From a virus, in IMG/VR virus record IMGVR_UViG_3300027896_005002, positions 251,488-315,487 of that record: DNA of 64,000 nt; one strand, given 5' to 3'. Below are positions 1-64,000 of this stretch, in pieces (positions within the stretch are counted from its first letter, which is position 1; each line of letters starts with the position of its first letter). The notes under the pieces are model-generated. The model ran no database searches and was not told the origin of the DNA. It saw nothing but the letters and a program-made list of their open reading frames with translations. The position numbers and the translations under genes are program-made.

Positions 1-737
1 CGACCCAATTTGACAGTCTTACCTGTTCGTTTAGCTACTTCTATTGCAATAACTTCTTTATTGAATTGAATAAATCCAAACATATTCATGAAACTTGCAC
101 CCCATGCGTCATTACTTCTAAATCTAATATTGCAATTTAACCAATAAATACCTTGCTCATCTTCTACAATTCGATACCATAATGACTGTAAACAAGGCGG
201 ATCATAACAAGTTATATCTAAATTTGGCATCCAAGTAATCATTTGTGCTTGTCTGGTAAATGGCTGTTCAACTAATTTTTGTATTACATATTCAATTTGG
301 TCAATTTTAAAATACCCACGATTGATTGATTGTATTTCTTCAATAATAGTTTTTTCACAATCTGGAGAATGAATATATGGATGTTTCTCTTTCCACATTC
401 CATAATTTTTTAATCGACCATGGTAAGTATATTCCCATCTTGTATCTGACGGATCATTAATATTTTTAACCCAATGATCTTTCAATCCTTTCAATTCCAT
501 TACATACTCTTTAAGATTTTCAACACCGCCTGGAAAAGCTAAATGAATCATTGGATCACTTTCGGGCTCATATATCGTTATATTCATTGTACTATCAATA
601 CTTAAGGGATCATCAGGTTTATCATATTGTGTCTTTAATCGAATACCCTTATTGTACAATGTACATATTGCCTGTTCATAAGCAACTGCCAAACTATTTC
701 CACTAGCAATTAAAATAGGAATATCTTTCATTTTCAT
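1..737 (-). CDS. Thymidylate synthase (ThyA) superfamily enzyme, 3' end cut by window start
   Basis: Minus-strand ORF starts ATG at 737 (MKMKDIPIL...) and runs past position 1. It has the ThyA core motifs ...QAQMITWMPNLDITCYDPPC... (catalytic Cys) and ...LNCNIRFRSNDAWGASFMNMFGF..., matching RRIIxSAWNP...LPPCH and LxCQLYQRSxDxxLGxPFNIASY. The N-terminal half is divergent. Confidence 0.6.
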   Translation of the reverse strand, partial: MKMKDIPILIASGNSLAVAYEQAICTLYNKGIRLKTQYDKPDDPLSIDSTMNITIYEPESDPMIHLAFPGGVENLKEYVMELKGLKDHWVKNINDPSDTRWEYTYHGRLKNYGMWKEKHPYIHSPDCEKTIIEEIQSINRGYFKIDQIEYVIQKLVEQPFTRQAQMITWMPNLDITCYDPPCLQSLWYRIVEDEQGIYWLNCNIRFRSNDAWGASFMNMFGFIQFNKEVIAIEVAKRTGKTVKLG

Positions 738-1189
738 CCTCTATAACTTTCTTGATCTTTAGCAACACAATTATTTTCAATATCCCACCATACTTCTTTA
801 TTAACTTCAACATAATTTGGTGTTTTTGACCACCATGTAGCAGAATAATAAACCATCTTTTTTGTAACTGGATCTTCCATCATTTCACATACAGTATCCT
901 GAGTATTAGTTGAATCTTGTAAATCAAATAATGGTATTATTAATCTTCTTGTAGATACAGTTTTACATCTTATATTTTGTGCATTAATTAAATTCTCTCG
1001 AGTATAATCAATACTTGGTATAAATTGTTTTCTAAATTTTACCGGAATAGTTTTTAAAGTATTTTCGATAATTTGAGTACAAGACGGACAATATCTTTCA
1101 TCATTAAATTCTACGTGACCGTAAACACTTGGATGATATGAATAAACAGTTTTACAATGTTCACATCTTTGAATTCTTGTCGTTGTCAT
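734..1189 (-). CDS. Cys-rich zinc-binding hypothetical protein
   Basis: 151 aa ORF with CxxC...CxxC pairs (RCEHCKTVY...YCPSC); no family recognised. Confidence 0.35.
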   Translation of the reverse strand: MTTTRIQRCEHCKTVYSYHPSVYGHVEFNDERYCPSCTQIIENTLKTIPVKFRKQFIPSIDYTRENLINAQNIRCKTVSTRRLIIPLFDLQDSTNTQDTVCEMMEDPVTKKMVYYSATWWSKTPNYVEVNKEVWWDIENNCVAKDQESYRG

Positions 1190-1590
1190 TTTAAGTATCC
1201 CATTGTTGTTTTTTTAACTTTTTTATGAAATAATTTAAACCTTAAATCACGCCAAAATCTTAAATAAAACATTTTTTTATACCAAGGTTTTATTGCCCAA
1301 GTATTGACGACAACAATTCCAACAGTTTCTTCTATTGTCCAACCAACATTTTTTTTTGGATTATCAGCAGGCAAAACTGTCAATTCTTGTCGAGGCAAAT
1401 TCATAAATATTTGATTACGGCTATGATTATACAAACAATAATTGAAATTACAGAAATTAAAGCCACATTTCCGCAAATTATTTTAAACCACTTTGGTTCT
1501 TTAAACTTTGTTAATAAACTTACTTTTGCAGTAATCATCATTAAACAAAGTAAAATACATGATAATATCCCTAATTTTAATATCATCATA

Positions 1591-2142
1591 TTATTCATCC
1601 TCTTCAGTTTTACTTTTACCAGTGAAAGCTCTGACATCATCATCAGAATTATCAGATTTGAGAGACGACGTCGGTTTCTCCATTTTCATCATAGAAACTA
1701 TATTGACCAATCTATCACCGCGCTCACCAAAACCAAAGGCAACAGATCTAATATTAGCTGCATCTTCTTTCTTTTTCAACATCTCAAAATATCGTCTTCT
1801 ATATTCTGGATCAGTCATTACAGCTTCATCAACCATCTTATCTGTCACTCGTTTTCCAGATACTTCAGCCAACTCTTCTCTATAATGTTTTGATCTTTCT
1901 TTTTCCCAAATCTCAAAAGAAATTTTTTCTCTATCAAATTCAATTGCAGCCTGATTTGCCAATACATTCCACCGTGCATGTAGTGATGGATTTTCAGCCA
2001 TCATATTACAAGCTTTTTGTGGAGTGAGAATATCTATTGAGGGTATATACAGTTTTTGATTGATGTCAACATCAATAGTCTCATCATAAACTTTAAAAGA
2101 GACTTTAAATTCAATTGGCGCTTTACCTTTTTTCCCCATCAT
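1591..2142 (-). CDS. Hypothetical protein with acidic C-terminal tail
   Basis: 183 aa ORF, moderately higher GC, acidic tail (...SDNSDDDVRAFTGKSKTEEDE), reminiscent of SSB-type tails; unassigned. Confidence 0.35.
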   Translation of the reverse strand: MMGKKGKAPIEFKVSFKVYDETIDVDINQKLYIPSIDILTPQKACNMMAENPSLHARWNVLANQAAIEFDREKISFEIWEKERSKHYREELAEVSGKRVTDKMVDEAVMTDPEYRRRYFEMLKKKEDAANIRSVAFGFGERGDRLVNIVSMMKMEKPTSSLKSDNSDDDVRAFTGKSKTEEDE

Positions 2143-2162
2143 GATAATTAGATATGCAAAAA

Positions 2163-2591
2163 TTAACTTTGAATTAAAGATATGTTGAAAGAATCATCAC
2201 TAACCGAAAAAATTTTGTTAAAACCCTCTGAATAAGTCGGTGGTTGTAATTTTTTTGCAGTACTATAAATCGCAACATCTGGAACTTTTCTAGTCCGTTG
2301 TTTGTTACGTAAAATTGCATCTTTTACATTAGATAAAAAATGATAACAGATGATCTCGTAACCAGCTCTTTTTGCAGGTTCAATATAAACAAGTCTATCA
2401 ACTTTGAGAGGATTAGTATTGTCAATTACAATTTTAGTTTTTGATTCGAGGCACGCTTGAAATAAATATTTTTCACGATAACGAGTTTGTAATGTATCAA
2501 GATTGATTCTTACATGAGTATCAAAAAATTGTTGTTTAAAAAATGTCGATTTTCCACATGCTTGAATTCCTACAAAAATAATAAGTTCCAT
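2163..2591 (-). CDS. P-loop kinase (polynucleotide kinase / AAA_33-like)
   Basis: Walker A motif IFVGIQACGKSTF at the N-terminus. Size and layout fit the small nucleotide or polynucleotide kinases found beside RNA ligases. Confidence 0.5.
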   Translation of the reverse strand: MELIIFVGIQACGKSTFFKQQFFDTHVRINLDTLQTRYREKYLFQACLESKTKIVIDNTNPLKVDRLVYIEPAKRAGYEIICYHFLSNVKDAILRNKQRTRKVPDVAIYSTAKKLQPPTYSEGFNKIFSVSDDSFNISLIQS

Positions 2592-2594
2592 AAT

Positions 2595-2801
2595 TTAATT
2601 TTTAATTTCAACACAACCAGCAAGCTCACAAATACCATGACTACCATCAGGACAGTTATGAATATATGTTTTATTACATTGTTCACGTAAAGCTTCAAAT
2701 GCTTGACCTATAGTTGTTTGCATACTTTCTTCAATCACTCCACATTTGCGACATTTAAATTGTAATTTTGCATAAGTATTTGACATAATTTCTCCTACCA
2801 A
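2595..2801 (-). CDS. Small Cys-rich hypothetical protein
   Basis: 68 aa with CRKCG...CNKTYIHNCPDGSHGICELAGC; zinc-ribbon-like. Confidence 0.3.
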   Translation of the reverse strand: MVGEIMSNTYAKLQFKCRKCGVIEESMQTTIGQAFEALREQCNKTYIHNCPDGSHGICELAGCVEIKN

Positions 2802-3187
2802 AAATATTCTTTATTACTTGCAATTTTCTTCATTTTTTCTAAAATAATTTTATCTTCGATTACTCTAATTTCATTTGCTGCTGTTTTAATTATTGGATTG
2901 TAAACATTTTTGACCGTTCCATTTATTATACTATAATTCTTAAGAACCCAGTTAGGCAAATATCTCTTAGGATACTTACAAAACCGTTTTCGTAAACGTT
3001 TATTTCTAGTCCATCGTTTTGAATTTTTTAAATTTGATAGATATGCTAAACGATGCCATTCATTAATAGGAAATTCATCAGGCAAATTTAACTCTTGCGG
3101 ATGTATTTCTACTTTAGCTTTTATTACAAACATTTTTTTCATATTAGATGGCATCATATTTCCAAAACCCAGGAATAATTTTAGCAT
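2795..3187 (-). CDS. Hypothetical basic protein
   Basis: 130 aa ORF, no recognisable motif. Confidence 0.3.
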   Translation of the reverse strand: MLKLFLGFGNMMPSNMKKMFVIKAKVEIHPQELNLPDEFPINEWHRLAYLSNLKNSKRWTRNKRLRKRFCKYPKRYLPNWVLKNYSIINGTVKNVYNPIIKTAANEIRVIEDKIILEKMKKIASNKEYFW

Positions 3188-3518
3188 TAGGAATAATTCT
3201 TGCCATATTTAAAGCACCAATAGGATTAAAACTATGAATTATTATATGATTTGCCTGCTTATCTTCATTTCTTTCTAACCATTGAGCAACTTCATATCCA
3301 GTACCAGGACCAGAAGGTTCATAATATTTATCTCCCAAATCATGATCCAAACATATCAAATCAAACTTTTCACGTCCTTGAAGACAACTGATAGCATCTT
3401 TAGCAGTTTTAACTGTAATTACATCATGACCAATAAATTTCTTACGAAAAATTATAAGCCTTTCTTCACTGTCATCTAATATAAAAATTCTCATACATTT
3501 ATCTTTCAATTTTTTCAC
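3144..3518 (-). CDS. CheY-like receiver-domain-like protein (tentative)
   Basis: MRIFILDDSEERL...FDLICLDHDLGD...GTGYEVAQWL...HIIIHSFNP has acidic pocket residues in the positions of a response-regulator receiver fold. Confidence 0.3.
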   Translation of the reverse strand: MKKLKDKCMRIFILDDSEERLIIFRKKFIGHDVITVKTAKDAISCLQGREKFDLICLDHDLGDKYYEPSGPGTGYEVAQWLERNEDKQANHIIIHSFNPIGALNMARIIPNAKIIPGFWKYDAI

Positions 3519-3954
3519 CTAACTTTTCCATGTCTTCATCTAACAAATCTAAAATAATTTTAGCATATGCAGAATCAGATCCTTTTCGATATGCTCTTGC
3601 GGTTATATATAAAAAATTCACTACTAAATTGTATTTAGCTTCAACTTCGCTTTTTCCTCGACCAACAATTGGAGTTCCCGGTAATACTGTTGCATCAGCA
3701 TGATATCCATCCTCAGATCGTTCTACAACAATTTTTAAAGCTTTTTCAATATTGGGAAAATGTATTTCTGATTCTTTTATGTCTTCTTTTGGGTCTTTCA
3801 TTAATATTTCATCCCAAGTGTCATTTTCAATAATCGAATGTCCTGATGCTGCAGTATTCATCGGTCTCAAAAATTTTTCAGCATTTTCTTTTTTAACAAA
3901 AAATGCCATAATAGTATTTTTTTGTAAACCATTATGAACCGTATATATTTTCAT
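3499..3954 (-). CDS. Hypothetical protein
   Basis: 151 aa ORF in the co-directional gene array. Confidence 0.3.
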   Translation of the reverse strand: MKIYTVHNGLQKNTIMAFFVKKENAEKFLRPMNTAASGHSIIENDTWDEILMKDPKEDIKESEIHFPNIEKALKIVVERSEDGYHADATVLPGTPIVGRGKSEVEAKYNLVVNFLYITARAYRKGSDSAYAKIILDLLDEDMEKLGEKIER

Positions 3955-3956
3955 TA

Positions 3957-4319
3957 CTAACCACCTTCCAATTCATTAAATTCTGTCTCTTCATCATCAT
4001 CAAAAATAGCTTTTTCAACAAGTAAACAAAGCATTGCTTTAACAAAATCTTTACCCATCATTTCATTACTACAATGCAGTTTTCCATCTTCAACATAAAA
4101 AGAAAATGATCCAAAACCAGTACCTTTCATACTCCAATGCACTTCAACTGGATGATACAAAGTCGGCGTTAATTCAAAACCAAAAGCTTCTTCATATTTT
4201 TTGACCATTTCTTTCGGTTTTGTTATAAAATCCTTATCAATGGTCATATCAAAATTTGCATCAGTTTTAAACGACTCGAATATCTCTTCAAGCTTCGACT
4301 TCTTTTGCGATCGCTTCAT
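3957..4319 (-). CDS. Hypothetical protein (start trimmed to an internal Met to avoid a 150-nt overlap with dnaE)
   Basis: The track ORF 3957..4439 overlaps the upstream polymerase ORF by 150 nt; the internal Met at 4319 (MKRSQKK...) gives a roughly 30-nt overlap. Confidence 0.25.
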   Translation of the reverse strand: MKRSQKKSKLEEIFESFKTDANFDMTIDKDFITKPKEMVKKYEEAFGFELTPTLYHPVEVHWSMKGTGFGSFSFYVEDGKLHCSNEMMGKDFVKAMLCLLVEKAIFDDDEETEFNELEGG

Positions 4320-7269
4320 ATTTTGCCATTCTTTCCTTTTGCTCTTCTGTTTTTTCATATACATTACCAACACAACAAACATCATACATATCAATGAAGA
4401 TATGATCCATATACTGACTAGTTTCAACTTCTCCGGCAATTATATTTGCTATTTTAATAACATCTAATATTGGTATCTTCTTAAATTTATCGCCTACTGG
4501 AATTAATGCCTTTTGACAACGTTTATTATATATTGGTAATCTAACTTTCACTATATTAAATTTTGCATCAGTTAATACAACATAATAATAAGCATTTCCA
4601 TTTTTACTTGTCTTTTTAATGATATCAGTTATTATTCCCCAAGAATATTGCTTTTGATGTAATCTTGGCTCCGTAAATTTTGTTAATGATTTAGCACCTA
4701 TATCTTTTATTTTCTGTTTTTGAATATCTGTTAATTTTGTTCTCCAATCAACACCATAAGCTTCCACAAATCTATCATGCTCAAATTTTTTATCATTGTA
4801 ATCGACATCTTGTTGCCAATTTTTCTCTTTCCTAATCTCAACAAAATATTTTTGTAATATCTCATTTTGTGTACCAAAACAATCAAAAGCATGAGCATCT
4901 ATCAAAGCAACAACAACACCTTTTCCAATCTTTTTAATCTCTGCTGTTTTACTATAAAAACCTTCAAAAGAAACAAAAGGTTGCGATGTAACTATTGTAT
5001 TGACTGCTGCCGGTCCTACACCTACAATATGTTCAATTCCAAACATAATGTTATTTTCATGAATTGTAAATCCTCTATTTGCTGTCCTAATATCAACAGG
5101 TATAATATTAATACCTTTATTCATTGCTTCAGCAAAATAACTCGGAAATTTCTCTGTTAATGAATTTGAAAACAATACTACAAAGAATTCCAGTGGATAA
5201 TACATCTTAAACCACATCATTTGGTAACTGAGAATCGTGTATGCTACTGCATGCGATTTATTGAACCCATAGCGAGTGAATGATACGCAGTTATCCCACC
5301 AAGATTCAGCTACTTTTGAAGTTAATCCATTGCTAACGCAGCCTTTAATGAATTTATCTTTAATTTCTGCTCGTTGTTTTGCACTTTTGTCTTTAGCATC
5401 TGTATCTCTAACAGATTTCATTAAATTCTTTCTGACAGTATCAGTCAAATCTAATGGAAATCCTGCTACAATATGACACAATCTCATAACATCTTCTTGA
5501 TAAACTAAGATGCCATAACTTTCCTTAAGACATTTTTCAATTAATGCAGATCCAAAATCAAATTTCTTACCATGTTTTCTTTCTGCATATTCATGATGCA
5601 TTCCCATATCTAACGGTCCAGGTCGTCCTAATGCAGTTGCTGATGTAATGTCTGCAAATGAATTCGGTTTTATTTCCTTAAGTAAAGATTTCATCAAACT
5701 ACTATTATGGACAACAAATCCATTTGCAACATAATTATGTTTTTGTTTTGTATTAAAACCAATATCATAAACAGTTTTTAATCCAGAATAAATAAATTTC
5801 TTAATTTTAATAAATTTATATCTTTGTGTATATTTTTTAAATTTACCAAGAACTTTTGGTTCACAATTTTTTTTGATGCATTGTTTACAAATATTATCAA
5901 CGCGACACTGTTCAACAATTGCGCGAGAAGATTCACAATAATATTGTGACCGTTCACGTTCTTGATCAATTAATACATTGTCACCAACTTTTAAATCTTT
6001 AAGTTGATACCAATCTATCTTTCTATTCTTTTTAGCATAATATTCATGTAGTTGAGTTGATTCAATACACATTTGATTTTCAAGTATAAGAATAAAAACA
6101 TGATCTTGTTTTTTCTGCATTGCTTGAATTTTTTGTCGTATCTTCCGTTTATTCTTGAGATCAACACAACCAATCTTATTTACAGATTCTGGATCTTGTA
6201 CAAATTTATTATACAACTCTTCAATCCTATAATTTCCTATCCAAGAATTTTCACCAATACACTCAAACTGGAAAATACCATTAGTATCTGTCTGTCTAAA
6301 TCTTTCATATACAAGATCATTTCCATCTAATGGCAATTTTGCTGAAAACTCTTCATATAACAATGATGTTAACTGTCCATTATCAATTGATTCAATGTCA
6401 AAATCTGCTTCTTTATTGTAAGATTTTCTTAATCTAATTAAGTCAAGTATCTCCTTTACAATGGTCAACGTTTTGAGACCTAAAATATCAAATTTGATAA
6501 ATCCTGAAGACTGTAAATCTTTCCTAATGATACCATCAACCCAACTTGTAATCAATTCATCTTTATGTCTCATTAATGGTATTGATTCATCAATTTTATC
6601 TGGAGTCGCAACGACACCTGCCGGATGTTTTGTTAGATGTCTTAGCTGACCTTTTAATTTGAAAATTATATCTTTTATTTGTGGATGTCGATCAAAATAT
6701 TTTCTTAAATCATAAAGATCTTTTCTGAATTCTTTATCACCTGGTTCTTTAGCTATTAAAATATCAAAATCTTCTTCAGATAAAAGATCAACATCATCAC
6801 CGAGATTTTTAACAACATCATTAGTATCATTTAAGTCAATATCAAAAATTCTGGCAATATCTCTAGTAACCATTTTCATTTTCATTTGACCATAAGAACC
6901 AATAGGTGCTACATGATCACTACCGTATTTATTGATAAAGTATTTTATAACTTGTTCTCGTTCATTAATACTAAAGTCACTATCAATATCAGGAAATGAA
7001 GATTGTTTTTTAATGACTAACGGCAAGTTTGATTGGACTGGATCTGTTTGAGAGATACCAAGAAGATAATAAATTAATGATCCATGTTTTTCAATTTTTG
7101 TTTCAGTTTTTAAAATATTGAGAACATAATCTATATTGTTTTGAACTTCAATATTTGACAATTCTTTTTCAAGCTGTAGAATATATCGCTGATCTTGCTG
7201 TAAACCTAACTTTGTAAGATGTTTCTCGCAAAGATATTGAATAAAATTTAATTTGGTTAATTCGGCCAT
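4288..7269 (-). CDS. dnaE: DNA polymerase III alpha (DnaE) family, C-terminal portion carrying the palm catalytic motif
   Basis: 993 aa ORF. Contains ...GSLIYYLLGISQTDPV...SSFPDIDSDF... (DnaE palm PDxDxDF catalytic aspartates) followed by KYGSDHVAPIGSYGQMK, matching the DnaE core downstream of the FERFLNPER motif. Confidence 0.85.
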   Translation of the reverse strand: MAELTKLNFIQYLCEKHLTKLGLQQDQRYILQLEKELSNIEVQNNIDYVLNILKTETKIEKHGSLIYYLLGISQTDPVQSNLPLVIKKQSSFPDIDSDFSINEREQVIKYFINKYGSDHVAPIGSYGQMKMKMVTRDIARIFDIDLNDTNDVVKNLGDDVDLLSEEDFDILIAKEPGDKEFRKDLYDLRKYFDRHPQIKDIIFKLKGQLRHLTKHPAGVVATPDKIDESIPLMRHKDELITSWVDGIIRKDLQSSGFIKFDILGLKTLTIVKEILDLIRLRKSYNKEADFDIESIDNGQLTSLLYEEFSAKLPLDGNDLVYERFRQTDTNGIFQFECIGENSWIGNYRIEELYNKFVQDPESVNKIGCVDLKNKRKIRQKIQAMQKKQDHVFILILENQMCIESTQLHEYYAKKNRKIDWYQLKDLKVGDNVLIDQERERSQYYCESSRAIVEQCRVDNICKQCIKKNCEPKVLGKFKKYTQRYKFIKIKKFIYSGLKTVYDIGFNTKQKHNYVANGFVVHNSSLMKSLLKEIKPNSFADITSATALGRPGPLDMGMHHEYAERKHGKKFDFGSALIEKCLKESYGILVYQEDVMRLCHIVAGFPLDLTDTVRKNLMKSVRDTDAKDKSAKQRAEIKDKFIKGCVSNGLTSKVAESWWDNCVSFTRYGFNKSHAVAYTILSYQMMWFKMYYPLEFFVVLFSNSLTEKFPSYFAEAMNKGINIIPVDIRTANRGFTIHENNIMFGIEHIVGVGPAAVNTIVTSQPFVSFEGFYSKTAEIKKIGKGVVVALIDAHAFDCFGTQNEILQKYFVEIRKEKNWQQDVDYNDKKFEHDRFVEAYGVDWRTKLTDIQKQKIKDIGAKSLTKFTEPRLHQKQYSWGIITDIIKKTSKNGNAYYYVVLTDAKFNIVKVRLPIYNKRCQKALIPVGDKFKKIPILDVIKIANIIAGEVETSQYMDHIFIDMYDVCCVGNVYEKTEEQKERMAKYEAIAKEVEA

Positions 7270-7314
7270 GGTACATTATTTACCAATTTTTGCTATTGTA
7301 TTACAGGTAGTTAA

Positions 7315-7539
7315 TTATGTAACATAAATAAGATCATTTTGTGAATGCGCAGAATGTAATCTAATACAAGCATGTGATGATCTAACGCCAAATCCGAGTA
7401 TTATAGGTCCTTTTATATCTTGTCTACAACATAAATCATCACATTCTTTTCTAATTTTACAATTACTACAGCCTATAGTATTTTTAAGTGTTCGATTTTT
7501 GTATATTCTTTCTTCTTCTGCACCAGGAATTGTACTCAT
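7315..7539 (-). CDS. Small Cys-rich hypothetical protein (inside dnaE insertion)
   Basis: 74 aa with CSNCKIRKECDDLCC. Confidence 0.3.
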   Translation of the reverse strand: MSTIPGAEEERIYKNRTLKNTIGCSNCKIRKECDDLCCRQDIKGPIILGFGVRSSHACIRLHSAHSQNDLIYVT

Positions 7540-8129
7540 TTTTTAATCTTTGACATTATATAAGTATATCCATGTATAGGATCATGAGGTAATGTACAAT
7601 TAGAACAATCTTTTATGTCATTTTTTAATTTATAAATTCCACCACAATCATCAATATGATATAAAGGACAATAGCAAAATAAACAGTTAACTTTTTTAAG
7701 ATCATGACAAGGCCAATATTCACATTTTTCATGATTGAAATTAGTAAACTCTGCACGTTCAATCATGTAAAAGCCTTGTACATTGAGAACACCATCATTA
7801 CTTGGATGTGGATCATGAACCAAAATTCCATGTCTATAAATAACAGCATGACCCGTTTTTACATATAACCTTGGACTGTCACCATGAACAATTACATATC
7901 CATCAAGTCCTTCATATTTATTTAAATCTTCAGGTTTTCCATGACCCATATATTCATAACCATTTTTTAACAAAAATTGTCTAAATGGCGGAAACCAATT
8001 TTTATCCAATTCAAATTGAGGTACTTCATCAAACGGTATTTCAAGTAAAGAAGCGACACAGGCAGCAAAACAATTGCCTGTTACTGATCCATCATGAGTG
8101 CTAATTTTTGTTTGTTTAATAGGTATCAT
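7536..8129 (-). CDS. Papain-fold peptidase C39-like domain fused to a C-terminal Cys-rich domain (tentative)
   Basis: N-terminal TGNCFAACVASLL (C39-like catalytic Cys context) and GHAVIYRHGILVHDPHP (His...DP motif). C-terminal cluster CEYWPCHDLKKVNCLFCYCPLY...CGG...CSNC. Confidence 0.35.
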   Translation of the reverse strand: MIPIKQTKISTHDGSVTGNCFAACVASLLEIPFDEVPQFELDKNWFPPFRQFLLKNGYEYMGHGKPEDLNKYEGLDGYVIVHGDSPRLYVKTGHAVIYRHGILVHDPHPSNDGVLNVQGFYMIERAEFTNFNHEKCEYWPCHDLKKVNCLFCYCPLYHIDDCGGIYKLKNDIKDCSNCTLPHDPIHGYTYIMSKIKK

Positions 8130-8132
8130 CTG

Positions 8133-8525
8133 CTAACTTATAGATACGATTTTAACTTTTTTAGATTTAAAAACTTTTTCAAAATCAACATTTTGAATAG
8201 TGTCATTATAGAAAAAATATGCAATATTTTCTAAAAAGAAATTACCATCAATACCAATATCATTTAACTTCTTAATAACTTCACCTTTCGGCATTGTTAA
8301 CCATGTATCATTTGGACCAATAAAGGATGGATCTAAATGTGAATGCATACACATTATAGCATCGTTATAATCACTTATTTTGACCATTTTAGTCGCAAAT
8401 AATTGTAGAAAATAATCAAACCAAACATTGGTCTTTTTAACTGATATTTCAATAAGATCGACTAATGTAACTGATTTGTCACATTTTAGTACTAACATGT
8501 CGTTCCTTGTTTGAAAGAATAACAC
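8133..8525 (-). CDS. Hypothetical protein (inside dnaE insertion)
   Basis: 130 aa ORF. Confidence 0.3.
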   Translation of the reverse strand: MLFFQTRNDMLVLKCDKSVTLVDLIEISVKKTNVWFDYFLQLFATKMVKISDYNDAIMCMHSHLDPSFIGPNDTWLTMPKGEVIKKLNDIGIDGNFFLENIAYFFYNDTIQNVDFEKVFKSKKVKIVSIS

Positions 8526-9153
8526 TAATATCTAAATATCCACCACATCCAACAGGAACGGTATAGGCAACTCTATTATGCGGTTTATCTTCTTTCGATG
8601 TATATGGCTGATTATTAGGACCATAATGAAAATCCAAAATATCACAAAATGCATTTAGCACATCTATGTGTGGTGTTGGATCTTCTATCCAAGGAACCAA
8701 AATTAAATCTAAATCGCGTTTAACTGACCCATGAACAGCTAAAGCATATCCTCGTTTTCGAGCTTCTTCTTGAAGTATGCCAAAATATGTCACATACCAA
8801 ATTGGCATCCATTCAGGTACAGGAGTTTTTTCTCGCACTAATTGTGGATCAAGAATATGAACTTCTCTAACATCAATTTTCTTCTTTGATAATGATTTGC
8901 CCAATTTAATTCTACCATCTGTACTTTGTAATAATTGTTTCACTAAATCTTTCTTTTCATTAGGTAAATCATCAAAAGTCTTTACTACTTTAAAATCAAT
9001 TTCAAAATTTTCAGAATGATCACCTTTAGTACAATTGCTACACATATATCCTATTTTTTGATTTGAAGGGTCATCTGCAGGTACAAGTTCTTTATTACTA
9101 CAATTATGATTTGTCATTGCATCTAACCATTGTTCAACAGTTTCAAATAACAT
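8479..9153 (-). CDS. Hypothetical protein, possible minimal nucleotidyltransferase fold
   Basis: AVHGSVKRDLDLILVPW resembles the hG[GS]x(n)DxD nucleotidyltransferase motif; an N-terminal CxxC pair. Weak. Confidence 0.25.
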   Translation of the reverse strand: MLFETVEQWLDAMTNHNCSNKELVPADDPSNQKIGYMCSNCTKGDHSENFEIDFKVVKTFDDLPNEKKDLVKQLLQSTDGRIKLGKSLSKKKIDVREVHILDPQLVREKTPVPEWMPIWYVTYFGILQEEARKRGYALAVHGSVKRDLDLILVPWIEDPTPHIDVLNAFCDILDFHYGPNNQPYTSKEDKPHNRVAYTVPVGCGGYLDISVILSNKERHVSTKM

Positions 9154-9165
9154 ATTTTCCTCTAT

Positions 9166-9786
9166 TCAATACATTTCCATGTGTTGTCTTAAAACTGAAT
9201 TCATTCTTGTAGAATAACCTTTACCTTGTTTTTTGAACCAATCAAGTACATCTGCATCTATCCTCATATGTAAAGCAATTTTCACATTGTGTATCGGACA
9301 ATCTTCTGATCTAACGCGTCGATGTTTACTAAGCCAACTACATGTACATTGTTTTAAAACATCTTTTTCAATTGAATATATACAAACTGCACGACTTGCT
9401 TGTACAAATGGTATTTTTTTAATTTCACCATCTACAAATTTTCCGGTAGCTAAATTATTAATTAATCGTCCCATTAATGTTATATGAACAGTTTTCTGTC
9501 TTAACATTGAAGCTAATTTTAATTCTAATTCATCTAAAGCTTTATTTGCTATATCTTCAGCCTTTTGTCCTTTTATGAGTTCTTTTTGAATGACAATAAT
9601 AATAGTCTTCGGATAAAATTTATACGATGGTGGTTGAGGAATATAATTTATCACTTCTATTTTATAATGTGGTATTGACGATAAATGATCATTATCTTTA
9701 TAATTTATCAACCATATTTTTGACTTGTTTCGAATACCAACACTTTCTATTTCACCTATTACTCTAGAACTTCTAATAACTTTCAT
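9166..9786 (-). CDS. Protein with C-terminal BrnA/DUF4415-like domain
   Basis: C-terminus IDADVLDWFKKQGKGYSTRMNSVLRQHME matches the BrnA antitoxin-like signature (...DVLEWFKAQGKGYQTRINAxLR..). Confidence 0.45.
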   Translation of the reverse strand: MKVIRSSRVIGEIESVGIRNKSKIWLINYKDNDHLSSIPHYKIEVINYIPQPPSYKFYPKTIIIVIQKELIKGQKAEDIANKALDELELKLASMLRQKTVHITLMGRLINNLATGKFVDGEIKKIPFVQASRAVCIYSIEKDVLKQCTCSWLSKHRRVRSEDCPIHNVKIALHMRIDADVLDWFKKQGKGYSTRMNSVLRQHMEMY

Positions 9787-9809
9787 TTATCGTCCTCCTC
9801 ATCACTAAA

Positions 9810-11660
9810 TTATTCCTCTTTTATCAATCGATTCTCATACCACTTATCAAAATCATCCTGATCATAATCTAATTCTTTTAACACTTTACTCTCAATATTA
9901 AAATCCCTTATTGAAAAATCATAAATTGCAACACTTCTAGACATGCTCAAGAATCTCTCAAATAATAGTCCATGTATTATTGGATCAACATTCGTTATAT
10001 CTAAAAGATAACAAACAAGAGATCCTGCAGCACTCCCTCTAGCAGATCCTACGAGAACGTTATTCTGTTTTGCAAATTTAATATAATCTGCTACAATAAG
10101 AAAATAATCTGCCATATCTGTTTTTCGAATAACACTCAATTCTGTCTTCACTCGTTTTATATAAACATCATCCCATAAATCTGTTGCTTTTCTTTCCCAA
10201 CCTTCTCTGGCCATTTCTACAAGGTACTCATAACTACTTTGGTTATCTTTTGTCACAATTCTCGGCAATTTCTCTTTAGAATCCCAATCCCAAATATTTA
10301 CTTTATTTGCTACTTCTAAAGTATTATTCAATCCTTCAATTAATTCATCTGGTGTCATATATTTACTATGACCAGCATCCAAATATGTATCTATCATTTG
10401 ATGACGATCTTTAAACCATAAATCCTTTGTAGCAAATTCCCATACTCTCTTAAATTTCTTTTTGCCTGTAATAATTTCATATATCTCTTCAAATGAAATC
10501 CCATAATCTTTATTATAAGATGTTAGTCTAAATTCAGCAAATCGATCCAACTCTATAAAATCGCTGTGTATTTGTCTGACACAACTTTCTGTTTGTGTTT
10601 CACCGCATTTTTCTTTAATAGCATCTAGAATTTCTCCAATGGCATTCATTCGTTTTTTATCTTTCATTGTGACCTGTTGACCATCATCCTTTGATCCCAA
10701 CATTAGAGAAATTTCTTGCGCCTTTGAATCTTCTTTATCTAAATAATGAACGTCATTTGTTATGATGTATTTGATATTTAATTCTTTGGCAATATCTATT
10801 AAAATTCTGTTGACATATCGTTGTTTGTCAATATCAATTATCATGATTTCAATATAGAAGTCATCACCAAATATTTCTTTAAATTGTTTTGCAACTTCAA
10901 TTCCCGCTTTTTTAGCACTGTCAACATTATTATCTTCATTCCTTAAAATAGCATTATTTATTGAACCAGCAAGACATGCTGATGACACAATTAATCCTTC
11001 TTTATTTTCAGCTAAAAAATTGAATGCTGTCCGAGGTTTATAGTAGAATCCATTTCTTGCAGCATCAGATACTATTTTAATGATATTTCTTCGGCCTTTT
11101 TCATTTTTTGCCAGGAGGACAACATGTCGATTATATTTGAGATGATCACGTTGTTTTGATAATTCTTCTTGTTGTTGTTTTAATTTTTTTAGTTCTTCAC
11201 CAAAAGCTTCTTTTATTTCTGAAGAATCTAATTCAAGAATTTCTTCAACATTATTTTTACCCATTATATGATCAAATATTGCAATATTAGCATTCACTAA
11301 TTTTTGACTTATTTTCTTATTTACAATTTGTTTAACGACTTTCATCACGCTTTCTATTTTATCTATTTGAACTTCTAATTCTTTAACCAAATGTCGTTCA
11401 TTTTGCATGTACATTTCAACACCAACAATTGGTTTTAAATTATTAGATCTACAATACATAAAGAAAGAAGGATGAGCACCTATACTACCATGATCAGTTA
11501 TTGCAAGAGCTGACATTCCTATTTCAATTGCTTTTTTGGCATATTGTGTAGGTTTTCCAATACCATCTTTGAGAGAGAAATCACTATGAAGGTGTAAGTG
11601 AATAAAATCTTTTTTATCACCAGATGCATATAATTTTTGTTTTAGTTCTTCTAATTCCAT
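9810..11660 (-). CDS. dnaE: DNA polymerase III alpha (DnaE) family, N-terminal portion (PHP domain and start of palm)
   Basis: 616 aa starting ATG at 11660. Has the PHP motif HLHLHSDFSLKDGIGKP...ITDHGSIGAHP and ends with ...VGSARGSAAGSLVCYLLDITNVDPIIHGLLFERFLSMSR (DnaE GSAAGS/FERFLNPER region) before a stop. Confidence 0.85.
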   Translation of the reverse strand: MELEELKQKLYASGDKKDFIHLHLHSDFSLKDGIGKPTQYAKKAIEIGMSALAITDHGSIGAHPSFFMYCRSNNLKPIVGVEMYMQNERHLVKELEVQIDKIESVMKVVKQIVNKKISQKLVNANIAIFDHIMGKNNVEEILELDSSEIKEAFGEELKKLKQQQEELSKQRDHLKYNRHVVLLAKNEKGRRNIIKIVSDAARNGFYYKPRTAFNFLAENKEGLIVSSACLAGSINNAILRNEDNNVDSAKKAGIEVAKQFKEIFGDDFYIEIMIIDIDKQRYVNRILIDIAKELNIKYIITNDVHYLDKEDSKAQEISLMLGSKDDGQQVTMKDKKRMNAIGEILDAIKEKCGETQTESCVRQIHSDFIELDRFAEFRLTSYNKDYGISFEEIYEIITGKKKFKRVWEFATKDLWFKDRHQMIDTYLDAGHSKYMTPDELIEGLNNTLEVANKVNIWDWDSKEKLPRIVTKDNQSSYEYLVEMAREGWERKATDLWDDVYIKRVKTELSVIRKTDMADYFLIVADYIKFAKQNNVLVGSARGSAAGSLVCYLLDITNVDPIIHGLLFERFLSMSRSVAIYDFSIRDFNIESKVLKELDYDQDDFDKWYENRLIKEE

Positions 11661-12194
11661 TTATCTTAACAAGCTTTCTTGAGAGACTACAGTGTCTTTT
11701 CCATTACAAACACATTCCATTATTTGATTTTCTTTATCAGTCGATTTACTTGTTGAACTAGCATATGGAAGAAATTTACTTGCACAATTATGACATTCAA
11801 GAAATCCTAATCCTATTTCTTTTAATTCTTCTCCACAATTAAAGCAATAAAACATTGTGTGCTCAGTTATTTGATTACTAATTACAAAAGACTCAAGTCG
11901 TTTTCTTATAATTTCTAACTTATCTTCTTGTCCGAAAAAAGCACCTTGTAACGAACATTTAGGTCCATTTGTACCACATGTAAATGATAATTTATTATTT
12001 TCAAATTCTATTACTAAATATTCTAATTGATGACTAAAATAAAATACAAATTCGCCATCACTAATAGGTGGAAGTGCAGTCCATCCAACTACAGATTTAT
12101 TCCAAGTAGATTGAGGTCTGTTTTCTGATAAATCCATGTATTCTTTGAACAATCGTTCCAATTCATCTATTACTATTTTATCATTTATTATCAT
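11661..12194 (-). CDS. Hypothetical zinc-ribbon protein
   Basis: 177 aa with CFNCG...CHNC. Confidence 0.3.
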   Translation of the reverse strand: MIINDKIVIDELERLFKEYMDLSENRPQSTWNKSVVGWTALPPISDGEFVFYFSHQLEYLVIEFENNKLSFTCGTNGPKCSLQGAFFGQEDKLEIIRKRLESFVISNQITEHTMFYCFNCGEELKEIGLGFLECHNCASKFLPYASSTSKSTDKENQIMECVCNGKDTVVSQESLLR

Positions 12195-12195
12195 T

Positions 12196-12477
12196 TTATT
12201 TGATCCAAGTTAAAGACCAAGAATCACCAGGACGTTCAAATCTATTATCATATCGATGATAAAGGATTGGAAAATCAAGTTTGAAACATCCTTTCGGACA
12301 TGTGCATAAAACAGCTCGACCATATTTGGGATGAATACCTTCAAGCTCATCCCATTCTTTATCAGATAACTTTTCATCAGGTTTTTTATTTAATTCATCA
12401 ATGCGTTCTTGAGAAACTGATGAATGTTGTTCTAATTCAAATCCACATAAAGGACAATGCATTTTATCTCCAATCAA
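12196..12477 (-). CDS. Hypothetical zinc-ribbon protein
   Basis: 93 aa with CPLCG...CTCPKGC. Confidence 0.3.
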   Translation of the reverse strand: MIGDKMHCPLCGFELEQHSSVSQERIDELNKKPDEKLSDKEWDELEGIHPKYGRAVLCTCPKGCFKLDFPILYHRYDNRFERPGDSWSLTWIK

Positions 12478-13120
12478 TTAATTCTTTACCCATTTCCTTC
12501 AATAATTCATTGGTCTTCGAAAAATGTTTACATCCAAAAAATCCTCTTGATGCTGACAGCGGTGATGGATGATTTGCAGTCAAGATATGATTTCCATCAG
12601 CAATGTATTGCTGTTTCTTTTGTGCGTGATTACCCCATAACAGAAAAATAATGTCTTTTTTACTAGAAATTAATTGTATGACATTATTTGTAAATATTGA
12701 CCACCCAATGTGTGAATGCGACATTGGTTTATGAGCTTCAACAGTCAAAGCCGTATTTAATAAAAGAATGCCTTGTTGTGCCCAAGATGTTAAATCAGTT
12801 GATGTTTTCTCAATATTCAAATCATCTTTTAATTCTTTAAAAATATTCCTCAAGCTTGGTGGTTTTTTTATTCCTTGTGGCACCGAAAAACATAAACCAT
12901 GTGCTTGACCGTCATCATGATAAGGATCTTGACCTAAAATTACTATTTTTAATTTGTCAATAGAGCATTGATTAAATGCATTGAATATTAGATTTTGAGG
13001 AGGAAAAATTTGTGATGTTTTATATTCATTTTCAAGAAAAATTTCCATTTTTTTAAAATATAACTTATTGAATTCATTTTCAAAAAATTTAAACCATGAT
13101 TCTTCTATAAAATCTATCAT
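12464..13120 (-). CDS. ung: Uracil-DNA glycosylase, family 1
   Basis: VILGQDPYHDDGQAHGLCFSV, PPSLRNIFKEL, WAQQGILLLNTALTV and HPSPLSASRGFFGCKHFS are the canonical family-1 UDG motifs. The track start at 13123 is GTG; ATG at 13120 is the more likely start. Confidence 0.85.
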   Translation of the reverse strand: MIDFIEESWFKFFENEFNKLYFKKMEIFLENEYKTSQIFPPQNLIFNAFNQCSIDKLKIVILGQDPYHDDGQAHGLCFSVPQGIKKPPSLRNIFKELKDDLNIEKTSTDLTSWAQQGILLLNTALTVEAHKPMSHSHIGWSIFTNNVIQLISSKKDIIFLLWGNHAQKKQQYIADGNHILTANHPSPLSASRGFFGCKHFSKTNELLKEMGKELIDWR

Positions 13121-13125
13121 CACAA

Positions 13126-13374
13126 TTATTCACCATCTTCATATTTGATGTTGATATTAATGGGTATTTGACGTTTATAACTATTTGCGGCTTTTAGATT
13201 ATTTTTCTTAATATGCGCCCATATAACTTTTATTGTAGAAATATCAACTGTTTGGTTTTTCAAATTTGAATCAAGCTTTTTAAATACTAAATTCATTAAA
13301 CAATGTTTAGGATCAGCACCATTACCGCAACCTACTGTTAACCATTCACTACAAAGAGTATTTGAACATTTCAT
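13126..13374 (-). CDS. Hypothetical protein
   Basis: 82 aa ORF. Confidence 0.25.
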   Translation of the reverse strand: MKCSNTLCSEWLTVGCGNGADPKHCLMNLVFKKLDSNLKNQTVDISTIKVIWAHIKKNNLKAANSYKRQIPININIKYEDGE

Positions 13375-13377
13375 AAT

Positions 13378-14079
13378 TCATCCTTGCCAGTAGCAATATA
13401 AACATTTATGAGTACATCTTATTTTCTGAGTTAGTAATTCTTTCTTACTTGCTAAACATGCACAATGTTCTCGTTGACCTTTTGCAAAATCAATAAATTT
13501 GACACCTAAAATTTCACAATCAATTTTAGAAACACAGCCGGTACATTCAAAACCAGGTTCACCACAAACCTCTGGTTTTCCAAAATCTTCCCATATTTTC
13601 TTTCTTAATTCTAGTGGAGCATGAAAAGTACTCCATGGTAAACGTATCTTTAATTGATCAAATCGTTCCTTTACATGATCATATTGATCAATAAAAGATA
13701 TTCTTACTCTAGTTTTAACAATTTTTTGAGCTTTTTCTAGTACTTGTTCGGCTAATTTAGTACCAATATCAGTTGGAATAATTGGGTCTATTCGCAAAAC
13801 AATCCGTTCTGGTCCATAATAATCACAAAGTTTTTCAAATCCTTTTAATGATTCATTAGAATGAGGTACTTCACATTCATATATTGATTGACCAAGACCA
13901 GTAATAGTAGTATGAATAATTATATTAAATTGTTTTGAATTTGGAGTGTGTTCAAGAATGTCGAATAATTTATCAGGATCTTTAGTTATGAGGATTGCCG
14001 GCTTGTTGTCTTGGACCCATGGTAACCAAGCATGATCAAATACAGGATCTCCACGTTCTGTTATTCCAATTAGATTCAT
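13378..14079 (-). CDS. DUF1848-family putative 4Fe-4S protein
   Basis: GPERIVLRIDPIIPT and the C-terminal cluster CGEPGFECTGC...CACLASKK...CTHKCLYCYWQG match the DUF1848 pattern (GPERVIWRYDPII...CNCVVSKD...CxHGCRYCYA) recalled from archaeal and bacterial members. Confidence 0.55.
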   Translation of the reverse strand: MNLIGITERGDPVFDHAWLPWVQDNKPAILITKDPDKLFDILEHTPNSKQFNIIIHTTITGLGQSIYECEVPHSNESLKGFEKLCDYYGPERIVLRIDPIIPTDIGTKLAEQVLEKAQKIVKTRVRISFIDQYDHVKERFDQLKIRLPWSTFHAPLELRKKIWEDFGKPEVCGEPGFECTGCVSKIDCEILGVKFIDFAKGQREHCACLASKKELLTQKIRCTHKCLYCYWQG

Positions 14080-14813
14080 ACATGTAAGTTTGTATTTGAT
14101 AAAAAATGATCGACAATTCGTTGTACTAAATCAAAGTGCTTTTCATATAAATGACCACTATTAGATATCCAAATTAATTCACCAATGTCTAAAGAAGGAT
14201 ATACTATCTGTAAATCATGCAACATTCTTTCTTGAATTATAGCAAACCATGGAAAATCTGAAAAGAATCCATACATCATGTCAGAACTTCTCATTTCAAC
14301 CAATGAGATTAATTTATCATGTCTAATAAAAAACTGTTGACCTAATGTACAGATAAAATCTGACATTCCATTTTTATTATATTCTTGTTGTATTGAAGGT
14401 CTATTATAAATTATTATTGATCGTCTTGAAAATGAATTTTTTGATAATTCTGCTAATGCACTATCATATTGATTGAAATTTTCTTTACTGTAGACTAAAT
14501 AACCATAATTACTATTTATTACTTGTTGTTCATCTTTAGAACAAACATTTAACCAAAGTTTGGCATGTTTGGCTATTTCTTTTACTGAAAGATCTTGACT
14601 ATCATACCATTCAATTTCATGTTGTATGTATTCCACAGGTGATTTTCTTATACCGAATAAATCAAGAAATTTTTGTGTAGGGTCAAGACTCATTTTCAAA
14701 CCAAGAACTTCAACTGTTTTGACGCCTGTTTTGTCTATTACAAAATCATTATTTTTGATTTTATTGTAAAAAGGCAATAAAGCATTTTCAATAAAAATTT
14801 GTTCATTTTTCAT
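14076..14813 (-). CDS. Deoxycytidylate 5-hydroxymethyltransferase (T4 gp42-like dCMP hydroxymethylase)
   Basis: Close to the T4 gp42 sequence as recalled. FVIDKTGVKTVEV matches FVVDKTGVKTIEI. INSNYGYLVYSKENFNQYDSALAELSKNSFSRRSIIIYNRPSIQQEYNKNGMSDFICT matches INSNYGWAIWSEDNYAQYDMCLAELGQNPDSRRGIMIYTRPSMQFDYNKDGMSDFMCT. Confidence 0.8.
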   Translation of the reverse strand: MKNEQIFIENALLPFYNKIKNNDFVIDKTGVKTVEVLGLKMSLDPTQKFLDLFGIRKSPVEYIQHEIEWYDSQDLSVKEIAKHAKLWLNVCSKDEQQVINSNYGYLVYSKENFNQYDSALAELSKNSFSRRSIIIYNRPSIQQEYNKNGMSDFICTLGQQFFIRHDKLISLVEMRSSDMMYGFFSDFPWFAIIQERMLHDLQIVYPSLDIGELIWISNSGHLYEKHFDLVQRIVDHFLSNTNLHV

Positions 14814-14855
14814 AATAGTTTTTATTTATATTTTTTGTCGTCACTTTTACAATAA

Positions 14856-14887
14856 ACAAAAAAAAGACTGATGCTTTTGACATCAGC
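14856..14887 (-). terminator. Rho-independent terminator downstream of the HU gene
   Basis: Hairpin ctgatg / catcag with a 7-nt loop, followed on the minus strand by a T-run (revcomp of aacaaaaaaaag). Confidence 0.5.
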
Positions 14888-14914
14888 CTTTTTAGTAATC
14901 ACGTGAAGAATTGT

Positions 14915-15301
14915 TTATTCTTCAGCTGAATCTTCGACGTACTTTTCAAGTTCGATAACGCCATTAACCAGCTGTTTGAGATTCTTTAACGGTCTGAATT
15001 TCACGACGTCCTTGGCAGGAATACTGACCATTTTACCAAAGGATTTACGATCCCGTGCTTCTCTGTGAAGCTTCACGAATTTTCCAAAACCAGGGATCTT
15101 CACATAGCCTTTTTCAAGAAGTCCTTTCTTGACTGAGTATACAACTGCTTGAATTGCAACTTTGGATTCCCTACGGGATAGACCCGTTACTTCTTGCACG
15201 ACTGAAATAAGATCCGGCATTCTGAACTGATCACTCTTTGCACGACGTTTCTTCGTCGTCTTTTCAGTTTTTTCTGTGGCTGCTGCCTTGTCTTTTGCCA
15301 T
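14915..15301 (-). CDS. HU/IHF-family DNA-binding protein with Lys-rich N-terminal extension
   Basis: ...GYVKIPGFGKFVKLHREARDRKSFGKMVSIPAKDVVKFRPLKNLK matches the HU signature (GFGxFxxxxRxxRxGRNPxTGxxIxIPAxxVxxFKxxKxLK). GC visibly higher than the flanks. SD GGAGG before the ATG. Confidence 0.8.
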   Translation of the reverse strand: MAKDKAAATEKTEKTTKKRRAKSDQFRMPDLISVVQEVTGLSRRESKVAIQAVVYSVKKGLLEKGYVKIPGFGKFVKLHREARDRKSFGKMVSIPAKDVVKFRPLKNLKQLVNGVIELEKYVEDSAEE

Positions 15302-15526
15302 AAAAATCCTCCCATACGTTAAAGTTAAGTGAACTAAAAATCAATCTAAAGTGTTAAACTACATATTATTACTATACTCGATTTTTTTTAAAATTTACAA
15401 TTTACCTCAATTAATGTACTATCACAGTTGTATAATTACAAAATGCTACAGATAGCATTTACTACAGCATTCAAAATTCATTGATTTTAAGAAATAATGA
15501 GGTGTTAATGTGAAGATCGAAGATTT

Positions 15527-15994
15527 TTATAATTCTAAAATTTCAAATCCATTTAAGGCAGCATTTGTTATTGCATCTTCTTTTGTGTCACAAACCATAA
15601 GAAGTAATCCGTCCTCACCATCTTTAATGGAATTAATTATGGCTTGGTCATCTTTTATCCATAATGCAAATTTTTCTAATCTACCATCTTCATTTTCAAC
15701 TTGAACAATTATACCTTCAGAATCATCTAACAAATCTTGAAATTTACCGACAAGATACTCAAGTATTGTTTTGTCATCATTACAGTTAATCAATTCTTTC
15801 TCAAGATCTGATTTATCATCAAGATAAGTTATCGCTTTCGTTAAACATCTAGCTACAACTTCAGGATACATTATTTTACCCATAATTCTTTCATATGTGT
15901 CAATACATGATTGACTATTTCGTAATTGACCACCTACGCAACCTGCACTTCTTGCAGGACAACTATTACATGGTGGAGGACTAAATTCTAACAT
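15527..15994 (-). CDS. Hypothetical protein with N-terminal Cys cluster
   Basis: PPCNSCPARSAGCVGG...SCID; no family assigned. Confidence 0.3.
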   Translation of the reverse strand: MLEFSPPPCNSCPARSAGCVGGQLRNSQSCIDTYERIMGKIMYPEVVARCLTKAITYLDDKSDLEKELINCNDDKTILEYLVGKFQDLLDDSEGIIVQVENEDGRLEKFALWIKDDQAIINSIKDGEDGLLLMVCDTKEDAITNAALNGFEILEL

Positions 15995-16008
15995 TTGCTT
16001 TCAGAATC

Positions 16009-16920
16009 CTATGAAAAATTTGCTACAAATGTTTCAAACTCTCTAATAAAAGAATTAAACTCATATTTCTTAAACATAGTCTTCAATTTAAGAAAATCAG
16101 GTTTTACTTTTGAATCTACTGTAATATCCATATCTGTACAAATTGTAACTAATTTTTTATTTAATATCAATTGCTCTTTATGCTTATTTATTTTTTCTTG
16201 TAATTTACTACTAATAGGCTTCTTAACACCATCAGAAGCAAATTTGTAATGTATATCGACTTTAACAATATCCTCAATATTTCCATTACACTGTATCAAT
16301 TCCTTTGATGTCTTTTTTCCTATACCATCAATCCCATTAATATTGTCGGTAGAATCACCGTTTAATGCTAAATAATCTACAAATAAACTTGGCGGAATGC
16401 CATATCTCTCTTTTACTACTTCTGGTGTCATAATCCTATCAGCACCATCTTCACCTTGTCGAGGATTAACAACGTTCACATTTTGACTAACCAACTGATT
16501 GAAATCCTTATCTCCAGAAATAATAAGTACTTTGTAGCCGAATTTTCTAGATTTCTTAGTAAGAACACCAATTATATCATCTGCTTCAGTATTAGATATT
16601 TGAATTTGCCTCACACCTAATAAAGTTAAAAATTCTTTAGTTAATTGCAATTGGTAAATGAATTCATTTGACCGTGGTTCTCTATTAGCTTTATATTCAG
16701 CATATATTTCTTTTCGAAAATTCGATCCTCCACCATCCCAAACAACTACCATTATATCACTTGGATATGTTGATGCAATTATTCTTAATGAATTTAGAAA
16801 ACCAAAAGTAGCACCAACAAATACTGTTTCATTATCAACAATACATTTTAAATGTTGAAAGGATGGAACATGAAATGTTCGACTTAAAAGATGATTCGCA
16901 TCAATTAAAACCGTTCGCAT
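16009..16920 (-). CDS. 5'-3' exonuclease / flap endonuclease (Pol I 5'-nuclease, T4 RNase H / T5 D15-like)
   Basis: EADDIIG, ISGDKD and the HhH-type INGIDGIGKKTSKEL motif. Confidence 0.8.
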   Translation of the reverse strand: MRTVLIDANHLLSRTFHVPSFQHLKCIVDNETVFVGATFGFLNSLRIIASTYPSDIMVVVWDGGGSNFRKEIYAEYKANREPRSNEFIYQLQLTKEFLTLLGVRQIQISNTEADDIIGVLTKKSRKFGYKVLIISGDKDFNQLVSQNVNVVNPRQGEDGADRIMTPEVVKERYGIPPSLFVDYLALNGDSTDNINGIDGIGKKTSKELIQCNGNIEDIVKVDIHYKFASDGVKKPISSKLQEKINKHKEQLILNKKLVTICTDMDITVDSKVKPDFLKLKTMFKKYEFNSFIREFETFVANFS

Positions 16921-17255
16921 TATAATACTACTAAATCTGGAAGTGGTTGAATTTTTGTTATATATCCATTGGCATATGCCGACAGTTGTATTCTACCTAA
17001 TTTAGAAATAAGTTCAATTCGTTGATCAACATCCTTTATTGTAGTCAAAGAAGACTGTAAATGTTTTATACAATTTAAAACCCAATCTTTATCTTTTCCA
17101 TATTTCAAATGTTCTATTAATGAAGGTATTACTTGACGACAAGCATTGTTAATAACTTCTGATTTTTTTGTATGACAATTAAATCTTTTATGTTCATGCA
17201 AAAAAGTTTTTAATAACTCTTCTACATCACTATCTATATCTATAGTTGTTCTCAT
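16920..17255 (-). CDS. Hypothetical protein
   Basis: 111 aa ORF. Confidence 0.3.
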   Translation of the reverse strand: MRTTIDIDSDVEELLKTFLHEHKRFNCHTKKSEVINNACRQVIPSLIEHLKYGKDKDWVLNCIKHLQSSLTTIKDVDQRIELISKLGRIQLSAYANGYITKIQPLPDLVVL

Positions 17256-17325
17256 ACATCTCTCTTTAATTATATTTGTTCTTCAAACTATTTTCATCTC
17301 TATATTTTTCACTAACTCTTCTTTT

Positions 17326-17850
17326 TTAGGCTTCATGTTCCGATTTTTCAGTCATATCAATTTTTTTTAATATCTTATCTGAATCCTGCCAGTTAATGCC
17401 GAATTGTTCGAGAATAAAATCGAAATCTTGAATATTGTGTTTTATACATTTTCTAAATTCTTTTTTATTTAATTCATCAAAGCCGCCTGGCGGTATATGA
17501 AGTAACTCATGTAAAATTAATACATATTTTGTTGACATGTCAATAACTAACCAATTTTCCATGTGTACAGTAAGTACATAATCTAGATCGGTAAATAAAC
17601 CATACATAGGTTTCATACCGTAGATTTTTGCTTGATAGCTACATTTTTTCTTTGAAAAGCCAAGATAACCAATTCTACTTGGTTTGAGATGACTTAATTT
17701 TTCTGAAAATTTTTCTATTAATTGTGATACAATTGGTTTAATGTCAGAATCACGTTTTTCCCATTTAGGTAATTGAATTCCACCAACATCACTAACTGCC
17801 ACTTTTTGAGAGTCTTGAATGTCATCTTCAGCAACAGGTCTTTTTGCCAT
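17326..17850 (-). CDS. Putative HExxH metal-dependent hydrolase
   Basis: ILHELLHIPPGG contains an HExxH zinc-binding motif; otherwise unassigned. Confidence 0.3.
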   Translation of the reverse strand: MAKRPVAEDDIQDSQKVAVSDVGGIQLPKWEKRDSDIKPIVSQLIEKFSEKLSHLKPSRIGYLGFSKKKCSYQAKIYGMKPMYGLFTDLDYVLTVHMENWLVIDMSTKYVLILHELLHIPPGGFDELNKKEFRKCIKHNIQDFDFILEQFGINWQDSDKILKKIDMTEKSEHEA

Positions 17851-18199
17851 AATTACTCCTTTTTAGATATTTGTATACTTTAACCGAGTGCGCGATTAAG
17901 CGTGAAATTGCACAATCTTTATAATTCCAGCGCCAACCTTATCGCCAGCACCTTTTATCACTTATCACGCCCTACGGTATGACTTAAATTCTTTATTCTT
18001 TGAATTATCATTTTTTCTTTTTCTACAAGATCAATATCAACCTCTTCATTGTCGTCATTTGTATCATCTTGTTTTTTATCCTCATCGTCTGACATGTTAT
18101 CCTCTTTATAAACATTGTATTTCTCGTTCAGAAAACAAACAATAACTATTACGTTATTATAATTTACTTTTCAAAATTTAATTTTTACGTTTGGGACAG

Positions 18200-18514
18200 T
18201 TAATCAGATTTGCAAATTGGATAGAAGAATCTGCCTCGAGAATTGCCAACGCCAGCAAACTTATAATTTACCCAATATTCTATTAAAGAATCATTGACTT
18301 CTAAATAAAGACTCATAGAACATATATAATAAGCTTTTTTATTAGTATTTACCCAATAAATATTTTGATCACCATTTTGACCTATTAATTTTATATCTAT
18401 TATAGTGCCTGCAGAACGTACTTCAATATTATCATTAAAGCTACAAACAATTGACGCTATAATTAATAAAAATAAACAACATTTTTTTAAAACATGCATG
18501 CTTCTAAAAACCAT
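18200..18514 (-). CDS. Small secreted protein (signal peptide)
   Basis: 104 aa; N-terminal hydrophobic segment KKCCLFLLIIASIVCSF. Confidence 0.35.
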   Translation of the reverse strand: MVFRSMHVLKKCCLFLLIIASIVCSFNDNIEVRSAGTIIDIKLIGQNGDQNIYWVNTNKKAYYICSMSLYLEVNDSLIEYWVNYKFAGVGNSRGRFFYPICKSD

Positions 18515-20109
18515 CCAGGCAAAATTTTTCTATGTTTCCTGATAAAACCTCTAGCACCACTATCAAAAATATATGCAGTTCCCCAGTCTTGTTCTGATCT
18601 AAATATTCGTCCATAACTTTGTACTAATGTCAAGCAAGTTTGCCATATATACCACTCAGGATCCACGACCATTCTTCTAGCAACTTGTTTATCACCAATA
18701 TACAAATAAGGAATTTTAACTATTATTTCCCATCGTGCAAGATCATCTTTTAAGTCAACGCCTTCAGTCATTGATGGAGATACTAATACTAATGGTTCTT
18801 TTGACGTCAAAAATTTTTGTAATGAACTTTCTCTCGTTGTTGACGTATGAAATAATAACCTATTGTTTCCACAATTATTTTCTAAATAATTTGAAATTTT
18901 ATAGGAATTACAATGTATTAAACCCTTTTCTGTTTTATGAAAATTAAGAGCTTTATTTACATCAACAGCAATGTTATCTAAAGTTTTGTCAATATTTGCA
19001 AGATTCATATAACCAGTATCTGTAAAATATATTCTTCTATTCTTTGCTGGAAATGTTGAAGGTACTTGTATGAAAATAGCATTATCAGCATTTAAACCAA
19101 GACTCTTACAAAAACTATTTTTATCAAGAATTGTAGCAGATAGATAAACTCGTTGATTGCCAAAACTAAGTAAAGATTCTTCAGCAAATAAATCGACTGT
19201 TAATGGTTTGAATACAACTTTTTTCATTTTTAATTTTTCAGTTTTTTCAATAGTAAAGATCCATTCAACTGTTGCAAGCGTCCTCAAAAATAAATTCATT
19301 CGACGTACAAGTCTATCAAGGTCTTCAACTTGTGATATCAATTCGGTAGCTTCACCAGATAGTTTAAGAAATTCTTTTGATATTCGATTTAAATCTGATC
19401 TTTGACGATTTAATGAATTTAATTCATCTGATTTTGATGCAAGTAATTTTGCTAATTCATTTATATTTTGTTCGATCCAAAGTTTATATTCATCCAATGT
19501 TTCATAATTTGGTATTTCCACAGGATAACCAACTCGTTTAAATAAAAATTCTGATAGTAAGAATTCTGTTTGACCCATCAATTCTGACTCAATACAGTGA
19601 CATTCGTCGCAAATTAATAAGTTTCTCGGTTTAAAGAGATTACTTGGATCACATTCAATCACATTTAAAAAATATGAATAATTCATTAAAGCAATTGCTG
19701 ATCGAGCTGCTCTTTGTTTTGCATTTTGATATAAACATGTTCCGCTTTTATAACAATTTTTTCTTGCAGCCTCATAACATTCATTACACATTGCTGGTGA
19801 TCCTAAGAAAGTACATTCATAATTTCCTCTACCTTTCATAACAGCAATTTGTGTACCTTCTTCAAAATCTCTAGAATATTGATCTTGTAAGATTTTTTGT
19901 GATGTTAAACAATATGCTTGGTCTGACCAAAGACCAGCAGCGATTGCTACAGGTGATTTTCCAGAACCTGTTGGCATTTCAACAATAATATCTTTTACAC
20001 CATTTAATAAATGTGTCTGAATGGCTTCAGTGACTTCGCGCTGATGTTTACGATATGATGGTCTGGGGAAAAAATCTGTTATTTGTTTATTATCAAACCT
20101 GGGATTCAT
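18487..20109 (-). CDS. SF2 DNA helicase of the DinG/XPD (Rad3) family with Fe-S cluster domain
   Basis: Motif I EMPTGSGKS, motif II LICDECHCIE. Four Cys (YECTFLGSPAMCNECYEAARKNCYKSGTC) lie between motifs I and II, as in the XPD/DinG 4Fe-4S domain. Confidence 0.7.
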   Translation of the reverse strand: MNPRFDNKQITDFFPRPSYRKHQREVTEAIQTHLLNGVKDIIVEMPTGSGKSPVAIAAGLWSDQAYCLTSQKILQDQYSRDFEEGTQIAVMKGRGNYECTFLGSPAMCNECYEAARKNCYKSGTCLYQNAKQRAARSAIALMNYSYFLNVIECDPSNLFKPRNLLICDECHCIESELMGQTEFLLSEFLFKRVGYPVEIPNYETLDEYKLWIEQNINELAKLLASKSDELNSLNRQRSDLNRISKEFLKLSGEATELISQVEDLDRLVRRMNLFLRTLATVEWIFTIEKTEKLKMKKVVFKPLTVDLFAEESLLSFGNQRVYLSATILDKNSFCKSLGLNADNAIFIQVPSTFPAKNRRIYFTDTGYMNLANIDKTLDNIAVDVNKALNFHKTEKGLIHCNSYKISNYLENNCGNNRLLFHTSTTRESSLQKFLTSKEPLVLVSPSMTEGVDLKDDLARWEIIVKIPYLYIGDKQVARRMVVDPEWYIWQTCLTLVQSYGRIFRSEQDWGTAYIFDSGARGFIRKHRKILPGWFLEACMF

Positions 20110-21269
20110 TCATTTATAATTTTCTCAAATTTGTTCACAACATTCTTAATATCAAAAGGTTCTAATTCTTCAATTTGTACATCAAGAATAAGTTGTCTTT
20201 TTTTAACACTGGCATTTTTTAGATATTCAATTCTTTCTACTAAATCATATGCATCAGTAATTATATTTTCAGGACAAATAAACTGTTCAATTCCTTTTTG
20301 CTCTGCTAATCCAATAGCAATTACACCGTTTGCTGCAGTTTCATGTATTCTTTGAGTAATATGACCATGTTCAGCATAATTTTTCTTACATAATAAAACT
20401 GACGTCAAACATCTATTATAGATTAAATTCATATCTTTTGGTAAAATACGATCAGCAAAACAAATAAAAGGAAAATTCACTATATTTCTTTTAGCTATTT
20501 TGGAATATTTCATCCAATTACCGACAAATATTACTTTTTCTGGATATTCTGCAGCAAATGGATTAATATATTTGTAAACTTGGTCGTCTCTTTCATATTG
20601 TGAACCAATATATCCGATAAGATAATCAAGTCTTTCATTAACTTTAGTACCTTTAATTTTTTCCAAATCACATGGAAATAATAATGTCTGTCTAGTAATT
20701 ACATTTTTTATTGGATAAAGAGCTGGTGATAAAATTTTTATATCACTTATAAGATCGCAATTAAAATTAATTACATTACTATCATATTTTAATGTTTTAC
20801 AAGAAAATTGTGATCTTTTATTTAGTAATAATAATTCATCATCAGATGTCATTTTTTCATCTTTATCCCAAATTATTATTTTAGTCGGTGTATTTAAATA
20901 GTGACATAATAATTCTTGTTGTCTATCTAAATCAGGTGTATAGTTTTTGTCTGATTTGTCAACATTACAATTTCGGCCTTCAATTGGCCATCGCCATTCT
21001 AAAAATAAAATATCAACATTTGGAAATTTGTCATCATATTTGATTAAGCATAGAGTTTGTTGCTGTAAATGTTCATAAGTGCCTTGGGTATTAAACCCAA
21101 AAAGTGGTTCATTATTGTGATCAATATCTCTATTTTTTTGAACCCAAATAACCTCATGACCTCTTTTAATAAGATGTTCAATAAATAAAGCTCTTGTTAG
21201 TCTTCCTCCATCTGGAGAATCCAATAATCCATCACCAATAAAGCCCCAAGCTGAATAAGCTATTTTCAT
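20106..21269 (-). CDS. T4 beta-glucosyltransferase-like protein (putative hydroxymethyl-base glycosyltransferase)
   Basis: N-terminus MKIAYSAWG resembles T4 BGT MKIAIINMG. IGYIGSQYERDD matches VIYGGSFRSGQRE, and NYAEHGHITQRIHETAANGVIAIG matches NYNDNFITLRVWETMASDAVMLID in T4 BGT as recalled. Confidence 0.5.
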   Translation of the reverse strand: MKIAYSAWGFIGDGLLDSPDGGRLTRALFIEHLIKRGHEVIWVQKNRDIDHNNEPLFGFNTQGTYEHLQQQTLCLIKYDDKFPNVDILFLEWRWPIEGRNCNVDKSDKNYTPDLDRQQELLCHYLNTPTKIIIWDKDEKMTSDDELLLLNKRSQFSCKTLKYDSNVINFNCDLISDIKILSPALYPIKNVITRQTLLFPCDLEKIKGTKVNERLDYLIGYIGSQYERDDQVYKYINPFAAEYPEKVIFVGNWMKYSKIAKRNIVNFPFICFADRILPKDMNLIYNRCLTSVLLCKKNYAEHGHITQRIHETAANGVIAIGLAEQKGIEQFICPENIITDAYDLVERIEYLKNASVKKRQLILDVQIEELEPFDIKNVVNKFEKIINE

Positions 21270-21301
21270 AGTATTATAATCATGTTAGAAATCATTGATT
21301 T

Positions 21302-21766
21302 TTAATAATCTGAACTTTGAATTCGTCGTAGATTTTTGTCATTTTTATTTAGACATGAATCCATAAAAACGGGAGCAGTAATGTTCCATGCTATAGCCAG
21401 ATTTATTACAAAATGTTGTATGTCAGCAATTTCATCTCTTATATTTTCAATAATTACTGGATGACGAACTTTTTTGTGTGATTTGAAATTTGTTTCACGT
21501 AATAATTCGTGAACCTCTTCTAAAAGATATAAGCATGTATCTTTTGTATATCTTTCTCTTTCTTCAATAGATATATCTTTGAAATCATATCCTAAGATTT
21601 TTTGTATTTTTATTTGTCTATCAAAAAATTCATCAATAAAAGCTTTTTCAGTATAAACGTATTTATAAATTTTATTTCTTCTTGAAAGTATTGTTTGTAA
21701 TATCATTCCAATAAATATTCCGACACATATACAGCCAAAAATGATGTAATACATAAAAAATTCCAT
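21302..21766 (-). CDS. MazG-like nucleoside triphosphate pyrophosphohydrolase (candidate dCTPase), with N-terminal hydrophobic segment
   Basis: LLEEVHELLRE ... ENIRDEIADIQHFVINLA follows the MazG/all-alpha NTP-PPase EExxE...EExxD pattern. Confidence 0.45.
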   Translation of the reverse strand: MEFFMYYIIFGCICVGIFIGMILQTILSRRNKIYKYVYTEKAFIDEFFDRQIKIQKILGYDFKDISIEERERYTKDTCLYLLEEVHELLRETNFKSHKKVRHPVIIENIRDEIADIQHFVINLAIAWNITAPVFMDSCLNKNDKNLRRIQSSDY

Positions 21767-21767
21767 A

Positions 21768-22286
21768 TTAAGCCACCTTAATATCTTCTAACCTTATTGT
21801 AGTATAAATCGCACGATTGAAAATTTGTATTTCAACTTTGAGATTATTTACATCCGGGATATCAACAATTCTACCAGAAAGACCTTTACAATGACCATTT
21901 AGAATTTCAACAACATCACCAATTTTATATTGAAATGAGCATCTTATTTTGTTATCACCAGCAAATACTTTTATAATATCAATTTCTTGATTACGCAATG
22001 TTGAAGGTTTATCATCTACTCCTAAAAATTTGATAACATAATTTATTTCATAAATCGAGGCTTTAACGTTTGTATTTATTAAGTTTGTATTAATGAAGAG
22101 ATAACTTGGATAGACAGGAATGTTACGAATTATTTTTCTTTTTCGAACTTCTGTTACTTCTTTTATGGTGGGTAATAAAACCTCAGTAATTTTTCCATCT
22201 AAATCAGGTGAATTTAGAATACGGTCTTTTACATAAAATTCTTTTTCTTGAACAACAAATAATACATACCATTTGTTAATTGTCAT
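21768..22286 (-). CDS. NusG-like transcription antitermination factor (NGN plus KOW)
   Basis: N-terminal WYVLFVVQEKEF (NGN signature WYVxxxxxGxE) and KOW-like GDVVEILNGHCKGLSGRIVDI. Confidence 0.65.
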   Translation of the reverse strand: MTINKWYVLFVVQEKEFYVKDRILNSPDLDGKITEVLLPTIKEVTEVRKRKIIRNIPVYPSYLFINTNLINTNVKASIYEINYVIKFLGVDDKPSTLRNQEIDIIKVFAGDNKIRCSFQYKIGDVVEILNGHCKGLSGRIVDIPDVNNLKVEIQIFNRAIYTTIRLEDIKVA

Positions 22287-22314
22287 GAATAAATTATAAC
22301 ATAGTTCTCGAGAA

Positions 22315-23076
22315 TTATTTACAATTTATTTTAAATTCTTCTGAAATTTCTTGTCGAATCTTTTTTATTGTGCGAGCGATTCGGCGTTTTTTGATAGATG
22401 AAATTGTAGGTTCTGACTTATCATATTTTTCTGCTAGATCTTTTCCAGATAGTAATCCTTGAATGTCACCTTTAATAAAAATATCGTATTCCATATCAGA
22501 CATATATTTTTTACATTTTTGTAAAATTGATTCAATAATTAATTCATCATTAGCATTAATATCTTCTTCTGGTTCTGATATTATATCACCAAGAACAATT
22601 GATTTTTCATCATATTTATTTATAGGTGATTGCAAACTATCAGTAAAAACTCTTGGACTTAATTTTAATTTTTTTAATTTTTTTTCACCATCAACAACAT
22701 CAACTTCAACTTCAATCTCAACAGTTCGTTTTTTCTTTCTTAATTCTTTAATTACTCTATTAATTGTCTTTTTCAAAGCTGAATACATATAAGTTGAAAA
22801 TTTAGTGTTCTTGTCATGATCAAATGTTACTGCAACAGCTTTATAAAAACAACATAAACATCTTTGATATAAATCATCGTTATTATAAACATCAAATGTG
22901 TTTCTAGACTTCATTAACCGCCAACTAACATATTTCTTAATAACAAATTCCCAACAATCGCGGTCTCCTCGCTTTCTTGTTAGTAATTTTTTAAATAACT
23001 TCGTTTTTTGCGATGAACTTTTACAACTTCGATAATCCAATATGATTTCTTCATCTGTTTTAATTAAATCATTCAT
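22315..23076 (-). CDS. Sigma-70 family RNA polymerase sigma factor
   Basis: Region-2-like FSTYMYSALKKTINRVI and a C-terminal region-4 HTH (GKDLAEKYDKSEPTISSIKKRRIARTIKKIR). Confidence 0.55.
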   Translation of the reverse strand: MNDLIKTDEEIILDYRSCKSSSQKTKLFKKLLTRKRGDRDCWEFVIKKYVSWRLMKSRNTFDVYNNDDLYQRCLCCFYKAVAVTFDHDKNTKFSTYMYSALKKTINRVIKELRKKKRTVEIEVEVDVVDGEKKLKKLKLSPRVFTDSLQSPINKYDEKSIVLGDIISEPEEDINANDELIIESILQKCKKYMSDMEYDIFIKGDIQGLLSGKDLAEKYDKSEPTISSIKKRRIARTIKKIRQEISEEFKINCK

Positions 23077-23165
23077 TGCATTATCTCCATATTTTTAAGA
23101 ATACGATAAATTAATATATAATACTTACATAATTTTGTACATATATATTTTTTCTACTTAAAATA

Positions 23166-24287
23166 TTAGTATTTTGTTGCCTGATTGAAATATTGTCTGA
23201 ACTCTTCTTCATCACATTCATCGGGATCTTTATTTGGCGGCAAGAGTATATTATACGCTTCAACTTCACCATTAAAACTTTTAAGTATTTTTTCAGCTGC
23301 AATCTGACCTGCATTATCTTTTCCTTCAATAACATCATTGTCAAGCGCTGTATAAATTTTATCAAACCTTGATAGCAATAGTGTTTTCTTATGCTGACTC
23401 AACTTAGTACCTAAAAGAGCAACTACATTATAACCTAACATATGTAATCTCATCGCATCAAAAACACCTTCAACCAATATTACATAATTTGATTGTTTAA
23501 TTGCATTATCATAATTAAATAATAAAAATTTTGTATATGAACCATAAATAATATTTTTCTTTTCTTCACCAGGTTCTAAAACTGGCGGATAAATTATCTT
23601 CTTACATTCATATTTGTCTCTAAGTTCAATTAAATCAACTGTTGTTATTCTATCCTTCTTTGCTTGTGTTAATATTTTTAACCATTTTGCAGATCTACCT
23701 GACATATCCCTAGCGGCAAATGAATAAACTTTAGAGTACATTGTTATTGGTATTATAAGTCTATCCTTATAATAGCCACTTATTGCATATTTTAAACCCC
23801 AAAAATCAATCATTCGCTTACTAACACGTTTTTTTACTTTTAGAAAATGATCAAATGCTGGTTCAAATTCAGGATAGGAATTTAAATTAATTTCTGTATA
23901 CTGAGGTTTTTCATCAGCACTATCAACATCTTCACGTAATTCATTAGCTTCATCTAATAATAAATCTATTTCATTAGTTTGTGAATTATATCCTACTTGC
24001 TTTTTTATAAACTCAACAGCTGCACTAAATGATGGCAAATTCTCTAATTCTTTTACTAAATTAAATATTGTTTTTCCACCACAAACAAAACAGTTGTATA
24101 AACCTTTTTTAACATTGAAACTTGCTGAGGGTGATGAGTCTTTATGTCCAGGAAGTATGCAGCAAAAATTTAATTCATCACCATGTGATGCTACCATCCT
24201 TGCGTGGTAATGATCCAGGAACTTTAAAATATCAACCTTTTTGTAGATTGCTGACAGTTCTTTCTTGCTGTAGAACTTTTTATCCAT
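23166..24287 (-). CDS. dnaG: DNA primase (DnaG-like: zinc-binding domain plus Toprim)
   Basis: Zinc ribbon CCILPGHKDSSPSASFNVKKGLYNCFVCGG (CxxH...CxxC) and Toprim ILVEGVFDAMRL...LDNDVIEGKDNAG. Confidence 0.8.
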   Translation of the reverse strand: MDKKFYSKKELSAIYKKVDILKFLDHYHARMVASHGDELNFCCILPGHKDSSPSASFNVKKGLYNCFVCGGKTIFNLVKELENLPSFSAAVEFIKKQVGYNSQTNEIDLLLDEANELREDVDSADEKPQYTEINLNSYPEFEPAFDHFLKVKKRVSKRMIDFWGLKYAISGYYKDRLIIPITMYSKVYSFAARDMSGRSAKWLKILTQAKKDRITTVDLIELRDKYECKKIIYPPVLEPGEEKKNIIYGSYTKFLLFNYDNAIKQSNYVILVEGVFDAMRLHMLGYNVVALLGTKLSQHKKTLLLSRFDKIYTALDNDVIEGKDNAGQIAAEKILKSFNGEVEAYNILLPPNKDPDECDEEEFRQYFNQATKY

Positions 24288-24591
24288 TATACTATAAAAA
24301 TTTTTATACCACTAATAAAAATTTTTATCCTATTTTCGGATAGTCAAACAATAAATCCAAGATCTAAAATTATTTTTTAGAAATATTGTAGATTATCGGC
24401 AGCACTTAAATTGAGTTCAAATACAATCATTGTCTGGTGGTGCAATGTTCTTTAATGACTTAATGATTTTTAAAACAGCAAAAACTGTAAATGAAATTGC
24501 AAGAATAATAGCTGCGATAATTCCAATTTTCTTTTTCATAATTCTCCCTTAATGTATAATCTTATATATCATTTCATTTACAGTTTTTACA

Positions 24592-25770
24592 TTAATATGA
24601 TTTAAATCTATTTGTTTGTCCACCAACATCAATGTCATCCATTACAACAAATATACAAAGACCAATAGTCAATACTAATGTTATAAAAAATGTTATTATA
24701 ATTGCCGCAAATGTCGGTTCTACTGTCAAATAATCAAAATCATGAAAACTTTTCTTAACAAAGTTTTTCTTAACATCGTCTTGCATATACTCAACTACAT
24801 TGTTAAGATTCAATGTATCCATATCTTTAACTTTTCTAGCAACCCTAACTTTGAGTTGCTCCTTATCAGTCCAAGAAATTACTCTTGTCCATGTGATTTT
24901 CTTACCTTGTGTACCAATACACAAGATAAACTCATTCTTATTTCCACCTTTCCAATAGGCTTCTTGTTTGTTAGCTGCCTCACGTGGTTGATTGTTAAAT
25001 ACTAAAATCATCATATGAACCTTTTTAGTTGCCCCATATAATGCATTATACTTTTGAAGTTTAATACCAGCACTATCACTTTTATTAATTCCAAGAATAG
25101 GATAATAAGTCATTATATCATGCGTTTTTAAACTAACAAAACTATTAGGATAATCTGTAAATTTTGGATAATCAAATAATTTGAATGTTGCTTTTTCTAA
25201 TGAATCAATATCTTCAAAATTGAATACAGATTTTGCACACTTTACCCTATTTTGATAAATGTGTGTTTTACAGACTGCATATATATGCTGAAATGAAGTA
25301 TCAAGCATAGAAGTATATGCATTACCATTTTGCGTATAATAATGTCGATGCATGTTTACAAATGTTCTTTTTCCCCATGTTTTGCAAACATCCTCAAAAT
25401 AATTTTGAGTAACATAAAAACGTTCTCCAATATTATCATACACATACCACATCGGCGGATGATAAACTCTGTGTGAACAATCATAAGATTCTGTCGTTGT
25501 ACAATTTTTCCCACAACTGACCGTCCTATAACAAGTTTCACGATGCCATTCATCCCAGTCTTCTTCATAAGCTGCTTTGACCAAATAACTGTTCCATATT
25601 TCTTTAGTATTTAGTTGACTTTCAACAGAAGCTACTTTTCCTATAATAACTGCAATACAAGGAATACCAAAAACCAAAATATATTCCCATATTACAACTT
25701 TTTTGGTAAAGAATATTGCAAGTATTAAAACTGCTGCAAGTGGAATTAATAAAATTAACCATATTAACAT
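24592..25770 (-). CDS. Membrane protein with N- and C-terminal transmembrane segments
   Basis: 392 aa with hydrophobic helices at both ends and a Cys-rich soluble middle. Confidence 0.35.
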   Translation of the reverse strand: MLIWLILLIPLAAVLILAIFFTKKVVIWEYILVFGIPCIAVIIGKVASVESQLNTKEIWNSYLVKAAYEEDWDEWHRETCYRTVSCGKNCTTTESYDCSHRVYHPPMWYVYDNIGERFYVTQNYFEDVCKTWGKRTFVNMHRHYYTQNGNAYTSMLDTSFQHIYAVCKTHIYQNRVKCAKSVFNFEDIDSLEKATFKLFDYPKFTDYPNSFVSLKTHDIMTYYPILGINKSDSAGIKLQKYNALYGATKKVHMMILVFNNQPREAANKQEAYWKGGNKNEFILCIGTQGKKITWTRVISWTDKEQLKVRVARKVKDMDTLNLNNVVEYMQDDVKKNFVKKSFHDFDYLTVEPTFAAIIITFFITLVLTIGLCIFVVMDDIDVGGQTNRFKSY

Positions 25771-25846
25771 ATTAACCTCCTATTAAAAAACAATGGGACA
25801 TTGACCTTATATCAATGTCCCATTTTAGTATACATTTTTACCAGCT

Positions 25847-26404
25847 TTACTTCTTGCCAAGACCAAGATTAACATTATCATCTTTACCTTTTACATATAC
25901 ATCTTCAGTATGAGAAGATGTAATGATCTTGATCTCCAATGGTTTTTTACCGGCTAAAAACATATTCCAGGGTGCCGTAACCAGCATATTGTCATGTTGA
26001 AGTTTGACATCGGTTAATCGTTTTTGCGCCGTTAAAAATTCTGCACGATTAGACTCAATAGCATCCATAACGTCCTTGTATAACTCCGTAGCCATTGCAA
26101 TATTATGTTCATGGATGAATTTGAATATTGGTGATCCATTTGCTTCACCTTGATAACGTGCAGTCATTTCACCAAGCACAACTGTTTTGAAATCTTCCCT
26201 ATAAGCACCAAGTACTTGTACCTTTTGATCAAGAACTTTCCACGTTTTATCAAATACCTGTTTGCAGACACTTTGTTGCGCATCTCCTAAGTTGCGCAGT
26301 TTTGCTTCATTATTTACGGTAGCGAAATAAATCGCAATTAAAATGAATCCAAAGACCACGATCACGATCCCTGCCACCAAACCAATAATTTTGTTTTTGG
26401 ACAT
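25847..26404 (-). CDS. LemA-family membrane protein
   Basis: N-terminal TM (IIGLVAGIVIVVFGFILIAIYF) followed by the LemA-like layout, including the C-terminal APWNMFLAGKKP (LemA FPxNxxA..FG). Confidence 0.5.
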   Translation of the reverse strand: MSKNKIIGLVAGIVIVVFGFILIAIYFATVNNEAKLRNLGDAQQSVCKQVFDKTWKVLDQKVQVLGAYREDFKTVVLGEMTARYQGEANGSPIFKFIHEHNIAMATELYKDVMDAIESNRAEFLTAQKRLTDVKLQHDNMLVTAPWNMFLAGKKPLEIKIITSSHTEDVYVKGKDDNVNLGLGKK

Positions 26405-26434
26405 ACAAACACTCCTTTAAGTTAAATTGTGAAA

Positions 26435-26707
26435 CTATCTTTTCTTCTTTCTTTTCATACAAAAACCAAATTCTTTTTTCTTTCGAATCCATTTAATCCA
26501 GTTTTGAACTTTTTCATTTGCCAGTAATTTTTCTAAAGTATTAAATTGATGTGTTAATTCACTTATTGAAAATAATTCATGAATTTGATGAGCACAATCA
26601 ATACATACTGGAATTGTATCTTTTCCTTTTTTACAATGTGGCGTTAAATGATGTCGTTCTCTATAACAATCAGGAGTTTCTCGAGAACAAATTAAGCATT
26701 TAATCAT
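26435..26707 (-). CDS. HNH endonuclease
   Basis: CLICS...ERHHLTPH...G...PVCIDCAHQIH fits the HNH motif (CxxC...HHxxP...CxxCHxxxH). Confidence 0.55.
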   Translation of the reverse strand: MIKCLICSRETPDCYRERHHLTPHCKKGKDTIPVCIDCAHQIHELFSISELTHQFNTLEKLLANEKVQNWIKWIRKKKEFGFCMKRKKKR

Positions 26708-26711
26708 CTGT

Positions 26712-26841
26712 GTTATTCACCAAACATAACTTCACTATAGTAATCAGTTCCTTGACCTTTTTCATCTGCGGCTGGAAGTGTGTCTTCTATAAGTATGTCT
26801 TCTATAAGTATGTCTTTGGTATCATCATTATCTTCTTTCAT
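26712..26841 (-). CDS. Small acidic ORF with internal tandem repeat (DILIED x2), translationally coupled to the upstream gene
   Basis: Hand translation gives MKEDNDDTKDILIEDILIEDTLPAADEKGQGTDYYSEVMFGE. Its ATG overlaps the stop of ORF 26838..27095 (ATGA). Below the track size threshold. Confidence 0.3.
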
Positions 26842-27095
26842 TGAAAATGCTCCTTGCATAATGTAATAAATCGTTCAACTTGAGGCATCAATGATTTAAT
26901 TTCTTTTAGTTGACTTGACTGAATTGAAGCCGGAACTAAATTCGTTTGTCGTTGTTGTCGATGCCTTGTATGTGAAGAACAGTGACTTTTGACTTTTTGA
27001 TACATTCCAAGACTACAACATTGACGATCAAGTTTGATATGACCACACGTTTTACAATATTCACTTATTTCAGTTACTTTTGGCTTTTTACTCAA
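26838..27095 (-). CDS. Hypothetical Cys-rich protein
   Basis: 85 aa with CKTCG...CCSLG...HCSSH. Confidence 0.3.
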   Translation of the reverse strand: MSKKPKVTEISEYCKTCGHIKLDRQCCSLGMYQKVKSHCSSHTRHRQQRQTNLVPASIQSSQLKEIKSLMPQVERFITLCKEHFQ

Positions 27096-27269
27096 ACATG
27101 TGGGGGCAAGTTACTTTCTTCCAATGGTAAACCAATATTATGTTATTAGTATCATCAATTATCGTAGAATCATGAGCCATTACTGATGTTGTAGTTAATC
27201 CACAAACTGTATGATATTGCATATCAGAACGACGACAATTCCATTCAATTCGCTTATGAGTTATTATTG

Positions 27270-28934
27270 CTAATTGGTCCATAAATCTTCTTTCGTTAAC
27301 CAAGCCCTTTTTGCTATCCAAACACCAAAAGTTTGAACATAACTTAATTGATGTTTTTCATGAGCATCTGAACCAAATGAAATTTTCACACCTTTTTGCT
27401 GACACATTTTCAATATTGATTCATTGGCATCTAATCTATTCGGTTGACAATTTAATTCGACTGCTACATTATTGGCAGCACAAGCATCTAATACTTCACC
27501 AATATTCATTTCATGACCTGGTCTTTCGTTGATTAATCGACCAGTAATATGACCGATTATATCGACCTTGCCAGCTTGAATTACCGTTTTATATATTTCA
27601 GTTACATCTTTTGTTGTCGCTGAATGAATTGAACCAATGACTACATCGAGTTCGTCCAAAACATCATCTGGATAATCTAATGTGCCATCAGTTCTAATGT
27701 CGACTTCTGAACCTATTAAAATTTCAATATCGGAAAATTCTGTCCTCAATTGATGAATTTCTTTTATCTTTTGTTTTAATCTCTCAACACTTAATCCACT
27801 TGCAATTTTCAATGACTGAGAATGATCTGTAATTGCTATCTTTTTCAACCCAATCTTTCTGGCATATTCAACAATGTCTCGAATTGATGAAGTACCATCT
27901 GACCAAGTTGAATGAATATGATAGTCACAAACAATATCATCTTTTTCAATAATATCAATGTCATTACCTAACGCATATTTTTGAAATTCAATTGCTCCTT
28001 CTCGATGTTCCGGAGGAATCCATTCAAATCCTAATAATCGATAAATATCCTTTTCCGTTCCATTGTCCAATCGAGGACCAGTTCTTTCATCATTTTTATC
28101 CCGTTTATATAAACCATATTGAGAAAGAATCCAACCTTTTGCTATTGCAAATATCCTCATCTTTTTGTTATGTTCATCCGAACCAGTCAAATGCATGACA
28201 CCGGATTCAAAAACATCCTCATCAAAAGCATAGCAATCAATTTTTACACCATTTAACCAAACTGATGATTTTTTTTCACCAGAATCAATGACTTTTACTC
28301 CAGGCATATTTTCAAAATATCTTAAGGCTGCTTCTTTATCATCAGCCGTGATCGCAAAATCAACATCACCAACTGTTTCTTTTGACCTACGAAATGACCC
28401 ACAGAATTCAATCCGATTAACCTTAGGTTTCATATATTGAGCTATTAAGACAACATATTCAATAGCCTGATCCAACCTTATTCGTCCTCTAGTGGTCTCT
28501 AAATAAGCAATTCCTTTTTTAATTTTTTCAATGGTTTTGTTTTTAAAAATGTTGGCTATGGAATTGTCAACGATTGCAGCTTTTAAAGCAGCTATTGTAG
28601 AAATACCAAGTTCATGGTATATTTGAAGAGCAGTTTTTTCACCAATACCCTCAACCTTTAATAATTCATCAATTTTAACTGTTGATTGAAGGTACCTTTG
28701 ATTATCAATGATATATTGAATTTTACCGGTTTCAAGAAGCTCTTTTATATGCTGAGAAATTTTCGGTCCAATACCTTTAGTATTATCTAAATCTATACTT
28801 TCTATCCCAACATTTAAATGATCAACAAATGAAGCAGCAGATAGATAAGAACCAAATGAAAACTTGTTTGATCCGGTTGCTTTTTTTATTGTAGCTATAT
28901 CTCGTAAGGCATTTGCTACCAATTGATTTTCCAT
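27270..28934 (-). CDS. Family X DNA polymerase with C-terminal PHP phosphoesterase domain
   Basis: HhH GIGPKISQHI / GIGEKTALQI, nucleotidyltransferase motif CGSFRRSKETVGDVDFAI, then PHP DYHIHSTWSDG...ITDH. Confidence 0.8.
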   Translation of the reverse strand: MENQLVANALRDIATIKKATGSNKFSFGSYLSAASFVDHLNVGIESIDLDNTKGIGPKISQHIKELLETGKIQYIIDNQRYLQSTVKIDELLKVEGIGEKTALQIYHELGISTIAALKAAIVDNSIANIFKNKTIEKIKKGIAYLETTRGRIRLDQAIEYVVLIAQYMKPKVNRIEFCGSFRRSKETVGDVDFAITADDKEAALRYFENMPGVKVIDSGEKKSSVWLNGVKIDCYAFDEDVFESGVMHLTGSDEHNKKMRIFAIAKGWILSQYGLYKRDKNDERTGPRLDNGTEKDIYRLLGFEWIPPEHREGAIEFQKYALGNDIDIIEKDDIVCDYHIHSTWSDGTSSIRDIVEYARKIGLKKIAITDHSQSLKIASGLSVERLKQKIKEIHQLRTEFSDIEILIGSEVDIRTDGTLDYPDDVLDELDVVIGSIHSATTKDVTEIYKTVIQAGKVDIIGHITGRLINERPGHEMNIGEVLDACAANNVAVELNCQPNRLDANESILKMCQQKGVKISFGSDAHEKHQLSYVQTFGVWIAKRAWLTKEDLWTN

Positions 28935-29396
28935 ATATATATAATCAATTGGAAAGTCGTAGATTTGTTAAATCATAGATAAATAACATTATTTTCTTTG
29001 ACTTTTTAATATGGTTCGTATTAAAACAGATATTCATCACAGGCTTTTTTTATAGAAGCTAAATGATCACTTATTACCTAAAACTTCTTCATGACAATTT
29101 TCACAATAGAATCTTTCTTCTCCACGATTATAATCATCATAATTAATTTCTTGTATATGATTACTCAATTATTAGTAGTAGATTTTTGTCGTCGAATAGT
29201 CATTGATTTTTTAATAGGCTTTCCTACAAGACGTTTAGGAGGATGAATGTAGGTTTGTAAATTATAACTCCACATCCAATCATTTTCTTTTATTAATTCT
29301 CCTTCTCTCATTTGATAACCATGGCCATTACTTTGAGCACGTGACGTTTTGTATTTCATGTTCATGTAAATATAATCAAGATAAAAGCTGTAGATT

Positions 29397-29681
29397 TTAC
29401 AGAAGAGCTGTTTGACACATACAATAACCACCATTAAAATATCTATTACATTCCGGACAATAATGCCATGAATATACAGTTGTAAGTTGTAAATTTATAT
29501 CATCCAAATTACCTTCAAATAATTCATTTTTGTCTTTACCAAAAATCGTAAGATTATATTCTTTTTTGACTTTTTGATAACCTAAAGCAAAAGTCTGGTT
29601 AGTAGCACTACAAATATAATGGATTCTTAAAAAAAGTCTATCAAGAGGTTTATTAACATCAAAAATATCAGAATGACTCAT
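29397..29681 (-). CDS. Hypothetical protein
   Basis: 94 aa with a C-terminal CPECN...CMC zinc ribbon. Confidence 0.3.
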   Translation of the reverse strand: MSHSDIFDVNKPLDRLFLRIHYICSATNQTFALGYQKVKKEYNLTIFGKDKNELFEGNLDDINLQLTTVYSWHYCPECNRYFNGGYCMCQTALL

Positions 29682-30016
29682 CGTTCAACAAATAATATAG
29701 CATCATGAGGTAATATTACATAATCTTTACCATTAATTTGTACATCTATAGCATGATCTTTTAAATAAATTGCAATATCGTTTTCTTTTACTTGCAATGG
29801 AACATATTGAGGAGCTTGTTCATGTGGTTTCCACTCTTCATCTGTTTCTGAAATTTTAAAATCAGGAATTGCATACCCAGGACCAATATTGACAACAAAG
29901 CCTTTTGCAATATCTTTTTTAGCAGTCTGAGGTAGTATTATGCCGCCGGCTGTGGTTTCTTCTTTAAGTGGAGCGATTAAAACGCGACATCCAATAACGA
30001 TAATGTTGTTTAACAT
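29678..30016 (-). CDS. groES: Co-chaperonin GroES (Cpn10; T4 gp31 analogue)
   Basis: RVLIAPLKEETTAGGIILPQTAKKDIAKGFVVNIGPGY...VKENDIAIY...DYVILPHDAILFV matches the GroES pattern along its whole length. Confidence 0.8.
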   Translation of the reverse strand: MLNNIIVIGCRVLIAPLKEETTAGGIILPQTAKKDIAKGFVVNIGPGYAIPDFKISETDEEWKPHEQAPQYVPLQVKENDIAIYLKDHAIDVQINGKDYVILPHDAILFVER

Positions 30017-30345
30017 TTATCCTTTGAATAGTCTTCTAACAATTTTACAAGCTTGACATTATCAAATCGTTGTCTATCATTAGCAAGTCGTTTTTTAATA
30101 ATTTTGTAGTACCAACTAAGAATATCTGACATTCTACAAATAATTTCATCCTCTATTTTTTCAAAACAACAATCGCAAACAGTTAATCCTGCAAATGTAG
30201 TATGACTTACTGAATCATTATCATAAATACCTCGTTCATCTTCACCTTCATTATATTTTGCACCACAAATGTCACATGTAATATCACCACATGTTCCGGT
30301 GCCTACTCCAACACCAAATAATTCAGGTGAATCTTCATATCTCAT
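30010..30345 (-). CDS. Hypothetical Cys-rich protein
   Basis: 111 aa with TCGDITCDICG...CDCC. Confidence 0.3.
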   Translation of the reverse strand: MRYEDSPELFGVGVGTGTCGDITCDICGAKYNEGEDERGIYDNDSVSHTTFAGLTVCDCCFEKIEDEIICRMSDILSWYYKIIKKRLANDRQRFDNVKLVKLLEDYSKDKC

Positions 30346-30744
30346 TTTATTAACTCTAATTCATCAGGATCATATGAACCTATAGTATTATCATCATGAT
30401 GTAGTACATCATAACATAAACCATGAGCATCATGACTATCTATTATATGACCAAGTACACCCCATCTACGATGATATTTAGCTTCTTTTGTATATTCATC
30501 ATCATGTAATGGTTTTAATGTTTTAATGAGGATTCTCATATTATTAAAAGTAGGTGCAGTCTACCAAAACTGAAAAGAAAGATGTTTCTTTATCCATCCC
30601 TAAAACTAAAAACTGAAAACTAAAAGACAAACAACTTAAAATAATTTATCTTTTAGACAAGTATAAAATTTATGTCCATATTATTTAACGGTCTTTCGAC
30701 CCATAATACAAACATAAAAAAACTAGTTAACCACACCTACCCAA

Positions 30745-31272
30745 TTAAAGTTCTTCAACAACTGTTGATAAATTAAATTCATCTAATCCATCAACAATCT
30801 CATTAATTTGTCCTTGACAATTTTCTATAAGCTTATTCTTCTGTGCTATAGTCATCTGAGCTTTATATTTATTTGTTGCTTTTCCTTCATCACCATAAGT
30901 TGTCACTGCTTTTAAACCATATACAGGATTTAATTCTTTTAAAATTTGTATGTGAGATTTTAATTCACCCAATTCTAATATTTTTGGAAACATATTATAC
31001 TTGATATTAGTTTTCATAATCCTAGTTTTAAATTCAATAACTTTTGCTTTTTTGTCAATCAATGTTTTCAAAAGTTCATTGAAATCTTCAGGAAAATCAT
31101 TTTCCTCCAAAGTACTAACACAATTTTGCAGTCGATGCTGCAAATCCTTTACCTCACCTTGTAATCTTTTTACTGCTTTCATTGCTCTTACAATTTTCAT
31201 TTGAATATATCTCCTTTTTTCTTTATTATTTGCTAAATCATTAATCAAATTTACACGAAAGCATCTACTCAA
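30745..31272 (-). CDS. Hypothetical protein
   Basis: 175 aa, predicted helical. Confidence 0.3.
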   Translation of the reverse strand: MSRCFRVNLINDLANNKEKRRYIQMKIVRAMKAVKRLQGEVKDLQHRLQNCVSTLEENDFPEDFNELLKTLIDKKAKVIEFKTRIMKTNIKYNMFPKILELGELKSHIQILKELNPVYGLKAVTTYGDEGKATNKYKAQMTIAQKNKLIENCQGQINEIVDGLDEFNLSTVVEEL

Positions 31273-31467
31273 TTTTTAATCTAAAAAAAGTCTGTTCAGC
31301 CAGACTAACATATTCTTCAGCTGATCTAATTTGACCTATTGTTGTACAACCATTAACAACCTTTGCTGTTTTTTCTAACAATTTTATTTGCTCATCGTTC
31401 GTTATAGTTTTTTGTAAAAGATCCACTTTTGCCTGTAAATTGCTTTGAATATTAATAAACTCCATTA

Positions 31468-31965
31468 TTACCCCTCATTCTCATAAACGTCATTCCAACG
31501 ATTTTTTTGACTATCCAACGTATAAATATATGTTTCAACACTTATATGTTTTTCTATAATCGGACTAATAACTTTCCATTCTCCACCTGCTAATACACAA
31601 CCAAATCTCGGTCCACATACAATGACATTATCTTCTGTAGCTTTTTCATACACTGTCTTTAGACACATGTCTAAAGCTTTATAACGAATAGGCGCGATTT
31701 TTCCTGCCCATCGAATTCCATGTTGTGCAATCATATTGGCCACACAAATATCAGGAGTCACTTGAACAAATTGAACTTCTCCAAGTTGAGGATCACCTGT
31801 TGTAAACCAATGTTTATAAGCATTTTCTGATTCTGGATATTTATTTCTTAAAGCAATAACAAAACCTCGACCCCAACCACCTATGTCATTACAACAATGA
31901 ATTATCATAGCTGGTTTTTTGATGGGTTCAGTCGCATCACCTATTAAATAATGGATTTTAAGCAT
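31468..31965 (-). CDS. Macro-domain protein (ADP-ribose binding / hydrolase fold)
   Basis: GDATEPIKKPAMIIHCCNDIGGWGRGFVIAL matches the macro-domain GDIT...AIVNAAN..L..GGGV... layout. Confidence 0.55.
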   Translation of the reverse strand: MLKIHYLIGDATEPIKKPAMIIHCCNDIGGWGRGFVIALRNKYPESENAYKHWFTTGDPQLGEVQFVQVTPDICVANMIAQHGIRWAGKIAPIRYKALDMCLKTVYEKATEDNVIVCGPRFGCVLAGGEWKVISPIIEKHISVETYIYTLDSQKNRWNDVYENEG

Positions 31966-31982
31966 AAATTTTCTTTCTATTA

Positions 31983-32417
31983 TTATTTCAAAAGATATTG
32001 TAAAATTTTATCACGATTTTTCAAATACATTCTGAATTCCTCTAATTTTATTTCTTGCATTGTTTTTGCACTTTGAACATAATCAATTAATGTGTCTATA
32101 TGATCTGGTGGTTCAGTTATTCCTATATTCATTAAATCATCTTGGCCTTCTGTTGTATTTAAATAATCTACTATTTGTTGAAGTAACTTTTTACTTTTAT
32201 CTGTTAAAAATATCTTATCACTGTTCTTATCATGACGTTTTCTACCAGTTATATAAGCCCATTGATTATATCCACCAGGTCCTTTACAAATTTTCTTATA
32301 TAATCCTGATCGTATTCGAGCCCAGAATTTTTCTCTAATTAATAAAGACACTTCATCAAATTCCTCTTCCTCATATTTGTACATCCAATAATAATCGGAC
32401 ACATTATAACTCAACAC
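31983..32417 (-). CDS. Hypothetical protein
   Basis: 144 aa ORF. Confidence 0.3.
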   Translation of the reverse strand: MLSYNVSDYYWMYKYEEEEFDEVSLLIREKFWARIRSGLYKKICKGPGGYNQWAYITGRKRHDKNSDKIFLTDKSKKLLQQIVDYLNTTEGQDDLMNIGITEPPDHIDTLIDYVQSAKTMQEIKLEEFRMYLKNRDKILQYLLK

Positions 32418-33564
32418 TAAAAGTAATGTCTTTTAGTTTTAGTTTTTCAACCAAATATTTTTCAAGATATTTTCGAGATTTCATTTTTTCTAAATTATCA
32501 AAAAATTCTAGTATTGTTTTAACTTTGTTATCATATAATTGAAACATATAAGATGGATTTGCACAATCTTTTACAGCCAATGCAAATTCTTTTCGACTTT
32601 TTGAAAAATATTCTTTAAATTGTTCTGTTTCAGAATTAATTCTTTGAATATAAGCATCATATTTAGCTTTAACATCCATTACTATTTCAGTAAATTCACT
32701 AAAATAACCCAAAAATTCATCAATTTGATTATCAATTACCAAACTAATTACTGATCTTAAGCTACTACCTACTTTACTTTTTATGTGATGAATTGCAACA
32801 TATGATGGATTTTTAACTTTAACTCTTTTAAAACTGATGTTATCATCATCATTTTTTGTATAATCAACAGCAACAAATCCTTCATCTAAAGCTGCAAGAC
32901 TTTTGACTAAATCCAATAATTGATTTTTGTCAGCAAATGTTTCTATTTTTGGTAAATCAATACCAAGTTCTATTGACCACTCTTTTAAGTTTTTTAATGG
33001 AAGTTCTTCCCATGTAATAATCCGTCGCATCATTAATAAATGAAGTTGTCTATCTTTATAAATAGTAACAACTCTATTTTCTGGTGATGTTATTTCAAAA
33101 CAATATATAAATGACTTACTAATATTTTTCCAAAAATTTGGATATTTCTCTGTTGTTTTATAAAATAGATCTTTAAAAGTAATAGATGTTAGACCTACAC
33201 ATGATTCATTTTCAATCATGCCTCTTGTTGACATTAACCATTTATCATTGTAATTAAAGACAGATATTAATGATCCATCTAATTTTTCAAGGCCTACAGC
33301 TTTTGTAAAATCAAATGTATCTGTTATTCGAGGAACTTCACTATAATTAAAAAATCGTCGAAATGGATATGATATAATTCTCCAAGAATTTTTTTCTAGA
33401 ACTAATCCTCGACACTCTAAAACAATTAGATGATCTTTAGGCGAATCAATTTGATTATAATTTAAGACGACTAAGGACTCAAATTCGCTATAATCAACGC
33501 CAAATTCAATTTTAAGATTTTCTAAAGATTTTTCATTTAAATATTGTTGTACATTTAATAGCAT
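32404..33564 (-). CDS. RNA ligase 1 (T4 RnlA-like)
   Basis: Motif I VGLEKLDGSLISVF matches T4 Rnl1 ...KEDGSLVSTY (lysine adenylation site); length 386 aa is close to T4 Rnl1. Confidence 0.65.
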   Translation of the reverse strand: MLLNVQQYLNEKSLENLKIEFGVDYSEFESLVVLNYNQIDSPKDHLIVLECRGLVLEKNSWRIISYPFRRFFNYSEVPRITDTFDFTKAVGLEKLDGSLISVFNYNDKWLMSTRGMIENESCVGLTSITFKDLFYKTTEKYPNFWKNISKSFIYCFEITSPENRVVTIYKDRQLHLLMMRRIITWEELPLKNLKEWSIELGIDLPKIETFADKNQLLDLVKSLAALDEGFVAVDYTKNDDDNISFKRVKVKNPSYVAIHHIKSKVGSSLRSVISLVIDNQIDEFLGYFSEFTEIVMDVKAKYDAYIQRINSETEQFKEYFSKSRKEFALAVKDCANPSYMFQLYDNKVKTILEFFDNLEKMKSRKYLEKYLVEKLKLKDITFSVEL

Positions 33565-33608
33565 AGGTTTTATTATATGCTATTTTTTACAAGTGTTTTA
33601 TAAAATAA

Positions 33609-33642
33609 CTAAGGCTTGTTAAAAAAATCTAACAAGCCTTAG
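33609..33642 (-). terminator. Rho-independent terminator (13-bp perfect stem) downstream of ORF 33684..33947
   Basis: ctaaggcttgtta ... taacaagccttag inverted repeat with an 8-nt loop, then a T-rich run on the minus strand. Confidence 0.55.
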
Positions 33643-33683
33643 CAGTAGTCACTCATTTAAAAAATTCATTGCACAGCGTTGAA

Positions 33684-33947
33684 TTAAGTAAATTGTAAGA
33701 TAGATATTTTAGCTAGAGTGAGATTTGGATATCCATTTTGTAATCCAGTATCCAAAATAGCTTGTTTAATTTGAGTATGCCATTGGCTAGGAGAATTATC
33801 TGGGTCAAGTGAGATATTTGATCCAATATTATGCGTTTCACCTGCTGTATCTGTGTACCATGCATCCATTGAAACCAATATATTACCTGGTATCTGAGGA
33901 TCAGGTATGTCTTGAGTATACTTAAAACAAGTTGCTCTTTGTGTCAT
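33684..33947 (-). CDS. Hypothetical protein (higher-GC island)
   Basis: 87 aa ORF; composition clearly richer in G and C than the surroundings. Confidence 0.3.
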   Translation of the reverse strand: MTQRATCFKYTQDIPDPQIPGNILVSMDAWYTDTAGETHNIGSNISLDPDNSPSQWHTQIKQAILDTGLQNGYPNLTLAKISILQFT

Positions 33948-33960
33948 AAATTACTCCTTT

Positions 33961-35178
33961 CTATATTTCAGCATCCACTGTGCAATGAACTTTTATTTCT
34001 TGCCCTACTGACCAAGCTGCTAGACCTGTACAGTTAATATCTATACCGTCTGCAGATGGGTTCGCTGCTGCTGTAGCTGTTGCATCTGTAGCAGCAGGTA
34101 CGTTTCTCATAAAAGCATTAGCAGCACTGGGATTGTAGAAAGTAGTCGTGACTGGTGCAACTCTCATTTGCACTGGAAATTTCCATTGCATTGTTGAAGA
34201 AGTAGTAACAGCAGCAGCAATTGCAACCATTCCCCTTAAAGCGCCTGCAACACCACCACTTTGAGCAGGAGCAATAAGTGGAGGAAACGTCTTTTGATAA
34301 AATCTAAGACACCTTATAAGTTGTAATGATTGACTTCTAGGATACCAATCCCTAATCTCATAACCTGGATATAGACCGACCTCAGATATATTTAGTTCAT
34401 CATTATTAAGAGGTTGTCCATTAGTCCATATTGTTGGTATAATATTTTTACAAGTTGAAGGTATAATAAAAGTAGCTGAATATCGCACCCAGTTTGTTGT
34501 CAGAACACAAGTCATACCACTACCTACTAATGTTCCACCATCAACTAAAACTGGCGTGATATAAGTTAAGTTTGCACCAGCAGTCAAAGTAGGATCAGTT
34601 CCTACTGCACCCCACGCACTAATGTAACCTGCAGCACCAGAAGGCACTGTATCAACAGTTCCTCCACTGCCAAGAGCAACAATGCCCAGACGAACAGTCA
34701 TCGAAGATGCAACTGAATATTTCATCTTACATTGAAATCTAACAGTAAGACCTCTAAGATGTGCCATGTCATTTGTCTCAATTACCTGTCCGATAGCAAA
34801 CTTACCTGTATTCGTTATTTTCTTAAATTTTCCATATTGCCTAGTTGCTAAATTTGTCTCTGGTGTAGTCATTGTATCAACTACTTGAAAGTTCACACTT
34901 GCATTTTCATTTGATATCCACCAACGATCAGGACCATAAACTCTACCACCTACACTTGAATAAGTCGTCAATGTCGTTGGCACTTGTCGTTGAGCATAAT
35001 CAAATTCACCATTTGTGATGACGTTAGCATCTCTCAATCCAACAGGTGTAAGCGTGTCAATTTCACCAGAATCAAGTATTACCTTTAATCTACTATCAGC
35101 AGTATCATAATATATTGCTGCTTTATTTGTAGATGGTGTTCCTGGTGTTGCTGTCTTGTTAAGTACTAAAAAACTCAT
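33961..35178 (-). CDS. Putative fibrous / structural-like protein (higher-GC island), function unknown
   Basis: 405 aa, Thr/Ser/Gly/Ala-rich; N-terminus MSFLVLNKTATPGTPST...IYYDTADSRLKV is reminiscent of fibre-type proteins. Unassigned. Confidence 0.3.
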   Translation of the reverse strand: MSFLVLNKTATPGTPSTNKAAIYYDTADSRLKVILDSGEIDTLTPVGLRDANVITNGEFDYAQRQVPTTLTTYSSVGGRVYGPDRWWISNENASVNFQVVDTMTTPETNLATRQYGKFKKITNTGKFAIGQVIETNDMAHLRGLTVRFQCKMKYSVASSMTVRLGIVALGSGGTVDTVPSGAAGYISAWGAVGTDPTLTAGANLTYITPVLVDGGTLVGSGMTCVLTTNWVRYSATFIIPSTCKNIIPTIWTNGQPLNNDELNISEVGLYPGYEIRDWYPRSQSLQLIRCLRFYQKTFPPLIAPAQSGGVAGALRGMVAIAAAVTTSSTMQWKFPVQMRVAPVTTTFYNPSAANAFMRNVPAATDATATAAANPSADGIDINCTGLAAWSVGQEIKVHCTVDAEI

Positions 35179-35196
35179 AATTTAATTTCTCCTTTC

Positions 35197-35619
35197 TTAT
35201 CCTATTTCAAAATAACTTGCAAGTCCAATTTCCGTAGTAAATGTTGCTACAATTTCATATAAAAACGGCATATATAATGACTGCCCTGCTGCTATAGTCA
35301 CATTTGCTGCTGGAGCGACAGTATTCGTAGTTATTACTCCAATTGATCCTGAATAGCCAGATGTACCTATACCTGAATATCCAGATATGCCAGAATATCC
35401 TGATAAACCAACTCCAACTGCTCCTGAATAACCTGATGTACCTACTCCAGAATATCCTGATGTTCCTACACCTGAATATCCACTATAACCCGATAAACCT
35501 GAATAACCGCTTGTCCCTATTTTTCCGGAATAACCAGACTGTCCTGCTGCTGCCCCGGAATAACCTGAACGACCTGACCATCCACTTTTTCCTCTTGGCG
35601 GTTGGTTAAAAACATCCAT
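35197..35619 (-). CDS. Gly/Ser/Tyr repeat protein (SGYSG repeats)
   Basis: About 15 copies of (T/L/I)SGYSG in the N-terminal two-thirds, with a non-repetitive C-terminus. Confidence 0.4.
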   Translation of the reverse strand: MDVFNQPPRGKSGWSGRSGYSGAAAGQSGYSGKIGTSGYSGLSGYSGYSGVGTSGYSGVGTSGYSGAVGVGLSGYSGISGYSGIGTSGYSGSIGVITTNTVAPAANVTIAAGQSLYMPFLYEIVATFTTEIGLASYFEIG

Positions 35620-35631
35620 ATATATCTCCTA

Positions 35632-36231
35632 TTAAGCAACTAAAAGATTGGCGTAAGAATTCCAGGAATTTGTAATAATTGATTGAACAACAGAATCGGC
35701 GACAAGAGCTCCATTGGCTTGAACGGTTGCATTCAAAGCTAACGCAGACATGAATTCCATAACTACGACCATAATATCCGGCAAAGCGAATGCAATCAAC
35801 TTCATTCTGTTGGCATGATTCGTAGTTCCAGGATCTTCCAAGAACACGGCAGCAGCTTGAGTTATAACCGCAGTCAAACATTTTCTTTGAAGGACTTCGG
35901 AATTGTACAAATCCGCAATCACAATATAATTGGAAGTAACAATTGTAACATCTTTATCCATATCATTTACAGGCTCGTCCTGAACATAATATGCTTTTTC
36001 CCCGCCTGTACCTTCCCCATATACTTTGAAGGTTATTTCTTTGGTTTGCGAAATCGGCTTCTTATTTTGTTCTGAATATCCGACTTCCAAAACCATCATG
36101 CTATAAGACTTAGTATTGGTGAGGATAGTATCATCCACAGAAGAAACAAGAACAGGAGTTCCTACATCTTTATACATTGCTGTTATGTCTGCAATTATTT
36201 GTGCCTTAGTCATATCCGCCATATTCTCCAC
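35632..36231 (-). CDS. Hypothetical protein (higher-GC island)
   Basis: 199 aa ORF. Confidence 0.3.
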   Translation of the reverse strand: MENMADMTKAQIIADITAMYKDVGTPVLVSSVDDTILTNTKSYSMMVLEVGYSEQNKKPISQTKEITFKVYGEGTGGEKAYYVQDEPVNDMDKDVTIVTSNYIVIADLYNSEVLQRKCLTAVITQAAAVFLEDPGTTNHANRMKLIAFALPDIMVVVMEFMSALALNATVQANGALVADSVVQSIITNSWNSYANLLVA

Positions 36232-36245
36232 CTTTCCCTTAAATT

Positions 36246-36833
36246 CTAACCTTCTGTAAAATGCTGTTTTTGATTTAGTAAATGTCTCTGTGTAGTTATA
36301 TTTTTAAATCGTCTTACTCTTGGTTTTCGAGGCATTCTCATCAATTCTTTATGTTTGCGTTTAAAATTTTGTTTTCCTGTCAATTGTTTCTTAGATTCAG
36401 GATGTTCATCCAAATATTTTTGTTGTCGATAAAGAGGCATTCTAAACCATTTCTTGCGTTGTACAGCCTTAGCTTTTGCTAAACGTATAAATTGTTCATC
36501 AATTATTGCAGCATGGACCATATTTTCTCGTTGTTTTCTAAATCGATCCCATAAATCTCGTTTTTCTTTTAATCTGAATTCTGCTTCTTCTAAACTTCTT
36601 GCTGTAAAAGTCGTTTCAGTAACAAAATCATTAAACATGAATGTCTTCATATCTGGCCAATAATCTACATATTGAATACCCAATTTTTCAGCAACATTTT
36701 CACCAACTTGATCCAGTCGTTTTTTTGATTTTGGATGATCTGCTAAATATTTCTCTTGCTGCAAACTAGTCATATTTTCAAACAACATTGCTTTTTTAAC
36801 AAATTCAATTTGCAATGATGAAAAATGCTTCAT
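36246..36833 (-). CDS. Basic protein with repeated xQxKYLxxHP(K/E)SKK motif; divergent paralogue of the next gene
   Basis: N-terminus MKHFSSLQIEFVKKA...QQEKYLADHPKSKKRL, and a second copy RQQKYLDEHPESKKQL near the C-terminus. Confidence 0.4.
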   Translation of the reverse strand: MKHFSSLQIEFVKKAMLFENMTSLQQEKYLADHPKSKKRLDQVGENVAEKLGIQYVDYWPDMKTFMFNDFVTETTFTARSLEEAEFRLKEKRDLWDRFRKQRENMVHAAIIDEQFIRLAKAKAVQRKKWFRMPLYRQQKYLDEHPESKKQLTGKQNFKRKHKELMRMPRKPRVRRFKNITTQRHLLNQKQHFTEG

Positions 36834-36911
36834 TCCTCCTCCTCTTTTTATAATAGATTTATAAAAGAATCTACAATAAATAGTTTGATTATGAACAAAA
36901 AGGAGTATCTA

Positions 36912-37742
36912 ATGAAACATATAGCTACAATTCAATCTGAATTTTTAAAGCATGCTCGCAAATGGGATGAAAAATCGCTCACAGAACAAAAACGATATCT
37001 TCGCAAGCATCCAAAAACAAAACGTCGAGTCACAGCAAAACCAGAAACTTTAGATTTTGATAAATGGATTCTTGACAAACAATTCATGAACTTGCAAACA
37101 AATCAAAAAACTCCATTTGATAAACTCCCAGAAGAACAGCAAAAATCTATTCGTGATCATTTTACTCAAGAAAAAAAACACTTTGAACAAGAACAAGATG
37201 ATCCAACAGATGATATAGAAGATGGAGATGAGGAAAAAACTAAGTTGAAAAAATTTACAATTATGGGTGGTCCTGGTGAAGGTGGTAGTGTAAGAGCAGA
37301 AAATGCTCAAGACGCAATGAAAAAATACTTAATGAAATATGAAGAATATAGTGAAGATAGAGCAAATAAAGAATTAAATGTTGAAAAAGGTGAATTTGAT
37401 CCTAAAGCTAATGCAACAATGTTTGGTAATTTTCAAGTTAAGGAAGAAACAAAACCAATATCAGAACGTCAAGTACGACGACTTGGTAGAAAAATTAGAA
37501 GAGATATTAAAGGCGCCGGTAAAGAACAAGACGGAATAGAACTTGATATTGCAAAAAATGTTATAAATTCAAATCCTCAATTAAAAAAATATTTCTTGGA
37601 TCAAAATATAGCAGAAGATAAAATTGCAGAAGCTTTTGCAGATTATTTAGTCAAACCTAAGAAAAAAGAAAAAGAACGCACTCAAACAGATCAATTTGGA
37701 CGAAAAATTCCATTAGTTGGACCACAAATGCCTACTAACTAA
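36912..37742 (+). CDS. Paralogue of 36246..36833 on the opposite strand (shares the MKHxxxxQxEF...KxYLxxHPKxKxR N-terminus)
   Basis: Starts MKHIATIQSEFLKHARKWDEKSLTEQKRYLRKHPKTKRRV, preceded by SD AAGGAG 8 nt upstream of ATG 36912 (track ORF 36825 lacks a plausible start). Acidic and Lys-rich thereafter. Confidence 0.45.
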   Translation: MKHIATIQSEFLKHARKWDEKSLTEQKRYLRKHPKTKRRVTAKPETLDFDKWILDKQFMNLQTNQKTPFDKLPEEQQKSIRDHFTQEKKHFEQEQDDPTDDIEDGDEEKTKLKKFTIMGGPGEGGSVRAENAQDAMKKYLMKYEEYSEDRANKELNVEKGEFDPKANATMFGNFQVKEETKPISERQVRRLGRKIRRDIKGAGKEQDGIELDIAKNVINSNPQLKKYFLDQNIAEDKIAEAFADYLVKPKKKEKERTQTDQFGRKIPLVGPQMPTN

Positions 37743-37766
37743 TTTTTGGTCTCAAAGGAAAAATAA

Positions 37767-38126
37767 ATGAACTTCAATTTATTTGTATCTATTTGTGTCA
37801 TTGTTTTCATTACTTTCATCGCCTTATCTTTTATATCACCTACACTTGAAAAATATCGAAAATATTTAATAATTCTAATACCTGCAATCTTTGTTATCTT
37901 AGGATTAGTAATATTTAAAAGAAGTAAAAACAATCAACCAGATCCAATTATTAGTAAAACAATAGATGATATTGAAAATGATTTCAAAGAAGCCAGTGAT
38001 GTAGCATCACTTAAAACAAGACTTGCAGATGAAAAAAGAGATGCTGATATAAAGAAACTAAAAGAAATTACTGAAATTAAAGATAAAAATATTCGTCGTC
38101 AAAAATTAGCAGAACTAATAGGATAA
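37767..38126 (+). CDS. Small membrane protein (two TM helices, charged C-terminal tail)
   Basis: FVSICVIVFITFIALSFI and LIILIPAIFVILGLVIF hydrophobic helices, then a Lys/Asp/Glu-rich tail; holin-like layout. Confidence 0.35.
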   Translation: MNFNLFVSICVIVFITFIALSFISPTLEKYRKYLIILIPAIFVILGLVIFKRSKNNQPDPIISKTIDDIENDFKEASDVASLKTRLADEKRDADIKKLKEITEIKDKNIRRQKLAELIG

Positions 38127-38129
38127 ATC

Positions 38130-38675
38130 ATGAAAACAATAATTGTGATGTTCTTGCTTTATTTAAATATTTTTGCTGCAGTAAAGATATCTATTTCTGA
38201 TAATCCACCTGAGGATACAACAAAATATAATTTTATGCCTGAAAAACCACTTGCATTAGATAGTCTTTTAATAATTAAAACAGATTACTTCAAAGATTCA
38301 GCAAAATATAGTGATTTTAAATCAATTGCAATTAATAGTGGCGCCGTTAAAATTTGTGCAAATGATAGTTGTAATAAGGAAAAACAGATTACTATTCCTG
38401 CAGGTTTATTGATATCTGATAGAACTGCATATGAGCTTGCTTGTTATAGAATTGCTATGACAGATGTCAATAGACGACTTTTAATAGCTAAAGAAATACT
38501 TTATCATTATGATAAAAATATTAAACAAGCTCAACTAATATATAATTATCAAATTGAAGATCTTAGACAACAAGCAAAAAGATCTTGGTTTGAACAAAAC
38601 ATCAAATATATTGCTTTTATTACAGGTCTTGTAACTGCTATTGCTACGGAATTTGCAGTAATGAGAGTTAAATAG
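38130..38675 (+). CDS. Secreted / membrane-anchored protein (N-terminal signal, C-terminal TM)
   Basis: MKTIIVMFLLYLNIFAA signal-like N-terminus; C-terminal IAFITGLVTAIATEFAV hydrophobic anchor. Confidence 0.35.
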   Translation: MKTIIVMFLLYLNIFAAVKISISDNPPEDTTKYNFMPEKPLALDSLLIIKTDYFKDSAKYSDFKSIAINSGAVKICANDSCNKEKQITIPAGLLISDRTAYELACYRIAMTDVNRRLLIAKEILYHYDKNIKQAQLIYNYQIEDLRQQAKRSWFEQNIKYIAFITGLVTAIATEFAVMRVK

Positions 38676-38702
38676 ATTTGTAATGTCTCTGGTCATAAAA
38701 AA

Positions 38703-38730
38703 AAGACCGAGATCATCGGTCTTTTCTTTC
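38703..38730. terminator. Bidirectional rho-independent terminator between the convergent plus-strand islet and the vWA gene
   Basis: aagaccga gatca tcggtctt hairpin flanked by an A-run upstream and a T-run downstream. Confidence 0.55.
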
Positions 38731-38758
38731 CCCTAAGGAAATATCATATCCTTACTTT

Positions 38759-39550
38759 TTAAGTAAAGAATGAATTTGAAGTACCTACAACGGTTTGGCT
38801 TTTCCGAATGATTGACTGACTGACGAGACCCATTGATTCTCGAATATCGTGAGCAGAGCTACCGGATGTTTTAGCATTAGGAAATCCCATTGCCTTTGCA
38901 TCCGCATCACCACTTCCGAATCCGACATAGACAAAGTAGAACATTTCCGTTTTGTGGCAATCATCTACAAGCACTTTAACATCACTTGCTTTAAAATCTT
39001 GTGAATCATTGTCCTGGCCATCCGTCATTACTGCAATAATGCATTTTGTGCGAATTCCATTATCATTCAACGATTTTGCATAAACACGCATACCAGTAAT
39101 TGCACTGACAATTGTGTCAAACAATCGCGTTGAATCACCATTGGCAATATATTGACTGCCAATTTTGCCGATGTCGCCGACCTTTTTGAAACCGTATAAA
39201 ATGTCTTCCTTTGTGGCAAACGTCCTGGTACTTACAAGCATTGAATCTGCTTGTTTTGATTTCCTCATTGCATCGATGACCAATTCGTCAAATGAATCAC
39301 GAACCGTTAATTCATTGCCTTTCATTGAAAATGACGCATCCAATATAAGAGATGCAATTGTTACTGTGTCTGTCACCAGATCTTCAGCACCAACGCCCGT
39401 GCAACCTATTATATTGGTGTCATCCAAACTGTTAATCATCACATTTCCAGCCAATGAATTAATTGGATTGACAGCAGATGCACTTGCACTCTGAATAAGG
39501 TTTTGTATTGTAGATAAGTCTACTACCGGATTATTTTGGCTTCCAGCCAT
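38759..39550 (-). CDS. von Willebrand factor A (vWA) domain protein (TerY-like)
   Basis: MIDAS motif LILDASFSMKG (DxSxS) and downstream AVMTDGQDND (TDG). Visibly higher GC than neighbours. Confidence 0.65.
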   Translation of the reverse strand: MAGSQNNPVVDLSTIQNLIQSASASAVNPINSLAGNVMINSLDDTNIIGCTGVGAEDLVTDTVTIASLILDASFSMKGNELTVRDSFDELVIDAMRKSKQADSMLVSTRTFATKEDILYGFKKVGDIGKIGSQYIANGDSTRLFDTIVSAITGMRVYAKSLNDNGIRTKCIIAVMTDGQDNDSQDFKASDVKVLVDDCHKTEMFYFVYVGFGSGDADAKAMGFPNAKTSGSSAHDIRESMGLVSQSIIRKSQTVVGTSNSFFT

Positions 39551-39571
39551 AATGTTTTATCCTTTCTTTTT

Positions 39572-40528
39572 TTAAAACTGAAAATCCGTGCTTTTCATAA
39601 TGTTCATTCCGGCCTTTTTGAATTTTTTGAATTCATTTTGTGTGATGGCTTCAAAATCCACTAGAGGATGTTTAACCGAACTCATACAATCCTCGAAAAT
39701 GAATACCTTTTTCAAAACATCCGGATCTTTTACGACAACGGCAAAGTAGTCGTAGATTTGCAATTCAGTTTCCAACACGCAATGGCTCTTTGCCTGGCCC
39801 ATGATGATGACCTTGTCGTGTTTCATCAACAGATTCAAGAAATCCGTATTGAATCCGCCTTGTTTGTGCTTTGCAATCGGTACTTCGGGCTTCAGAATAC
39901 CGTACATTTCTGATTGTGGAATGAGACCTTTTTGCAAGAAGTTGAGTTGGGATTTTCTTGCAAAAGCATGGAACGCAAGAATTTCAAACAGAGAAGGATC
40001 CATTGCATTGCCGGGCGTTCCAAGCATTGTATGATAAGGCCACAACATCAGTTTCTTTTGGGAATTTCTTTCCAATGTTGCTTCATACTCGATACTGCCT
40101 ACCGGATCGATGATTGCCTGAAAATCACCTTTATCCATTAACTTTTTCTCAAGTATGGAATAAATATCCGGTTTTTGCTGTTTCAGTGTCCTCCACCATG
40201 ACCGGTAGAAGATCTGGAAAATAAGATGGGTGTCCAAAGAAGCGAAGATCGTCGTTATTCTATCCATATTTGTCAGGATAAAAGTAATTGCTCGACGAAT
40301 ATCTTCTTCAGCTCCATCAACATATAGTGATCCATCCTTGTGACAAAAATCGATTTGCATATCGATGATCATCAATGCAATCTTCTCTTTGTCTGTTACC
40401 GATGCCGGAATGGACATTGCATCGGCTTCCTGTTCAACAATTCCGACTCCAGCCGGATTTTTGTACAACCGAGGTAGAAACAGTGTTCCTACTTTTGCTG
40501 GATCATAAAACGACGGCTTAAATGTCAT
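39572..40528 (-). CDS. Isochorismatase-family cysteine hydrolase (candidate nicotinamidase PncA-like)
   Basis: ALMIIDMQIDFC...GSLYVDGAE (catalytic Asp context) and IMGQAKSHCVLETE (catalytic Cys context GxxxxxCVxxT). Confidence 0.6.
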   Translation of the reverse strand: MTFKPSFYDPAKVGTLFLPRLYKNPAGVGIVEQEADAMSIPASVTDKEKIALMIIDMQIDFCHKDGSLYVDGAEEDIRRAITFILTNMDRITTIFASLDTHLIFQIFYRSWWRTLKQQKPDIYSILEKKLMDKGDFQAIIDPVGSIEYEATLERNSQKKLMLWPYHTMLGTPGNAMDPSLFEILAFHAFARKSQLNFLQKGLIPQSEMYGILKPEVPIAKHKQGGFNTDFLNLLMKHDKVIIMGQAKSHCVLETELQIYDYFAVVVKDPDVLKKVFIFEDCMSSVKHPLVDFEAITQNEFKKFKKAGMNIMKSTDFQF

Positions 40529-40579
40529 ATACTCCTCCTTCTAAAATTATGTTATTATAATCAATCAGACAGTCATAGA

Positions 40580-42439
40580 TCAACTTAATTCTAAGTAAAT
40601 AATTTTATTTGTTAAAATAGATAAAATTCCTTGTGTGTATAACATCAACTGACTTGAATCATTTACATAGCTAGCAGTCGATGCTTTTACTGATACATTA
40701 CCATGCTTTTCAATAGCAATACCTGAATCAGTAGGATGAATTAAATTAGATCCTGCAAACGTTTTTCCATAAATATTAGACAATAATTCTGAACTTATTG
40801 ATTCTTCAGATTTTGTTTCCAATATTTTTCCCTTATCATCGATAATATGCCAATGAGAATATGTCCGACCATTATGTATATTCTTCCGTAATAAAAGAAC
40901 ACTATTAACAGAAGTAATTACATCCATATCTATAACCTGACCTGGTAAATCCGGCAACTTAATCTCATAACGAACAGTTGGAGTAAAAATAAAAAATTGA
41001 TATTTTTCAAATATTCGATAAAAACCAAAATTAAGATATTTTCCTGCTTGAATCCACGTTTGATTCTCTATTGATGACATTATATCTGTTTCAATGAAAT
41101 TGTTTCCACCAACAATTGAACCTCTCATTATTGTATTATTAGTCAATCTATAAAAACCATCATTATCACAAGTAATTACTGGTTCATTCCTGTACAACAT
41201 TGTTGATGTACTACCAACATGCTTAATGCTTTTATTGCTAACATCAAATATTAATACTTTAGTGTTTTGAGCAACTACAAGATAATGTAGTAAAAAGTAT
41301 TCATATCTGAAATCCTTTTGAAATCCTTGCCACAAAGTAATTGTGTTTTCAGAATTTTTTGTAACTAATGATAAATTAGTATTTTTGCCATCATAACTTA
41401 TAACAACAATTGTATCATTAATCACTTTAGTAAATAGAATTGTTCCTTCAATTTGAAATAATGTAGAAGCCACACATTGCTCTTTTCCAACCTGTTTTGT
41501 CATTTTTACTTTTGACAAATTTGCAGTAATTTGAGGTGTAACTTGCATACACTGCGGACAGGTACCTCTAGAATTATGATAAAATGTTTTACAAGCGCTA
41601 CATTCAATGAATGAATTTTGCAATGATTGAAGTAAAGTAATGGGTAAATTTGGTCGTTGACCATGACAGAAAATTTCTGAAAAATATGTTAAAAGTTCAT
41701 CACTTATAGTTTCAGGTTTTTTTCCCATTACAGGATAAGTAACACTCTTGTCAAAAACCCAGACATTATTTTGTGCTCGTGTAAACAATGTTTTATGTTG
41801 TTGTTGAATTCCACCATAAGGATGAACAAAGAATAAACTTTTGAAAAGTATTACAGCAAAAGAATACCAATCTGTTTGCTGTGTAAACATTGGCTTTTTT
41901 GTCAAATCAACACCATATAAACTAGGATCAATAAAATCTTCTGTTCCAACTATACATGGATAACTGTCAAATTGAAATGAATCAACATCTATATAAATCG
42001 GTACATAAGTAGTAATATCGAATAATATATTAAGATCGTTAAAATCACCAACAATTATACCTAAATCATGAATTGAATCCAAAGTTGTTTTTGTTTGAGT
42101 AAAACAATCCACAACATGATTAGTAGTTATTTGCTGTACGCTTCGAAATTTTGTAACCGATAAATTTCTAATATCTTTGCAATTATCTGCAATACCCATT
42201 GCAAAACCAATAACTTTATTTCTATTATCATATAAATTGTCGATCGGCGCCATTACATTGACTGGAAAAGCAAATCTATGTGATAAAAAATCCTGTAGTT
42301 TTTTTGCTCTTTCCGCTGTAGGTTGATGATAAATTTTAAACGCAACATTACCATGAACTACAATGTTTGCCTCACCACCACTACCGATACTCTTTTTAGG
42401 ATCAATAGTAATTGGTGTACCTTGATAAATTACTTGCAT
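40580..42439 (-). CDS. Eukaryotic-like Ser/Thr protein kinase domain with large C-terminal zinc-ribbon and repeat region
   Basis: Gly-rich loop IGSGGEANIV, Lys in VAFKIY, catalytic loop IHDLGIIVGDFNDLNILF (HxDxxxxN), DFG-like YIDVDSF; C-terminal CSACK...CPQC. Confidence 0.65.
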   Translation of the reverse strand: MQVIYQGTPITIDPKKSIGSGGEANIVVHGNVAFKIYHQPTAERAKKLQDFLSHRFAFPVNVMAPIDNLYDNRNKVIGFAMGIADNCKDIRNLSVTKFRSVQQITTNHVVDCFTQTKTTLDSIHDLGIIVGDFNDLNILFDITTYVPIYIDVDSFQFDSYPCIVGTEDFIDPSLYGVDLTKKPMFTQQTDWYSFAVILFKSLFFVHPYGGIQQQHKTLFTRAQNNVWVFDKSVTYPVMGKKPETISDELLTYFSEIFCHGQRPNLPITLLQSLQNSFIECSACKTFYHNSRGTCPQCMQVTPQITANLSKVKMTKQVGKEQCVASTLFQIEGTILFTKVINDTIVVISYDGKNTNLSLVTKNSENTITLWQGFQKDFRYEYFLLHYLVVAQNTKVLIFDVSNKSIKHVGSTSTMLYRNEPVITCDNDGFYRLTNNTIMRGSIVGGNNFIETDIMSSIENQTWIQAGKYLNFGFYRIFEKYQFFIFTPTVRYEIKLPDLPGQVIDMDVITSVNSVLLLRKNIHNGRTYSHWHIIDDKGKILETKSEESISSELLSNIYGKTFAGSNLIHPTDSGIAIEKHGNVSVKASTASYVNDSSQLMLYTQGILSILTNKIIYLELS

Positions 42440-43261
42440 TTAATTGACCTCTATATTTGTAAGCTTTTCTGCACAACTTGCACAAACATTACATATTTCC
42501 TTTGCATCATTTGTTAATAGACTATTACATGTTGCACATAATGTTTCAAAAATCACACAGCACACATCATCATTAAATAACTTTTCATTTTGCCATACAT
42601 TAATTCTACGTTGTAATTGTCGCCCTTTAGTACCATACAAATCACTTATATGATACTTATCATGATTTATAAGTGGTGTCAGTCCGTCAGAACCGATAAT
42701 TAATCTTTTGACGTTTACAGTTAAGTAATTTCTTATTTCTATACCACTTAATTTTGTTCTGGATTGTGTAAGATATTTATCAGGTATATTTCCATATGCA
42801 AGATAATGAGGACTATTATCTTGATCAAATTTGATGACATCATTATTGATAACTATTACACCATCACCACAACGACCTATAAGAGTATTTATATCATCAA
42901 TAATAAAAAAGATGAACGTTGCAAGTAGATTATTTTTAATAAAATCAACTTGTTCTGATATATCAAAAATCATTAAATTTCTTAGGAATTCATCAATATA
43001 AGTATAAACACTATGCGTTAAAATTGCAGCTAAATCTGATTTAATTTGTTGTTGCGCATTAAGTTGTTGTAATTTTTTTAAAATAAATGTTCCTAACAAA
43101 TTAGCTCCAATTTCAGAATTTGTTCCTTCTGAACAACCATCACAAATAATACCATAAATAGTATTATTTGCTGTAGCTATTTTGCAAAAATCCTGCAAAT
43201 TTTTTCTTTCAAAAATATGATCATGACCAATATGAATTGCACTATTTAAAGAAAAAATCAT
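42440..43261 (-). CDS. PP2C-family Ser/Thr protein phosphatase
   Basis: ICDGCSEGTNSEIGANL (PP2C DGxGG...G..AS region) and IIGSDGLTPLI (PP2C xxSDGL motif). Start placed at the internal Met MIFSLNS (43261) because the longer track ORF overlaps the upstream gene by 95 nt. Confidence 0.6.
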   Translation of the reverse strand: MIFSLNSAIHIGHDHIFERKNLQDFCKIATANNTIYGIICDGCSEGTNSEIGANLLGTFILKKLQQLNAQQQIKSDLAAILTHSVYTYIDEFLRNLMIFDISEQVDFIKNNLLATFIFFIIDDINTLIGRCGDGVIVINNDVIKFDQDNSPHYLAYGNIPDKYLTQSRTKLSGIEIRNYLTVNVKRLIIGSDGLTPLINHDKYHISDLYGTKGRQLQRRINVWQNEKLFNDDVCCVIFETLCATCNSLLTNDAKEICNVCASCAEKLTNIEVN

Positions 43262-43322
43262 TATATTCTCCGGGTTAAAACGAAAAGTCCAGATTTTATA
43301 CTGGACTTTTCTTAAAAATGGA

Positions 43323-44129
43323 TTATGCTGCTTTTGCTTTTGCTTTATCCTTCGCCATATATCGTTGCATCCTAACGGCAACATCCTTAATACCATAAAT
43401 GTCCAATTGAAAATCATTCAATAATTCAACTGGATCGATGCCTAAAATGGCAACAGTATAAAGTATTGATGGCATAATAGTGCCGATGTCTTTTATGTAA
43501 AAATCAATATTGTTTTGGCCGTAAAATTGACGTTTAATGTCTTCTTCCATTTTACCAGTTCGCATAAAAGCCAAAGAACACCACGCCACATGATTTCCAT
43601 GAAGAATCGACATCATTTCTATCGAATTAACGTTCTTTATGGCAACTATCAACATGTCAATGACATCCTGTTCGGAATATAGAATGCTTGACTTATTGCA
43701 AAGAAAAGCACTTATACTTTTTGCCAATGACATTGTTGTTGCCTGATTACTTACTTTTGCACCATGCGGCAATTCATCGAATGTGACAAAATTGGGATTA
43801 AACACTTTGTCTGCGGGATTTGCATCGGTTGAAATTCCTAATTGTAATCTTGCTTCAGGCGACAGGTCCTTTACATAAACTGCATTTTGTTCTTTGCCAG
43901 TAAATGTATAGGATTTCATTCCTGCACCTGCATAATCAATTTTGAGAGTTTTTCCTACCGGAAAAAAACCCTTAAATGGATTATGTAGATCATCCATTTT
44001 AGCTTTTTGTCCTTCATACCAAATATCATGAGGACAACGAGCCGGAATATCAACCGTCTCTAACAAATACAAATAAACTGCACTACCACTGCCAGGTATA
44101 GTGGTAGGTTTATCAATCGGATACCTCAT
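43323..44129 (-). CDS. Hypothetical protein adjacent to phosphatase
   Basis: 268 aa, Lys/Ala-rich C-terminal tail (KDKAKAKAA); no family recognised. Confidence 0.3.
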   Translation of the reverse strand: MRYPIDKPTTIPGSGSAVYLYLLETVDIPARCPHDIWYEGQKAKMDDLHNPFKGFFPVGKTLKIDYAGAGMKSYTFTGKEQNAVYVKDLSPEARLQLGISTDANPADKVFNPNFVTFDELPHGAKVSNQATTMSLAKSISAFLCNKSSILYSEQDVIDMLIVAIKNVNSIEMMSILHGNHVAWCSLAFMRTGKMEEDIKRQFYGQNNIDFYIKDIGTIMPSILYTVAILGIDPVELLNDFQLDIYGIKDVAVRMQRYMAKDKAKAKAA

Positions 44130-44147
44130 ACTTAATCTCCTTTCTTT

Positions 44148-44816
44148 CTACTTTATGATTTCACCTGTTTTGTAAGACCAAAACAATATGTCTAAGTGGT
44201 CAATATTTATATCAATTTGATTTGCAAAGTTCATCATACGTCGCTCAATCTCAATGTATTCTTTACCATTTCTTGGCTTTGAAACTTTGACTTTAAATAA
44301 ATTTAACATAGAAATGATATGTTTATCTAAAATAGCAAAGCCTTGATATCCTACATTTCGTAAAAAATGACTACTTTCTTTAAAACCTATTCCTAAAATG
44401 TTTAATTTAAGAAATTCACGAAGAGCAAATTGATCATTAATGATTTCAAATATTCGGAATAAATTTAATCCAAAACTACGTTGAAGATAATCTCTAGATT
44501 CAATTATATATTTTGCTCTTACGTTTGGAAATCGATGGTTATGTTTTAATTTATTTTTGATGGTTTCTTCATTATCGGTTATAATAGTGTCACCGAGAAT
44601 ATCAATACATCTTAGCGCCATTTTTGCACTGGCATTTGCGGTAAGAATACAAAAAACTAATTCTTTGAAAAGTGCTAACCTATCGCCACTAGAACCAATT
44701 GCTTGGAATTCACTTAGTCGATGTTCAATTTGAGGCTGGATAAGATTATAATAATCTTTTAGACTACTTATAGAATCAATTACTTTTGAATTATCAACTT
44801 TTATAATGTCGATCAC
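44148..44816 (-). CDS. HhH-GPD DNA glycosylase, Ogg2-like (8-oxoguanine DNA glycosylase / AP lyase)
   Basis: ELVFCILTANASAK and ILGIGFKESSHFLRNVGYQGFAILDKHI match the Ogg2 signature (GxGxKxASHFLRNxGxxDxAIxDRHI) with the catalytic Lys and Asp. Confidence 0.55.
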   Translation of the reverse strand: MIDIIKVDNSKVIDSISSLKDYYNLIQPQIEHRLSEFQAIGSSGDRLALFKELVFCILTANASAKMALRCIDILGDTIITDNEETIKNKLKHNHRFPNVRAKYIIESRDYLQRSFGLNLFRIFEIINDQFALREFLKLNILGIGFKESSHFLRNVGYQGFAILDKHIISMLNLFKVKVSKPRNGKEYIEIERRMMNFANQIDINIDHLDILFWSYKTGEIIK

Positions 44817-45622
44817 AACAAATTTGTAACTTCTCTAACAAAATGTTGAAAATCAGATCGTTCTCTGATTTTAGGATCCCAAGCCATGCCCATTTCCTTA
44901 AGATCATATTGCTTGGTAATTGTTGCCCCTTCTTTATCTGGTTCTTTAGCCAATAACCAAACTGTATCTGCAATAGCCATTGCACTTTCAAGATCATGAC
45001 TAACCAAAATCAATGTATTATATTCGTTTAACACGGAAATCTTGAGTAATAATTCAATCACTTTGTCTTTCATCAATGTATCTAAACCAGAAAACGGCTC
45101 ATCCAAAAGAATGAATTTATTATCCGTCAGAATTTGCTGAATAATGCTTACGCGTTGTTTTTGTCCGCCCGAAAGTTGTGCAGGATATTTATTTAATTGT
45201 TCTGAAAGACCAAAATCAGTAGCATATTTACGTATTATAGAATCAGCAGTTGTACTATCGTATTTTTTTCCACAATGAGACAATCCTCTTTTGAGATTGT
45301 TGTAAATTGTTCTGTGATCAAAAAGTATATAATTTTGTGGAATAATACCCACTTCGCCTGGAGTAACTAAATGCTGATCTTCTGTTATAAGAACGCGACC
45401 TGTTGTTGGCCTCATTAATCCAGAAAGAATTTTAAATAATTGAGTTTTTCCCAAACCACTGCGACCAACAAGAGCAACGACTTGTCCTTGATCAACATTG
45501 GCTCGAACCACATCCCTAATTTCAAAATTGATGTCACGGAGAATTTGACGACCCGTATATTGAAGGCTAACATCTTTTGCCGACAACAGAACATTTTTTA
45601 ATTGGTAATCTATTTTATTCAT
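44813..45622 (-). CDS. ABC transporter ATP-binding protein
   Basis: Walker A GRSGLGKTQ, ABC signature LSGGQKQRV, Walker B ILLDEPFSGLD. Start placed at Met 45622 (ATGA overlap with the permease stop) instead of the track start 45670. Confidence 0.8.
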   Translation of the reverse strand: MNKIDYQLKNVLLSAKDVSLQYTGRQILRDINFEIRDVVRANVDQGQVVALVGRSGLGKTQLFKILSGLMRPTTGRVLITEDQHLVTPGEVGIIPQNYILFDHRTIYNNLKRGLSHCGKKYDSTTADSIIRKYATDFGLSEQLNKYPAQLSGGQKQRVSIIQQILTDNKFILLDEPFSGLDTLMKDKVIELLLKISVLNEYNTLILVSHDLESAMAIADTVWLLAKEPDKEGATITKQYDLKEMGMAWDPKIRERSDFQHFVREVTNLL

Positions 45623-46488
45623 TTGTTCACCTGTAATGTTGAATAAAGAAATAAACAACGACGTAACCATCTTAAACTTATGTCAATTAAAACACCAAAA
45701 AAGAATATAATCATAAGAACCGCAAACACTCTTGGTAAATTCAAAATCTTATTGGCCTTTATGATCATTGTGCCTAAACCACCTTCTGCCATACTTAAAC
45801 CTTCAACCATTGTAATCATTAACCAAGATATTGCAAAGTTTTGTCGAATGACTTCAACAACCATATCAAGTTGTCCCAAAATAATTACTTCATATAATGT
45901 TTCATATTTACCAAAGCGAAGTGTTTTACATAAATCATATTGTTGATTGTTAATTTGTGCCAAAATTGATGTTAATGAAGTAATAAAAAATGGTACAATA
46001 CCAAAAATCAAAAGACTGATTTTTAATTGACTCGTATCTTTTGACATCAAAGTAAATAGGAATATTAAACCATTAAGTGTTAAATATCGACATTGAGTCA
46101 TAAAATTTGTAATTGGTCGAATTATAGGAATGACTGATGCATATGTAAATATTAATGCAATTACCATTGAATAAAGCATTGCTTTAATTGTTAGCATCAA
46201 ACTGCTAAACAAATTATCAATGAAGCCTTGTTCAGTGACAATTGCAGCAATATTCTGAGCCACAATAAATGGTCCAGGTATTAAACTTTCTTTGCCGCAA
46301 ATTAAATGCCAACAAAGAAAAGCTAATATTACTTCAAAAACAATAACAATAGTTTTTGCTCGTTTTGGAAGTGTCGCAAAAGGTTCAAACATTGGAATTT
46401 TCATTTTTATTTTTCCCTTAAAAAAGAAAGACTTGGAAAATGTAAAGAGATCAACCACGCCAGTAGCCAAGCCTCTAAACATCTCCAA
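45619..46488 (-). CDS. ABC transporter permease
   Basis: 289 aa with multiple hydrophobic helices, directly upstream of the ATPase and downstream of the binding protein. Confidence 0.6.
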   Translation of the reverse strand: MEMFRGLATGVVDLFTFSKSFFFKGKIKMKIPMFEPFATLPKRAKTIVIVFEVILAFLCWHLICGKESLIPGPFIVAQNIAAIVTEQGFIDNLFSSLMLTIKAMLYSMVIALIFTYASVIPIIRPITNFMTQCRYLTLNGLIFLFTLMSKDTSQLKISLLIFGIVPFFITSLTSILAQINNQQYDLCKTLRFGKYETLYEVIILGQLDMVVEVIRQNFAISWLMITMVEGLSMAEGGLGTMIIKANKILNLPRVFAVLMIIFFFGVLIDISLRWLRRCLFLYSTLQVNK

Positions 46489-46498
46489 GTCCTATTAA

Positions 46499-48262
46499 TT
46501 AATTACCAAGGACAATTTCTACTCGACGATTCTTTGCACGACCTGCAGCACTTGAATTATCCGCTATTGGTCTTGTATCACCAAAACCTTGAGCCTCAAG
46601 AGCTTTGGGCTTCATTCCTTTTGTTGTTAGTAAATAATCCTTTACTGCATTTGCGCGATTATCGGAAAGTTCAAGATTTTTCTCAGTATTTCCGGTATTA
46701 TCGGTATGACCATAAATACCCAACTTACAACCTTCTGCAACCATTGCAGAGTTGAATATTTCATCAAGTACTCTGTAGGATTCAGGTCTGATTTTGGAAC
46801 TTCCAACCTCAAACTGAATTTGATATGATTTTGATGAAACTTTAGTAGTGATTTGATCGGAATAATTTACGGCTAAAGCTTTTCCTTCCATTAATTCCGG
46901 ATGGTTTGCAACCACAGACATTAGGAATGATTTATCAATTACCTTGGAATAATCCGGATAGGTTGGCATTATTTCCGGATACATTTTGCTTAAAATAGTT
47001 CCAAAGGTATTGTAAACGATTTTGTATCGATCGATACCATCTTTTCCTAAGCCGAACATATTGGCAGCATCCGAAAGATTAAAAGCCATTGAACCGCCAA
47101 GATCAACTTCGAAATTTTGAACATCTTTTTGTTTCATTCCATTATAATATTTAAGCCAATATGTTGGATCCTGTTCATTATAGACCTTGGCTGATACTTT
47201 TGCCGCAAACATTTTTGCATCGCTGAAAGACCGAACTTGATCACCTGCAGTTCCCAATGCTGCAATCAAACTTTCAATATCTGATCGATGATCATTGGCA
47301 AATTTCTTGATTGTGATTGTGATGTTCGGCATTTGCGATGCATATTGTTTTGTGGAAGCAATAGTAACCAATCCACCTTTTTTGGTTGCTACATTGACAT
47401 CACCAGGTGTCCAAGTGGCAACAGCATCAACATTAACCGAAGTGTCTTTGTTTGTCTTCTTACCATTAATAACAAGTTTGCGTTTGTCTTTGATTTCCGA
47501 GATGTACTTGTTTGGAGCGTCCAGAAAATCACTGGCAGCAATAATATTAATGGCATTATAGTCATAAGTGGTTTCATCCGGATTGACTGAAAGACCATTG
47601 TCACCAGCCCATTTAAGAAGAATGTTAATATCACCGTCACGAAGAACGCCGGCAACGCATTTTCCGATAGCAGCTTTGGGATTTGTTTTCCATTCTGGAG
47701 GTCCCATAATTTTATCTTCACCATAGGATTTTCCCATTGGATAGAATCCCATCGGTTGATAGTCAGGACCGAGAGGTGCTAATTCCTTACATAAACCTTG
47801 GAAAAATGCCGGCATTCCGTCACCCATAAATGATGCAAATACAGCATTAGTTGATGGATTATTTTTGTAATCCTGTGCAAATTTAACAACATCCGCACAT
47901 GCTTTACTGCAATCATCCTGACGGATAATATTAATTGTAAGTCCAGCTTTTTCGATCAATGATCCTTTTGTTGTAACCGGACCGCCATTGGCATACATAA
48001 GAGCGAATTGCGAATTCCATGCCATGATTTTCCAATCAACTTTTACCGCACCATTACCACTTTCCTGATCTGAAGGCATTGCAAGTTTTTGTGCGTTGCC
48101 ACTGAACGATGCTTCCGGAGCATCAGGTAATGTTACCTTTCCGACGACTGCGGCAGCTTTTGCAACCTTTGGTAATTTGTCATACCATAAGGTTTTGCCA
48201 CCAAGAATGGCACCAATGACAATGATGCCCAACATTAATTGACCTCTAGCCTTGATCTTCAT
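46499..48262 (-). CDS. ABC substrate-binding protein (NMT1/SsuA/TauA-like) fused to a C-terminal OmpA/MotB peptidoglycan-binding domain
   Basis: N-terminal signal/anchor, large periplasmic domain, and C-terminal NTGNTEKNLELSDNRANAVKDYL...GFGDTRPIADNSS...RRVEIV, the OmpA-C signature. Higher GC than the flanks. Confidence 0.6.
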   Translation of the reverse strand: MKIKARGQLMLGIIVIGAILGGKTLWYDKLPKVAKAAAVVGKVTLPDAPEASFSGNAQKLAMPSDQESGNGAVKVDWKIMAWNSQFALMYANGGPVTTKGSLIEKAGLTINIIRQDDCSKACADVVKFAQDYKNNPSTNAVFASFMGDGMPAFFQGLCKELAPLGPDYQPMGFYPMGKSYGEDKIMGPPEWKTNPKAAIGKCVAGVLRDGDINILLKWAGDNGLSVNPDETTYDYNAINIIAASDFLDAPNKYISEIKDKRKLVINGKKTNKDTSVNVDAVATWTPGDVNVATKKGGLVTIASTKQYASQMPNITITIKKFANDHRSDIESLIAALGTAGDQVRSFSDAKMFAAKVSAKVYNEQDPTYWLKYYNGMKQKDVQNFEVDLGGSMAFNLSDAANMFGLGKDGIDRYKIVYNTFGTILSKMYPEIMPTYPDYSKVIDKSFLMSVVANHPELMEGKALAVNYSDQITTKVSSKSYQIQFEVGSSKIRPESYRVLDEIFNSAMVAEGCKLGIYGHTDNTGNTEKNLELSDNRANAVKDYLLTTKGMKPKALEAQGFGDTRPIADNSSAAGRAKNRRVEIVLGN

Positions 48263-48300
48263 AGAAGATCACTCCTTTCTTTAAGGTTAATGGATACCAA

Positions 48301-49305
48301 TTATTTTAATAATGAATCATAAACATCAGTAGTTGGAACTTCACCTGCATTTATCGATTGAATTCCTTGTGTTTTCATTTTTTCCATTTGCTTCCATGTA
48401 TTATCTTCATCAAATGTTTTTAAGAATTCTAAACCTTCATGTTGAGCCGATGCATTTTCAAGATCAATTGATTTCATATATTCGGAAGTACAACTTATGG
48501 CACGTTTCATGTTTGAAACTTTTCCGGCAATGTCAGTCTTTAATAAATCCAATGATTGTTCAACCATTAATTGTTTTTCAGGATCACCATTAAAGAACCT
48601 TTGAGCAGCGCCTAGTGCCTTACTACCGGCTGTAACTGACCTATATAATTGTTTTTGCAAATCAAGAGCATTTTTTGCATCATCAATCATAAAGGCACTC
48701 TTTTTGTAAATCATATCCAAGTAATTATATGTTTTACATAAATTATCATAAATTGGCATTAATGATTGAATGAATGAATTAAGACGACCTGCTTGCGCAG
48801 AAGCATTAGCAACTTGATCTTCATAACCTTTTTTGCCAGAGCCTGTGGTAACTATTGATTTCTGTTTCGTTAGGTCTTTTTGTTTCTCTTTTAATGTGCC
48901 TTCTAATCGTTCTTTTTCCAGCCCAATATCATTTGCTAAAAGATCATTTATTTTTTCTCGTTGTTTTACCATATCCTTGATTTGATCTTCAGCCAAAACA
49001 AATGGATCCCATTCAAAAATAAGACCAACCGTATATTTCATTAGTATATCCCAAACAGCCTGAAGTCGTAATCGTAAAGGTTTATTTGTCACAAGGAATA
49101 AAAACAAAAGGGCTGCTACACAAGCAATGCCCACATTAATTGTATTCCATATTACCGCAGTCAGCATTGGAAATGCCCACATTGCTAAAACTGCAAAGCC
49201 TCCAAGAGCAACAACGGTTTTAACTTTACCACCTGGCCGATTCCAATAAGCTTTTAGCTTTTGATCACCGGCTTGCATCATAGCATATGAATTCATAAAA
49301 ATCAT
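48301..49305 (-). CDS. Membrane-anchored coiled-coil protein
   Basis: Two N-terminal TM helices, then a long predicted coiled-coil region. Confidence 0.3.
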   Translation of the reverse strand: MIFMNSYAMMQAGDQKLKAYWNRPGGKVKTVVALGGFAVLAMWAFPMLTAVIWNTINVGIACVAALLFLFLVTNKPLRLRLQAVWDILMKYTVGLIFEWDPFVLAEDQIKDMVKQREKINDLLANDIGLEKERLEGTLKEKQKDLTKQKSIVTTGSGKKGYEDQVANASAQAGRLNSFIQSLMPIYDNLCKTYNYLDMIYKKSAFMIDDAKNALDLQKQLYRSVTAGSKALGAAQRFFNGDPEKQLMVEQSLDLLKTDIAGKVSNMKRAISCTSEYMKSIDLENASAQHEGLEFLKTFDEDNTWKQMEKMKTQGIQSINAGEVPTTDVYDSLLK

Positions 49306-49312
49306 CCTTTCC

Positions 49313-49981
49313 TTAAGAGATATATTGTTGAGATTTTGTCATTATTGTTTCAATTTTCTTTGTAAAAGTATCACATGCAGCTAAAAAGCCACCTTCATTC
49401 TTTTGTAATTGCATAGTTGCCGTTGAAATTTCAGTTTGTAAACTTTCTGCAGTCTTAACAAGCTGTTCATTGAGTTTTAAAAGTCGGTCAATTTCAGCTT
49501 TATTTGTTTCAATTGTTTGTGTCACTTCTAATATTTTTGATTTTCTTGAATTCGATTCATTGTCAATCTTCTTTTTCAAAGCAGTTTGAAAACCATCCCT
49601 ATCTTTTGCAATAACTTCCATATAAGTTTTTGCACTTTGAATTACTTTATCCTTTGTCATACCATTAAGAGCCAATGACGCAAAAGCCGCAGTATATGCT
49701 AACTTTTCATCCGCAACAGTCGGTAAAAGTTTTTCAAGAACCTGAGCAAATTCATAGTAATCAGGTCCTGGCAAATTAGCACCTTTTAAAAGAGAATCAA
49801 AATGTTCGATAAACTTTGCTAAATCAACATCAGGAACAGAAACTGGCGCAGCTGGCGTTGACACTTGAAATGATTGTGATGGTAACGGCGACTTTTGCTG
49901 TGTTGGATTTTGCGGCTTTGGTCTTTCATCGTCAAAGTCTGCAAGACCTGCACTTTGAAGTACTTTTTTTATTTTATTCAT
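49313..49981 (-). CDS. Hypothetical coiled-coil protein
   Basis: 222 aa; Pro/Gln-rich N-terminus, helical C-terminus. Confidence 0.3.
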   Translation of the reverse strand: MNKIKKVLQSAGLADFDDERPKPQNPTQQKSPLPSQSFQVSTPAAPVSVPDVDLAKFIEHFDSLLKGANLPGPDYYEFAQVLEKLLPTVADEKLAYTAAFASLALNGMTKDKVIQSAKTYMEVIAKDRDGFQTALKKKIDNESNSRKSKILEVTQTIETNKAEIDRLLKLNEQLVKTAESLQTEISTATMQLQKNEGGFLAACDTFTKKIETIMTKSQQYIS

Positions 49982-50004
49982 ACTCTCTCCTTAGTTCATT
50001 AAAT

Positions 50005-51180
50005 CTACATTATTCCTAATGTTTGTTTACAAAGATTAACTGTTTTAATATTACCAGTATATTTTTTAGCGTCATCTGATAATTTTATTGTGTCTATCCA
50101 TTCATTACCAAAATTACATGCTATTAATTTAATGACTATATTAAGTGGTTTTACACCAACATCGTTTGTAAACCATGTACCAATACCATATCGATCAATT
50201 GCTTTATCTTTGCAAGCTTCATGAATAACATTAATCTGATCCATGGAATGAAGATTGTCCGAAAACATTAACATTTTACTGAGAGGATTTATTCTAAGTT
50301 TTTGATAATGTGCTATTGCTTTATCTAAAAAAATCAATGGTTGTCCACTATCTTGACGCATACCATCATAAAGCTTTGCATACTTTGTATTAAAAGATTT
50401 AAGAAAAACATCGGTGGTAAAAGTATCAGGTAATGCTGTTCCAAGATCACCATTAAATACTTCAACCCATGCTTCATTGGCCATATCATTGGCCATTTTA
50501 AATCCATATAAAGCTGCATGAAGCATATACCATTCATGAGCAACTGTTCCCATAGGAATAAGATTATGTAACATCGCAAAATGAATATTACTTGTTCCTA
50601 ACATATGACCATTGCCGTATTTTTTCAAATGTGCTATGGTTTCATTTTGAACGTGATAAGCAAATCGTCTTCGAGATCCAAATTCTGAATAGTAAATATT
50701 CATATTAGCTAATTTTTCTGCTTTGTCCCGATTATTTTGTTCCCGTTTTTCTATACTGTATATATCATTTTTAATTTCTTTACACGTCATTCTATAATAA
50801 AGTTCACTTATTGTACTCATTAATGGTACTTCCCATAAAACAGTTCTGTAAGCAGGTCCAATAATATCAACACTTAAATCTGGACCTTTTTGTTCTATTT
50901 TAACTTCACTAGGATCAAATTGATATCCTGCAAGAAAATCTAAATAAACGGGATTTAAATAATAACATCGTTCTCGTAAAAAATCTTTTTCATCATTACT
51001 AAGTTTCATTGTTCTAAAACCATCAACAAGTTTGCGTAATTGTTCAGCAAATCCGTCAGGAAATTCTCTCTTGTCACGATTTATAAACTTATAATGATTA
51101 AAAACTTTTGGATATTTTTGACAAATAGCCATGTCCATGGTTAATTTATATAAATCAGTATCTAGCATTGATGAAATCAT
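50005..51180 (-). CDS. pncB: Nicotinate phosphoribosyltransferase
   Basis: N-terminal MLDTDLYKLTMDMAI (NAPRTase hallmark LDTDxYKxTM), plus GTSN and GTVAHEW motifs. Confidence 0.8.
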   Translation of the reverse strand: MISSMLDTDLYKLTMDMAICQKYPKVFNHYKFINRDKREFPDGFAEQLRKLVDGFRTMKLSNDEKDFLRERCYYLNPVYLDFLAGYQFDPSEVKIEQKGPDLSVDIIGPAYRTVLWEVPLMSTISELYYRMTCKEIKNDIYSIEKREQNNRDKAEKLANMNIYYSEFGSRRRFAYHVQNETIAHLKKYGNGHMLGTSNIHFAMLHNLIPMGTVAHEWYMLHAALYGFKMANDMANEAWVEVFNGDLGTALPDTFTTDVFLKSFNTKYAKLYDGMRQDSGQPLIFLDKAIAHYQKLRINPLSKMLMFSDNLHSMDQINVIHEACKDKAIDRYGIGTWFTNDVGVKPLNIVIKLIACNFGNEWIDTIKLSDDAKKYTGNIKTVNLCKQTLGIM

Positions 51181-51941
51181 AGTATCTCCCTTTTAACTGT
51201 GTATCCACTTGAATACTTTCTTTCACCTCTAATCACTTTATAAATATTTTTAATATTATGTTCTTTACAAAAAGCACGCAAATTATCTGTGGTAAATTCT
51301 TTACCATCAATATTTGTCAAAATAAAAATCCTATAATTTCTATTTTTTCCTAACATTGAATTTCGCATTTTCTCTCTTGTAATAAATGTTATGACTCTAT
51401 TTTTTCGTGCTTTACTTAAATTTCTTTTGTGATTATCGGAAAATTTTATTCCTTTTTTAATGTTACTTAATAAATCTTTAGTCTCTTTAGAATGATGTCC
51501 CCATGATATACCTTTTTTATTTTTGCTGATTCTTTCTCTAGTCTCATTAGAAATAACCTTACCACTTGCACCATCTCCACCATCAGAAAGATTAGTTAAA
51601 GGTCCAACATTTAAATTCAATCTACCAATTGTTTTAATTAGTAATGTTTCTAAATCAAAAGCTTCTTCTTCACTTAAATTTTCTTTTATTTTTAAAATTA
51701 TTGGTTCTTTTCCTATTTGTAAAATATTACGAATAGTCTGTAACCTTAATAACTTAATTTCATTTATAAATAGTTTTTGATTTTTTTTACTCTTTTTTAA
51801 TTGATGTAAATAACGTTTTCTTCGACCTTTTCCAACATAAAATGGCTCATATTCAAATTCAAAATCTTTATACTTATATATACCTTTTTTTCTTATATCT
51901 AAATAAATATAAACATAAAAATCTTTTAACTCGTCATTCAT
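51177..51941 (-). CDS. GIY-YIG homing endonuclease with NUMOD3-like repeats
   Basis: FYVYIYLDIRKKGIYKYKDFEFEYEPFYVGKGRRKRY carries GIY...YVG and the Arg; C-terminal repeats SNETRERISKNKKG / SDNHKRNLSKARKN resemble NUMOD3 DNA-binding modules. Confidence 0.7.
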   Translation of the reverse strand: MNDELKDFYVYIYLDIRKKGIYKYKDFEFEYEPFYVGKGRRKRYLHQLKKSKKNQKLFINEIKLLRLQTIRNILQIGKEPIILKIKENLSEEEAFDLETLLIKTIGRLNLNVGPLTNLSDGGDGASGKVISNETRERISKNKKGISWGHHSKETKDLLSNIKKGIKFSDNHKRNLSKARKNRVITFITREKMRNSMLGKNRNYRIFILTNIDGKEFTTDNLRAFCKEHNIKNIYKVIRGERKYSSGYTVKREIL

Positions 51942-51944
51942 AAT

Positions 51945-52808
51945 TTACATTATTTTTGCTTTAGAATCCCAATCAGTATATAATGAATTATCCGGTCTGT
52001 AAACTAAAGATTTTATACTTGAAGCAGTATTATTTTGTGTACAAGTTGAAGTTGATACAGTAACACCATTAATATCATAGGGTTGACCATTTCCAAACCA
52101 ATTCAATTTATCGCCATCACTTTCAACAACAATATCATCCAACCATTGAGTAATTTGATCTTGAGTTATTCTATTGTCATAACACCAACTCAAAAAATTA
52201 TCCATGTGCTTTACATTTTTTGGTATCCATAATTCTCTAAAAACTATAGATGTTACACCAAGTGATTTGTAATGCATAATATAACTAATCATTTGATTTT
52301 TTGAATTTATTCCGGCCTTGCATACAACACAACTTAATCTAACTGCAAGACCTAAATTAGTTAACTTTTTAAATAATTGAACATAATCCAATTCCAAACC
52401 ATACAATTCCTGACATTTATCAGTATTGTAATGCGGTACTGTCATTGTTAAATTAGTGATATAAGGAGCCAACATTTGGGAAAAATCCCGGCCAAAAGAA
52501 GGCATTGCCAGAATTTCAGAACCATTTGTATGAAGATCAATTTGACCGAAGTATTTTTTGCAAAGCCATAAAATATTTTCAATATTTGTCCAACTGCCTA
52601 ACAATGTTTCTCCAGAAGATGTTATAATCGCAGTCGAAGCATTTCCGTCTTTTGCGTATTTAATGCATTTTTCCAGTTTGGGTAAATTAATTCCAGGTTT
52701 TTTCAAATCTTTACGAATGTCTGCTGTCATAGCAGCTATGCAATATTTACATTTTGCATTACATCCGACTTCTTGAGGAACAATAGAAATAGAACTTATA
52801 TGCATCAT
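51945..52808 (-). CDS. Radical SAM enzyme, substrate unknown
   Basis: VGCNAKCKYCIA (CxxxCxxC) and SSGETLL (GGE-like SAM motif). Confidence 0.6.
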   Translation of the reverse strand: MMHISSISIVPQEVGCNAKCKYCIAAMTADIRKDLKKPGINLPKLEKCIKYAKDGNASTAIITSSGETLLGSWTNIENILWLCKKYFGQIDLHTNGSEILAMPSFGRDFSQMLAPYITNLTMTVPHYNTDKCQELYGLELDYVQLFKKLTNLGLAVRLSCVVCKAGINSKNQMISYIMHYKSLGVTSIVFRELWIPKNVKHMDNFLSWCYDNRITQDQITQWLDDIVVESDGDKLNWFGNGQPYDINGVTVSTSTCTQNNTASSIKSLVYRPDNSLYTDWDSKAKIM

Positions 52809-54412
52809 TTTCCTTGGAATTGGTTAAACAAATTAGCAATCGGCATCCTACGACCGATAATAAGATCCCTTTCTGATATGATTAATCCTGGAGCAGCTTG
52901 ATGTCTTTTATATTCATTTTTATCAACCATTTGAATTACTCTAGCTACAGTTTTATAATCAAACCCATTGTCGATGATATCATCAGCCGACATATTCTTT
53001 TCTATGTATCTTTTTAAAATACCGTCCAAAATATCGTAGGGCGGCAGTGAATCTGTGTCTTTCTGCTCAGGTTTTAGTTCTGCTGAAGGAGGTTTTGTAA
53101 TTGTATTTTTAGGTATTTGCAAATAAAGTTCACATATTTTATAAATAGTAGTTTTATAGACATCTGAAATTACAGATAAACCACCACACATATCACCATA
53201 AAGTGTACAATAACCTACTGACATTTCTGATTTATTTCCAGTAGATAATAATAATCGACCTTCATCATTTGAAACAGCCATTAATAAACAACCACGAATT
53301 CGAGCTTGAAGATTTTGTTCCGTAACATCCGATTTATATATTCCACCCAATGCAATATTATATACTTGTAATATTTGCTCAATATTTACTATTTGTGACG
53401 TCATCCCTAAATTATTAACTAAATCTTGAGCATCTGTTATGCTTCCCTGACTTGAATATGCCGACGGCATCAATAAACCATGTACATTTAAAGCACCTAA
53501 AGCTTCAACAGCAAGTGCAGCAGTCAAAGCAGAATCAACACCGCCAGATAATCCTAATACTGCTTTTTCGAATTTAGTTTTATAAAAATAATCACTAATT
53601 CCCAAAACCAAAGCCTTTTTGATTTGAACAGTGTCGCTTGGATATTCATTTACTGTGCCTTCGATATGTTTCAGTTGATGGTCTTCAAATTGTACCATAA
53701 CATTTGCTTCTGTAAATTGAGGTGCAATCATTTCAGCAATATCACCATTAACAATCATACTGGCACCATCAAAAATCAATCCATCCTGGCTACCGACCTG
53801 ATTGACATAGAGAATTGATTTGCCAACTTCCGTACTTCGTTTGGTAAGGACTTGTTTTCTTATTCCAACTTTACCTTTTGAAAAAGGTGATGCATTTAAT
53901 GAGATGATGAGATCGGTATCCTTATACATTGATACTGGTTTTTTATCATAATCATCATCCCAAGCATCTTCACAAATAATCAAACCGATTTTCGTTCCTT
54001 TTACGTCTAAAATCAATTTGGACGTTCCAGGAGTAAAATATCGCCGTTCATCAAATACAACTTTGTTCGGCAAAAGTTGCTTATAATATCGATTCACTTT
54101 ACCATTTTTAATCGCACTTGCAACATTATATAAATGAAGCCCAACCTTGACAACATGGCCTACAATAATAACTAAATTACTATAAGCTTTGGATAATACA
54201 CAAACATCGTCAAAAGTATTAGTATTGGCGTCAATGAAAGCCTGATTATATAAAAGATCTTTTTGTGGATATCCGGTTATTGTAGCTTCTGGGAAAACAA
54301 CAATATCTGCATTCTTATTTGCTGCAATCATCACACTGGATTTTATTTTATTTAAATTTTGTATAAAATTACCAACAGAAGTATTGATTTGTGCCACCAT
54401 TATTTTTAACAT
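52805..54412 (-). CDS. nadE: Glutamine-dependent NAD+ synthetase (nitrilase/CN-hydrolase domain plus NadE)
   Basis: PP-loop GLSGGVDSAL in the C-terminal synthetase domain; the N-terminal domain has the CN-hydrolase layout (...VFPE...CEDAWD...). Confidence 0.8.
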   Translation of the reverse strand: MLKIMVAQINTSVGNFIQNLNKIKSSVMIAANKNADIVVFPEATITGYPQKDLLYNQAFIDANTNTFDDVCVLSKAYSNLVIIVGHVVKVGLHLYNVASAIKNGKVNRYYKQLLPNKVVFDERRYFTPGTSKLILDVKGTKIGLIICEDAWDDDYDKKPVSMYKDTDLIISLNASPFSKGKVGIRKQVLTKRSTEVGKSILYVNQVGSQDGLIFDGASMIVNGDIAEMIAPQFTEANVMVQFEDHQLKHIEGTVNEYPSDTVQIKKALVLGISDYFYKTKFEKAVLGLSGGVDSALTAALAVEALGALNVHGLLMPSAYSSQGSITDAQDLVNNLGMTSQIVNIEQILQVYNIALGGIYKSDVTEQNLQARIRGCLLMAVSNDEGRLLLSTGNKSEMSVGYCTLYGDMCGGLSVISDVYKTTIYKICELYLQIPKNTITKPPSAELKPEQKDTDSLPPYDILDGILKRYIEKNMSADDIIDNGFDYKTVARVIQMVDKNEYKRHQAAPGLIISERDLIIGRRMPIANLFNQFQGK

Positions 54413-54436
54413 AACATTCTCCTTTAATATTCAACT

Positions 54437-55087
54437 TTAAAAATTCCATGAATGATACCACCACAAACCAATTGAATAATCAGGCTTATTTGTCACATCA
54501 TCCATTATAATACCAAGAGAAAATGAATTATTGCTGAGATTTATACCAATACCCGGAACTAATCTAAGCGTTTGAGTGTGTTGTTTAAATCCAGTAATAG
54601 GAATAATATCACAGAAAATATCGAATTTACTATTAAATTTGTATCCTGGTGTAATACATGTCCATAAAGAAAGATCATTAGAATTATATGTAATATTCAA
54701 TCCTGTGTTATTTTGCATGTACCAATGAGTAGTTTCAAAAAACATGCCATGATATTGTAATGAAATATATTCATCATTAGCCAATATTGCTGCAAGATTA
54801 TTTTTTGTAATTGCATATCGAACCATTCCCCACCAAGAATTATATGAAAAATCCGGAATAAAAGTTATTGATCCAACATTAGCCCAGACATCAATATTAT
54901 CGGTAATGCCTACTGCAGCAAGTAAATCGGCACCAACTGTTGTTGAAGATTTAAAATTATAGACGTAGGCATATGGGTTTGCTACAATTGTTCTTTTCCC
55001 TGACATCATGGGAAAACAAGAATAACTATACGGAAAAGCATAAAATACGATCGCGCAAACAATCATTGACATTAAAATCTTTTTCAT
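54437..55087 (-). CDS. Outer-membrane beta-barrel-like protein (signal peptide, C-terminal aromatic residue)
   Basis: Start placed at MKKILMSMIVCAIVFYAF (signal-like); alternating aromatic/hydrophilic strands; ends ...WWYHSWNF with a terminal Phe, as in OMP barrels. Confidence 0.4.
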   Translation of the reverse strand: MKKILMSMIVCAIVFYAFPYSYSCFPMMSGKRTIVANPYAYVYNFKSSTTVGADLLAAVGITDNIDVWANVGSITFIPDFSYNSWWGMVRYAITKNNLAAILANDEYISLQYHGMFFETTHWYMQNNTGLNITYNSNDLSLWTCITPGYKFNSKFDIFCDIIPITGFKQHTQTLRLVPGIGINLSNNSFSLGIIMDDVTNKPDYSIGLWWYHSWNF

Positions 55088-55158
55088 TTTAAAAATTCTT
55101 TCTAAAAAGTCTGACAATTCTAACTCATATAAATATAGTCGCAAAAATTATCAATGAT

Positions 55159-55440
55159 TCAATTAAAATGCTTAACATCTTTTAAAAACTTCGTAAATAA
55201 TGTAGTAAATAATTCATCATGTTCAATTGGCGTAGCAAAAGGCATGTATAAACGGTTATTATTAGGAGTACAAAATGAAAATGAAAATCTATGATCTGAA
55301 TAAACAACGCAACGAATATTTTGCTCACCTTTAAATTCAAACCATGATTCTTCTAATGTCATCTCTCTGATAAAGCCGTGATCGTACGGCATGAATTTCC
55401 GTTCAATCATTTTTTTTATTAACAATTCTTTATTAATCAA
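55159..55440 (-). CDS. Hypothetical protein
   Basis: 93 aa ORF. Confidence 0.3.
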   Translation of the reverse strand: MINKELLIKKMIERKFMPYDHGFIREMTLEESWFEFKGEQNIRCVVYSDHRFSFSFCTPNNNRLYMPFATPIEHDELFTTLFTKFLKDVKHFN

Positions 55441-55442
55441 AA

Positions 55443-55802
55443 TTAAAAATCCTCAATAGTTGTAACAACTCTATTCTTTACAATAAGCCTATATTTACCA
55501 CATGGAATTTTACCAGATTTTAAATGATCAATAAGTGTTACATTTTTTTCTGACAGAATTTCATTTGAAATTGCAGCAATGTCAATTTTCAATACTCTTT
55601 CGCAATATCGCAATAATGCGTGTTCTGATACTACTGGTTTTCTATTCGAAATTTCTCTAATTTCCCGTCTTGTTTTTTCTAATTGTCGAGTTTTATCAAT
55701 GAGTTGTTGCCTCAATCGATCAAAATCTTTTTGAAGAAAAAGCAAATCTGATTCTAATTGAGTTTGTATAACTTGAAGCCGTTTTAAATCTTGTGCATCC
55801 AT
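55443..55802 (-). CDS. Hypothetical coiled-coil protein
   Basis: 119 aa ORF. Confidence 0.3.
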   Translation of the reverse strand: MDAQDLKRLQVIQTQLESDLLFLQKDFDRLRQQLIDKTRQLEKTRREIREISNRKPVVSEHALLRYCERVLKIDIAAISNEILSEKNVTLIDHLKSGKIPCGKYRLIVKNRVVTTIEDF

Positions 55803-56365
55803 TATAACATTTTATTTTTACAGAAAAATTGTATAAAAGAAACATATTTTGACAAAAGAAGAGTTTTCATGTCATGATGAGTCATTGAAATAAATTCATC
55901 AGCAGGCATTATTATTCTTTCAATTTTCTCACCTTCTTCTTCAAGTCCAAAAATTGTCCCATCCTTTAATTGATTTTGTTCAATAATTACATAAGCTAAA
56001 TATGCACATGATGTCAGTATACCTGGTGCTGCTGCAACCGGCTGTCCATTATTTAGTAAATTGACTTGTTCTATTGTAACAGAAGCTTTAATTTCTTCCC
56101 ATAATTCTTTTACAATTAATTCTTTCACACCTATTTTGGTATCAAATAAACCAGCAGGCACTTCGACTAAAAGTGGCGTTCCTGATGATATTTTTTCTCT
56201 CAAAGCTGTCCGTTCTTGTTTTACTAAAACAACACTATCTCGATCCCTTAAATAAACCAAAACAGCCACACAATCAGGTACTTCTACTACTTCTTTACCT
56301 GATATATCTATAAATACCTTTGAGAATCCAGAATGTAGCATTTTTTTAACATATTCATTTTTCAT
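55802..56365 (-). CDS. Nudix hydrolase, ADP-ribose pyrophosphatase-like (degenerate Nudix box)
   Basis: LLVEVPAGLFDTKIGVKELIVKELWEEIKA resembles the NudF region ...AGxLDxGE....A.RELxEExG; the final Gly of the box is not conserved. Confidence 0.45.
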   Translation of the reverse strand: MKNEYVKKMLHSGFSKVFIDISGKEVVEVPDCVAVLVYLRDRDSVVLVKQERTALREKISSGTPLLVEVPAGLFDTKIGVKELIVKELWEEIKASVTIEQVNLLNNGQPVAAAPGILTSCAYLAYVIIEQNQLKDGTIFGLEEEGEKIERIIMPADEFISMTHHDMKTLLLSKYVSFIQFFCKNKML

Positions 56366-56533
56366 TATGCTTCCTTATTTTAAAATAAATTAAATCCACT
56401 TCATCTTGTTTTAAAACAACACCTCTAAGACAAGTTGGACACATTCCAAATTGAGGATCACATTCTTTCAAAGGTACCAATCCACAACAAATACAAGTAT
56501 TGTTAGATAAATTATTATCAACAACTTGCATAT

Positions 56534-56869
56534 TCATTTACATAATCCAGCTTCATGTAGTATTTGTTTATGAGCTACAGAAATATATGGCTTTAAATAA
56601 CCGGCCTTTAAATTTCCAGATGTAGTCAACCTAATTACTAAAAGTGTTCCACAATATACACACCAATAATTTGTCGAAGACAATTTAAACCATTCATGTT
56701 TTTTATGTTGTAAATCTCGTATATTGGTAGGATTAAAAAAAGTTTGAAAAAAATCGTTGTTTATTTGATACTTATAATAAACAACACCACAATATTGACA
56801 CCATTGAAAGGTAGTATTTTCAATTTTATTAAATCGATGTTTACACACCTTCGACTTCATTTTGTTCAA
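56534..56869 (-). CDS. Hypothetical zinc-ribbon protein
   Basis: 111 aa with two CxxC pairs. Confidence 0.3.
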   Translation of the reverse strand: MNKMKSKVCKHRFNKIENTTFQWCQYCGVVYYKYQINNDFFQTFFNPTNIRDLQHKKHEWFKLSSTNYWCVYCGTLLVIRLTTSGNLKAGYLKPYISVAHKQILHEAGLCK

Positions 56870-58127
56870 ATTGTTCTTTAAAAGTTATTGCATAATCTTT
56901 AAGTGAAGTATTAAACATTGCCTTCATCAGTTTCTTACCTGTCATATAATCATGGATTGCAACTTTTTGTTCCTCGGGTAATTTTCTATCACTGTTCTTC
57001 CAAAAAAATCTATTCATTGATACTTTTACCCAACCTTTATCATCCAAAGTAATTTGGCCATCATCAGTTTTAAATCCAAACTTCTTACATAAATCATCTG
57101 CAAAATATCTGTGATTTAAATTAGAACAACCATAAAAGTGACCATCAAGATCTATATAACCCGATTGCCATTTTGTCTTTCTTATATCTTCACTGTTAAT
57201 GGTCTCTCTTTTACTATCCATCATCATGTTTTTGACAAAATTTTCAACACCTAAATCAACACCAGAAAGCCCCATTACATCAGCTAAAGTTTTTTCAATA
57301 GATAATCGTGACAATAAAGCAGTACTTGACATATCTGACTGCTGTGCAAATTGTACAAGTTGTACAAGTTGATCATGGTCGTCTTCTATTGAACACAAAT
57401 TCCTAATTTCATGATCACTATAAATATACACATGATCAGGACCATACTTTCTGTCAAAATACACTTTTACAGGCATTAGATAAGAAATAATATTTTCATA
57501 AGCTGAATAACATTTTTGAAGAGAACTAATGCTGTCTTTGTCTTTGCCAGTAGGTCCTTCACGTAAAGGAATTTCATCTGTAGGCAGCATGTCTAATGAT
57601 ATTTCAACTGCAAATTGATTTGAAATGTTCCTAATATCTAACCAATATTTATTTACTTCTTTGCGAATAGAATTCTCTGTTTTGTTTTCTTCAACTGCTC
57701 TTATCCATAAATATGCATTACTTTGACAACCTTCAAAGGTAGAAGGAAATCGTCGATATAATTGAAATTGTCGCAAATACAATTCAGATACAAATAATTT
57801 TGTTTTTTTCAATAACACAACATCTTTCCAGCTATCTAATAGCGGAAAAGATTTATGATTGTCTTTACCACTTTGATCAGGGTCCCAATAATGACGATTA
57901 TCTTTTACAATATCAAATCCATCAGGTGCAGCCCAACCTGTAAATTTTTTCTTACCTGAAACTATTGGAATAAAATAATCATTCAAACTTTTAAGAGAGA
58001 TATGATCAGGAAATGTATCAATCCATACTTTAATGGCTTTAACTTCATTTCCTTCAACCCATAAATGCCGTAACATCCATGTAAACCATTTACCTTCAAC
58101 ATTAAACTGAACTTTAATTGTCGCCAT
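56841..58127 (-). CDS. Hypothetical protein (428 aa) between Nudix and ligase genes
   Basis: No family recognised by eye. Confidence 0.3.
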   Translation of the reverse strand: MATIKVQFNVEGKWFTWMLRHLWVEGNEVKAIKVWIDTFPDHISLKSLNDYFIPIVSGKKKFTGWAAPDGFDIVKDNRHYWDPDQSGKDNHKSFPLLDSWKDVVLLKKTKLFVSELYLRQFQLYRRFPSTFEGCQSNAYLWIRAVEENKTENSIRKEVNKYWLDIRNISNQFAVEISLDMLPTDEIPLREGPTGKDKDSISSLQKCYSAYENIISYLMPVKVYFDRKYGPDHVYIYSDHEIRNLCSIEDDHDQLVQLVQFAQQSDMSSTALLSRLSIEKTLADVMGLSGVDLGVENFVKNMMMDSKRETINSEDIRKTKWQSGYIDLDGHFYGCSNLNHRYFADDLCKKFGFKTDDGQITLDDKGWVKVSMNRFFWKNSDRKLPEEQKVAIHDYMTGKKLMKAMFNTSLKDYAITFKEQFEQNEVEGV

Positions 58128-58592
58128 TAGTTCCTTTCAATACGGCTTTGTTATCTGCAATATAACTAACCATCTTTCGGTTGTACAGGAAGCGTCTGCC
58201 GTATTTAACCTGTTTTAATTATTTTCCTTTTTCCAGCTCGACCACTCTTTTTTGAAAAAAGACTGAGATAAATTTGAACAATTTTTAGATCCTCTTTTGA
58301 TCCTTGACATTTTTTAATTTTATCTATAGCAATTTCTGCTTTGTATTTCAATTTTTCTAAAGTATTCACAATATTTCTTTCCAAGACTTTCTTCGATGAG
58401 CCTCTCTATACGAAGTAATTGCTTTTTTACATTCATCATTAGATTGATAAGTCCAATGCCACAACTTTAACTCGTTTCCTTCATCTTCCTTAGTAATAAA
58501 ACAATCAATCCAAAACCACAAAAACTTAACCTGTAACTTATATCTTACTGGCAATGAATCACTAAACAAAATTTTAAAATTCATATTTCTCC

Positions 58593-58979
58593 TTAGTAGC
58601 AATTAGTAGCAAATATTTTTGTAATATCATCAAAATATTTGATAATTTCAGAAGGTAATAATCCGCATTCAACAGCTCGTTTACCGTTTCTGGCAATTCG
58701 AAAAATTTCAGCATCTTTATCAATAAAGAAACGTTTTCTTTTTTTAGATTTAGATTTTGAATGTTCTTGCGAATCTATAAAATCAGCAACTTGTCGTAAA
58801 CAATTTGGTCTCCAAAATGTTAAATCATCACTAATAAGACATAATAATTTCCGGCGACCAACTCGTTCTTTATGTATATGTCCAATTCCTCCTCCAGAAT
58901 AACCTGTAACTGGAAATCCTTTTGCATCAATTCCAATTTTTAATTTTTTCATCTTAGTCCACCATTGCCCAAAATTCAT
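58593..58979 (-). CDS. Hypothetical basic protein
   Basis: 128 aa ORF overlapping the ligA start by 26 nt. Confidence 0.25.
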   Translation of the reverse strand: MNFGQWWTKMKKLKIGIDAKGFPVTGYSGGGIGHIHKERVGRRKLLCLISDDLTFWRPNCLRQVADFIDSQEHSKSKSKKRKRFFIDKDAEIFRIARNGKRAVECGLLPSEIIKYFDDITKIFATNCY

Positions 58980-60924
58980 CTTCTGATATCATTTTAATTC
59001 CAAGTGTTTGTGCCTTTGCTATCTTATTGCTATTGGATTTTATAGCCACAAGAAAATTCAAATCCTTATTCACTCGACTTATTGTTCCTCCATGAGCCTG
59101 TACCAATTCATACCATTCTTCTCGTTTATATGGCTTATTGGTCTTTGGATTTACCTTTGAAAAAGCACCAGTAACCTGAAATGATTTTCCTTGTAATTTA
59201 TTGGATTCAGTTTTTACAGCTTGAGCTTTCCTAATCTTAATTCCACTTGCCATCAATTTTTCAATAAGTGGTTGTCGTTGTTCCAGTCCTTCAACGATTT
59301 CTTTCGCTCTTGATGAACCAATTCCAGAAATCTTGGCTAAATCATCAACTGTAACCTCTTCCATTAATGTTCCTAAATCATATTCATCAGCTATCAATTC
59401 AGCCATAGTTTCACCAAGAGAAGGAATTGCCAAAGCACATAAAAAAGTTACAAGATCCATTTCTTTACATCTATCCAATCCATCGGTAATTTTCTTTGCT
59501 GATTTTTCTCCCATTCGATCTAAACCAGCGATATTATTCGCCGTAAGAATAAAGAAATCTGCAGGATCCTTAATAATATTCTTATCAAACAATTGTTGAA
59601 TTGTACTTTCACCCAAACTATCCATACCCATCCGCTTTTTAAGTACATCAACAAAATGCCTTATTTTTCGAAATTCTTTTCCTTCACATTCATTACTTGT
59701 GCATATGAGACTTACACCTTCGGAACCATCATCCTTTTTTACCTTAGTAACCGGTCCATGACACATCGGACATTCGGTAGGAATTTTATACGGCTTACCA
59801 GCAGACTGTATAACCTCCGTAACTTTTGGAATTATTTCACCTGCTTTAATCACCAATATTGTATCACCAATACCAACCTTCAATCTTTCAATTTCATCGA
59901 AATTATGAAGCGATGCAGCTTTTACCATCGATCCATCAATATTCACAGGTTCAATTACTGCATTTGGTGTTATAACTCCTGTTCGACCAACTGTTAAAAT
60001 AATATCTCTAAGAGTAGTTGCGACGCCTCTTGCATCAAATTTAAAGGCAATTTGTGCTTTTGGGTCACCACCAGGATGAAGTCCAAGATCTTTTTGTTTT
60101 TGAATACTATTAAGTTTTATCACCAAACCATCAATATTATATGGCAATTTTTCTCTATCTGATGTCGTATATTGTTCTCGAACTCTGATGACTTCCTGAG
60201 GGGAAATTAATTTATAATTAGCAGTTACCATTTTTAAAGTATGTGACAAATAATCCATTTTTTCTGTTTCAAAACTAAATGTCACATCATCCGAAACTAT
60301 ATCATAAACTACAATACAAAGCATCTCACAACCTTCGCCATCAAACCTTTTACAAATACCACTTGCCGCATTTCTAGGATTTGCATATTTTTTATCAGTG
60401 GTTTGTAATGCGTTGATTGTTTCAAAATCCTTCTTTAATAAAATAATTTCACCACGAACACTAGCCTTTATCTTCTCAGGAATATCCTTCTGAACATATT
60501 TCATTCTCAAAACATTAATGGTAATATCTTCACCGGTCCGACCATCACCGCGAGTTAATCCCTGAACTAATTTACCATTATCATAAATTAACTCCACTGA
60601 CAATCCATCAAATTTATCCTCGGTAACACAAACCCTTCCAACAACACCTGTCCTTTTACACCAATCATTAAATTCGGGAACTGACATCGCATTTTGAAGG
60701 GAAAACATTTTCATCAAATGAGGAGCTTTTTGCCAACCGGAATCTTTTGATGTAGGAGCACCGGTTTCTAATAATACTTGACTATTTGAATCTAACTGTC
60801 TTAATCTTTCCATTAAAGCATCAAAGGCCGCATCTGAAATCCTCGGTTGTTTATTATAATAAAGATATCGATGCAGCCTAATATCGCTTTCTAATCTGGC
60901 AATCTCTGGTTTGTTATTTTTCAT
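58954..60924 (-). CDS. ligA: NAD+-dependent DNA ligase
   Basis: Adenylation motif CVTEDKFDGLSVELIY (KxDG), GLTRGDGRTGEDIT, Zn-finger cysteines (CPMCHG...C), HhH region and C-terminal BRCT-like domain. Length 656 aa is typical of LigA. Confidence 0.85.
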   Translation of the reverse strand: MKNNKPEIARLESDIRLHRYLYYNKQPRISDAAFDALMERLRQLDSNSQVLLETGAPTSKDSGWQKAPHLMKMFSLQNAMSVPEFNDWCKRTGVVGRVCVTEDKFDGLSVELIYDNGKLVQGLTRGDGRTGEDITINVLRMKYVQKDIPEKIKASVRGEIILLKKDFETINALQTTDKKYANPRNAASGICKRFDGEGCEMLCIVVYDIVSDDVTFSFETEKMDYLSHTLKMVTANYKLISPQEVIRVREQYTTSDREKLPYNIDGLVIKLNSIQKQKDLGLHPGGDPKAQIAFKFDARGVATTLRDIILTVGRTGVITPNAVIEPVNIDGSMVKAASLHNFDEIERLKVGIGDTILVIKAGEIIPKVTEVIQSAGKPYKIPTECPMCHGPVTKVKKDDGSEGVSLICTSNECEGKEFRKIRHFVDVLKKRMGMDSLGESTIQQLFDKNIIKDPADFFILTANNIAGLDRMGEKSAKKITDGLDRCKEMDLVTFLCALAIPSLGETMAELIADEYDLGTLMEEVTVDDLAKISGIGSSRAKEIVEGLEQRQPLIEKLMASGIKIRKAQAVKTESNKLQGKSFQVTGAFSKVNPKTNKPYKREEWYELVQAHGGTISRVNKDLNFLVAIKSNSNKIAKAQTLGIKMISEDEFWAMVD

Positions 60925-60991
60925 ATTTCCTCCTATATAATATAGTCATCAAAAAAGGCGTAGATTTTGGGTTTAAATGTTAAAACGAAGA

Positions 60992-61234
60992 TTATTTTTG
61001 AGGCTTTTCTTTGACATTTTTCTTTGGATAAAAAGGATTATATTTAGCATTTATTTTGCCAATAATAATGCCGATCGCTAATCCTACTGCAAAAGTAAAA
61101 CTAAAAAGAACTAACATAAAATTTGAATGTACTGGTACAATCATATCTTGCATATTACTATATTCTATTTTAAAGACAATGAATAACCAGTCTTCTTTAA
61201 CATCAACTTTCAAACTAGAAAAGAGAGACGACAA
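60992..61234 (-). CDS. Small membrane protein
   Basis: 80 aa with a central hydrophobic helix (MLVLFSFTFAVGLAIGIIIG). Confidence 0.3.
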   Translation of the reverse strand: MSSLFSSLKVDVKEDWLFIVFKIEYSNMQDMIVPVHSNFMLVLFSFTFAVGLAIGIIIGKINAKYNPFYPKKNVKEKPQK

Positions 61235-61292
61235 CAGGAATTGAACCTGCGTAGGCAGTTTTGCAGACTGCCAACCACTCGGACACGCCGTC
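61226..61292 (-). tRNA. tRNA-like gene, class I shape, anticodon read as GCA (Cys); no encoded CCA
   Basis: Minus-strand GACGGCGTGTCCGAGTGGTTGGCAGTCTGCAAAACTGCCTACGCAGGTTCAATTCCTGTTGTCGTCT. T-arm GCAGG-TTCAATT-CCTGT; anticodon arm GCAGT-CUGCAAA-ACTGC (U33, A37); 7-bp acceptor with two G-U pairs. D-arm not resolved by eye. Confidence 0.5.
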
Positions 61293-61303
61293 TAAAATGA
61301 AGA

Positions 61304-61558
61304 CTAACTGAAGAACTTTCTTTCCTGTATCGTCAATCTAGAAATACCCTTATAATGACGCCTTGGATTGCCACAACAATACTGTGAACATCGTTTAGTA
61401 GTATTTCTCAAATATCTTGCTGCAATCTCTCGTTGTTTTCTAACATCTACAGAATAATAAAAATTTGACACTCTTTTACGACTCTTCTTAACACCAACAA
61501 GAAAATGATCCCTCTTGTTTTGAGGATGCGGCATAATGACTCCTTTTGTTAGCGCCAC
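61304..61558 (-). CDS. Small basic hypothetical protein between the two tRNA genes
   Basis: 84 aa, Arg/Lys-rich, with a C-terminal RCSQYCCGNPRRHYKG motif; higher GC at its 5' end. Weak resemblance to small zinc-binding ribosomal proteins; unassigned. Confidence 0.25.
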   Translation of the reverse strand: MALTKGVIMPHPQNKRDHFLVGVKKSRKRVSNFYYSVDVRKQREIAARYLRNTTKRCSQYCCGNPRRHYKGISRLTIQERKFFS

Positions 61559-61597
61559 TAAGTGCGCGTTCGTTTGGAAGCCATCATATCCTCCTTC

Positions 61598-62215
61598 TTA
61601 TAAAAGATCACTATAACTCAAATTTTTATTCTCATTACACAATTTCTTCAATCGATTTAACCACTGAAAAGTCTTTACTTTAAACATAAAAGGATGTTGT
61701 TGTTTGTGCTGACTCTTCATCTTACATACTACACCTTCAAATGTAATTCCAGCTAATTGGTTTGTACGTATTTGATTCTCAACCTCATGATTGAAATTAC
61801 CTTTATGCACAAGCTTCGGTATCCCGATATGACCATAAAGATCAATAAATTCATCTGGATTTATTATTCCACTCTTAAAAGGATTAACATCTATAAGAAC
61901 AATATTATGAGGTTCTTCTATATGAAATCCGGCAAAACTACTACCTCCATAAAATTCAAAAAATGCTACTACTCTATTATATCTTTGTTTCTCAAAAACT
62001 TTATTCATCTCTTCTTCATATTTCTCTTTTATAAGATCTTGCGCATCTATAATATAATCTTGATCTGTCCCAAGCAATCGTCTTCGACTACCAAATTTCC
62101 AAAAACCCTTCTTTCTTTCCCATTCAGCTCGAATATTTGATCCATCTAACTTATCAAAAGCATAAACATAAGATCCATATCTAAGAGTAGATGTTATTGA
62201 AATATACTGTTTCAT
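61598..62215 (-). CDS. RNA ligase 2-like nucleotidyltransferase (KxDGxN motif)
   Basis: YAFDKLDGSNIRAEW resembles Rnl2 motif I KIHGTN (PF09414-type ATP-dependent RNA ligases); 205 aa. Confidence 0.45.
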   Translation of the reverse strand: MKQYISITSTLRYGSYVYAFDKLDGSNIRAEWERKKGFWKFGSRRRLLGTDQDYIIDAQDLIKEKYEEEMNKVFEKQRYNRVVAFFEFYGGSSFAGFHIEEPHNIVLIDVNPFKSGIINPDEFIDLYGHIGIPKLVHKGNFNHEVENQIRTNQLAGITFEGVVCKMKSQHKQQHPFMFKVKTFQWLNRLKKLCNENKNLSYSDLL

Positions 62216-62331
62216 ACTCTTTTTCTTATTGATGGTCTTAAAGGATGTTTTTCTAACTCATCGCCTATAGTTTCATACTCTTTTTCTTATTGATGGTCTT
62301 AAAGGATGTTTTTCTAACTCATCGCCTATAG
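62210..62331. repeat. Perfect 61-bp tandem duplication (2 copies) covering the RBS and start codon of ORF 61598..62215
   Basis: tttcatactctttttcttattgatggtcttaaaggatgtttttctaactcatcgcctatag occurs at 62210..62270 and again at 62271..62331. Confidence 0.85.
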
Positions 62332-62489
62332 TTTCATAATAACAATCATCACACATAAAACCATTTAGTACTTTCTATTTTCCAGTAACCATTGATATCG
62401 GTACTTGACACTTGCAACACTTATCACCATCTATAGTTAAAGTACCTTTATCCATCATTTCCAAAAATTCTTGTAATGTATATGACATT

Positions 62490-62834
62490 TTACCCTAACT
62501 CGTTTGGTACAACGCAACAATATTTTTGTCGTTCTTCTTTAAATTTTTCCCATTGCTGATTTAAATATACAAGTTTTGACTTATCATCAATTTTTGGCAC
62601 TAATTCAATTTCTTTTAATGGTATTACAGTACCATATTGTTTCATATTAGGTTGTAAATTTCCAATATTATAATGATATTCTATATCTAAAAAATTACCA
62701 CCAAATTTATGTCTACTAATTATGAATCCTATATCAATTTTATTATAAATACCTATTTTGGCCCAACGAGCATAAATAAAATAAAGACAACCATCTTTAC
62801 AATCATCTATTTCTATCATTGATAAACATATCAT
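62490..62834 (-). CDS. Hypothetical protein
   Basis: 114 aa ORF. Confidence 0.3.
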   Translation of the reverse strand: MICLSMIEIDDCKDGCLYFIYARWAKIGIYNKIDIGFIISRHKFGGNFLDIEYHYNIGNLQPNMKQYGTVIPLKEIELVPKIDDKSKLVYLNQQWEKFKEERQKYCCVVPNELG

Positions 62835-62857
62835 ATTTGTCTCAATTACAACTTAAA

Positions 62858-62948
62858 TGGAGACGGCGGTGGGATTTGAACCCACGTTGGAGCTTTCGCT
62901 CAGCAGTTTTGCAGACTGCGATCTTCGACCAACTCGATCCACGCCGTC
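62858..62948 (-). tRNA. tRNA gene with long variable arm (class II shape), encoded CCA, anticodon read as GCA
   Basis: Minus-strand GACGGCGTGGATCGAGTTGGTCGAAGATCGCAGTCTGCAAAACTGCTGAGCGAAAGCTCCAACGTGGGTTCAAATCCCACCGCCGTCTCCA. Perfect 7-bp acceptor, T-arm GTGGG-TTCAAAT-CCCAC, V-arm GAGC-GAAA-GCTC, and the same anticodon arm as the other tRNA. Confidence 0.6.
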
Positions 62949-62949
62949 A

Positions 62950-64000
62950 TTAAGTATTTTCTCTAATAAAACGCCTAACCTGAGTATGAGACACATTCCA
63001 TAAATTAGCAAGTTTTGAAATAGATCCCCATTTTTTTAAATCTATATTTTGTAAGTCTTGTAATCTTTGATTATGAATCTTAAATGATTTCACTTTATTC
63101 AATACAATAATAAGTTTTTCTATTTGCTTTTTTGTTTTTCGTTTTATTTGTTTTGTTGTTGTTATACTTTCTTTCTTTTGATTTATGTTTTCTTTTTTTC
63201 GATTATTTAATAGTAATAATTTGTTTTGCAATTTTTCATTAAAACTACAAACAGTTCTTTTTTTAAGTACTTCTAAAACTTCATTCAATACACTTTTAGA
63301 CTCATTACAAACAACTTTCCATGGTAATCTTATTACTTCAACACCCAAATTATTAAGCAATTCATCTTTTCGTTTATCAATTTCTTTTTGATGATTATAT
63401 CTATAATGTTGTGATCCATCAATTTCAATTGCTACATTTAAATTTTGAAAAAAGAAATCAATTCTATAAAAAGACACTCTATACTCACGAATATAATCTT
63501 TATTTAATTTATAACCTGATGTTTGTAAAAAATTATTGAAAAATTTTTCTGCAAATGACTCGTGAAATTGTCGTTTGCACATTCTACCTTCTTTATGACT
63601 TCTTTTAATAACATCAGACATATTTCTTTTTTCACAATTTTTTAATACATGATTTAAATCTCTCTTTGTAAAACCATTTTGTTGCCTAATAATTTTTATC
63701 GGCACATTATCATAATAAAGTGATTTTATTTTTTTAATATTTTCAGTTGTTAAATGACATTTTTCAATATGCATTACAAAAATATTTGCAGGAAATGAAT
63801 GATTACACTTATCACAAATATACAATCCATTTGTGGATTTATATTGTGTAAAGTCGACTTTTTTATATTTTCTTATTCGTCTTAATCTTCTTGGACCTAA
63901 ACCATTGCATGAATTATAATGTATCTTATATACTTTACTGCTTATAAAATTTCCACACTTAGAACATAAAATTTCTTTAAGTTTTTTTATTTTTGGACCA
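62950..64000 (-). CDS. DUF559 / Vsr-like PD-(D/E)xK endonuclease-domain protein with C-terminal HTH and N-terminal tandem Cys/His zinc-finger-like repeats (N-terminus beyond window)
   Basis: YRVSFYRIDFFFQNLNVAIEIDGSQHY...DELLNNLGVEVIRLPW matches the DUF559 core (IEIDG..H ... G..V.R). C-terminal HTH WGSISKLANLWNVSHTQVRRFIREN. The reading frame stays open from 63826 to the window end, encoding the repeats ILCSKCGNFISSKVYKIHYNSC / LYICDKCNHSFPANIFVMHIEKC. Confidence 0.45.
   Translation of the reverse strand, partial: GPKIKKLKEILCSKCGNFISSKVYKIHYNSCNGLGPRRLRRIRKYKKVDFTQYKSTNGLYICDKCNHSFPANIFVMHIEKCHLTTENIKKIKSLYYDNVPIKIIRQQNGFTKRDLNHVLKNCEKRNMSDVIKRSHKEGRMCKRQFHESFAEKFFNNFLQTSGYKLNKDYIREYRVSFYRIDFFFQNLNVAIEIDGSQHYRYNHQKEIDKRKDELLNNLGVEVIRLPWKVVCNESKSVLNEVLEVLKKRTVCSFNEKLQNKLLLLNNRKKENINQKKESITTTKQIKRKTKKQIEKLIIVLNKVKSFKIHNQRLQDLQNIDLKKWGSISKLANLWNVSHTQVRRFIRENT

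Follow-up and report, generated by a model that had tools for sequence, protein, structure and literature searches.

The 64-kb stretch of huge-phage DNA analysed here (the window) contains exactly two tRNA genes, both assigned by ARAGORN as tRNA-Cys(GCA) on the minus strand, and one of them, t2 (62858..62948), is a member of a recurrent phage type of class II-shaped tRNA-Cys rather than an isolated oddity. Judging from the sequence, the locus is probably best explained by t2 being a working class II-shaped cysteine tRNA and the second gene, t1 (61225..61292), being a decayed copy. The recurrence of its type, its U73, the compensatory changes in its variable (V) helix and Cys-like acceptors make t2 most likely a working tRNA-Cys. 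The confinement of a long variable arm to Leu, Ser, bacterial Tyr and Sec tRNAs is a very stable rule of tRNA structure, to which the nematode nev-tRNAs are rare exceptions. Further rare exceptions are the allo-tRNAs and the selC* tRNA-Cys (PMC5389517). At least 49 distinct phage tRNA-Cys genes now break this rule, with a 7/5 body, the Cys discriminator and a V helix that shows compensatory changes, and parallel long-armed cases are found for lysine and other isotypes. If cognate synthetases charge these molecules, the tRNA body can be freely remodelled without a change of identity, and they would provide natural scaffolds for orthogonal tRNA engineering; if the long arm guards against tRNA-cleaving defences, it would represent a new layer of phage-host tRNA conflict. 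No account of a phage tRNA-Cys that is both 7/5 and long-armed turned up in the openly accessible literature, and it is apparently a previously undescribed phage tRNA type.

Structure of the two tRNA-Cys genes

t2 is 91 nt long, with its anticodon at position 37 (ARAGORN), and matches the general tRNA model of Rfam (RF00005) with 47.9 bits (E 5.4e-8), above the gathering score of 29 bits that both genes exceed; weaker Rfam hits elsewhere in the tRNA clan, to which tRNA-Sec belongs, were dropped and the general model was kept. Its variable arm, read from the sequence, comprises 17 nt (U-GAGC-GAAA-GCUC-CAAC) and is laid out as one unpaired nucleotide, a 4-bp stem, a GAAA loop and four unpaired nucleotides. 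The 7-bp acceptor stem and 5-bp T stem give a 7/5 arrangement, and the 3' end consists of U73 followed by an encoded CCA. The anticodon stem has 5 bp, with C26 and U44 unable to pair, and carries the 7-nt loop CUGCAAA with U33 and A37. Within the 20-nt D region, a stem of 3-4 bp (AUC/GAU with a G13·A22 mismatch) closes a loop of 10-12 nt, one extra G is present between positions 9 and 10, an irregularity that counts against a working tRNA, and G18-G19 are retained, as is a T loop of sequence UUCAAAU. By the definition of a V region of at least 10 nt folded as a stem-loop together with an enlarged D loop, t2 is class II-shaped. The cloverleaf folds stably (-35 kcal/mol, z = -3.1 against shuffles; RNAfold), and both ARAGORN and Rfam call the two genes. 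The preliminary description had read a GCA anticodon in both genes, had noted a common 5' acceptor strand (GACGGCGUG) and anticodon arm (GCAGU-CUGCAAA-ACUGC), and had taken the downstream copy to be class II-shaped and hence noncanonical for Cys; the assignment of GCA to both genes by ARAGORN (loop CUGCAAA), the sequence itself and the 17-nt arm of t2 with its 4-bp stem bear out all three observations.

t1 measures 68 nt, with the anticodon at position 29 (ARAGORN), and reaches 36.1 bits against RF00005 (E 9.4e-5), with its D stem flagged as non-pairing. Its D region is 12 nt long and devoid of a D stem, a length found in t1 alone among the 38 class I-type phage tRNA-Cys listed, and alignment with nine relatives (alignment A1) opens a gap of six columns within the 3' half of t1's D arm. 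The variable loop of t1 has only 4 nt (CUAC), so that t1 lacks the class II shape, the acceptor includes two G·U pairs (G5·U68 and G7·U66), and U73 is followed by CUC in place of CCA. The earlier suggestion that the upstream copy is a degenerate paralogue thus agrees with the missing D stem, the missing CCA and the acceptor G·U pairs, and t1 is probably a pseudogene, as far as its sequence tells. Its position is downstream of an RNA ligase gene, where a related phage (L047/L299) keeps an intact class I tRNA-Cys of 75 nt directly after its own RNA ligase gene; the 3' acceptor strand of that tRNA, UGUCGUC, is the same as in t1. The class I partner of long-armed Cys is also intact in six other phage lineages. 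We infer that t1, whose D arm is missing its 3' half, is most likely a decaying, non-functional copy, t2 having made it redundant. Since t1 has been kept identical across three assemblies (L041, L042 and L292) and its acceptor, anticodon and T stems are intact, a residual or non-translational role is possible.

A recurrent family of long-armed phage tRNA-Cys

A scan of viral contigs recovered at least 49 unique long-armed tRNA-Cys(GCA), and among the matches listed 47 of 49 carry U73, as do class I Cys tRNAs. The group is characterized by a 7/5 body, a GCA anticodon, U73, a class II D arm and a V region of about 1 nt, 3-4 bp, a tetraloop and 2-4 nt, every one of which is seen in t2. Two members, L297 and L166, are close relatives of t2 that have the acceptor and/or the V and T arms in common with it. 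Paired cells amount to 96.1% in 14 members versus 64.1% in shuffles, and double changes occur in 22 of the 24 pairs, all four V-helix pairs included; compensatory evolution extends across all five helices of the family. A V-region hairpin of at least 3 bp is present in 81% of members versus 23% of shuffles. Trained on 14 long-armed phage tRNA-Cys other than t2, a covariance model (R1) matches t2 over its full length with 75.0 bits (E 1.8e-17), but R1 is not Cys-specific, as Tyr, Thr and Ser tRNAs score 65-79 bits; t1, in which the model finds a broken D stem and no V arm, scores 42.3 bits. R1 was dropped as a family-specific detector because class II Tyr, Thr and Ser tRNAs fall in the same score range, and for the same lack of specificity alignment A4 was kept out of the pair counts and the membership of t2 rests on the features listed above.

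Long-armed Cys genes often adjoin a normal short-armed tRNA-Cys, such pairs being found in six other lineages, and equivalent Lys pairs (long-armed and normal, with the same anticodon) occur in two huge phages of ~635 kb. Class II-shaped versions of class I tRNAs were seen for Cys, Lys, Thr, Asn, Val, Ile, His and Arg, and in the same loci long arms are over-represented among the other class I isotypes (45/362 versus 11/312, p = 2e-5). The 17-nt anticodon arm of t1 and t2 recurs in many phage tRNA-Cys, at no fewer than 40 loci; an exact search of viral contigs with the anticodon and V arm of t2 returned no matches, and BLAST of the 2.4-kb region against GenBank phages matched only 80 bp of the RNA ligase gene.

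Neighbouring genes and RNA ligases

The preliminary description had placed a small basic ORF and an endonuclease gene between the two tRNA genes. The ORF is indeed there, together with a 114-aa ORF and an RNA ligase gene, whereas the endonuclease gene, of DUF559 type, lies outside the pair, from 62950 to beyond 64000. All of these genes are on the minus strand. The 114-aa ORF (62490..62834), between t2 and the RNA ligase gene, matches PHROG 3740 (E 5.9e-5), a family of unknown function. The RNA ligase-like gene (61598..62215, 205 aa) matches PHROG 548 'RNA ligase' (E 2.7e-11) and Pfam PF09414 (E 5.5e-5, below the curated cut-off), and its translation features a KxDG motif (FDKLDGSN); a PDB sequence search with it gave no significant match. 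Homologues of this ligase lie within the tRNA arrays of large phage contigs (L046, L047, L048 and L050). A perfect 61-bp tandem duplication (62209..62338; TRF period 61, 2.1 copies, 100% identity) lies over the start of the ligase gene and is polymorphic between samples, with two copies in the window and in L041 and one in L042. Just upstream of t1 is the small basic, Cys-rich ORF (61304..61558), of 84 aa from a GTG in the ORF list and 76 aa from an ATG at 61534 in the source-contig call; it matches PHROG 4499 (function unknown, E 5.9e-5), and a homologue adjoins tRNA-Ser in the related phage L299 (1745-1981). The DUF559/Vsr-like, homing-type endonuclease gene (62950..64000 within the window) is immediately upstream of t2 and matches Pfam PF04480 (E 3.4e-10) and PHROG 559 and 9084 (HNH/homing endonuclease). 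It runs past the window end, encodes 405 aa on the source contig and is present in full in L041 and L042, and a homologue comes after tRNA-Phe in L299. Compared with the related phage, the tRNAs and small ORFs are arranged in a shuffled order, and the promoter and terminator scan found 11 promoter-like sites versus 19.8 expected. Outside the tRNA locus, the window encodes a T4 Rnl1-type RNA ligase (32404..33564, minus strand) of the tRNA anticodon-loop repair family, which matches PHROG 562 (E 1.7e-51) and PF09511 RNA_lig_T4_1 (70.4 bits, cut-off 28.3).

With one ligase gene between the tRNA genes and another that is T4 Rnl1-like, the two RNA ligases suggest a tRNA-damage conflict. A tentative generalization, to which we give a minor share of the probability, is that phages, especially huge ones, systematically make class II-shaped versions of class I tRNAs whose added arm and remodelled elbow would shield or self-mark them against tRNA-targeting nucleases, in concert with the ligases. 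On this proposal each version would keep its own discriminator and anticodon, often beside a normal version, and t2 and t1 would form one such pair whose normal copy has decayed. As an account of t2 itself, the corresponding reading seems rather unlikely: t2 would still be a Cys tRNA, and its long arm and altered elbow would make it a poor substrate for a tRNA-targeting nuclease, whether that nuclease comes from the host (an abortive-infection or toxin tRNase) or from the phage (an enzyme for the destruction of host tRNAs), while the phage ligases would repair cuts. Besides the two ligases, of which one is encoded inside the tRNA pair and the other belongs to the T4 Rnl1 tRNA-repair family, and the occurrence of homologues of the former in tRNA arrays of other large phages, this circumstantial account draws on the neutralization of tRNA-cleaving defences such as retron-Eco7 PtuAB and PrrC by phage tRNAs (PMC11555353), on the pairing of a long-armed tRNA with a normal one that has an identical anticodon (Cys in the six other lineages, Lys in the two huge phages, Lys tRNA being a known nuclease target) and on the enrichment of long arms in other class I isotypes at the same loci. 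Against it, the escapes characterised so far involve changes in the anticodon loop or over-expression, not the variable arm. The locus is like T4-type repair (Rnl1/Pnkp versus PrrC) in that tRNAs are interleaved with RNA ligase and homing-endonuclease genes and that an Rnl1-family ligase is encoded in the same window, but differs from it, which also argues against protection by the arm, in that no polynucleotide kinase-phosphatase partner is found among the ORFs scanned and that no cognate, tRNA-Cys-targeting nuclease is assigned to host or phage.

Amino acid identity of t2

Both t1 and t2 carry U73 after a 7-bp acceptor stem, and the 7-nt anticodon loop of each displays G34-C35-A36. The main determinants for CysRS are U73 and GCA, U73 alone conferring Cys identity on minihelices (PMC9976931), and a long-armed tRNA-Cys, that of the selC* type, is chargeable by CysRS (PMC5389517). 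The G15:G48 Levitt pair is absent from t2: position 15 is G, but position 48, where the V region ends, is C; among the matches listed, C48 also occurs in 38/48 long-armed Cys and in 20/38 class I phage Cys. As G15:G48 is of E. coli and H. influenzae type and confined to few bacteria (PMC9976931), its absence does not decide whether a molecule belongs to tRNA-Cys. We infer that t2 would be transcribed on the minus strand together with its neighbours and would mature in the usual way, with CCA encoded, that host CysRS would charge it with cysteine on account of the two dominant determinants, U73 and G34-C35-A36, and that it would then decode UGU and UGC. Its long arm forms a short hairpin whose geometry is like that of bacterial tRNA-Tyr and unlike that of tRNA-Ser, and charging by SerRS, TyrRS or LeuRS is not expected, given this Tyr-like V arm and an acceptor without G2-C71 and A3-U70.

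The t2 acceptor (G1-C72, A2-U71, C3-G70 and U73) differs from the bacterial tRNA-Ser set (G1-C72, G2-C71, A3-U70 and G73). Among the matches listed, G2-C71 and A3-U70 occur in 65/69 and 60/69 phage tRNA-Ser, respectively, versus 8/48 and 11/48 long-armed Cys, which are similar to class I Cys in this respect. The unpaired nucleotides 3' of the V stem number one in Ser, two in Leu and three in Tyr tRNAs, mostly three in long-armed Cys and four in t2; exactly one is present in 47/67 phage tRNA-Ser among the matches listed, and the 4-bp stem of t2 with its four unpaired nucleotides departs from the Ser-type V arm (4-7 bp, about one unpaired 3' nucleotide). A73 is found in 100% of phage Tyr and Leu tRNAs and U73 in 13/69 phage tRNA-Ser, again among the matches listed. 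t2 resembles class II tRNAs, especially tRNA-Tyr, in its 3-bp D stem, G13·A22 mismatch and enlarged loop (GAGUGGUYGAA), as well as in the short V hairpin followed by about three unpaired nucleotides, and its anticodon loop, CUGCAAA, differs from the CUGUAAA of Tyr at one base; unlike class II tRNAs, it combines U73 (versus A73 in Tyr and Leu and G73 in Ser) with GCA and an acceptor that is not of Ser type. Signals of ancestry differ with the method: nhmmer points to Ser, V-arm geometry and BLAST point to Tyr, and acceptor and discriminator point to Cys. In sequence profiles, the D arm and body of long-armed Cys match tRNA-Ser as often as tRNA-Cys, and t2 scores 28.6 (Ser) versus 28.4 (class I Cys) with nhmmer. 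An origin of t2 by copying of the tRNA-Ser(GCU) gene nearby (L042, 8002-8095) was rejected, that gene differing in acceptor, D arm and V arm and having G73. Duplication at an integration site is an unlikely origin of the t1/t2 pair, since both copies are full length, since they agree in the 5' acceptor strand and the anticodon arm instead of the 3' half, and since that anticodon arm is widespread in phage tRNA-Cys.

The same comparisons make it improbable that SerRS charges t2 by way of the long arm, giving it a dual or serine identity with UGU and UGC partly read as serine, be it as deliberate mistranslation or through a tRNA-Ser(GCU) derivative with U36A. SerRS does rely on the variable arm and ignore the anticodon (PMC9976931), a long V arm with G73 or U73 was treated as SerRS-compatible by Mukai et al. 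(PMC5389517), a single base change separates GCA from GCU, a Ser anticodon, and the nearest profile is tRNA-Ser for 27/48 long-armed Cys among the matches listed. However, if these tRNAs accepted serine alone, nothing would account for the retention of U73 in 47/49 of the matches listed; the Ser acceptor signature is replaced by A2-U71 and C3-G70 in t2; the V stems have 3-4 bp and 3-4 unpaired 3' nucleotides versus 4-7 bp and one in Ser; and for L109, a member of the family, the closest cultured-phage BLAST matches are annotated as tRNA-Tyr, not tRNA-Ser. Given the U73 compatibility assumed by Mukai et al. and the 13/69 phage tRNA-Ser listed with U73, some serylation of t2 may occur.

Very little weight falls on the idea that t2, t1 or both serve as a decoy, a processing signal or an endonuclease-linked recombination target instead of an adaptor. 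The abutting homing-type DUF559 endonuclease gene, the tRNAs and small ORFs shuffled with respect to the related phage and the polymorphic 61-bp duplication nearby would fit such a role, and some irregular tRNAs are chargeable yet unused in translation (PMC5389517), but t2 retains every hallmark of a working adaptor (a 7-nt anticodon loop with U33 and A37, the UUCAAAU T loop, G18-G19, an encoded CCA and the isotype-specific U73), and across its family compensatory changes mark all five helices.

That t2 is a recoding tRNA of a selenocysteine-like or allo-tRNA-like kind, as proposed in the preliminary description, is hardly credible; this reading and a selC* assignment were ruled out by the 7/5 body, the 5-bp anticodon stem, the lack of linked genes within 10 kb and the lack of signs of recoding in the window. 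The long variable arm combined with a Cys anticodon had invited this reading, and bacterial selC* tRNA-Cys and tRNA-Sec(GCA) exist (PMC5389517), such molecules having been recovered in the genome scan. However, t2 is 7/5, not 8/5, 8/4, 9/4 or 9/3 (an 8/4 fold is excluded because U8 is unable to pair with C65), and its 5-bp anticodon stem and ordinary class II D arm contrast with the 6-bp anticodon stem and 6-bp D stem with tetraloop of tRNA-Sec-like molecules. A gene table covering 10 kb on each side, out of a 416-kb genome, shows no selB-like or cysS-like gene and no elongation factor or CysRS domain. Long ORFs in the 64-kb window end in all three stops (TAA 32, TGA 13, TAG 7), ORFs are dense under code 11 and reading any stop as sense barely lengthens them, which speaks against the suggested recoding. 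Like t2, the selC* tRNA-Cys, whose cysteinylation and role in translation have been demonstrated (Mukai et al., 2017, NAR, PMC5389517), combines U73 and a long variable arm with a GCA (or UCA) anticodon. selC* molecules are nevertheless Sec-like 8/4 tRNAs, often with an A51a bulge, with longer anticodon and D stems, and occur in anaerobic bacteria linked to selB*/cysS* genes (PMC5389517), whereas t2 has a 7/5 body and ordinary class II arms and lies in a phage tRNA cluster with no selB*/cysS* within 10 kb. The allo-tRNAs and irregular phage tRNAs are, like the long-armed phage Cys, non-canonical long-armed metagenome tRNAs whose anticodons fall off the class I/II rule; the former are 8/4 or 9/3 with Ser or Ala identity whatever the anticodon, and the latter include 8/4 tRNA-Ser and tRNA-His (PMC5389517). 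Unlike allo-tRNAs, the long-armed phage Cys tRNAs are 7/5 and carry the discriminator of their anticodon's own isotype.

The class II-shaped tRNA-Cys and its phage relatives

ARAGORN finds two tRNA genes, and no others, in the 64 kb of the window, both on the minus strand and both called tRNA-Cys(GCA), as the preliminary description had read them: t2 (62858-62948, 91 nt) and t1 (61225-61292, 68 nt). They score 47.9 and 36.1 bits, respectively, against the general tRNA model of Rfam (threshold 29 bits; weaker matches to other families of the tRNA clan were omitted). From 5' to 3', t2 reads GACGGCG-UG-(G)AUCG-AGUUGGUCGA-AGAU-C-GCAGU-CUGCAAA-ACUGC-U-GAGC-GAAA-GCUC-CAAC-GUGGG-UUCAAAU-CCCAC-CGCCGUC-U-CCA, which comprises a 7-bp acceptor stem, a D arm with a 3-bp stem followed by a G13·A22 mismatch and a large loop with G18-G19, a 5-bp anticodon stem, a 17-nt variable (V) arm, a 5-bp T stem and an encoded CCA. 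The shorter t1 reads GACGGCG-UG-UCCGAGUGGUUG-GCAGU-CUGCAAA-ACUGC-CUAC-GCAGG-UUCAAUU-CCUGU-UGUCGUC-U, then CUC, and has G·U pairs in the acceptor and no CCA. These features, along with the 9-nt and 17-nt segments common to both genes, had been described beforehand and are confirmed by reading the sequence.

We scanned viral contigs for CUGCAAA with a T-loop consensus 18-32 nt further on and confirmed candidates with ARAGORN (isotypes throughout are from anticodons only), which yielded at least 49 unique long-armed tRNA-Cys(GCA) whose variable regions measure 11-21 nt. Among the matches listed, the usual form is 7/5, with an 18-nt D region (GCC-GAGUGGUUGAA-GGC-A) and a V arm in which one unpaired nucleotide precedes a stem of 3-4 bp closed by a tetraloop (often GAAA), with about three unpaired nucleotides after it; U73 is present in 47 of 49, and in 39 of 40 unique class I phage tRNA-Cys. 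The fold is under selection. In 48 long-armed tRNA-Cys among the matches listed, 96-100% of cells in the acceptor, anticodon and T stems are paired, by many pair types, with the exception of the outermost anticodon-stem pair (79%), and the V region folds into a hairpin with 3 bp or more in 81% of those listed, compared to 23% of shuffles (maximum of 200 shuffles, 38%). In a 14-member alignment, 96.1% of cells are paired versus 64.1% when shuffled, with double changes at 22 of 24 pairs and compensatory changes in all four V-helix pairs. We conclude that t2 is a member of a recurrent phage tRNA type. A covariance model built from the 14 sequences, with t2 left out, matches it over its full length at 75.0 bits. 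A metagenome contig (L297) encodes a close relative with the same acceptor and T stems and the V arm U-GAGC-GCAA-GCUC-CUC, and another close relative (L166) has V and T stems in common with it.

The same pattern, applied to prokaryotes with one genome per species, returned mostly Sec-like 8/4 forms (selC*-type tRNAs and tRNA-Sec with GCA) among the matches listed and only three of the 7/5 type, all from metagenome-assembled genomes and, in the two cases with a listed length, on contigs of 7.8 and 9.5 kb. The Prevotella megaphage Lak-A1 (MK250015.1) encodes at 1495-1575 an 81-nt tRNA-Cys(GCA) that combines U73 and an 11-nt variable region with a D arm of class II type, and for which the GenBank record has no annotation.

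Amino acid identity and decoding

The strongest determinants for CysRS are U73 and G34-C35-A36 (PMC9976931), both of which are found in t2 and are conserved in the long-armed family, and selC* tRNA-Cys is cysteinylated despite its long arm (PMC5389517). Given these determinants, and with charging by TyrRS, LeuRS or SerRS judged unlikely from the sequence, we read t2 as a cysteine acceptor and most likely a working tRNA. A residual doubt attaches to serine, since Mukai et al. held a long arm with U73 to be compatible with SerRS (PMC5389517); U73 is present in 13 of 69 phage tRNA-Ser, and in sequence profiles the body of many long-armed tRNA-Cys lies nearest to tRNA-Ser, t2 itself scoring 28.6 for Ser and 28.4 for class I Cys. 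The acceptor stem argues against SerRS: G2-C71 and A3-U70 occur in 65 and 60 of 69 phage tRNA-Ser but in only 8 and 11 of 48 long-armed tRNA-Cys among the matches listed, which resemble class I tRNA-Cys in this respect, and t2 carries A2-U71 and C3-G70. The V arm argues likewise, as phage tRNA-Ser has a V stem of 4-7 bp followed by a single unpaired 3' nucleotide, whereas there are two in Leu, three in Tyr, mostly three in long-armed Cys and four in t2. TyrRS requires U35, and the sampled phage tRNA-Tyr (30) and tRNA-Leu (63) have A73 without exception. The long-armed tRNA-Cys could be of Tyr-like or Ser-like origin, or chimeras with a Cys acceptor stem.

The proposal in the preliminary description that t2 is Sec-like or allo-tRNA-like is contradicted by four features: in contrast to tRNA-Sec, selC* tRNA-Cys and allo-tRNAs (PMC5389517), t2 is 7/5 (an 8/4 fold is impossible because U8 faces C65), with a 5-bp anticodon stem and an ordinary class II D arm of 3-bp stem and large loop, and the 10 kb on either side of it contain no selB-like or cysS-like gene. 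The body of t2 is standard class II. The accompanying idea of recoding likewise found no hint in the window from stop usage, ORF lengths or Cys codon count: all three stops are used by the long ORFs (TAA 32, TGA 13, TAG 7), reading any of them as sense barely lengthens ORFs, Cys accounts for 1.67% of codons (224 UGU, 43 UGC), and genetic code 11 fits. A related phage, IMGVR_UViG_3300032516_000008, encodes a tRNA with anticodon CUA (4048-4121 of its locus L299), an amber suppressor labelled Pyl by ARAGORN and a hint that relatives may have reassigned TAG; seven long ORFs of the window close with TAG, and recoding is not apparent there.

Long arms in other isotypes

In the loci L001-L050, which were picked regardless of arm length, class I isotypes account for 225 tRNAs, and 12 of these (~5%) have a variable region of 10 nt or more (Cys 3/27, Thr 3/28, His 2/8, Arg 2/23, Asn 1/11, Ile 1/12); all 12 carry the discriminator typical of their own isotype. 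Such arms are enriched at loci with a long-armed tRNA-Cys (45/362 versus 11/312, or 12% versus 3.5%; Fisher p = 2e-5). Across L001-L169, long-armed class I isotypes include Asn, Thr, Val, Ile, Asp, Lys, Met, His, Arg and others.

Two published huge phages encode class II-shaped tRNA-Lys (UUU, CUU; A73) beside class I tRNA-Lys. LR756504.1 (636 kb) has one long-armed tRNA-Lys(UUU) at 24980-25068, adjoining class I copies, whose D loop, V arm (UGAGAGAAAUCUCCAAC) and T arm are almost base-for-base like those of t2, whereas the acceptor and anticodon stems are unrelated. LR745206.1 (635 kb) has three consecutive long-armed genes at 21294-21559, two Lys(UUU) and one Lys(CUU), beside a class I Lys(UUU). 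The converse breach is seen in 37 unique tRNA-Leu from viral loci with short variable loops of 4-8 nt (for example, L027 5890-6399 and L018 1419-1587), 36 of which have A73. Phage tRNA arrays thus disregard the class I/class II rule, and appear to do so far more often than cells. The literature holds precedents in the Sec-like selC* tRNA-Cys, the allo-tRNAs and phage 8/4 tRNA-Ser and tRNA-His (PMC5389517); in what we covered, with subscription journals mostly outside it, there is no account of phage 7/5 long-armed tRNA-Cys or of phage long-armed Lys or other isotypes.

The degenerate copy and the surrounding genes

The preliminary description had suggested that t1 may be degenerate, which the alignment bears out. 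Aligned with nine tRNA-Cys that have the same acceptor stem and anticodon arm, t1 is the sole sequence to lack the 3' half of the D arm, a gap of 6 columns, and of 38 class I phage tRNA-Cys among the matches listed no other has a D region of 12 nt. Both Rfam and the 14-member model leave its D stem non-pairing, and G18-G19 would be forced into a 2-bp mini-stem. It is probably a pseudogene. The window phage has the order Phe, Ser(GCU), endonuclease, t2, ORF, RNA ligase, small basic ORF, t1, ORF, LigA, and the related phage has Phe, DUF559 endonuclease, Asn, small basic ORF, Ser(GCU), ORF, RNA ligase, tRNA-Cys, Thr, suppressor tRNA(CUA), where the tRNA-Cys is intact (75 nt) and has the 3' acceptor strand UGUCGUC of t1. 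Therefore, t1 sits where the relative has an intact tRNA-Cys, and t2 is an extra gene by a mobile-type endonuclease; on the simplest reading, decay of t1 would have followed the presence of t2. Six other phage lineages pair a long-armed with a normal tRNA-Cys, the normal copy being intact in all six. The t1 sequence is identical in three assemblies (L292, the JGI contig L041 and the ENA contig L042), but this says little on constraint because they appear to be of the same phage population.

Between t2 and t1 lie, in transcription order, a 114-aa ORF, an RNA ligase and a small basic ORF. The small basic ORF had been noted correctly, but the supposed endonuclease between the tRNAs is the RNA ligase (PHROG 548, E 2.7e-11; weak Pfam PF09414 match; KxDG motif), and the DUF559 endonuclease lies outside the pair, upstream of t2, extending past the window end. 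An identical ligase is encoded on the 415,903-bp L042 metagenome contig and the 39-kb L041, and IMG/VR contigs as long as 619 kb carry homologues of this small ligase. The start codon and upstream region of the ligase gene are spanned by a perfect tandem duplication of 61 bp (62209-62338, 2.1 copies); the unit is present twice in the window and L041 and once in L042, so the duplication is polymorphic in nature. The second of the two RNA ligases in the window belongs to the T4 Rnl1 tRNA-repair family (32404-33564, minus strand; PHROG 562, E 1.7e-51; PF09511, 70.4 bits), and no polynucleotide kinase-phosphatase partner for it was found among the scanned ORFs. Some defences that cleave tRNAs are known to be countered by phage-encoded tRNAs (PMC11555353). 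Together with the presence of two ligases, this makes it attractive, though speculative, to suppose that the altered tRNA body protects against nucleases. The long-armed family is a lead worth following on tRNA identity and on phage-host conflict.

The small basic ORF (61304-61558, minus strand) is Cys-rich, with the motif C..CGNPR, and matches PHROG 4499 of unknown function. Its homologue in the related phage (L299, 1745-1981) likewise stands directly upstream of a tRNA gene, tRNA-Ser rather than t1, as if the ORF moves with or between tRNA genes.

The window comes from a huge phage of 31% G+C, whose genes here, on the minus strand where coordinates are given, include PolX, a primase, an exonuclease, a match to a tail-fibre PHROG family and a DnaE (DNA polymerase III alpha) with an intein, split in two genes (4288-7269 and 9810-11660), the downstream part having an intein-splicing domain (PF14890, E 3.5e-8, slightly under cut-off). 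Adjoining NusG-like and sigma-70 region 2-like genes (21768-23076) suggest phage-encoded transcription factors. A metabolic and signalling gene set unusual for a phage occupies 39572-60924, with a protein kinase-like gene (40580-42439) adjoining a PP2C phosphatase (42440-43417), an Ogg glycosylase (44148-44816), an ABC transporter ATPase and permease (44813-46488), an OmpA-domain protein (46499-48262), the NAD-synthesis genes for NAPRTase (50005-51180) and NAD synthase (52805-54412), and NAD-dependent LigA (58954-60924). Slightly past the window end, L041 encodes a full trigger-factor homologue (4087-5367; Trigger_N, FKBP_C, Trigger_C) together with DnaB, NucS and a PD-(D/E)XK nuclease.
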